A stretch of DNA of 24,000 bases from Thermoactinomyces daqus (lineage in GTDB: Bacteria; Bacillota; Bacilli; Thermoactinomycetales; Thermoactinomycetaceae). A program made the translations under genes and the position numbers. Positions 1-24,000 of this stretch are shown here, piece by piece. Under the pieces are notes generated by a model. That model was given only the letters and a program-made list of their open reading frames with translations, searched no databases and was not told the DNA's origin. Positions within the stretch are counted from its first letter, which is position 1; each line of letters begins with the position of its first letter. Location: NCBI RefSeq assembly GCF_000763315.1, contig NZ_JPST01000036.1, positions 2,277 to 26,276 on the forward strand. Direction: 5' to 3'.

Positions 1-170
1 GCATGATCGTGTTCCTCCTCTTTTCTCTGTATCCGTTTATTGCAGCTTGGTGGTATTGCCCCCTGACCGCCCCTTATCTCATTTCCAATGGCCGGTCAGA
101 AGGGCCTCACTCCGCTTACGAGTTTGTGAAGGCTTTCATCCTCAGGTTACGCGAGTTGACGTGACCGTCG

Positions 171-1352
171 TTATTCCAGTTCATTCAAAAAGCTCCGGCC
201 GATCGGCGGTGCCTGGACGGCAAAATTGTGGGCAATGGTCGCCCCGACATCGGCGAAGGTTTCCCTCACTCCCAGGGATTTTCCGACATCAGCCAGTTTT
301 TTTCCGTAAACCAGGAGCGGTGTGTATTCCCGTGTATGGTCCGTCCCATGATGAGTGGGGTCATTTCCGTGATCAGCTGTAATAATCAGCAAATCATCTT
401 CGCGCAACGCAGCCAATATTTCCGGTAGACGCCCATCAAATTCTTCAAGTGCTGCCGCATACCCTTCCGGATCACGGCGATGTCCGTACTTGGCGTCAAA
501 ATCGACAAGATTGACAAAGGCCAGCCCGTCAAAATCTTTTTCCAACGTACGGAGCAATTGATCGACGCCATCCATATTCGATTTGGTATGTATGGCCTCG
601 GTTACACCTTCCCCTGCATAGATATCGGAAATTTTTCCGATAGCAATCACATTTTTGCCGGCGTCCTTGAGATAGTTGAGAACCGTCGGAGCCGGCGGTT
701 TTACCGAATAGTCACGCCGGTTTGCCGTCCGCGTAAAATTGCCCGGTTCCCCGACAAACGGACGGGCAATGACGCGGATCACCGAGTAGCGGTCATCCAG
801 TGTCAGCTCCCGTGCAATCTCGCAAATCCGATACAATTCATCAAGCGGAACCACTTCTTCATGTGCGGCGATTTGGAAAACGCTGTCAGCCGACGTATAG
901 ACGATAAGCGCGCCGGTTTTCATATGTTCCTCGCCCAACTCCTTGATGATTTCAGTGCCGGAAGCGGGCTTATTTCCAAGTACTTTACGGCCTGTCCGCT
1001 CTTCAAAAGTCTTGATCAGCTCTTCGGGAAATCCGTTCGGGTAAGTTTTGAAAGGTTTGTCCGTATAAATGCCCATAAATTCCCAATGGCCTGTTGTCGT
1101 ATCTTTCCCCTTTGAGATTTCAGCCATTTTGGCATAATAGGCGGCCGGCTTTTCCACCGGATTCACCCCTTGGATCGGAGCGATATTGCCAAGCCCCATT
1201 TTTGCCAGATTGGGCAGATGAAGACCTTTTTTGTAATCAGCTATATGTCCGAGCGTATTGGCCTCCTCATCGTCAAAGGCAGCTGCATCGGGCAAAGCGC
1301 CGATTCCGACACTGTCAAGAACGATCAGCGCGATTCGAGAAAAACGATTCAT
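171..1352 (-). CDS. deoB: Phosphopentomutase
   Basis: ORF 171..1457 was trimmed to the ATG at 1350-1352, which follows a GGAG RBS. The product [23 protein letters not shown]...[22 protein letters not shown] matches the phosphopentomutase pattern at ~393 aa. A further minus-strand gene starts at position 4 (GAGGAGG-N9-ATG) and leaves the window. Confidence 0.93.
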
Positions 1353-1377
1353 TCCATTCACTCCTTCATACCTGCAC

Positions 1378-1422
1378 TGAAAAAAAAGAACCGACGACGC
1401 TTTTTGCTCACATCGTCTCGGC
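1378..1422 (-). terminator. Rho-independent terminator between the yqzK-like gene and deoB
   Basis: The minus strand reads CCGAGACG-atgtgagcaaaaag-CGTCGTCGG followed by TTCTTTTTTTT. It ends only ~26 nt before the deoB RBS. Confidence 0.55.
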
Positions 1423-1501
1423 CTTATCAGTGAGTTGGGAGCAAAGCTCCCTTTCATAGTTTGTCACTGATCGACAAAAAGTGCAACATTTTCCGAACGT
1501 T

Positions 1502-1744
1502 TCATTCCCCGATCCAATAAAATTCTAGCAATCGCTCTTTCACTTCCTCCAGAAAGGATGAAGGACTGCTTCTGTCGGCATAAGCAAACACTTTGACTGC
1601 CCCGCCCGCCGGTTGTTTATACATAAAATCCGGCTTGAAGAGAGGAGTCAAAAAAGAAATCAACTGGTACAACAACAAAGTGAACAGGATGAACAACAGG
1701 ATGAATTGACACCAATCTTTCAGCTTGCGAAGCGAGATTACCAT
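1502..1744 (-). CDS. Small membrane protein, YqzK/DUF4227-like
   Basis: The 80-aa ORF has one N-terminal TM helix (FILLFILFTLLLYQLISFL). The C-terminal ...FYWIGE resembles the ...FYQNGE end of B. subtilis YqzK as I recall it, and the position near fur is syntenic. Confidence 0.6.
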   Translation of the reverse strand: MVISLRKLKDWCQFILLFILFTLLLYQLISFLTPLFKPDFMYKQPAGGAVKVFAYADRSSPSSFLEEVKERLLEFYWIGE

Positions 1745-1796
1745 AAAGATCGTCCTTTCCTCATATTGGTATAACCTATGGAAAAGGACGATCTTT
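1745..1796 (-). terminator. Hairpin downstream of ald, a possible terminator
   Basis: AAAGATCGTCCTTT (1745-1758) and AAAGGACGATCTTT (1783-1796) form a 14-bp perfect inverted repeat. The 24-nt loop is large and the U-tract is short. Confidence 0.35.
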
Positions 1797-1818
1797 TATG
1801 AGAAAATCTCCGGGGCAT

Positions 1819-2949
1819 TTAAACCACTTGGCGCCCCATTATCTCATTCAGCGATACATACGGCAAGTTCAGACTCTCTGCAACGGCCTGGTATGTAACC
1901 TGCCCTTTGTACACATTGACTCCCCGGGCTAACGGGCGGTTTTCGGAAATAGCCTTTTCCAGGCCTTTGCTGGCGATTTGCACGGCATACGGAATCGTCA
2001 CATTGGTCAAGGCAAAAGTAGATGTCCGGGGAACGGCGCCCGGCATGTTCGCAACAGCGTAGTGAACGACTCCGTATTTGACATAAGTCGGATCGCTGTG
2101 AGTGGTGACATGGTCAATCGTTTCGATCGAACCGCCCTGGTCGATTGCCACATCGACGATGACTGCCCCTTCCTGCATTTCTTTCACCATCTCCTCGGTG
2201 ACCAGATGCGGGGCCCGGCGTCCGGGAATCAGTACCGCACCAATCAGCAGATCCGCCTGTTTCACCATTTCGGCAATATTATAGCGATTGGACATGAGTG
2301 TGTGCAATCGGCCGGCAAACAAATCATCCAGCTGGCGCAAACGGTCGGCATTAATGTCGAGGATGGTAACATTGGCTCCCATTCCCAAGGCGATTTTGGC
2401 AGCATTTGTTCCCACTGTTCCCCCGCCTATAATGACAACATTTCCCGGAACAACCCCCGGAACACCACCGAGAAGAACTCCACGCCCTCCTTGAGGCTTT
2501 TCCAGAAATCTGGCACCGATCTGCACCGACATCCGCCCGGCCACTTCGCTCATCGGGGTGAGCAGCGGAAGCGAACCGTTGTCCAATTGCACGGTTTCAT
2601 AGGCGATAGCGGCCACATTTTTATCCATCAGCGCCCTCGTCAGTTCCGGTTCGGGAGCGAGATGGAGATAGGTGAACAAAATCAGATCCTCACGGAAGTA
2701 TTCATACTCTTCGGGTTGCGGTTCCTTGACTTTTAAGATCATCTCCGCGTTGTTCCATGTGTCCGAAGCAGATGGTGCGATCTTGGCCCCGTGTTCTGCA
2801 AATTCCTCATCTTTGAAACCGCTTCCTTCTCCGGCGCCTTTTTCGATGATCACCTCATGACCAGCCTGTACCAGGGCATCAACGCCCCCCGGGGTGATGG
2901 CCACACGATATTCATTGTTCTTCACTTCTTTGGGCACACCAATTCTCAT
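1819..2949 (-). CDS. ald: L-alanine dehydrogenase
   Basis: The product starts [23 protein letters not shown] and carries the Rossmann motif [20 protein letters not shown] at ~376 aa. The ATG at 2949 follows GGAGGGG-N7. The track's first M is an upstream TTG. Confidence 0.93.
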
Positions 2950-3010
2950 CAAACTTCCCCTCCTTCTGTTGCTGAATTATTTATTTCTAGGATGCAACAG
3001 CTCACCTTTT

Positions 3011-3050
3011 TTAAACAAAAACGTGAGATCTTTTTTTCCAAGATCTCACG
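3011..3050 (-). terminator. Rho-independent terminator of fur
   Basis: The minus strand reads CGTGAGATCT-loop-AGATCTCACG followed by TTTTTGTTT. The stem includes the fur stop codon. Confidence 0.7.
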
Positions 3051-3525
3051 TTACCTTTGAACCAACAAGCTTTTTTGGATCGGAAACCTTCCCTTTACAA
3101 CGATGACAAATTCCGTGAAATGTTAACCGGTGATCAATGATCTGAAAATCATATTCTTTTTCAACCTGTACTTCAATCGGTTCCAACAAGTCTTCCATGA
3201 TTTCATCAACTGACCCGCAATTGAGACAGATGAGGTGATGGTGATGGTGTTCCGCCCCTTCCGCCCGAAATTCATAGCGGGTTACGCCATCGCCAAAGTT
3301 CAGTTTATGAATGATTTGCAATTCACTGAGGAGCTCCAACGTCCTGTAAACCGTCGCTAATCCGATTTCCGGTGCTTTTTCTTTAACCAACAGGTAAACA
3401 TCCTCCGCGCTTAAATGATCCTCCTCATTTTCCAGAAGGACGCGGACAGTCGCTTCCCGTTGGGGGGTTAATTTATAATTATGGGCGGATAATTGTTGTT
3501 TAATTTGATTTACCCGTTTTTCCAC
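3046..3525 (-). CDS. fur: Ferric uptake regulator (Fur family)
   Basis: YKLTPQREATVRVLLENEEDHLSAEDVYLLVKEKAPEIGLATVYRTLELL is nearly identical to B. subtilis Fur as I recall it. The metal sites HHHHHLIC..C and HGICHRC are present. The start is placed at GTG 3525 (AGGGGGG RBS) because a TATAAT box overlaps the upstream ATG. Confidence 0.9.
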   Translation of the reverse strand: MEKRVNQIKQQLSAHNYKLTPQREATVRVLLENEEDHLSAEDVYLLVKEKAPEIGLATVYRTLELLSELQIIHKLNFGDGVTRYEFRAEGAEHHHHHLICLNCGSVDEIMEDLLEPIEVQVEKEYDFQIIDHRLTFHGICHRCKGKVSDPKKLVGSKVT

Positions 3526-3553
3526 AGAGACACCCCCCTGCCTATCTGACTCC

Positions 3554-3583
3554 ATTATATTGGAGAGCAACAAGGGAAGTCAA
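3554..3583 (-). promoter_or_regulatory. SigA-type promoter for fur
   Basis: The minus strand reads TTGACT-N18-TATAAT. Confidence 0.45.
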
Positions 3584-3605
3584 ACCAATCAAGAAAAAAT
3601 ATCAG

Positions 3606-3620
3606 ATGAGAATCATTTTA
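3606..3620. promoter_or_regulatory. Fur-family (PerR/Fur-like) box upstream of the fur promoter
   Basis: atGAGAATCATTTTAA resembles the 7-1-7 boxes TTATAATnATTATAA and TGATAATnATTATCA, matching about 12 of 15 positions. Confidence 0.3.
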
Positions 3621-3644
3621 AAAACAATCCATTTCAGTATTTAG

Positions 3645-4286
3645 TTAGTTAAGTGTAGGGATTAATTCTTTCATGATCTGCGGCGAAAGAAATGCTTCAA
3701 ATAGCGAAGAAATCATCAGAACCGCTGCCATTCCGGTCACCAGAATGCAAAAGGAAACAAATTGCGGATAGATCCGGCCGCGATGGTGAATCAGGCGATT
3801 GCGCACCAAATCTTTCGAAAAGTTGATCCCGGCGACGGTTACGATGATCAATGCCGGAATAATCAGCAGATTTTGCGGCACGACGGAGACAAAGGCAAAC
3901 CACAATCCCTGCCAGGACAGTTGATTTACCAAAAAACCGACGGTAAAGCCGATCACCAGTCCCTTGATGAAGATAAAAATCAACAAAAGCGGAATCCCGA
4001 TTACCGAGAGGCCCAAAATCCACATCAATCCGATTGTTTTCAGATGATCACCCGCCGAATGTTGCAAAGCGATGGAGGAATCGGCAATCGAATCCTGTTT
4101 CAGGCCCTGAAAAAAATACCCCAGATAATGAATCAAGCCTTCTTTTTGAGTTGGGTCAAGGGCATTGACAATCAGGGAACCGAAAATGACTCCCATCATA
4201 AACAAAACAGTGACAAACAGATAGAGCGATTTTTGCTGTTTAACATGAAGCCCGATGGTAGACCCGAGTTGATTTTTCCTCTTCAT
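3645..4286 (-). CDS. spoIIM: Stage II sporulation protein M
   Basis: The 213-aa polytopic membrane protein has an AGGAGG-N8-ATG start. Its size, topology and position next to fur match Bacillus spoIIM. Confidence 0.85.
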   Translation of the reverse strand: MKRKNQLGSTIGLHVKQQKSLYLFVTVLFMMGVIFGSLIVNALDPTQKEGLIHYLGYFFQGLKQDSIADSSIALQHSAGDHLKTIGLMWILGLSVIGIPLLLIFIFIKGLVIGFTVGFLVNQLSWQGLWFAFVSVVPQNLLIIPALIIVTVAGINFSKDLVRNRLIHHRGRIYPQFVSFCILVTGMAAVLMISSLFEAFLSPQIMKELIPTLN

Positions 4287-4314
4287 TTCGCGATCCTCCT
4301 TATCCTGTCACTCT

Positions 4315-4343
4315 ACTCTATGACAGCACAAGGAGAAATATAC
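4315..4343 (-). promoter_or_regulatory. Candidate SigE-type promoter for spoIIM
   Basis: The minus strand reads GTATATT-N14-CATAGAGT, against the sigE consensus ATATT / CATACAnT. spoIIM is sigE-dependent in B. subtilis. Confidence 0.4.
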
Positions 4344-4361
4344 AGCCCGGCATTCCTAGAT

Positions 4362-4853
4362 TTACAGATTCTTGCCGAAACGGGTTTTCGCCGGCTGATT
4401 TTCTTTTTTGGCTTCATTTTCGGAAACTTCCGCGACTCCTCCCTCTCCCAGCCAGCTGTCAATCACCCAGCCATCTTTGGAAACGATCTTTTCCGCCTTG
4501 GTTTCATCGGCCCGAATTGTCAATTTGCGCGCTTTTAATCCCAATATGCCGCGGGCGGGACCAATCCAAAAAAGGATAGCCAATCCCAAAATGATAATGG
4601 AGATGATCAGGTTACGCAAATTCCGCAAGTCTGAAAAGTTGAGAATTTGATAAATAAAAAATCCGATCAAGGAAAAATAGCAAACAAAAAATAAAACCCA
4701 ACAGCTTTTATAAATCAAAAGAAAAGAAGCGATTCGCCGACGCCGCAGCATAAAAATGGCAAACTTGCAGAGGATGATCAGGCCGATACTAACCAGCACC
4801 GCGATCAATAGCCACTCGAGCACAAATTCCTGAGAGGAAAAAGGGAAGATCAT
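4362..4853 (-). CDS. Hypothetical membrane protein (3-4 TM, charged C-terminal tail)
   Basis: ORF 4362..4871. The start is placed at the ATG at 4853 behind GGAGTG-N5. No family was recognised. Confidence 0.6.
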   Translation of the reverse strand: MIFPFSSQEFVLEWLLIAVLVSIGLIILCKFAIFMLRRRRIASFLLIYKSCWVLFFVCYFSLIGFFIYQILNFSDLRNLRNLIISIIILGLAILFWIGPARGILGLKARKLTIRADETKAEKIVSKDGWVIDSWLGEGGVAEVSENEAKKENQPAKTRFGKNL

Positions 4854-5217
4854 GAAATCACTCCATTGCAAAAGTAAACTCCAACTCCGATGTGATCATG
4901 GTATTTTCGCTGCCTTTTTCTTGCATAGGCAGAATTCTGCTACTCTTATCATATCAAAATAAGCGGATCAATTTCGATTTATGTTTATCTATTTTCATCA
5001 TGCTGGCAATTCCATGGTCTTGTGACAAAACGGCCCGCCAGCAAAAGACAATGAATCTGTAGTCAGCTTGTGTTGACAAAACACAGGAATCCGTCATGCC
5101 CTGGTTCTTCTCAAAATTATTAAAAGAATAGATCCATTATCCTGTTTTATTTCGATTCTCGTTATTTTTGATATACTAATATAAGATTTTCAGCTTGATA
5201 TAACAGAGGTGTACCCA

Positions 5218-6111
5218 TTGGCAAAAGAACGATTTCGAACAATTGGTTTCATCGCATTTCTTGTCATCGTATGGGGCCTGTGCTGGCCTATTTATAAAAT
5301 GACCTTACAATATACCCCGCCGATTCTTTTTGCCGGAATGAGGACCCTTTTGGGCGGGATCGGTCTCTCCATCCTGGCTCTGTCCCGATACCGGCAAATT
5401 CAATTCCGCACCCATTGGAAAGTCTACCTGGTGTCCGCTCTGTTCAACGCGGTTCTTTTCTATGGAATCCAAACCGTCGGGTTAAAGTATTTACCCTCGG
5501 GCCTGTTTTCGGTCATTGTCTATCTGCAACCGGTGCTGGTCGGATTTCTCGCATGGTATTGGCTTCGCGAATCGCTTAACCTGTTCAAGGTAACCGGTTT
5601 GATTTTAGGCGTGATCGGAGTGGGGGTCGTAAGCTGGGACGGGATGGCCGGTCATTTGTCGGCAACCGGAATCATTCTGGCGTTGATCACTGCTATCAGC
5701 TGGGCGATCGGCACTGTATATATGAAAAAAGAAGGAACAAATGTGGACACCCTCTGGCTGGTCTCCCTCCAATGCGTCATCGGCGGCGCTGTCATGACAG
5801 TTGCCGGTCTGGCCGTTGAAGATGCAGGGCAAATTGTATGGAACCTGCCTTATGTCTCGGGGCTGTTATTTGGCGCTTTCCTCGGAATCGCGGCTGCCTG
5901 GGTTGTTTACTTCAAACTGGTGAGAACCGGAGAAGCCAGCCGCATTGCTTCCTATACTTTTTTCGTCCCTCTCCTCTCCGTCTGGTTTGGCGCCATCTTC
6001 CTGAAGGAGCCGCTGTCGTTCCATTTGGCGCTGGGCCTTCTCTTTATCATTTTGAGCATTCTCCTGGTAAACCGCAAAGAAAAAAGGAAAAAACCGCTTC
6101 CTTCCGCCTAG
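5218..6111 (+). CDS. EamA/DMT-family transporter
   Basis: The ~297-aa product has ten predicted TM segments in two EamA-like halves. The start is TTG 5218 after AGAGGTG, with GTG 5209 as an alternative. Confidence 0.85.
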   Translation: MAKERFRTIGFIAFLVIVWGLCWPIYKMTLQYTPPILFAGMRTLLGGIGLSILALSRYRQIQFRTHWKVYLVSALFNAVLFYGIQTVGLKYLPSGLFSVIVYLQPVLVGFLAWYWLRESLNLFKVTGLILGVIGVGVVSWDGMAGHLSATGIILALITAISWAIGTVYMKKEGTNVDTLWLVSLQCVIGGAVMTVAGLAVEDAGQIVWNLPYVSGLLFGAFLGIAAAWVVYFKLVRTGEASRIASYTFFVPLLSVWFGAIFLKEPLSFHLALGLLFIILSILLVNRKEKRKKPLPSA

Positions 6112-6118
6112 CCTTCAG

Positions 6119-6160
6119 GGGATAATCCTTAAGCCGTTTGAAAAGGGATTATCCCTTTTC
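6119..6160 (+). terminator. Rho-independent terminator after the EamA gene
   Basis: GGGATAATCC, a 17-nt loop and GGATTATCCC are followed by TTTTC. Confidence 0.6.
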
Positions 6161-6360
6161 ATTCTCTGTCCATTGCCAAGCTTTTCCCAACACCAGCCCA
6201 TATGCCCTTTCCGCCGCGCATGCCAACCCTCCGCAAGCACAATTGTCCACATTATTCCACATCTTTTACCGCTTAAGGGGAAGCCTTTTTTTCGTTTGCC
6301 AGATGAATAATTTCTCTGAAAAAAACGACATTATATAGATGAAAAAGGAGGGATTCCCTG

Positions 6361-6732
6361 TTGGAGCAAAAATATCTTTTCGGTTACTTCCGAACCATGG
6401 AAGCGGCCAAACAAGCTGCACAGGCTTTGAAAGAAAATGGCTTCGAGGCTTATATCGACCGTTTTTCCCCTCTTGGCGGAGGAAATTTGCATGATCGGGA
6501 CGATGATTTGAAAAATCCCTTTACTGACCCGACCATGTCGCTGCAGGCGAGCACGCTGGGCGGTGACCGCTCGGACCGGGATATTTTAAAAGCTGTCCAT
6601 CCCGATGCCAGCGGCCTGTCCGGCGGGCAACCCTTTGATTCAATGGAAGATGTTTGCGTCACCGTTTTTACGGAGCCGGAACGATCGGCGCAAGCGCAAC
6701 AAATCCTGGAACAGTTTGGCGCCCGTGACTAA
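6361..6732 (+). CDS. Hypothetical small acidic protein
   Basis: The 123-aa ORF starts at TTG behind AAAAGGAGGG. The N-terminus FGYFRTMEAAKQAAQALKENGFEAYIDR loosely resembles YflT/general-stress-type domains. No firm family was assigned. Confidence 0.6.
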   Translation: MEQKYLFGYFRTMEAAKQAAQALKENGFEAYIDRFSPLGGGNLHDRDDDLKNPFTDPTMSLQASTLGGDRSDRDILKAVHPDASGLSGGQPFDSMEDVCVTVFTEPERSAQAQQILEQFGARD

Positions 6733-6739
6733 CAGAAAA

Positions 6740-6772
6740 GGACCTTGGCACAAAGCCAGGCCCTTTTTCTTT
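6740..6772. terminator. Shared hairpin terminator between convergent genes
   Basis: GGACCTTGGC-acaaa-GCCAGGCCC is flanked by an A-run and TTTTTCTTT. The stem is imperfect. Confidence 0.5.
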
Positions 6773-6775
6773 CAT

Positions 6776-7951
6776 CTAGGTGATTTTCACTTTTCCGTAT
6801 TTCCCGCCGCCGCCTTCTTCCAGCTCGAGCCTCTGCTCCCTGGCCAACCGGATCTGCCAGGCAATTTTCTCTCCGGCGACTGCGGCGATTTCCTCCATCC
6901 CGGCATGATGCAACACATTCATTTCCGTACCAAATACCGCCAACAATTTCTCCAGGGTTCGTTTGCCGAGTCCCGGGATAAATTCGAGAGGAACCTGATA
7001 AATATAAGGAGGGCGGTGATCAGGATGGACGCTTTCCTGGTCGGCGATTTCCATGATTCGGTCCCGTACGCCTCGTACCTTTTTCGCACTTCCGCATTCC
7101 GGGCACCGGTCTGCTTCCGGATAAGCCGGCCACAGTTCCTCACAATTGAGACAACGGGTTCGGTAATATTTCCCCAGTCTCGGATCCAATCCGTAGTTGG
7201 CGCACACTTTTCGCCCTTCTCTTCTTGACAGTGCCAGCTTCAATTCGGCAAAACTCGGTTCCTTGATCAGAAATTCGTTATACTCCCGCCCGATTTTCGG
7301 CAATGAATGAGCGTCGGAATTGGTCACAAAAGTTAACGGGGAAAGTTCGGACAACTGATCGGCCAGGCTGGAATCCGAGCTGAGTCCGAGCTCCACTCCC
7401 GCGACAAGATCAGGATTGAGCAGCTTGCTCATGCGGTCAGTCGCGTTGCCGTACACGCTTTTGAACGGGGTAAAAACATGAGCGGGAACGATGATCCCGT
7501 CAAGTTCATACACCTTTTCCTGCAAAGCTTGGGCAGGCCTGTACAGTCGCTGGGTGCTCAACTGGACATTTTTCATGTAGTTGCGGCACCACTTCGTAAA
7601 CTCACGCATGTGAGCCAGCGTCGGCAAGTAAGCGAGAATGTGTGCTGCACCCATGCCCGGATCTTTAACCTCAATCTCCGCCCCAAGGATACAGATCGTG
7701 TTATGGTACAAAATCCCTCCGTCAGGATGTTCCTTGTACAAACCGGAGGAAAGACCGGCTTCAATATCTTCCTGCACCGGCGGTGACTGGGCATCAATCA
7801 CTCCGATCATGCGGATTCCTTTGCGGTGTTCCGCTTCCTTCACGATACTTTCAAATGTCAGATTTCGCGCCGCTGTGATTTTGACGGGAAGATTGCGGCT
7901 GGTCCGTCCGATGTGAATATGCAGATCAGCAAAAAAAGGTGTTAAACTCAT
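6776..7951 (-). CDS. Endonuclease Q-like PHP-domain protein (TIGR00375-type)
   Basis: The N-terminus FFADLHIHIGRT is a PHP metal motif. A zinc finger CLNCEE...CPECGS and a C-terminal helix-hairpin-helix-like segment (IPGLGKRTLEKLL) are present. It sits next to nudF, as the yqxK homologue does in Bacillus. Confidence 0.8.
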   Translation of the reverse strand: MSLTPFFADLHIHIGRTSRNLPVKITAARNLTFESIVKEAEHRKGIRMIGVIDAQSPPVQEDIEAGLSSGLYKEHPDGGILYHNTICILGAEIEVKDPGMGAAHILAYLPTLAHMREFTKWCRNYMKNVQLSTQRLYRPAQALQEKVYELDGIIVPAHVFTPFKSVYGNATDRMSKLLNPDLVAGVELGLSSDSSLADQLSELSPLTFVTNSDAHSLPKIGREYNEFLIKEPSFAELKLALSRREGRKVCANYGLDPRLGKYYRTRCLNCEELWPAYPEADRCPECGSAKKVRGVRDRIMEIADQESVHPDHRPPYIYQVPLEFIPGLGKRTLEKLLAVFGTEMNVLHHAGMEEIAAVAGEKIAWQIRLAREQRLELEEGGGGKYGKVKIT

Positions 7952-8496
7952 TTTTCAGTCAGCACCCGATTTTGCCACAGATAAACGGCGGCCACCGTTT
8001 TGGCATCGCAAATCTCTCCTGATCTGATCCGTTCAAAACACTCCACCAGCGACAGCTCCATTCTCTCCACAAATTCGTCCTGATCCAGATTCACCCTGCC
8101 GGCAGCCAGATTTCTCGCCTCGTACAGGTGCAAATATTCATCGGCAAAACCCGGGGAAGTATAAAAAGAAACAACGTGTTTTACCTCGCCCGCTTTGTAT
8201 CCCGTTTCTTCCTCCAATTCCCGCTTGGCACAATCCAGCGGATCCTCCCCCGGCTCCAGCTTTCCGGCCGGAATCTCCAAAATCGTCTTCTCCAGCGGTT
8301 TTCTGAACTGACGGACAAACACCATTTTGTTTTCATCCGTTACTGCCATTACCGCGACAGCCCCGGGATGTTTCACGATTTCGCGCTTGGAGGTATTGCC
8401 GTTTGGCAACCGTACCTCGTCCACTTGCAGACGGATGACCTTTCCCTCAAACACCGTCCGGCTCGAAATGGTCTTTTCTTCCAAATCCCGTTTCAT
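7948..8496 (-). CDS. nudF: ADP-ribose pyrophosphatase (Nudix)
   Basis: The Nudix box GKLEPGEDPLDCAKRELEEETGY is present. The start is the ATG at 8496 after CAGGAGTG-N6. Its stop overlaps the next gene's start as ATGA. Confidence 0.88.
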   Translation of the reverse strand: MKRDLEEKTISSRTVFEGKVIRLQVDEVRLPNGNTSKREIVKHPGAVAVMAVTDENKMVFVRQFRKPLEKTILEIPAGKLEPGEDPLDCAKRELEEETGYKAGEVKHVVSFYTSPGFADEYLHLYEARNLAAGRVNLDQDEFVERMELSLVECFERIRSGEICDAKTVAAVYLWQNRVLTEK

Positions 8497-8524
8497 CACA
8501 GTCACTCCTGTTCACATCCTCTTC

Positions 8525-8532
8525 ATTATACA
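8525..8532 (-). promoter_or_regulatory. Extended -10 element upstream of nudF
   Basis: The minus strand reads TGTATAAT. No good -35 was found. Confidence 0.3.
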
Positions 8533-8594
8533 TATCTTGCGGGCAGAATGCGTATCAGAAAGATAATCCTCAAAATGGAAGCGAGTGAAAAAAC

Positions 8595-8747
8595 ATGAAA
8601 AAAAGATGGGACGAACGTTCTGTCTGGATCAGCGGAAAAGCATGGCAAATCCGTCTTTATCTTCACCATCTGGCCCAAAGCAACCTCACCGTCAAACAAT
8701 ATATCCGAAAGCGATCAGCCGTTTTCCACTATAATAGAAACAGATAA
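8595..8747 (+). CDS. Possible 50-aa basic mini-protein
   Basis: The ORF ATG...TAA encodes MKKRWDERSVWISGKAWQIRLYLHHLAQSNLTVKQYIRKRSAVFHYNRNR. It is below the track cutoff, has a weak RBS and no recognised family. Confidence 0.25.
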   Translation: MKKRWDERSVWISGKAWQIRLYLHHLAQSNLTVKQYIRKRSAVFHYNRNR

Positions 8748-8819
8748 AATTGACGAGCAGGGCACAGTTCTGACCATGCGGCTGCAAAAATCAGACAGAG
8801 AACAGGGAGATGATCCTTC

Positions 8820-9685
8820 TTGCTGGCAACTCTTCAGGCACTTTTGCAGGGAATTGAGAAGGAAGCTGAAATCATCCGTTACCGCCCCGTATCCGGCGGA
8901 TGCATCAATCGGTCATTTTATGTACAAACCCGGACCCGTGCCTATTTTGTCAAGGTGAATGAACAAATGGATCACCGTTTTTTTCAAGCGGAAGCTCACG
9001 GATTGAAGTTGCTGAAAAAAACAAACACCATCGCCGTTCCTGACGTAATCGGCATCAGCCGGGAAGAAACGGACAATCGCCGTTTCTCGTGTTGGAATGG
9101 ATTGACGGGGAGGAGAGCTTCCGGACCGAGGAGGAGCTCGGGCGGGGGGTGGCCGGGCTGCACCGCCACAGGGGAACGCATTTCGGATTGGAAATGGACA
9201 ATTATCTTGGCATGTTGCCGCAAAAAAACGGCTGGTCAGATGATTGGCCCGCTTTTTACCGTGACCGTCGCCTCGGAGTTCAATTGAAACTCGGACAGAA
9301 AAAAGGCGCCATCTCCCCTCTGCGCTCTCAAAAACTGGAGAGATTGATGGCCCGTCTCGATTCCTTCTTACCGGCTGATGTCACCCCATCCCTGATCCAC
9401 GGAGATTTGTGGAGCGGCAACTGGATGGCTGGTCCCGGCGGACGTCCCTATTTGATCGACCCGGCTGTCCAGTATGCCCATTCCGAGATGGAGCTGGCAT
9501 TTACCGAGCTGTTCGGCGGTTTTTCGCAGCGTTTTTACCGCGCATACACGGAGATGAATCCGCTTGATCCCGGATATGAAGAACGGAAGCCTTTATATCA
9601 GCTTTACTATCTGCTCGTGCACTTAAATATCTTTGGGGAAACCTATGGCCCGGCCGTGGACCGAATTTTGGATTATTATCTTTAA
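8820..9685 (+). pseudogene. Fructosamine/ketosamine kinase family gene with a frameshift near 9075-9090
   Basis: Two overlapping ORFs (8820..9287 and 9089..9685) together make one kinase. The N-terminal part ends ...VIGISREETDNRRF. The second frame continues LVLEWIDGEE...LIHGDLWSGNW...DPAVQYAHSEMELA. Confidence 0.8.
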
Positions 9686-9857
9686 AAATCCCCAACGTGG
9701 TCTCAGGCCGGTTCGCGTTTCTTCACTCCCAATTTTGCTTAACTTTGATGCGGTTGTATATGACAAGACATGAATGATTTCTAACATTATAGTGAAAAAA
9801 TTTCTGACTCACAAGACAGGAAATATTATTCAAGCTTATCCAAGGAGAGGATCAAAC

Positions 9858-10700
9858 TTGCACACCTCCTTCCCGACTGACAGCAAAGAGCAATTGCTGA
9901 GGGAACTCAGCCTGATTCAAAAATGGGAAAAGGATCAAAAAGATTTATGGTTTTGGGAAAAACTCGGTCGTCTTCCCTTTGTGCTTTTGGACCGCATCAC
10001 ACCCAAAGCCGTTCAGGACTTCTTGGGAAAGGTGCTGGATGAGTTGGGAGGCTTTATCCAGACAGGCGGCAAATACTTAATTTCCGAAAAAGAGATCATC
10101 AACGATTTGGAAAAGCACGCAGGTCTCCCGTCCGGCGGGCTCACGCTCGATCAGGTGGCGTCACTTCCTCTCGGTACAATGAATAAAGCGGCAGAAAAAC
10201 TGAAGGAATCCCGGAGCGAATGGGCCATGATCCAAGGAGCCACAACCGGAATCGGCGGCATTTTCACACTGGCGATCGACATCCCGGCTCTGCTCGGTCT
10301 CTCCTTGAAAGTGCTTCAGGAGATGGCTTTGGTTTATGGCTATAATCCCCTGGAAAAAAGGGAACGGATCTTTATCGTCAAGTGTCTCCAGTTCGCTTCA
10401 GCCGATTATGTGGGGAAACAGGCGGTCATTTCGTATTTAACCCGTTTTCAGGAGGGGGAAATCCAGCGGGAATCGATTTCGGAATTACAGGGATGGCGTG
10501 AAGTGGTCGCCACCTATGGCGAAAATTTCGGATGGAAGAAGCTGTTCCAAATGGTTCCCGTCATCGGAATCATCTTTGGCGCGTTTCTGAACCGTTCCAC
10601 GGTAGAAGATGTTGCAGAGGCGGGAATGATGCTGTACCGCAAGCGTCGGATTCTGGAAAAACTTGAGAGTCTCAACGCTGAACGGCATCCGAACCGCTAG
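9858..10700 (+). CDS. EcsC-family protein
   Basis: WEKDQKD...GATTGIGGIFTLAIDIPALLGLSLKVLQEMALVYGYNP parallels B. subtilis EcsC (GGLSGTGGLLLLGADIPAM...LSYGVEV). The start is placed at TTG 9858 after AGGAGAGG. The track ORF begins upstream at 9774. Confidence 0.75.
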   Translation: MHTSFPTDSKEQLLRELSLIQKWEKDQKDLWFWEKLGRLPFVLLDRITPKAVQDFLGKVLDELGGFIQTGGKYLISEKEIINDLEKHAGLPSGGLTLDQVASLPLGTMNKAAEKLKESRSEWAMIQGATTGIGGIFTLAIDIPALLGLSLKVLQEMALVYGYNPLEKRERIFIVKCLQFASADYVGKQAVISYLTRFQEGEIQRESISELQGWREVVATYGENFGWKKLFQMVPVIGIIFGAFLNRSTVEDVAEAGMMLYRKRRILEKLESLNAERHPNR

Positions 10701-10704
10701 AGTA

Positions 10705-10754
10705 ATAAAAAACGGGCCGCGATCCGCTGTTGCGGCGGATGGCCCGTTTTTTGA
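10705..10754. terminator. Bidirectional rho-independent terminator
   Basis: AAAAAACGGGCCGCGATCCGC-tgtt-GCGGCGGATGGCCCGTTTTTT forms a long GC stem with an A-run on one side and a T-run on the other. Confidence 0.75.
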
Positions 10755-10771
10755 TTTTGCATTTGAAACCG

Positions 10772-10885
10772 TTATCTGAGCAATCCAAATATCCAGCGAT
10801 GCAGTGAAGGCCATTTAAATCTCCGCAACCAGAACCATACTTTCCTGAACCACCAAATCCGCCAAATCCACCGAATAATGGCCAT
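10772..10885 (-). CDS. Candidate 37-aa Trp/Arg-rich mini-protein
   Basis: GGGGGTGTATA-ATG opens an ORF encoding MAIIRWIWRIWWFRKVWFWLRRFKWPSLHRWIFGLLR. It ends ~20 nt before the bidirectional terminator. It is not in the track because it is under 60 aa. Confidence 0.3.
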   Translation of the reverse strand: MAIIRWIWRIWWFRKVWFWLRRFKWPSLHRWIFGLLR

Positions 10886-11049
10886 TATACACCCCCGGCA
10901 AACAGGATTCGCTTCATCCTATTCCCATATGTGAAAGGTGGAAGTGCATTCTCCCCATTTCAGCCGATTTTAAACGAATGTTGACTCAAAACAAGCTCCT
11001 CCCCATCCGACCAGTTCCGGATTTGCCCTGTACAGTCAGCAAACATAAA

Positions 11050-11058
11050 TGCTAGAAT
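11050..11058 (+). promoter_or_regulatory. Extended -10 element upstream of the hemolysin III gene
   Basis: TGCTAGAAT is preceded by TGTACA at about -35. This would give a ~120-nt leader. Confidence 0.3.
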
Positions 11059-11183
11059 AGCTAACAACAAGCTGGAAAGGTGTGGGAGGCTTTAAACAAA
11101 ATTGTCTTAAAATAACGAAATCACTCCTGCTGCTCCTTTTGTGAAAGTCCGCATATGATCCTGAACCCACCGGAGGTTATGAA

Positions 11184-11849
11184 ATGAAGCGATTGAAAAT
11201 GAAAGAACCTGTTAATACCTGGACCCATTTCGTCACATTCCTTGCAGCTATTGCCGGTTTGGTGTTTCTGATCAAACTCAGCTGGTTTCACCCCTCCGCA
11301 CTCGTAACGATGACCGTCTACGGTGTGAGTGTCATTTTATTATATGGCGCCAGTTCCCTCTATCATTGGGTATCCACGACTCCGAAAAAAGAGCTTTTCC
11401 TGCGAAAGATGGATCACTGTGCGATTTATCTCTTAATTGCCGGATCCTATACCCCGGTCTTTTATTATGGCTTGGATGGCAATTGGAAATGGATCATGCT
11501 GTCCAGTGTCTGGAGCCTGGCGCTGATCGGGATCGTTTTAAAGGTGTTTTTTATCCACGTCCCCCGCTATATTTCCACGGCATTCTATGTGACACTGGGC
11601 TGGATTGCCTTGATTCCCTTCGTACAACTGATTCATAATTTGCCTGCGGGAGCGATTACCCTGATGGTCGCAGGCGGCGTTTTTTACACGATCGGCGCCA
11701 TCATCTATGCGACCAAGTGTTTTAATTTTTTCCCGAACAAATTCGGTTTCCATGAGATTTTTCATCTGTTTATCATGGCGGGAACCGCTTTTCACTTTGC
11801 GATGATGGTTCTCTATATTCTGCCGATTGGCCTGGAAACCACGCATTGA
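11184..11849 (+). CDS. Hemolysin III / PAQR-family membrane protein
   Basis: The 221-aa product has seven TM segments and conserved His motifs (SSLYHW, HEIFHLFIMAGTAFHF). The start is GGAGG-N7-ATG. Confidence 0.88.
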   Translation: MKRLKMKEPVNTWTHFVTFLAAIAGLVFLIKLSWFHPSALVTMTVYGVSVILLYGASSLYHWVSTTPKKELFLRKMDHCAIYLLIAGSYTPVFYYGLDGNWKWIMLSSVWSLALIGIVLKVFFIHVPRYISTAFYVTLGWIALIPFVQLIHNLPAGAITLMVAGGVFYTIGAIIYATKCFNFFPNKFGFHEIFHLFIMAGTAFHFAMMVLYILPIGLETTH

Positions 11850-11920
11850 ACCTGTTTCACCGCGGATGGATGAATAGATGGCACGCTTTCAATGCACACT
11901 TAATCATGTCGTTTAAAACA

Positions 11921-11951
11921 GAGGAGCATCCTCACGATGAGGACGCTCCTC
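11921..11951. terminator. Hairpin between convergent genes
   Basis: GAGGAGCATCCTCA-cg-TGAGGACGCTCCTC forms the stem. The T-rich tail (TGTTTTAAA) is only on the minus-strand side. Confidence 0.5.
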
Positions 11952-11964
11952 CCAATTTGGCTCC

Positions 11965-13110
11965 TTATTTTGATGTCGTACTGTGTACGGGAACTTTTGC
12001 GCATTCACCGACCAGCTCGACAACCAGTTCTGCCGCTTTTTCCAATTCGGCGATCGGCATTCTCTCTTTGGTTGTATGGATATTTTCATACCCGATCCCC
12101 AGATTGACCGTTGGAATGCCATGGCCGGCAATCACGTTGGCATCGCTGCCTCCGCCGCTTGCAGCAATTTTGGGCGTGCGGCCCACTTTTTCCACGGCAG
12201 CTTTCGCTTTTTTCACGACAACGTCTTCTTCCGTAAATTTAAAACCGGGATACAGCACCTTGGTTTCCACTTCGGCACGTGCGCCAAATTGCTCCGCCGC
12301 CTCTTCAAACGCTTGTACCATATGTTTAACCTGTGCGCGCAGCTTCACTTCATTGCGGCTGCGTGCTTCGGCTACGATCTCCACCCGGTCCGGAACGACA
12401 TTGCTGGCGATGCCGCCCTGAAATTTTCCTATGTTGGCTGTGGTCTCGGCATCAATGCGCCCCAGACGCATTTTTGAGATCGCCCGGCTCGCCACCTGAA
12501 TGGCGCTGATCCCATTTTCGGGATCGACACCGGCATGAGCGGACTTTCCATGAATGGTGGCCAAAATTTTCACCTGCGATGGGGCTGAGGTGATAATCGT
12601 TCCAACCGGCCCGTCCGAATCAAAGGCAAAACCAAAATCGGCATCAACCAGCTTCATCTCCAAATGACGCGAGCCAATCAACCCCGATTCTTCTCCGGCC
12701 GTAATGATCAATTGAATCTGACCGTGAGGCAGTTTTTGTTCCTGCATCACACGCAAGCCTTCCAAAAGAGCGGCAAGTCCGGCTTTATCATCGCTTCCGA
12801 GAATGGTCGTGCCATCGGAAACGATGTAATCTCCCTGAATCGACGGTTTGATCCCCTTACCGGGAGCAACCGTATCCATATGGCATGTAAAATAGATCTT
12901 CGGCGCGCCTTGTATCGTCCTCGGCATCGTGGCAATTAAGTTTCCGGCTCCGTGTCCCGTCAGCTTGGCCGAGTCATCCTCGATCACCTGCAACCCCAGC
13001 GAGGTCAATTTTTCTTTGAGAAGATCACAGATCGCTCTCTCATCACCAGTTTCACTATCCGTTGTCACTAGCTCAATAAATTCATCGATTAGGCGTTGTT
13101 TGTTTATCAA
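11965..13110 (-). CDS. M20-family metallopeptidase (YqjE / peptidase T-like)
   Basis: The metal-ligand motifs CHMDTV, GSDDKAG and TAGEESG are present. The start is placed at TTG 13110 behind GGAGG. The track ORF extends to 13242 through sequence that does not look like protein. Confidence 0.85.
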   Translation of the reverse strand: MINKQRLIDEFIELVTTDSETGDERAICDLLKEKLTSLGLQVIEDDSAKLTGHGAGNLIATMPRTIQGAPKIYFTCHMDTVAPGKGIKPSIQGDYIVSDGTTILGSDDKAGLAALLEGLRVMQEQKLPHGQIQLIITAGEESGLIGSRHLEMKLVDADFGFAFDSDGPVGTIITSAPSQVKILATIHGKSAHAGVDPENGISAIQVASRAISKMRLGRIDAETTANIGKFQGGIASNVVPDRVEIVAEARSRNEVKLRAQVKHMVQAFEEAAEQFGARAEVETKVLYPGFKFTEEDVVVKKAKAAVEKVGRTPKIAASGGGSDANVIAGHGIPTVNLGIGYENIHTTKERMPIAELEKAAELVVELVGECAKVPVHSTTSK

Positions 13111-13234
13111 CGGGGTGCGCCTCCAATCGCTATTTAAATTTCTTCCTATTTTACCACGTTCAAGCCGTTTGTCATGGGAATAATCAAGGCGATAAACGGC
13201 CAAAATACCGGGTATCCGCCAAAAATACCTAATT

Positions 13235-13357
13235 TTAACCAAATAAACCCAACATTGCTGAGAAATTGACGAAAATCAGCACGCCCTTGGAAGAAATCGA
13301 ATGAAATTTTGTGTCCCTGGCGCGGATCAAATTTCCGAAATCTTCTTTTTTATACAT
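13235..13357 (-). CDS. Possible small membrane protein, 40 aa as written and ~70 aa if a 1-nt frameshift is corrected
   Basis: ATG 13357 opens MYKKEDFGNLIRARDTKFHSISSKGVLIFVNFSAMLGLFG*. The adjacent frame continues LKLGIFGGYPVFWPFIALIIPMTNGLNVVK* to 13146. Confidence 0.25.
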   Translation of the reverse strand: MYKKEDFGNLIRARDTKFHSISSKGVLIFVNFSAMLGLFG

Positions 13358-13603
13358 TTTCCCCGATCACCATCGTTTTATTCACCGATGACCCTCATCC
13401 GTGAATCTCCGCCGCAACCATCCTCCGTCCCGTCTGCCGGCGAAGTGCCTTGGCCAAACAGGGCTTGCCCCTGACGGCCAGTTTGGCCTTGACCGAATGG
13501 TATGCCCTGCATACAATCGCGCCACCCGGCCCATCGTTTTCCAACGTGAACGATCCACGGAACCCCGGATAAAGAAAATCTCCTTATTCACTTTATCCCT
13601 CCA

Positions 13604-15151
13604 TTATAACGGAATATTGCCGTGCTTTTTCGGCGGGCGTGTCTCCCGTTTGTTTCGCAGGATCTCCAAGGCGGTTTTTAATTTTTGTCTCGTTTCCCGC
13701 GGATCAATGACATCGTCAACCATTCCATGGGCTGCTGCGATATACGGGTTGGAAAACTTCTCTTTGTATTCTTCGATTCTGCGTTTTCTCGTTTCCTCCG
13801 GATGCTCGCTCTCCTCAATCTCCCTGCTGAAAATGATATTGGCCGCGCCTTCCGCCCCCATGACGGCAATTTCCGCACTGGGCCACGCGTAGACAAGATC
13901 TGCGCCGATCGCTTTGCTGTTGAGCGCCACATACGCCCCGCCGAATGCTTTGCGCAAAATGATCGTAATTTTCGGCACGGTCGCTTCCGAATAAGCGTAC
14001 AGGATTTTGGCGCCATGGCGGATGATCCCGTGATGTTCCTGGTTGACTCCCGGGAAAAAGCCGGTGACATCCACGAAAGTAATGATGGGAATGTTGAAAC
14101 TGTCACAGAAGCGAATAAAGCGGCTCAATTTATCCGATGCATCAATATCCAGGCTTCCTGCCATCACTTTCGGCTGATTGGCGGCAATTCCCACCGTCCG
14201 TCCGCCGATTCTGGCAAATCCGACGACGATATTGCGGGCAAAATCGGGATGAACTTCCATGAAATCCCCTTGATCGACAATCAGTTGGATCACTTGTTTT
14301 ACATCGTAGACCCGGCTGCCGTCAACGGGAACGGCCCCGGCCAGCTCTTCGATCCAGCCATCATCCTCTTTTTCATAGACTCGCGGCGGGTCTTCCATAT
14401 TGTTTTGCGGCAAATAACTCATTAAACGGCGGACTTGTTCCAGCACCTCCGGTTCGGTGGCAGCCGTGAAATGGACGTTGCCGCTCAGGCTGGCATGGAC
14501 TTCGGCTCCCCCCAGCTCTTCTGCGGAAATTTTCTCCTTGGTCACCGCTTCGATTACTTTTGGGCCGGTGATGAACATCTGGCTTGTATTTTGCACCATA
14601 AAGACAAAATCGGTAATCGCCGGAGAATAAACCGCTCCCCCGGCACACGGACCCATGATGACGGAAATCTGCGGAATCACCCCGGAGTAGATCGAATTCC
14701 GGTAAAAAATGTGGCCGTATCCGTCCAGAGAGACAACCCCCTCCTGAATGCGCGCTCCCCCCGAGTCATTGAGTCCGATGACCGGAGCTCCGTTTTTTGC
14801 GGCCAAATCCATCAGGCGGGCGATCTTTAAAGCATGCATCTCTCCCAGCGCACCGCCAAACACGGTAAAATCTTGGGCAAACACATACACATCCCGTCCG
14901 TGGATCTTTCCGTAACCGGTCACCACGCCTTCCCCCGGCGCTTCTGTTTGATCCATGCCAAAATGGGTGGCGCGATGCTCGATAAACGGATTGAGTTCCA
15001 CAAAAGAGCCTTCATCCACCAACAGGTCAATGCGTTCCCTTGCGGTCAGCTTTCCGCGTTTGTGCTGGGAGCGGATCCGCAATTCCCCGCCGCCCTGCTC
15101 AACTTTGGCCCGTTTTTGATTCAGTTCCTCAATCTTTTGATACATATCCAT
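13604..15151 (-). CDS. Acyl-CoA carboxyltransferase (propionyl-CoA carboxylase beta / methylmalonyl-CoA decarboxylase alpha type, YqjD-like)
   Basis: The ~515-aa product is colinear with carboxyltransferase-domain proteins (...GKLTARERIDLL...GGARIQEG...MGPCAGGAVYSPA...). The start is uncertain between 15151 and 15172. Confidence 0.9.
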   Translation of the reverse strand: MDMYQKIEELNQKRAKVEQGGGELRIRSQHKRGKLTARERIDLLVDEGSFVELNPFIEHRATHFGMDQTEAPGEGVVTGYGKIHGRDVYVFAQDFTVFGGALGEMHALKIARLMDLAAKNGAPVIGLNDSGGARIQEGVVSLDGYGHIFYRNSIYSGVIPQISVIMGPCAGGAVYSPAITDFVFMVQNTSQMFITGPKVIEAVTKEKISAEELGGAEVHASLSGNVHFTAATEPEVLEQVRRLMSYLPQNNMEDPPRVYEKEDDGWIEELAGAVPVDGSRVYDVKQVIQLIVDQGDFMEVHPDFARNIVVGFARIGGRTVGIAANQPKVMAGSLDIDASDKLSRFIRFCDSFNIPIITFVDVTGFFPGVNQEHHGIIRHGAKILYAYSEATVPKITIILRKAFGGAYVALNSKAIGADLVYAWPSAEIAVMGAEGAANIIFSREIEESEHPEETRKRRIEEYKEKFSNPYIAAAHGMVDDVIDPRETRQKLKTALEILRNKRETRPPKKHGNIPL

Positions 15152-15214
15152 CTCTCTGTCGCTCCCCATCAAGTTTTATCCTGGATATCCTTTCCACAAG
15201 ATTGGCAAAAGCGT

Positions 15215-15631
15215 TCAATCTTCAACCAAATGATTCGGTTCGCACAGTTCCACCAGAACGCCGCCCGCCTGTTTGGGATGTAAGAAGGCGATATTCATCT
15301 GATGCGCGCCGGGCTTGGGCCTTTCATTGATGAGGCGAACCCCTTTTTCGCGCAGGGCTTTGAGGCGCTCCTCCAATTCCTCCACCTCGAGGGCAATATG
15401 GTGAATTCCTTCTCCAAACCTGGCAATATATTTGGCGATGGCACTGTTTTCCGAAAGCGGTTCCAGCAATTCAATCCGGCTCTCCCCCACTTTAAAAAAG
15501 GCCACCCGTACCTGCTCGCTCTCGACGGTTTCGATCCCCTCCAGCGGCAATTCCAGCACATCTTGATACCAGGAACAGGAAGTGTCGAGATTTTTCACGG
15601 CGATGCCGATGTGGCTGATCTTTTTAGCCAT
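15215..15631 (-). CDS. mce: Methylmalonyl-CoA epimerase (VOC family)
   Basis: The 138-aa product reads ISHIGIAVKNLD...RIELLEP...GEGIHHIALEV. Its ATG lies inside the last codons of the upstream gene, an 8-nt overlap. Confidence 0.88.
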   Translation of the reverse strand: MAKKISHIGIAVKNLDTSCSWYQDVLELPLEGIETVESEQVRVAFFKVGESRIELLEPLSENSAIAKYIARFGEGIHHIALEVEELEERLKALREKGVRLINERPKPGAHQMNIAFLHPKQAGGVLVELCEPNHLVED

Positions 15632-16040
15632 TTTTCATCCCCTCCCTGTCCAAAACGGCTTGGCGAATAAAATCCGCTGTCTCCTTGGTCGTAGTTCCGG
15701 AGGTGAAAATCTCCGCGATTCCCTGCTCTTTTAAAAAAGGGATGTCGGCTTGCGGAATCACACCGCCGCCCACAACAATGATATCCTCCGCTCCCTGTTC
15801 CCTGAGCAGGCGCACCACCTCCGGAAACAGCTCATTATGGGCTCCGGACAGGCAGGATAATCCGATCACATCCACATCCTCCTGAATGGCTGTAGCCACA
15901 ATTTGTGCCGGAGACTGCCGCAAACCGGTATAAATCACTTCCATCCCTTCATCGCGCAGTGCTTGGGCAATGATTAACGCTCCGCGATCATGCCCGTCGA
16001 GCCCCGGCTTTGCCACCAAGACGCGAATTGGTCTGTTCAT
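15624..16040 (-). CDS. Methylmalonyl-CoA mutase, B12-binding small subunit
   Basis: MNRPIRVLVAKPGLDGHDRGA carries the DxHxxG cobalamin-binding motif. The start is the ATG at 16040 after GAGGGAGG. The track ORF carries an unlikely N-terminal extension. Confidence 0.9.
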   Translation of the reverse strand: MNRPIRVLVAKPGLDGHDRGALIIAQALRDEGMEVIYTGLRQSPAQIVATAIQEDVDVIGLSCLSGAHNELFPEVVRLLREQGAEDIIVVGGGVIPQADIPFLKEQGIAEIFTSGTTTKETADFIRQAVLDREGMKNG

Positions 16041-16054
16041 TTTGCTTCCTCCCT

Positions 16055-17698
16055 CTATACCGATTGATATTCGCCGAAAACACCACGGAGTGTATGGCAA
16101 ATTTCACCAACCGTCGCATACGCTTTTACCGCTTCCAGAATTCGTGGCATCAAGTTTTCCGATGTCTGTGCCGCCTGTTTCAGCCGGTCCAGACATGCTT
16201 TCACCTTCCCGGCATCCCGCTGTGAACGGACGCGTTTCAATTTTTCAATCTGCTGTGTGGCGATTTGCGGATCTACCCGCATCAGTCCGGGCTGTTCCTC
16301 CTGCTCCAGCCGGAAACGATTGACGCCGACCACCACTTCTTCACCGGATTCAATCTTCCGCTGGGTATCAAGGGCGGTACGCCGGATCTCCCCTTGCATG
16401 AACCCTTGTTCAATCGCTTGGACAGCCCCGCCCATCGCATCGATCTTTTCAATATATTCAAGTGCCGCCTGTTCAATCTGATCTGTGAGCGCCTCAATGA
16501 AATACGATCCTCCCAACGGATCAACCGTGTCGGCGACTCCGCTTTCGTAAGCGATGATCTGTTGCGTCCTCAGGGCGATACGGGCTGATTCCTCCGTGGG
16601 CAAAGCCAGCGCCTCATCGCGCGAGTTCGTATGCAGGCTTTGCGTTCCCCCCAGCACCGCGGCCAATGCCTGCAGCGTAACCCGGACAATATTGTTATCC
16701 GGCTGTTGCGCGGTGAGGGTGGAACCCCCGGTCTGCGTGTGAAAACGCAATTGTAACGAGCGCTCGTTCGAGGCATGGAAACGCTCCCGCATGATTTTCG
16801 CCCATAACCGCCTCGCTGCCCGGAATTTGGCGATCTCCTCAAAAAAGTGATTGTGCGCGTTGAAGAAAAAAGATAAACGCGGAGCGAATTGATCTACTTC
16901 GAGGCCGGCCTTCAGCGCCGCTTCGACATAGGCGATCCCGTTTGCCAGCGTAAACGCGACTTCCTGAACCGCGGTGGAACCAGCTTCCCGAATGTGATAA
17001 CCGCTGATGCTGATCGTATTCCATTTGGGCACTTCTTTCGCACAATACGCAAAAATATCCGTGATCAGCCGCATCGACGGTTTGGGTGGAAAAATATAAG
17101 TGCCGCGCGCCACATATTCCTTCAAAATATCGTTTTGAATCGTCCCGCGCAGCTGGTGTGGCTTCACTCCTTGTTTTTCTCCGACGGCAATGTACATTGC
17201 CAGCAAAATGGCGGCCGGCGCATTAATCGTCATCGATGTGCTCACTTTATCCAGGGGAATTCCGGCAAACAAGGCTTCCATGTCCTGCAAACTGTCAATC
17301 GCCACTCCGACCTTGCCCACTTCGCCCGTTGCCATCGGATCATCGGAGTCATAACCGATCTGCGTGGGTAAATCAAATGCGACGCTCAGCCCGGTTTGCC
17401 CCTGCTTCAACAGATAGTGAAAGCGCTGGTTTGTCTCCTCCGCAGTTCCGAAACCGGCATATTGACGCATGGTCCACAAGCGGCTTCGGTACATCGTCGG
17501 CCGAATTCCTCTGGTGTACGGAAATTCTCCCGGCAGTTCCTCATCTTCCCGTGCCCTGTCCTCTTTGGTATATAAACGCTTCACTTCGATGCCGGAAAGC
17601 GTAGTAAACGGGTTTTTGCGTTCAGGAGATTTGGCCAATAAAGTCTCCGTTTTCTCTTCCCACTTTTGGATCCGTTCGTTCCATCTCTCTTTCTCCAC
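16055..17698 (-). CDS. Methylmalonyl-CoA mutase, catalytic large subunit
   Basis: The 547-aa product contains [15 protein letters not shown] and [21 protein letters not shown]. The Tyr and Arg at the substrate-specificity positions favour methylmalonyl-CoA mutase over isobutyryl-CoA mutase. The GTG start follows GGAGAGGAG. Confidence 0.92.
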
Positions 17699-17723
17699 GC
17701 GGACAATCTCCTCTCCATCTGAA

Positions 17724-17752
17724 ATAAAACGCTTTCACTTCTTAATATAACA
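17724..17752 (-). promoter_or_regulatory. Extended -10 promoter plus a cre-like site upstream of the mutase operon
   Basis: The minus strand has TGTTATATT at 17744-17752. It is followed by TGAAAGCGTTTTAT (17724-17737), which matches about 12 of 14 positions of the CcpA cre consensus TGWAANCGNTNWCA. Confidence 0.35.
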
Positions 17753-17933
17753 AATATTTATCCTGTTTGGATTCTTAATTATTGGCCGATAGATAGACAT
17801 CATCAGAACAGTCGATTAAAATAAATGATTGAGGCCGTCTATTTTCATGTTTTTTTCACTGGAAGTTGATTTATACTGATTAGTGAAAACGCTGTAGCAA
17901 AGCGCGGATGAAAGAGGAAAGCGGGTGTGAAAC

Positions 17934-18110
17934 GTGCAATACTTTATGGTTCCATTACTGGTCTTGATCAGCATTTTCGCGATTCGCGGCACCTATTACA
18001 ACAAAAAGACCGGCAACAAGCCGGGTTTCATCATCGGCGGAATCTTCACATTGGGTCTCGTCGGTGTCACTGTACTCGCTTTGTATGATTTCTTTGTCGG
18101 TCTGCAATAA
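17934..18110 (+). CDS. Possible 58-aa two-TM mini-protein
   Basis: The ORF GTG...TAA encodes VQYFMVPLLVLISIFAIRGTYYNKKTGNKPGFIIGGIFTLGLVGVTVLALYDFFVGLQ. A strong terminator follows immediately. The start codon is uncertain (GTG 17934 or ATG 17946). Confidence 0.45.
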   Translation: MQYFMVPLLVLISIFAIRGTYYNKKTGNKPGFIIGGIFTLGLVGVTVLALYDFFVGLQ

Positions 18111-18114
18111 GAGT

Positions 18115-18153
18115 GAGGAGACTCCACTAGGCACGGAGTCTCCTCATTTTTTT
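18115..18153 (+). terminator. Rho-independent terminator
   Basis: GAGGAGACTCC, a 9-nt loop and GGAGTCTCCTC are followed by ATTTTTTT. Confidence 0.8.
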
Positions 18154-18208
18154 AACGCATCGGATCATAGCGAAGGGATCGCTGTGCGTTCCCGGCTTCA
18201 CCAGTTTG

Positions 18209-19033
18209 TCACAGCGATTTAAACTGTTCCACCTGAGACCGGATTGCCTTTTCCGTAGGCAGTCTCTCTATGCTGGATGCTCCGAAGAATCCGGCCACCC
18301 CTTTGGTGGATGCGAGGATTTTTTGCACATCGGCCGGTTCGGCAATCGGTCCGCCATGGCACAAGACGATGATGTCCGGATTCACCTCTTTTGCCGCATC
18401 ATGTATGGCTTGAATCCGTTCAGCTGATTCTTCCAGCGTGAGCGCTGTCTCCGCGCCGATTGATCCTTTGGTGGTCAGACCCATATGGGCAACCAGCACA
18501 TCCGCTCCTGCTTCTGCCATCGCAATCGCTTCCCGTTGGTTAAATACATAGGGACAGGTAAGCAGATCCAATTCATGGGCGATTCGGATCATTTCGACTT
18601 CCAGGTTGAACCCCATTCCCGTTTCTTCGAGATTTTGGCGAAACACCCCGTCGATCAGGCCGACAGTGGGGAAATTTTGTACTCCGTCAAAGCCCATCTC
18701 TTTCAATTGTTTGAGAAACACGGGCATCTGACGGAAGGGATCTGTTCCGCACACTCCGGCCAAGACAGGAGTGTTTTTGACAATCGGCAATACCTCCGCT
18801 GCCATTTCCACCACAATCCCGTTCGCGTCTCCATAAGGCATCAGCCCGGCAAGTGAACCGCGGCCGGCCATGCGGTACCGACCCGAATTATAAATAATGA
18901 TGAGATCTGCGCCACCCTGTTCGGCGAATTTGGCGGAAATGCCTGTCCCCGCACCGCAGCCGATAATCACCGATCCGTCTTCGATCGTCTGTTTCAAGCG
19001 CTTCAGTGCATCATCACGAGTGATAAAAGGCAT
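18209..19033 (-). CDS. Phosphoenolpyruvate-hydrolase-like TIM-barrel protein (PF09370-type)
   Basis: The 274-aa product reads ...[49 protein letters not shown]..., typical of this family. It normally pairs with a UPF0261 gene. Confidence 0.8.
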
Positions 19034-19047
19034 AAAAAAACCCCCTC

Positions 19048-19410
19048 TTATTTTTCTTCATTTTGCAGAAATTCAAGCAGTTTATCCGTCACGGCCCGGG
19101 CGAATAAGGGATCGTTAATATTGCAGTCAAGTTCGATAATCGGGATTTCGCTCTTTGTATTCTTCTTGATCGCATCAAACAGAGCCTGATCAGCTTCCGG
19201 CCACCAAAAGTCTCTATCCGGGGCATCCAATTCGGATATGCCCTGAAGCGGAAGGAAAATGGCGACAGGCCCTTTGGACTGGTTTGCCTTCTCGGCCAGA
19301 ATCCGGCCCAGTTCTTCATTCTCTTCCGGAGTGGTTCTCATCAGCGTGACATTCTCATTCCAGGCATAGAGTAACCGGTTTTTATACTTGTCGGGTACAC
19401 CTGAAGTCAC
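19048..19410 (-). pseudogene. C-terminal fragment (~120 aa) of a UPF0261 / Tm-1-like ATP-binding protein
   Basis: VPDKYKNRLLYAWNENVTLMRTTPEENEELGRILAEKANQSKGPVAIFLPLQGISELD... corresponds to the C-terminal part of proteins that are normally ~400 aa. The reading frame runs into AT-rich foreign sequence and meets TGA TGA at 19429-19434. Confidence 0.75.
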
Positions 19411-19491
19411 ATTTGCTAAAAACTTTTTTCATCATGTATGTAACGTCAGGTTATTCGATGTCACCAAAAAACACTCTGGGAGGAATTCAAA

Positions 19492-20484
19492 ATGAAAAAA
19501 CATATCAAAGGCCAACAAGTTGAACGGAAAGGTTTGCACCATGTTTATGGAGAACCTGCTGACAATTTCAATAATCGCTGGCAACCAATGGCCTACACCA
19601 CAAAAGAAATGAATGAATGGGCAATCGAAGCAAAACCTTTTGTTGAATGGGCACAAAATGAAACTGATCCACAAAAGCAAAAAGAAATTCTTGAAATGTC
19701 AGTTGGTTTGAACAAGTTGATGAACATCTATTTTGGTTATCGTGGTGAAGGCGGGAAAAATGACGTTCAACGGTTGACAGAAAAACTTTGGTATCCACTT
19801 CCCGATGAATCAATTATCACAAACAATGCTTGGAAGCTGCTGAAGGAAGCAATTCTTGAATACGACATTTCAATTGGTGATTTCAAACCGTTCTATGACA
19901 AAAAGTTGAAAAAACGTGCAACATCGGATTTGAACAAAGTAAAGGAAAATCGTGCAGAAAAGCAGGTCCCAGTCAGTCAATTGGAATCATACAAATCTAA
20001 GAATTCAAATGATGATGCTGATCAGTCGGAATTTGTTTATGGAATCGTCGAAGATAACTACTCACTTGAAGTTGATGACGAACTTCAATATTACGTGAAG
20101 AGATTGTTGAAGAATATTCCGGGAAGAAAAAATGCCAAAGAAAAACAAAAATTCATCCTTGATTTTATCATAAAAGATATGGTGAAGTCACAAACCGAAA
20201 GGAAAGCATTGATTGAACGGAAATTCCCAACAAAAGAAGTTGCTGAAAATTTAACAGAAAAATTTGGTGGAACTTTTGATGCAAATAAACGGTTTGTCAT
20301 TCGTTTCAGAGAGCAAGCAATGGAAGAACTTGAATTGCTTGGGCACAAATTGAACACCACTTACACCAACGACAAAAAAGTGCTGAAAGAACGGAATATG
20401 AAAAAATTCTTCAACAAAGAAACACACGAGAAAAACAAGCACTATTCAGAATACCTGGAAAAATTCAAGAAAGGTCTTGCTTAA
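19492..20484 (+). CDS. Hypothetical 330-aa protein with weak sigma-70-like region 2 / region 4 features
   Basis: GGGAGG-N8-ATG start. AWKLLKEAILEYDISIGDFKPFYDKKLKKRATSDL resembles sigma region 2. ERKALIERKFPTKEVAENLTEKFGGTFDANKRFVIRFREQAMEEL resembles region 4. This assignment is only a hypothesis. Confidence 0.7.
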   Translation: MKKHIKGQQVERKGLHHVYGEPADNFNNRWQPMAYTTKEMNEWAIEAKPFVEWAQNETDPQKQKEILEMSVGLNKLMNIYFGYRGEGGKNDVQRLTEKLWYPLPDESIITNNAWKLLKEAILEYDISIGDFKPFYDKKLKKRATSDLNKVKENRAEKQVPVSQLESYKSKNSNDDADQSEFVYGIVEDNYSLEVDDELQYYVKRLLKNIPGRKNAKEKQKFILDFIIKDMVKSQTERKALIERKFPTKEVAENLTEKFGGTFDANKRFVIRFREQAMEELELLGHKLNTTYTNDKKVLKERNMKKFFNKETHEKNKHYSEYLEKFKKGLA

Positions 20485-20520
20485 AATAGATAACTTGTAG
20501 AATTTGCAGATTTCAAACAA

Positions 20521-20546
20521 GGTGGGGAAATTCAACCTTCCCCACC
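20521..20546 (+). terminator. Hairpin after the 330-aa gene
   Basis: GGTGGGGAA, an 8-nt loop and TTCCCCACC form the stem. An A-run rather than a T-run follows on the + strand, so terminator function is uncertain. Confidence 0.35.
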
Positions 20547-20574
20547 ACAAAAAAAATTTCTCCTTATGTCACCT

Positions 20575-20603
20575 TTGAGTAAAACGTTCCCCATATATAT
20601 AGT
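20575..20603 (+). promoter_or_regulatory. Candidate SigA-type promoter
   Basis: TTGAGT-N17-TATAGT. The predicted transcript start would fall in or after the GAGGAGG RBS of the next gene, which argues against it or implies a very short leader. Confidence 0.3.
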
Positions 20604-20618
20604 GAGGAGGTAAAAACA

Positions 20619-20879
20619 ATGAAAAACAAAACAAAAGAACAACTGAAAATTTGGTCCGCTGGAAATGGTCGGTTCTTCGCTTACACTGAAAACTTGAAGC
20701 TGAAAAACAAACTGGAAAGCATTGATGGAATTAGATTGATTGGATCATATCATACGCAGAAAGGTAAATTGTTTGGCCTTCAATTTGTGATTGACAATAT
20801 TGAACTTAAAGAACATTTTGTCAAAATTGCTAAAGATGGAAACGTTGCAGAAACTAAAAAGCAACTTTCACTTTTCTAA
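20619..20879 (+). CDS. Hypothetical 86-aa protein
   Basis: The ORF has a GAGGAGG-N8-ATG start. No family was recognised. Confidence 0.65.
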   Translation: MKNKTKEQLKIWSAGNGRFFAYTENLKLKNKLESIDGIRLIGSYHTQKGKLFGLQFVIDNIELKEHFVKIAKDGNVAETKKQLSLF

Positions 20880-20894
20880 AAGGAGGAATTGAAG

Positions 20895-21101
20895 ATGAAA
20901 AAATCCCAGACAAAAACAATCTGTTGTGTCATTTGTGGTGCAGAAGAAGCAGTCAATGAGAAAACTTCCACTGATGGAATTGCACCTGATTGGTTCATCT
21001 TTAATGAAACGATTAATGAATTTGTTTGTTCTTGGGAATGTGATGAAATTGCAGAAGGAATGTTCAATTGTGGTTCTGGATATTTCATTGAGGAAATTTG
21101 A
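20895..21101 (+). CDS. Cys-rich 68-aa protein, a putative zinc-binding protein
   Basis: AAAGGAGG-N7-ATG start. Cysteines are arranged CCVIC...CSWEC...C. Confidence 0.6.
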   Translation: MKKSQTKTICCVICGAEEAVNEKTSTDGIAPDWFIFNETINEFVCSWECDEIAEGMFNCGSGYFIEEI

Positions 21102-21114
21102 GGAGGTGTAGAAA

Positions 21115-21546
21115 TTGCCTAAAGAAAAATTGCCATCTGCAAAAAATTGGCGGGAACGGAAAATTGAAACCTGGAATGCGACAACTTTTCATGAATATTT
21201 GAAACATAAACATCAGGAGAGATTTTCCCTTTCCTATCGGGCAGGCAACATTAGAGGCCAGAATTCACAGATAAAACGGTTGTATGAAGAAATCGGAAAA
21301 GAAGCAACTAAGGAATTCATTGACCTGTGCTTCCAAACCTACAAACCAAGGCAAGGTTACAATAGTTTAAATTTCTTTTACATGATTAGAAGCATGAATT
21401 TCCTGATCCCAAAAGCAGTTGACAACATTGAACGGAAAAGAAAAATTGCAGAAATGAAACAACGTCAACAACAACAAGAAATTCAACAACCTGAAGTTAA
21501 TAAAGGTGAAGTTGAAAACATTCTTAAATATTGGGGGATTGAGTAA
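21115..21546 (+). CDS. Hypothetical 143-aa protein (basic N-terminus, Gln-rich C-terminus)
   Basis: AGGAGG-N8-TTG start. Its TAA stop overlaps the ATG of the next gene (TAATG). No family was recognised. Confidence 0.65.
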   Translation: MPKEKLPSAKNWRERKIETWNATTFHEYLKHKHQERFSLSYRAGNIRGQNSQIKRLYEEIGKEATKEFIDLCFQTYKPRQGYNSLNFFYMIRSMNFLIPKAVDNIERKRKIAEMKQRQQQQEIQQPEVNKGEVENILKYWGIE

Positions 21547-22331
21547 TGAGAAAAACTAATGAAAAGAATTGCATTCTTCGGGGAGTTTGTGTAAAAGCAG
21601 GTTCTGAATCGCATTGTAATAAACTTTGTCCACTTTACAATTCTATGCACGGTCATAAAGGAATAGGTGGTCGTGTAGCAATGGCAAACATTCCAAAGGA
21701 TTATCAGAAAATGACCATTTCTCACAATCCAGTTCGTGAAGTACAAAAACAAGCATATTTCCTGATTGACCGTTGGGCAAAGAAGTTTTTCCCTCTGATC
21801 TTTGAAGAAAATGCGGAAAGAATTAAACCACTTTACCTTTATTCAAAAGAAGTCGGAACCGGAAAAACAGCAACTGCTGCTTCTATTGCAAATTCATTTT
21901 TGGTTTACACCTTCACAGAAGCATTGAAACGTGGACAGCAGCCATTAGAACGTCCAGTATATTTCTTGGATTTTAACCAATGGCAAAGGGAATTTGCTGC
22001 TTTCAATAATCCAAAGATTCCCCGTGATATGGGAGAAAAAATGGCACGTAAGTTTTACGAAATCCGGGATATTGCAAAGGACGTTCTTTTACTTGTGGTT
22101 GATGATATTGGAATTGAGGACCCAAGCAATGCTTTCCATGGAATTGCCCATGATTTGATCAACCACAGACTTGTGAATTGGTTGCCCACAATATTTACGT
22201 CAAACGTTGAGATGGAAGATTTGCTTTTACGTTATGATAAACGGCTATTTGATCGAATTCGAGACCACAATTCCCAAATTGAATTCATTGGAACTTCCCA
22301 CCGTGGAATGAGACAGGATTTTGACGTTTAA
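21546..22331 (+). CDS. DnaC/DnaI-like AAA+ helicase loader
   Basis: Walker A is SKEVGTGKTATA and Walker B is LLLVVDDIG. The N-terminal Cys/His cluster CILRGVCVKAGSESHCNKLCPLYNSMHGH resembles the DnaI zinc module. Confidence 0.8.
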   Translation: MRKTNEKNCILRGVCVKAGSESHCNKLCPLYNSMHGHKGIGGRVAMANIPKDYQKMTISHNPVREVQKQAYFLIDRWAKKFFPLIFEENAERIKPLYLYSKEVGTGKTATAASIANSFLVYTFTEALKRGQQPLERPVYFLDFNQWQREFAAFNNPKIPRDMGEKMARKFYEIRDIAKDVLLLVVDDIGIEDPSNAFHGIAHDLINHRLVNWLPTIFTSNVEMEDLLLRYDKRLFDRIRDHNSQIEFIGTSHRGMRQDFDV

Positions 22332-22344
22332 GGGGGAAACCTGA

Positions 22345-23190
22345 ATGGATTATAAATCGAAGTTCAAAATTGGTGATTTGGTTGTTGTAAAAAAGATTCC
22401 TAATGAAGTTTGGAAAATTGATACCATTCATTATGGAGTGGTCAATTTTTACTACATCATCAATACAATGTCGAATCTTCCTTATTTCTGTGCAGAATTT
22501 GAACTTGAACATGCAGAAATGGGTTCAGATCGAAATTCTAAATTTAAGGTTGGGGATTTGGTTGTTGATAAAACTATGCCTGATGCTGTTTTTAAAGTTG
22601 AAGAAATTAATTATGGAAAAATGAATGGGTACACAGTGAGTGATTTACAAAACGGAACCTTATTCTATTTTTTGGAAATTGAACTTGAACATGCAGAACC
22701 GTCAAAACCAGAACTAAAATTGATTGGATCAAAATTCAAACCTGGTGACATCGTGATGGTTGATGGATATATTGGACAATTTAAAGTAATTGAATGTACT
22801 GGTTATGAACCAATGGTTGAAGATGTTATTTATAAATTGATCAATATTCACACTGGTGAAGAAGTTTTTGGTGCTGAATGGGATATGAAATTTTTTGGTA
22901 AGAAAAATGAAATAATCAATATAAAATTGAATGTTGAAACTGGTTATATTGAACAATTGCCAAAGAAACAACCACAACCAAAGAAAACACCAAAACATAG
23001 AACACTTGAAGCTGGAATTATTTCCAAACTTGAATACAATAGATTCCTTGTAGAAAAAGGAAAACAAATGATTGATGATTATCTTGATTTATTTAGTAAT
23101 TTTGGTGACGAAAAATACCTAAGGAGAATCAAACGGATCAACAATTTTATCAATAAAATTCCTGTTCGTGCATTTCAAATTGAAGATTGA
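22345..23190 (+). CDS. Protein with three tandem ~60-aa repeats and a helical C-terminal tail
   Basis: Repeats begin SKFKIGDLVVVKK, SKFKVGDLVVDKT and SKFKPGDIVMVDG. Repeats 1 and 2 both end E(F/I)ELEHAE. GGGGGAAA-N5-ATG start. Confidence 0.75.
   Translation: MDYKSKFKIGDLVVVKKIPNEVWKIDTIHYGVVNFYYIINTMSNLPYFCAEFELEHAEMGSDRNSKFKVGDLVVDKTMPDAVFKVEEINYGKMNGYTVSDLQNGTLFYFLEIELEHAEPSKPELKLIGSKFKPGDIVMVDGYIGQFKVIECTGYEPMVEDVIYKLINIHTGEEVFGAEWDMKFFGKKNEIINIKLNVETGYIEQLPKKQPQPKKTPKHRTLEAGIISKLEYNRFLVEKGKQMIDDYLDLFSNFGDEKYLRRIKRINNFINKIPVRAFQIED
22357..22902 (+). repeat. Three tandem ~180-190-nt coding repeats
   Basis: Repeat units start at 22357, 22537 and 22729. The shared exact strings are gatttggttgttg and gaacttgaacatgcagaa. 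Repeat 3 is more diverged. Confidence 0.7.
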
Positions 23191-23206
23191 ATGGGAGGAA
23201 TTTTGA

Positions 23207-24000
23207 ATGACCATTGCAAGCATGAAATTCTTTTCAAAAATGCTCGATCTGAAATTTACTGATGCATTTGTTCAATACGGAATTACTGAAGAAAAATTGA
23301 CCACAAAAACAGAACGGGAAATTTTCAACTTCATTGACGAATACATCACCAGAAATGGTGAAACTCCCACGCCTGAAGAAATTGCAGTTAAGTTTGAAGG
23401 GTTTGTTTATACTCCAACCAATTCTTCCTTTGATGTTTTGGCTGAAGAAATTAATCAAAACCACGCAAAGAATGAATTGATCCGATTGATTCAAGGAAGG
23501 ATTAACGCTGAAGATGAATTTGAGAAGAAAGAAAACCTGAATGATCTTTTGAACAAAAAGTCAGGGTTTGAATTGATTGATCTGTTGCAGAAGCAATTGG
23601 AACAAATTAAAACGGAGACTTTGACACAAAAGAAAGTTGGCCTTTCTTTAACTGAAGATTATGATTGGTTCTTTGAAGAGTACGAAAACCGGAAACAAGG
23701 GAAATCGTTTAAAGTTTGGGAATCGAAATTCCCTAAACTGAATCGTGTTTTAGGTGGTGGTTATGTTTCTGGCAACCTTTACACCTTTTATGGTCGATCT
23801 GGTCGTGGTAAGTCAATCATCATGTTGGAAGAAGCAATAAACGCAGCAGTTCACGGTGCAAAAGTTTTGTATTGGGGATTGGAAATGATTGCTTTTGAAA
23901 TGTTTTGTAGGGCTTATGCATCTTTATCCTCCCGTCAGAAATTGTTTAGGGGAAGTTTGACAGACGAACAATTGCAGCAGATTTTTGGTAACAGTGATGA
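23207..24000 (+). CDS. DnaB-type replicative helicase (5' part, open at the window end)
   Basis: GGGAGG-N8-ATG start. The frame is open for all 264 remaining codons. LNRVLGGGYVSGNLYTFYGRSGRGKSIIMLEEA is the DnaB-family Walker A region. It is absent from the ORF track because no stop lies in the window. Confidence 0.85.
   Translation, partial: MTIASMKFFSKMLDLKFTDAFVQYGITEEKLTTKTEREIFNFIDEYITRNGETPTPEEIAVKFEGFVYTPTNSSFDVLAEEINQNHAKNELIRLIQGRINAEDEFEKKENLNDLLNKKSGFELIDLLQKQLEQIKTETLTQKKVGLSLTEDYDWFFEEYENRKQGKSFKVWESKFPKLNRVLGGGYVSGNLYTFYGRSGRGKSIIMLEEAINAAVHGAKVLYWGLEMIAFEMFCRAYASLSSRQKLFRGSLTDEQLQQIFGNSD

Follow-up and report, generated by a model that had tools for sequence, protein, structure and literature searches.

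A prophage of a large serine recombinase and its probable attL site in a UPF0261 gene of Thermoactinomyces daqus

Phages that reversibly disrupt a host gene by means of a large serine integrase are well known. The target of A118 is comK, and the target of Bxb1 is groEL1. Known intervening elements interrupt sporulation genes, e.g., sigK, spsM, gerE, and yabG. The att sites of SPbeta have a short conserved core, a strongly symmetric attP, and an asymmetric attB, and crossover takes place at the central dinucleotide (PMC5499854). The minimal SPbeta att sites are 44 to 52 bp long (PMC5499854).

Here, we describe a locus of this kind in T. daqus. The window is the whole stretch of 24,000 nucleotides that was analyzed, and all positions refer to it. 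Positions 19391 to 19412 are very probably the center of the attL of a serine-integrase prophage inserted in the UPF0261 gene. As in the SPbeta/SprA-SprB system of Bacillus subtilis spsM (PMC4191935, PMC5499854), the recombinase lies at one end of the prophage, the target is a coding gene, and the host is a spore former. Two host features border the junction on its left side.

18209 to 19033, minus strand: PEP-hydrolase-like gene (Pfam PEP_hydrolase, E = 5e-136), the downstream operon partner of the split gene.
19048 to 19398, minus strand: remnant of the UPF0261 (Tm-1-like ATP-binding) host gene, codons 292 to 407 plus the stop codon, which forms the B arm of attL; assigned from its UPF0261_C match and its identity to the intact gene.

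The open reading frame at 19048 to 19410 (minus strand) covers only positions 105 to 217 of the 218-position Pfam model UPF0261_C (E = 1.9e-37). It is annotated as a 120-aa "Tm-1-like ATP-binding domain-containing protein" on T. daqus contig JACEIP010000010.1 (116,220 bp) of assembly GCA_013867735.1. Its orthologues are 401 to 409 aa long, e.g., in Laceyella, Thermoflavimicrobium, Seinonella, and Kroppenstedtia. They were retrieved by searching genome contigs with the intact protein, and no Thermoactinomyces genome was among the returned matches. The initial annotation had taken the frame for the C-terminal part of a family of about 400 aa. The model coverage and the orthologue lengths agree with it, and the latter exclude a gene that is naturally about 120 aa long.

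The breakpoint is sharp. In a base-by-base comparison with the intact gene (contig L007), the window is 100% identical from the stop codon (19048) back to 19398. The sequence from 19399 on is unrelated, and the homology stops at 19398/19399. This position lies after codon 291 of the intact 407-codon gene (…NFWGMST/VPDKYKN…). The first four codons of the 120-aa frame (GTG ACT TCA GGT, 19399 to 19410) are phage DNA. The initial annotation had set the breakpoint at 19408 to 19417, which is 10 to 19 nt too far right. It had correctly reported a TGATGA on the minus strand at 19429 to 19434. The GC content is 0.496 for positions 1 to 19398 and 0.353 for positions 19399 to 24000. The profile steps from about 0.50 to 0.53 on the left of 19.4 kb to about 0.35 on the right, as the initial annotation had described.

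The intact form of the gene was found next to the same operon partner. Many other contigs encode the PEP-hydrolase protein with 100% identity. Ten distinct contexts were returned for the identical protein. Nine of them have an uninterrupted 407-aa UPF0261 gene directly upstream and lack the element. These nine empty-site contigs include the assemblies of Thermoactinomyces sp. CICC 10521 and 10523, and their DNA equals that of the window up to 19398. The PEP-hydrolase gene follows the UPF0261 gene by 14 nt in all empty-site strains.

The 5' part of the split gene is also present. Two T. daqus entries, one of 296 aa (P0363) and one of 294 aa (P0364), fall in the 90%-identity cluster of the intact protein. 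The entries of the N-terminal fragment (WP_235281701.1 and MBA4542944.1) are from the same 116-kb contig as the C-terminal fragment. The GenBank accessions of the two fragments (MBA4542944 and MBA4542865) are 79 numbers apart. The N-terminal fragment ends in …NFWGMSTVPDVT (…VPDVT and a stop). The V-P-D codons are kept in both gene fragments, which points to a core common to the two. The missing 291 codons were therefore not deleted; they lie across the provirus on the same contig. A search for the missing N-terminal part had been proposed in the initial annotation. It located that part beyond the AT-rich element, which argues for integration and not deletion.

The right side of the junction is phage DNA.

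19399 to 24000, plus strand: left end of the prophage, assigned from its phage gene content; the element is at least 59,511 bp in all and runs on past the window.
19492 to 20484, plus strand: first phage gene, 330 aa, function unknown; it starts 93 nt from the junction and was the query that recovered the attL and attP contigs.
21546 to 22331, plus strand: DnaC-like helicase loader (phrog_50, E = 2.9e-37).
23207 to 24000, plus strand: 5' part of a DnaB-like replicative helicase (phrog_19, E = 6.7e-33; 482 aa in full, with the full gene in contig L002).

The element is an intact temperate siphovirus-type prophage of at least 59.5 kb, with a GC content of 37% and about 79 genes. Its sequence was obtained from five overlapping IMG/VR loci, which were joined without conflict. 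The IMG/VR record of the element is IMGVR_UViG_2617271285_000009. It contains 59,418 bp with a GC content of 0.371, and its positions 1 to 4509 are identical to window positions 19492 to 24000 (a 4,509-nt overlap). The record ends exactly at the stop codon of a 512-aa recombinase, and the far junction is therefore placed just past that stop. With contig coordinates running 2355 ahead of those of the window, the stop would fall at about 81,264 of JACEIP010000010.1.

The near end of the element encodes replication genes on the plus strand, followed by lysis and tail genes on the minus strand. Capsid, scaffold, portal, and large terminase genes come next. They are followed by genes for a methyltransferase, a ribonucleotide reductase, and a sigma-factor/exonuclease-like protein. 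The far end encodes a family-A DNA polymerase split by an HNH endonuclease open reading frame, a TPR regulator, and, last, the 512-aa protein. The phage modules are all present (terminase, portal, scaffold, capsid, tail, holin, amidase, DnaB, DnaC, primase, PolA, and RNR). The initial annotation had every gene flip to the plus strand at the junction. This holds inside the window; beyond it, the late genes are again on the minus strand.

The nearest deposited phages by large terminase share only 48 to 51% identity. They include Bacillus phages 268TH002 and phi18-2, Sporosarcina phage Lietuvens, and Paenibacillus larvae phages Unity and Halcyone. Like the T. daqus prophage, these are phages of Firmicutes, with genomes of 50 to 68 kb and a related large terminase. 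About 200 bp within the helicase gene are the only DNA that resembles a deposited phage. One related provirus was retrieved from IMG/VR at 71 to 76% identity, and its integrase is only 49% identical. That provirus is also trimmed at the integrase and gave no att information. It lacks both a UPF0261 flank and a homologue of the 330-aa gene. A literature search returned no characterized Thermoactinomyces prophage. The phage is previously undescribed and is a complete temperate phage of Thermoactinomyces.

The 512-aa protein contains, in order, the domains PF00239 Resolvase (E = 2.8e-31), PF07508 Recombinase (E = 1e-28), and PF13408 Zn_ribbon_recom (E = 2.2e-14). These domains identify it as a large serine recombinase. 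It has a YARVS motif near the N-terminus. Its best PDB match is SPbeta SprA/YokA (E = 7.7e-23), with a phmmer span of residues 58 to 454. The A118 and TP901-1 integrase structures are also among its PDB matches. The gene lies at the far end of the element and faces attR. A 103-aa open reading frame upstream of the integrase had no family match. No recombination directionality factor and no repressor were identified in the element.

The gene for the TPR regulator adjoins the integrase gene. It encodes strong TPR repeats and no HTH by Pfam. Its PDB matches were generic TPR matches only, with none to the solved AimR, Rap, NprR, or PlcR structures. The regulator gene is followed, after 25 nt, by a 45-aa open reading frame whose N-terminus is hydrophobic and signal-like. 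Cassettes of the RRNPP/arbitrium type have a TPR receptor, usually with an HTH, followed by a small open reading frame for a secreted propeptide.

The joined phage ends were recovered from raw-read assemblies. A lookup with the 330-aa phage gene returned three short Logan contigs. Two of them (L036 and L038, from read sets DRR818982 and DRR818983) contain the same junction as the window. The third (L037, from SRR24893683) contains a different AT-rich 30 nt on the left of the same breakpoint. On the gene strand, these 30 nt read GTA CCC GAT GTT ACA TGA, which encodes V-P-D-V-T-stop. The annotated N-terminal fragment has exactly this tail, which derives from the phage. In L037, the two ends of the phage are therefore joined, far end to near end, and the contig contains attP. 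At least one sample thus contains joined phage ends, which would stem from an excised circle or from free phage. The attP sequence is known from this one short contig, with 30 nt of the P' arm. All three contigs begin exactly 30 nt left of the crossover. The shared start hints at branching in the Logan graph, for which we take k to be 31. Exact-pattern scans of IMG/VR and JGI metagenomes for P' plus core and for core plus P returned no further copies of attP.

In window orientation, the three sites read as follows.

attB: …TATACTTG TCGGGTAC GGTGGACATCC…
attP: …CATGTAACA TCGGGTAC ACCTGAAGTCACAT…
attL: …TATACTTG TCGGGTAC ACCTGAAGTCACAT…

Their parts in the window are the following.

19375 to 19423, no strand assigned: attL, with its limits estimated from typical large-serine-recombinase sites at about 24 bp to either side of the crossover.
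19391 to 19398, no strand assigned: 8-bp core TCGGGTAC, common to attB, attP, and attL; the sole block identical between attB (L007) and attP (L037).
19399 to 19412, no strand assigned: P half-site ACCTGAAGTCACAT, the same in attL (window, L036, and L038) and attP (L037); an inverted copy of the P' arm at 11 of 14 positions.

The initial annotation had suggested a hybrid attachment site of a site-specific recombinase and an alignment of the junctions for a common core. The attL and attP junctions, together with the large serine recombinase next to the N-terminal fragment, bear out the first suggestion. The 8 bp shared by attB, attP, and attL provide the core.

The two arms of attP form a dyad (ATGTAACATCGGGT-AC-ACCTGAAGTCACAT), in which 11 of 14 positions are complementary across the AC at 19397 to 19398. 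At the 19 other centers tested, the symmetry of attP reached at most 7 of 14. The attB site has no clear symmetry. The crossover dinucleotide is predicted from the symmetry alone to be this AC, which lies at the edge of the shared 8 bp and not in their middle. The att layout is the classical one of a large serine recombinase, with a short core, a symmetric attP, and an asymmetric attB.

The attR site is predicted by joining the left side of attP to the right side of attB. The predicted sequence is TCTACTTTTTAATCATGTAACATCGGGTAC followed by GGTGGACATCC, with a P'-core-B' junction of …AATCATGTAACATCGGGTAC/GGTGGACATCCCCC…. It translates to …PGCLDMVNFWGMSTVPDVT and a stop codon, with the end …NFWGMSTVPDVT and the stop, which is identical to P0363. 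This protein C-terminus is the only backing of the predicted attR. A conservative exchange with no target duplication or deletion is supported by the DNA of attL and, at attR, by the match to P0363.

A second copy of the P' arm lies inside the phage end. The initial annotation had reported a 9/11 inverted repeat between CCTGAAGTCAC (19400 to 19410) and GTAACGTCAGG (19440 to 19450), and this repeat is present. Extended to 14 nt, the arms at 19399 to 19412 and 19438 to 19451 match at 12 of 14 positions. The left arm is the P half-site described above. The right arm belongs to the following feature.

19424 to 19451, plus strand: extra P'-like arm TTTTTCATCATGTATGTAACGTCAGGT, with its half-site at 19438 to 19451, the right arm of the inverted repeat.

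The extra arm aligned to the true P' arm with a local score of 27. Shuffled sequences scored 14.7 on average (standard deviation of 2.9), and 3 of 2000 shuffles reached 27. The likeness spans about 27 nt with a 4-nt insertion. The motif ATGTRACNTCNGGT, taken from P and P', occurs at two places in the window, both of them arms of the inverted repeat, against 0.01 expected, a generous figure for a motif defined post hoc. The 59.5-kb element contains no other copy of it. The phage end thus has the layout P'-AC-P-25 nt-P' copy, with the second arm about 40 bp from the crossover. The extra arm may have been left by a duplication, or it may serve as an accessory site for integrase binding.

The repeat and its 29-nt spacer had been taken for the att core in the initial annotation. 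The core and the crossover lie just to the left, at 19391 to 19398, and the repeat consists of the P half-site and the extra P'-like copy. A reading of the repeat as P and P' of one att site was also considered and rejected. The second arm of the repeat, about 40 bp from the crossover, falls outside a normal site of about 50 bp, and the genuine P' arm is found at the opposite end of the element.

We propose the following mechanism of insertion. The recombinase would bind the symmetric attP (ATGTAACATCGGGT-AC-ACCTGAAGTCACAT) and an attB within UPF0261 codons 289 to 295. Integrase dimers on the two sites would then come together in a synapse, cleave at the central AC, and religate after rotation. 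The phage would thereby be inserted linearly, with the integrase gene beside attR and the replication module beside attL. The 5' piece at the far end would keep 291 host codons plus the shared V-P-D and would take V-T-stop from the phage. The 3' piece (codons 292 to 407) would remain at the near end, and no host base would be gained or lost. Excision by the same enzyme with a recombination directionality factor would restore the gene precisely. The prophage may still be inducible today.

The insertion inactivates the UPF0261 gene. The 296-aa truncated protein is probably expressed. The 3' part is promoterless, and on direct reading of the sequence it has no obvious ribosome-binding site before the phage-derived GTG. 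The PEP-hydrolase gene now lies about 59.5 kb from its native promoter. A scan for sigma-70 promoters and terminators around the junction returned no more than chance, and a polar loss of function of the PEP-hydrolase gene is therefore likely.

The initial annotation had compared the locus to an active-lysogeny switch like skin in sigK or SPbeta in spsM. On such a reading, programmed excision in the mother cell or on a peptide signal would rebuild the UPF0261/PEP-hydrolase operon. We consider this quite unlikely. The host does form endospores, and spoIIM is present in the window at 3645 to 4286, as the initial annotation had noted. The nearest solved relative of the recombinase is SprA. The element also splits the gene, as had been suggested; both fragments are present with no sequence lost, so that excision would restore the gene. 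However, many serine-integrase phages insert in open reading frames without a regulatory role. The element is absent from 9 of the 10 PEP-hydrolase contexts returned, which points to a sporadic, recent acquisition and not to a fixed developmental device.

The target gene also argues against a developmental switch. The only characterized activity of UPF0261 is that of the ATP-dependent aromatic kinase MarK (PMC12624787). The papers retrieved contain no mention of a link between UPF0261 and sporulation. Gene-intervening elements (skin, SPbeta, vfbin, gin, and yin) are recognized by a sporulation-related target gene. The T. daqus prophage is likewise a serine-recombinase element that splits a coding gene in an endospore former, but its target belongs to a family characterized only for aromatic-kinase activity. 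A crude pattern scan returned no sigma-E or sigma-K consensus near the integrase and one sigma-K-like match in the whole 59.4 kb.

In one form, this reading makes the prophage a conditional switch whose excision is gated by sporulation or by a TPR-receptor/peptide cassette. It draws on the TPR regulator and the small secreted-peptide-like open reading frame beside the integrase. It also draws on a YutH/CotS-like gene directly upstream of the intact operon; excision would rebuild the operon beside this YutH-like spore-coat gene. We regard this form as quite unlikely. If it were true, a metabolic kinase gene in Thermoactinomycetaceae would join the genes under active lysogeny. The extra P'-like arm could then be an accessory integrase-binding site that tunes directionality.

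A deletion-scarred cryptic prophage, which the initial annotation had offered as its alternative, is far less probable. The junction would then be a scar left by loss of the phage end and the 5' 70% of the host gene. Neither an integrase nor a repressor lies beside the junction within the window, as a scar would have it. The phage gene set is complete, though, with the integrase gene at the far end. The attP was recovered, and the 5' fragment lies on the same contig and has exactly the V-P-D codons in common with the 3' fragment. The alternative is refuted by these results.

A gene that is short by nature, a frameshift, or an artefact of assembly is just as improbable, and this reading is refuted too. 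Other short UPF0261_C proteins on long contigs are indeed frameshifts or contig ends. Here, the homology breaks off sharply, and a GC step and phage genes follow. The same junction is present in the independent read sets DRR818982 and DRR818983, and the orthologues are about 405 aa long.

We also considered UPF0261 as a recurrent target in other taxa. The candidates were rejected. Two of them (P0023 and P0035) come from error-rich assemblies and are fragments made by frameshifts. In the third (P0002), the contig ends within the gene, and the sequence is that of the host as far as this end.

An insertion by a large serine integrase is thus the preferred reading of the locus, and it can be set beside the known systems. 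The att layout of SPbeta is like that of the T. daqus prophage, in which the dinucleotide was inferred from symmetry. The core is 8 bp in the T. daqus prophage and 16 bp in SPbeta. The T. daqus phage is 59.5 kb and SPbeta is 134 kb, with no detectable shared gene order. The recombinase is only distantly similar to SprA. The target is a metabolic kinase-family gene in T. daqus, whereas SPbeta is inserted in a sporulation gene. SPbeta has SprB, whereas no SprB-like factor or sporulation promoter was found in the T. daqus element.

The integrases of A118, phiC31, Bxb1, and TP901-1 likewise have three domains, att sites of about 40 to 50 bp, and a conservative exchange with a 2-bp stagger, which is predicted for T. 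daqus. They likewise disrupt a gene on lysogeny and restore it on excision; the restoration is again a prediction for T. daqus. The T. daqus prophage differs from these four phages in its target gene and att sequence. It also has the extra P'-like arm 25 nt inside the phage end. We know of no description of such an extra arm copy for A118, phiC31, Bxb1, or TP901-1.

The integrase with its attB, attP, and attL is a new defined pair, and UPF0261 had not been recorded as a target gene before. As the host is thermophilic, the integrase could serve as an orthogonal, possibly heat-tolerant tool for genome engineering. The importance of the locus grows only if excision is regulated or the duplicated P' arm is functional. 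The catalogue of large serine recombinases and their att sites (Durrant et al. 2022, PMC10083194) follows the same logic as used here, in which comparison of the empty and the occupied site yields attB and attP. Against these systems, the new details are the integrase/att pair, the phage, the duplicated P' arm, and the target gene.

All three Logan contigs across the attachment site (L036 and L038, with attL, from DRR818982 and DRR818983, and L037, with attP, from SRR24893683) start exactly 30 nt left of the crossover. The de Bruijn assembly behind them is assumed to have used k=31. At this k, two continuations of the 30-mer left of the crossover make a contig start 30 nt left of it. If this 30-mer branches, DRR818982 and DRR818983 would be mixtures of attB and attL, and SRR24893683 would be a mixture of attR and attP. 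Such mixtures would imply that lysogen, non-lysogen or excised populations were mixed.

Fragments of the UPF0261 orthologue were also found elsewhere. In Thermoactinomyces mirandus it is in two pieces of 308 aa (P0260) and 97 aa (P0058). Both are on contigs recorded at 6,201 bp, presumably one and the same, and the cause of the split is probably a frameshift rather than an insertion. Two contigs from JGI metagenome samples 3300080630 (L041) and 3300081793 (L042) both stop 27-28 nt upstream of the site that corresponds to the crossover. They encode a 75% identical orthologue, and the sequence stays host up to the contig end. The 8-bp att core is not conserved in this orthologue. Both contigs may end there by chance, or because the assembly breaks where the site is polymorphic.

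The phage end in the window contains an additional att-like element:
Window 19424-19451, additional copy of the P' arm of attP, located 25 nt into the phage end.
It pairs with the true P arm as an inverted repeat (12/14). Such an extra arm is not known from described serine-integrase att sites.

The host neighbourhood of the UPF0261/PEP-hydrolase pair was read as well:
Window 13604..17698, and the context of L007 (the related contig with the intact UPF0261 gene), host genes downstream of the pair.
They encode methylmalonyl-CoA mutase and its B12-binding subunit, together with a carboxyltransferase and a glyoxalase-family protein that is possibly the epimerase. A divergent YutH/CotS-like kinase gene is upstream of the intact UPF0261 gene.

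One related provirus was retrieved:
IMGVR_UViG_2910729224_000001, 61,388 bp, loci L030 and L035.
Its tail and early proteins are 71-76% identical to those of the T. daqus prophage, whereas its serine integrase is just 49% identical. The first gene of the prophage (330 aa) has no homologue in it. Its attachment site is probably different.

Two features were found at the far end of the prophage, on locus L034:
L034 5502..8942, phage family-A DNA polymerase in two parts.
L034 2063..3577, 450-aa TPR-rich regulator and 45-aa ORF, outside the window.
The polymerase is encoded as 595-aa and 376-aa parts with a 142-aa HNH_3 endonuclease ORF between them, which suggests that a homing endonuclease or intron interrupts the gene. 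The TPR regulator and the small ORF adjoin the integrase gene. The 45-aa ORF (MKNALIVMFVLLLSVFIVNAEDGQTILTQDHYAFESAQMGEPWCC) is 25 nt downstream of the regulator gene, and its N-terminus resembles a signal peptide. The pair is arranged like an RRNPP/arbitrium-type cassette of receptor and pro-peptide. However, Pfam detected no HTH in the regulator, and none of the solved structures of AimR, Rap, NprR or PlcR matches its sequence.

Follow-up and report, generated by a model that had tools for sequence, protein, structure and literature searches.

At approximately position 19400 of the 24,000-nt window (the whole stretch of Thermoactinomyces daqus DNA analysed here), host DNA gives way to phage-like DNA with replication genes at its very end. 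This raises the question of why a prophage end should carry such genes and no lysogeny genes. Positions 19391–24000 very probably represent the attL end of an intact temperate siphovirus prophage of approximately 59,834 bp, which was integrated into the T. daqus chromosome by a serine integrase; the integration genes seem to be missing at attL because this integrase is encoded at the other end.

The host–phage junction

The GC fraction falls from 0.50 to 0.35 at the junction (0.496 for positions 1–19390 versus 0.353 for positions 19411–24000). The preliminary description had placed the junction at approximately 19411; the change in gene content that it described holds, whereas the boundary was found to be not a single point but a 20-nt block common to host and phage. 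The features around this block are as follows:

18209–19033: PEP_hydrolase-like gene, the downstream partner of UPF0261
19048–19410, minus strand: 3′ remnant of a host UPF0261 (Tm-1-like ATP-binding) gene, its last ~117–120 codons, Pfam UPF0261_C
19379–19387, plus strand: candidate zinc-ribbon-domain motif TTTTTATAC in the host (B) arm, positions 19–11 of the attB left half-site
19391–19410, no strand assigned: attL common core TCGGGTACACCTGAAGTCAC, from comparison of the window with attP contigs
19413–19444, plus strand: P′ arm block TTGCTA-N18-TATGTA(AC), 26/32 nt identical in the related phage L171

The product of 19048–19410 matches the UPF0261_C profile (2.1e-37) only at positions 106–217 of 218, and its nearest homologues are UPF0261 family proteins. 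The GTG start called for this remnant is an artefact of truncation, and the sequence indicates that the host UPF0261 gene is split by prophage integration.

A chimera that joins the host contig to a free phage genome might be suspected, as the assembly is a draft and other runs also contain the phage in non-integrated form. We regard this explanation as hardly credible: the attL junction is repeated in the independent runs L006 and L008, the large serine recombinase (LSR) described below lies on the same 116-kb contig, host and phage have the 20-nt core in common, and an integrase-binding motif stands in the host arm with the correct shift. The motif TTTTTAATC occupies positions 24–16 of the attP left half-site (4051–4059 of the attP contig L164) and becomes TTTTTATAC in attB, which corresponds to a 5-bp shift toward the centre; the same shift is part of the model for the LI/A118 integrase (PMC3783163). 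A shared core together with a shifted motif is the mark that site-specific recombination leaves, and misassembly would not produce it.

The prophage and its attachment sites

The prophage was reconstructed without conflict from the IMG/VR sequence UViG_2617271285_000009 (59,418 bp), which is identical to the window and to the NCBI locus L001 in all overlaps. Extension to the right, as the preliminary description had proposed, located recombinase, structural and lysis genes. The prophage contains modules for replication, lysis, tail, head, packaging, nucleotide metabolism and integration with no obviously broken genes, and it is complete as judged from its sequence and apparently active. Its products include (i) a primase, an amidase, a BhlA holin, Tal, Dit, the tape measure and the major tail protein; (ii) the major capsid protein, scaffold, portal and TerL; and (iii) a methylase, ThyX, a dUTPase, RNR, a RuvC-like protein, PolA, an HTH-TPR protein and the LSR. 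No recombination directionality factor was identified in the 59.8-kb prophage.

No integrase, recombinase or repressor ORF was found on either strand of 19411–24000, in agreement with the earlier observation that this block is missing at this end, nor does an integrase/repressor module lie immediately to the right of the window. The LSR (512 aa), together with an HTH-TPR regulator beside it, is located at the far end of the prophage, 59 kb away. It contains the Resolvase, Recombinase and Zn_ribbon_recom domains, matches the integrase family phrog_95 with 3e-120, and no named protein found exceeds 51% identity to it.

The excised or circular junction was found in independent public runs. Four independent Logan contigs (L164–L167) join the LSR to gene 1, the first gene at attL, across 415–416 nt, two of them (L166 and L167) with 0–1 mismatches to the prophage arms, and the LSR–gene 1 junction is also present in L007. 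Counting back from the gene 1 ATG, the window and the attP contigs agree at all 101 nt before they part at 19390/19391. The order in the circular genome is a leftward HTH-TPR regulator, a rightward 103-aa ORF and LSR, a terminator, a P arm of ~315 nt counted from the LSR stop, the 20-nt core, the 81-nt P′ arm, gene 1 and the replication module, with the LSR and gene 1 reading in the same direction. The attP site is an imperfect dyad, AATCATGTAAC-N16-GTCACATTTGC, centred at L164 4074/4075, and an 11-N16-11 dyad downstream of the LSR also exists in two related phages. The crossover dinucleotide is predicted to be the AC at 19397–19398, in the centre of the attP dyad. Contigs of the attP type could also derive from concatemers or virions instead of excision of this lysogen.

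The host UPF0261 gene contained the same 20 nt, and recombination between the two copies, at the core centre, opened the circular phage genome at a point between the LSR and gene 1. This left the LSR and its neighbouring lysogeny regulator at attR, ~59 kb to the right, whereas gene 1 and the replication module came to abut the UPF0261 3′ remnant at attL. This arrangement follows from the integrase–attP adjacency, which sends the integrase to attR and the sequence beyond attP to attL. The proposal that attP lies directly upstream of the early genes is therefore borne out by the core 81 nt before gene 1 in the public-run junction; its position is not unusual, as had been thought, but is the ordinary integrase–attP adjacency of serine-integrase phages. 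Neither attR nor the 5′ part of UPF0261 was found in two metagenome scans, and we infer the attR sequence, the reciprocal junction and the right limit of the core from the sequences at hand.

The preliminary description had also considered a satellite or remnant, that is, a defective element without its own integrase, repressor and structural genes. The 4.6 kb next to the junction without integrase or repressor and the many gene products without a family match would fit such an element, but its 59.8 kb hold complete packaging, head, tail, lysis, replication and integration modules, the LSR is intact, and the attP configuration with 0–1 mismatches to the prophage arms appears in several sequencing runs. 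A remnant or satellite is thus very improbable, and the intact prophage remains our preferred reading.

Gene 1 and the replication module

The 19411–24000 region contains seven plus-strand ORFs, each with GGAGG or GGGGG 6–10 nt upstream. They are separated by 134, 15, 13, −1, 13 and 16 nt, with coding sequence over 96% of the stretch; the tight packing, strong ribosome-binding sites and TAATG overlap at 21544–21548 described earlier were all found again. The genes and the signals between them are as follows:

19492–20484, plus strand: gene 1, 330 aa, very small phage family
20521–20546, plus strand: GC-rich stem-loop between genes 1 and 2, 9-bp stem, fold −18.8 kcal/mol
20575–20603, plus strand: promoter-like site TTGAGT-17-TATAGT just upstream of gene 2, 9/12 consensus matches
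20619–20879, plus strand: gene 2, 86 aa, no recognisable family
20895–21101, plus strand: gene 3, 68 aa, Cys-rich (CxxC ... CxxxC), no recognisable family
21115–21546, plus strand: gene 4, 143 aa, TTG start, phrog_6154 (4.3e-31)
21546–22331, plus strand: gene 5, 261 aa, DnaC/DnaI-like AAA+ helicase loader, phrog_50 (2.9e-37)
22345–23190, plus strand: gene 6, 281 aa, three ~60-aa KFKxGDxV repeats (internal 180-nt repeats) and a C-terminal helical part
23207–24000, plus strand, continuing to window-equivalent 24655: gene 7, DnaB-like replicative helicase, phrog_19 (6.7e-33)

Pfam recognised the helicase alone among the seven genes, and only weakly; PHROGs recovered the two products named previously, the DnaC-like loader and the DnaB-like helicase. 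The view that the remaining proteins are mostly orphans is softened by the sigma-like gene 1, by gene 4, which matches phrog_6154 and weakly the DnaD-like helicase loader family phrog_7498 (0.0071), and by the conserved position of gene 6 in related phages. Gene 4 has no PDB sequence match and is, from its profile matches, probably a replication organiser or initiator accessory. Gene 5 includes a Walker A motif (GTGKT) and a Walker B motif (VVDDIG) and matches DnaI/DnaC loaders in the PDB with 1e-5 to 6e-4. Gene 6, which has no Pfam or PDB match, may be a replisome or origin accessory; a homologue with 33% identity lies at the same position, between loader and helicase, in the related phage L174. 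Of gene 7, 264/482 codons are inside the window; at full length it scores 36.8 bits against Pfam DnaB_C (cut-off 27) and is followed, just beyond the window, by a Toprim primase. The primosome set of genes 4–7 presumably loads the phage helicase at the phage origin, after which the genome would be replicated by the phage's own PolA-type polymerase.

Gene 1 has only 2 matches among 5.8e9 proteins and 13 among 1.84e9 (1.84 billion) representatives. Its family profile aligns to region 2 of sigma-H (PDB 3mzy, E 0.002); sigma chains account for 18/20 of the top PDB fold matches of its AF2 model (pLDDT 67.6); and phage sigma factors rank on top in BFVD, with probabilities of 0.85–0.97. The conserved motifs of the family fall where sigma regions 2 and 4 would be. 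From this modelling, gene 1 is probably a highly divergent sigma-70-family factor. Another early protein sharing helical bundles with sigma factors, such as an origin-binding initiator, an anti-repressor or a recombination directionality factor, is a serious though less favoured candidate. Gene 1 adjoins attP and heads a replication module otherwise without a clear initiator, no Pfam match and no sigma region was found for it at threshold, hhalign against one ECF sigma was non-significant, and the Foldseek matches have E values of at least 0.02 and TM-scores of about 0.2–0.3. By contrast, the three independent comparisons (sigma-H profile, PDB folds and BFVD) all return sigma factors and nothing else, and the motif placement agrees with them.

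How gene 1 is expressed bears on another option, that the first genes are silent in the lysogen. Its ATG lies 81 nt from 19411, and no sigma-70 consensus passes the scan in this interval, as the absence of a convincing promoter in the preliminary description had implied. The block at 19413–19444, itself below the scan threshold, is kept in L171 despite the divergence of both the att core and gene 1. It is overlapped by an extra half-site-like copy, TTTTTCATCATGTATGTAACGTCAGGT (19425–19451), of the direct-repeat family D1/D4. The block may be a promoter/operator for gene 1 or an accessory integrase-binding site. Integration might instead act as a topological switch, with no expression of gene 1 until excision or circularisation, if its promoter or activator sites lay in the P arm, which carries two TTACGTAAC palindromes and half-site-like repeats and is 59.8 kb away at attR once integrated. 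The 81-nt P′ arm without a consensus promoter and the repeated motifs in the P arm would suit such a switch, as would the strong terminator after the LSR, which excludes read-through, and the host genes left of attL, which point away from the prophage. However, the best-conserved upstream element stays with gene 1 in the prophage, and the P arm also has no plus-strand consensus promoter. Silence in the lysogen and a P arm location of these sites appear rather unlikely, and the block that remains with gene 1 is one candidate for its promoter.

Genes 2–7 have their own promoter-like site at 20575–20603, for which position alone suggests a function: in DNA this rich in AT, consensus matches are about as common as chance predicts (15 found versus 13.5 expected). 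The stem-loop at 20521–20546 may serve as a terminator or attenuator, although not as a terminator of the classical type, since a plus-strand A-run and then TTT follow it.

Comparison with known phages

The prophage has no close match among described phage genomes. Comparison of structural genes showed that its major capsid protein shares 53% identity with the counterpart in Sporosarcina phage Lietuvens and 70–80% with the capsid proteins of two IMG/VR prophage contigs; nothing in these relatives matches the replication end in the window. The best matches of the gene 5 loader (43–44% identity) are in the Paenibacillus larvae Halcyonevirus phages (Tripp, Halcyone, Heath, Scottie and Unity), which share with the T. 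daqus prophage the order of loader, DnaB-like helicase, DnaG-like primase and, later, PolA-type polymerase. Unlike these phages, with which it shares no DNA-level similarity and whose upstream genes are unrelated, the T. daqus prophage has the 281-aa repeat protein between loader and helicase, and its polymerase and nucleotide-metabolism genes are on the opposite strand. The JGI contig L174 (60.7 kb) has the order LSR, attP-like dyad, gene 1 homologue, DnaC-like gene, gene 6 homologue, DnaB and primase, and in L171 an 86-aa gene also lies downstream of the gene 1 homologue.

SPO1 gp28 and gp34 are phage-encoded sigma-70-family factors. Factors of this family annotated in the Bacillus phages phiAGATE and Shanette are the best fold matches of gene 1, which likewise stands at the start of an early transcription unit and whose profile aligns to sigma region 2. 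In contrast to phage sigma factors, gene 1 has no Pfam sigma region at threshold, is longer (330 aa) with insertions, and belongs to a family of 13 representatives.

The integration system resembles that of other LSR phages (Listeria A118/U153/LI integrase into comK; Bacillus SPbeta SprA into spsM; phiC31, Bxb1 and TP901-1) in (i) the three-domain LSR (Resolvase, Recombinase and zinc ribbon); (ii) attP directly downstream of the integrase gene; (iii) a ~50-bp imperfect dyad around a central dinucleotide; (iv) a distal T-rich motif shifted 5 bp centrewards in attB; and (v) for phages that enter coding sequences, a split host gene and an integrase at one prophage end only. We know of no previous description of the UPF0261 (Tm-1-like) gene of Thermoactinomyces as a phage integration target. 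Excision of SPbeta and the comK phages is developmentally regulated, whereas the T. daqus prophage is known here from sequence alone. Once the serine integrase at the other end is known, a prophage end with replication genes and without lysogeny genes is largely ordinary.

Left end of the prophage and its attachment site

The GC content changes in a sharp step near position 19400, from 0.496 in 1–19390 to 0.353 in 19411–24000. To the right of this step lie seven genes, which form an early/replication block of the prophage.

Open reading frames (ORFs) at the left end of the prophage
19492–20484, + strand, gene 1
20619–20879, + strand, gene 2, small gene
20895–21101, + strand, gene 3, small gene
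21115–21546, + strand, gene 4, phrog_6154 member
21546–22331, + strand, gene 5, DnaC-like loader
22345–23190, + strand, gene 6, 281-aa protein
23207 to beyond the window end, + strand, gene 7, DnaB-like helicase

The sequence GGAGG or GGGGG stands upstream of every one of the seven ORFs, the intergenic gaps from gene 1 to gene 7 measure, in order, 134, 15, 13, −1, 13, and 16 nt, and the coding share is 96%, which confirms the seven tightly packed + strand genes with strong ribosome-binding sites reported in the preliminary description, together with the TAATG overlap at 21544–21548. Recombinase and repressor ORFs are absent from both strands of 19411–24000, and a sigma-70 consensus scan of 19411–19491 was negative, in agreement with the claims that this end carries no integrase/repressor block and that gene 1 has no convincing promoter. 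That description is therefore correct. Iterons or tandem repeats suggesting an origin were not found in 19391–24000, the sole strong repeat being an internal duplication in gene 6.

The 512-aa large serine recombinase (LSR, P0121) is encoded at the other prophage end; by exact look-up, it was found on four independent Logan contigs (L164–L167, from four runs), in which gene 1 lies 415–416 nt past the LSR gene. These LSR–gene 1 joined contigs are the attP configuration; two of them (L166 and L167) carry 0–1 differences relative to the prophage arms. The spacer between the two genes contains the following elements.

Order of elements from the LSR gene to gene 1
LSR stop codon
strong terminator, AAGAACCTAGA-AAG-TCTAGGTTCTT, then T9
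AT-rich P arm (LSR-side flank of the attP core)
TCGGGTACACCTGAAGTCAC
the 81 nt found upstream of gene 1 in the window as well (P' arm)

The window and attP are identical over the 101 nt upstream of the gene 1 ATG and diverge at 19390/19391; therefore, the 20 nt at 19391–19410 are common to phage and host. This core, which codes for V-T-S-G-V-P-D in the host gene UPF0261, is surrounded in attP by an imperfect dyad, AATCATGTAAC-N16-GTCACATTTGC, with the flanks TTTTTA and TAAAAA. The dyad centre is the dinucleotide AC (window 19397–19398, L164 4074/4075), ~320 nt past the LSR stop, and the same 11-N16-11 dyad is located downstream of the recombinase genes in two related phages (L171/L172 and L174). 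The attL junction was seen in the window and in two contigs from independent runs (L006 and L008), and attR, its sequence deduced from attL and attP, is predicted at a distance of ~59.8 kb on the right. In JGI metagenomes, exact-pattern scans for the host (B) arm plus core and for the P arm plus core gave no match.

The P arm itself contains two exact copies of the palindrome-containing TTACGTAAC (L164 3825–3833 and 3955–3963), 130 nt apart, and several ATGTAAC-type half-site-like copies; these repeats may serve as operators or as accessory sites for the integrase. In Logan run SRR29078146, L171 (130–170) and L172 carry an attP-like dyad, AATTATGTAACTCATGGTGTACCAGAACTTCCATAATT. The LSR of L171 is 70% identical to that of the present phage and its gene 1 product ~45–50% identical, and the reverse complement of its dyad centre codes for G-S-S-G-T-P, similar to the UPF0261 stretch V-T-S-G-V-P. 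UPF0261 may thus be the target of this phage lineage in more than one host.

On the host side, 19048–19410 (− strand) matches UPF0261_C at 2.1e-37 over the last half of the domain only (profile positions 106–217 of 218); therefore, the host gene is interrupted by the element, and ~285 of its codons must lie past the element's other end. The remnant is followed, 14 nt downstream, by a PEP_hydrolase-like gene (18209–19033, − strand), the usual partner of UPF0261, which was probably co-transcribed with UPF0261 before integration. With 59.8 kb between this gene and the operon's 5' part in the lysogen, both members of the UPF0261/PEP-hydrolase-like pair are probably silent, and lysogeny thus probably inactivates the pair. 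With the UPF0261 fragment as query, only short C-terminal fragments of at most 75% identity, and no full-length close homologue, were retrieved. Two JGI contigs from two samples, which carry a 75%-identical UPF0261 homologue (L009 1–20 and L010 1–20), both start ~17 nt upstream of the att-core equivalent, and this shared break could be the trace of an integration hot-spot in a different host; its assignment to the related phage L174, which comes from the same project, was dropped, as the L174 attP core mismatches both contigs.

Gene content of the whole prophage

By exact-protein look-up, the window was placed on the 116-kb NCBI contig JACEIP010000010.1 (GCA_013867735.1), and the same prophage was found in IMG/VR as UViG_2617271285_000009 (59,418 bp), which begins exactly at the gene 1 ATG. 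The pieces of this UViG obtained from successive scans were assembled without conflict, with overlaps identical to the window and the NCBI locus. A phage genome size of 59,833–59,834 bp was calculated from attL and attP. Extension to the right, as the preliminary description had proposed, revealed recombinase, structural, and lysis genes, all beyond the window.

Modules of the prophage to the right of gene 7
After the helicase, + strand: 66-aa gene, Toprim primase, four small genes
Lysis and tail, − strand, convergent: amidase, BhlA-type holin, Tal, Dit, 1015-aa tape measure, major tail protein
Head and packaging, − strand: head–tail connectors, major capsid, scaffold, minor head protein, portal, TerL
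Long block, first part, − strand: C5 methylase, GIY-YIG protein, DnaQ-like exonuclease, ThyX, dUTPase
Long block, second part, − strand: 760-aa ribonucleotide reductase, RuvC-like nuclease, PD-(D/E)XK protein, PolA split by an HNH ORF
Lysogeny end: 450-aa HTH-TPR regulator, then, on the + strand, a 103-aa ORF and the 512-aa LSR

Two genes of the long block have unusual structures. The PolA-type polymerase gene (L159 5502–8942, window − strand) consists of 595-aa and 376-aa ORFs split by a 142-aa HNH endonuclease ORF, an arrangement suggestive of the insertion of a mobile intron or homing endonuclease. The DnaQ-like 3'–5' exonuclease (327 aa; L079 80–1063, window − strand) begins with an extension of ~120 aa resembling a helix-turn-helix (sigma region 4-like) domain, and its viral relatives cover residues 118–322 only.

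The LSR contains all three serine-integrase domains (PF00239, Resolvase; PF07508, Recombinase; PF13408, Zn_ribbon_recom), matches the integrase family phrog_95 at 3.4e-120, and has a YARVS motif close to its N-terminus. An LSR search of the genome-contig collection returned distant LSRs only, and the profile libraries used gave no candidate for a recombination directionality factor (RDF), a class too diverse for such libraries.

The preliminary description had explained the apparent lack of lysogeny genes by a satellite or remnant, or by an attP in an unusual position directly upstream of the early genes. Phage satellites of the PICI type have ~10–20 kb and no structural or lysis genes of their own; the satellite and remnant readings are ruled out by the 59.8 kb of the element, with its full structural and lysis modules and its LSR. 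Readings as a Mu-like transposable phage or as a tyrosine-integrase phage were both excluded because the LSR is the only recombinase and a defined attP junction exists. The remaining proposal holds in its first part, as the LSR–gene 1 contigs place attP directly upstream of the early genes, but this position is normal rather than unusual for serine-integrase phages. In the circular form, the order is the HTH-TPR regulator (leftward), then the 103-aa ORF and LSR (rightward), terminator, attP, gene 1, and the replication genes. Opening this circle at attP places the LSR and the regulator at the right prophage end and the replication genes at the left; this is ordinary serine-integrase geometry, and thus no lysogeny gene is missing. 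That geometry alone accounts for the seeming absence of a lysogeny module.

With packaging, head, tail, lysis, replication, and integration modules all present, and with a non-integrated form represented by the attP contigs, the element is an intact temperate tailed phage. Judged by its gene content it is a complete siphovirus genome, and the phage is probably active.

Early genes and the putative signalling pair

The preliminary description had recognised only a helicase loader and a helicase among the seven products. These two assignments stood. The gene 5 product matches phrog_50 at 2.9e-37 and the PDB loaders 2w58, 2qgz, 6qel, and 4m4w at 1e-5 to 6e-4, has the Walker motifs GTGKT and VVDDIG, and is encoded two genes upstream of the helicase; its sequence identifies it as a DnaC/DnaI-like AAA+ helicase loader. 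The window fragment of gene 7 alone reaches 26 bits for DnaB_C, just below the cut-off of 27, whereas the full-length protein (482 aa) reaches 36.8 bits for PF03796 (DnaB_C) and matches phrog_19 at 6.7e-33, as expected of the DnaB-type replicative helicase that we assign it to be. Genes 2 and 3 are orphans, as claimed; gene 4 is a phrog_6154 member with a weak DnaD-like match, and gene 1 may be sigma-like, as graded below. Pfam gave no match for genes 1–6, and PDB sequence searches with genes 4 and 6 gave noise only. Gene 6 encodes three 60-aa repeats: a 180-nt internal duplication (window 22354–22698, 73–96% identical in DNA) gives tandem ~60-aa "KFKxGDxV ... ELEHAE" modules, which are followed by a third, more divergent copy. 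A 33%-identical counterpart occupies the same position in L174, and from its position gene 6 may encode a replisome or origin accessory.

Gene 1 has one homologue only among 5.8 billion clustered proteins and 13 among 1.84 billion representatives (exhaustive HMMER). An AlphaFold model from two sequences was unusable (pLDDT 41.7); with a 12-sequence alignment (pLDDT 67.6), 18 of the 20 top PDB matches were sigma-70-family chains, and annotated phage sigma factors came on top in BFVD, with probabilities of 0.85–0.97. The family profile matches region 2 of the sigma-H structure 3mzy (E 0.002). Pfam gave no match at threshold, one family member giving Sigma70_r2 at E 0.15, and hhalign of the family against a single ECF sigma factor was not significant. 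Each single score is weak, and we consider a sigma-like gene 1 somewhat more likely than not; its family is possibly a novel phage sigma-factor branch. The L174 homologue (26% identity, E 2e-20) is also the first large gene past the recombinase and attP; the arrangement therefore characterises the lineage.

No + strand consensus promoter for gene 1 was found in the attL or attP context. Upstream of gene 1, conservation is highest in TTGCTA-N18-TATGTA(AC) (19413–19444), of which 26 of 32 positions are identical in L171 despite the diverged att core and gene 1 protein. This block, which overlaps an additional integrase half-site-like copy (19425–19451), belongs to the P' arm, and integration therefore does not separate it from gene 1. 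Since the conserved half-site copy and the promoter-like block overlap (19413–19451) and the P arm is moved to attR, integrase occupancy, or loss of the P-arm sites, would on an unlikely reading tie gene 1 expression to integration. That gene 1 represents a new tiny sigma-like family and, in addition, that its attP-adjacent position is functional, with expression tied to the integrated or excised state, is an unlikely combination. Between genes 1 and 2, a stem-loop (20521–20546) and a promoter-like TTGAGT-17-TATAGT (20575–20603) are present, and genes 2–7 may therefore be a separate unit.

A second candidate regulatory locus adjoins the integrase.

Regulator locus
L159 2063–3415 (+) and 3440–3577 (+), window-equivalent ~75.3–76.9 kb, − strand: HTH-TPR regulator and 45-aa ORF

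The 450-aa regulator has an XRE-type N-terminus (phrog_3) followed by TPR repeats. The 45-aa ORF, 24 nt downstream, has a signal-peptide-like N-terminus, MKNALIVMFVLLLSVFIVNA, followed by EDGQTILTQDHYAFESAQMGEPWCC (EDGQ...EPWCC). The pair is divergent from the integrase operon and identical in the attP contigs. In gene arrangement and domains it resembles an RRNPP/arbitrium-like receptor–propeptide pair, so that a putative peptide-signalling pair would adjoin the integrase. In L174, an ECF sigma/anti-sigma pair occupies this place.

Relation to known phages and integrases

A close match to a well-described phage genome, a possibility raised in the preliminary description, was not found among deposited phages, none of which matches >5% of 19411–24000 at the DNA level. 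The major capsid protein shares 53% identity with its counterpart in Sporosarcina phage Lietuvens, and the loaders of the Paenibacillus larvae Halcyonevirus are 43–44% identical to gene 5 and are likewise followed by helicase and primase. Thermoactinomyces daqus is a thermophile of Daqu liquor starters; no publication on a prophage of this species was found, and the present phage is the first temperate phage of T. daqus described in detail, without a close relative among deposited phage genomes. Serine integrases and their site pairs are used as genome-engineering tools, and the LSR is a new integrase whose attP is defined and whose attB, in the conserved gene UPF0261, is half defined.

The motif TTTTTAATC occupies half-site positions 24–16 on the left of attP, and in the left half of attB, which the comparison covered, the near-identical TTTTTATAC occupies positions 19–11 in the host arm (19379–19387). 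In the model of the LI/A118 integrase, the zinc-ribbon-domain motif is located 5 bp nearer the centre in attB than in attP (PMC3783163), and the distal motif of the present prophage has the same 5-bp inward shift from attP to attB. Its domain architecture, attP dyad, and attB motif shift place the phage among the serine-integrase temperate phages, of which it is a new representative of a kind already known.
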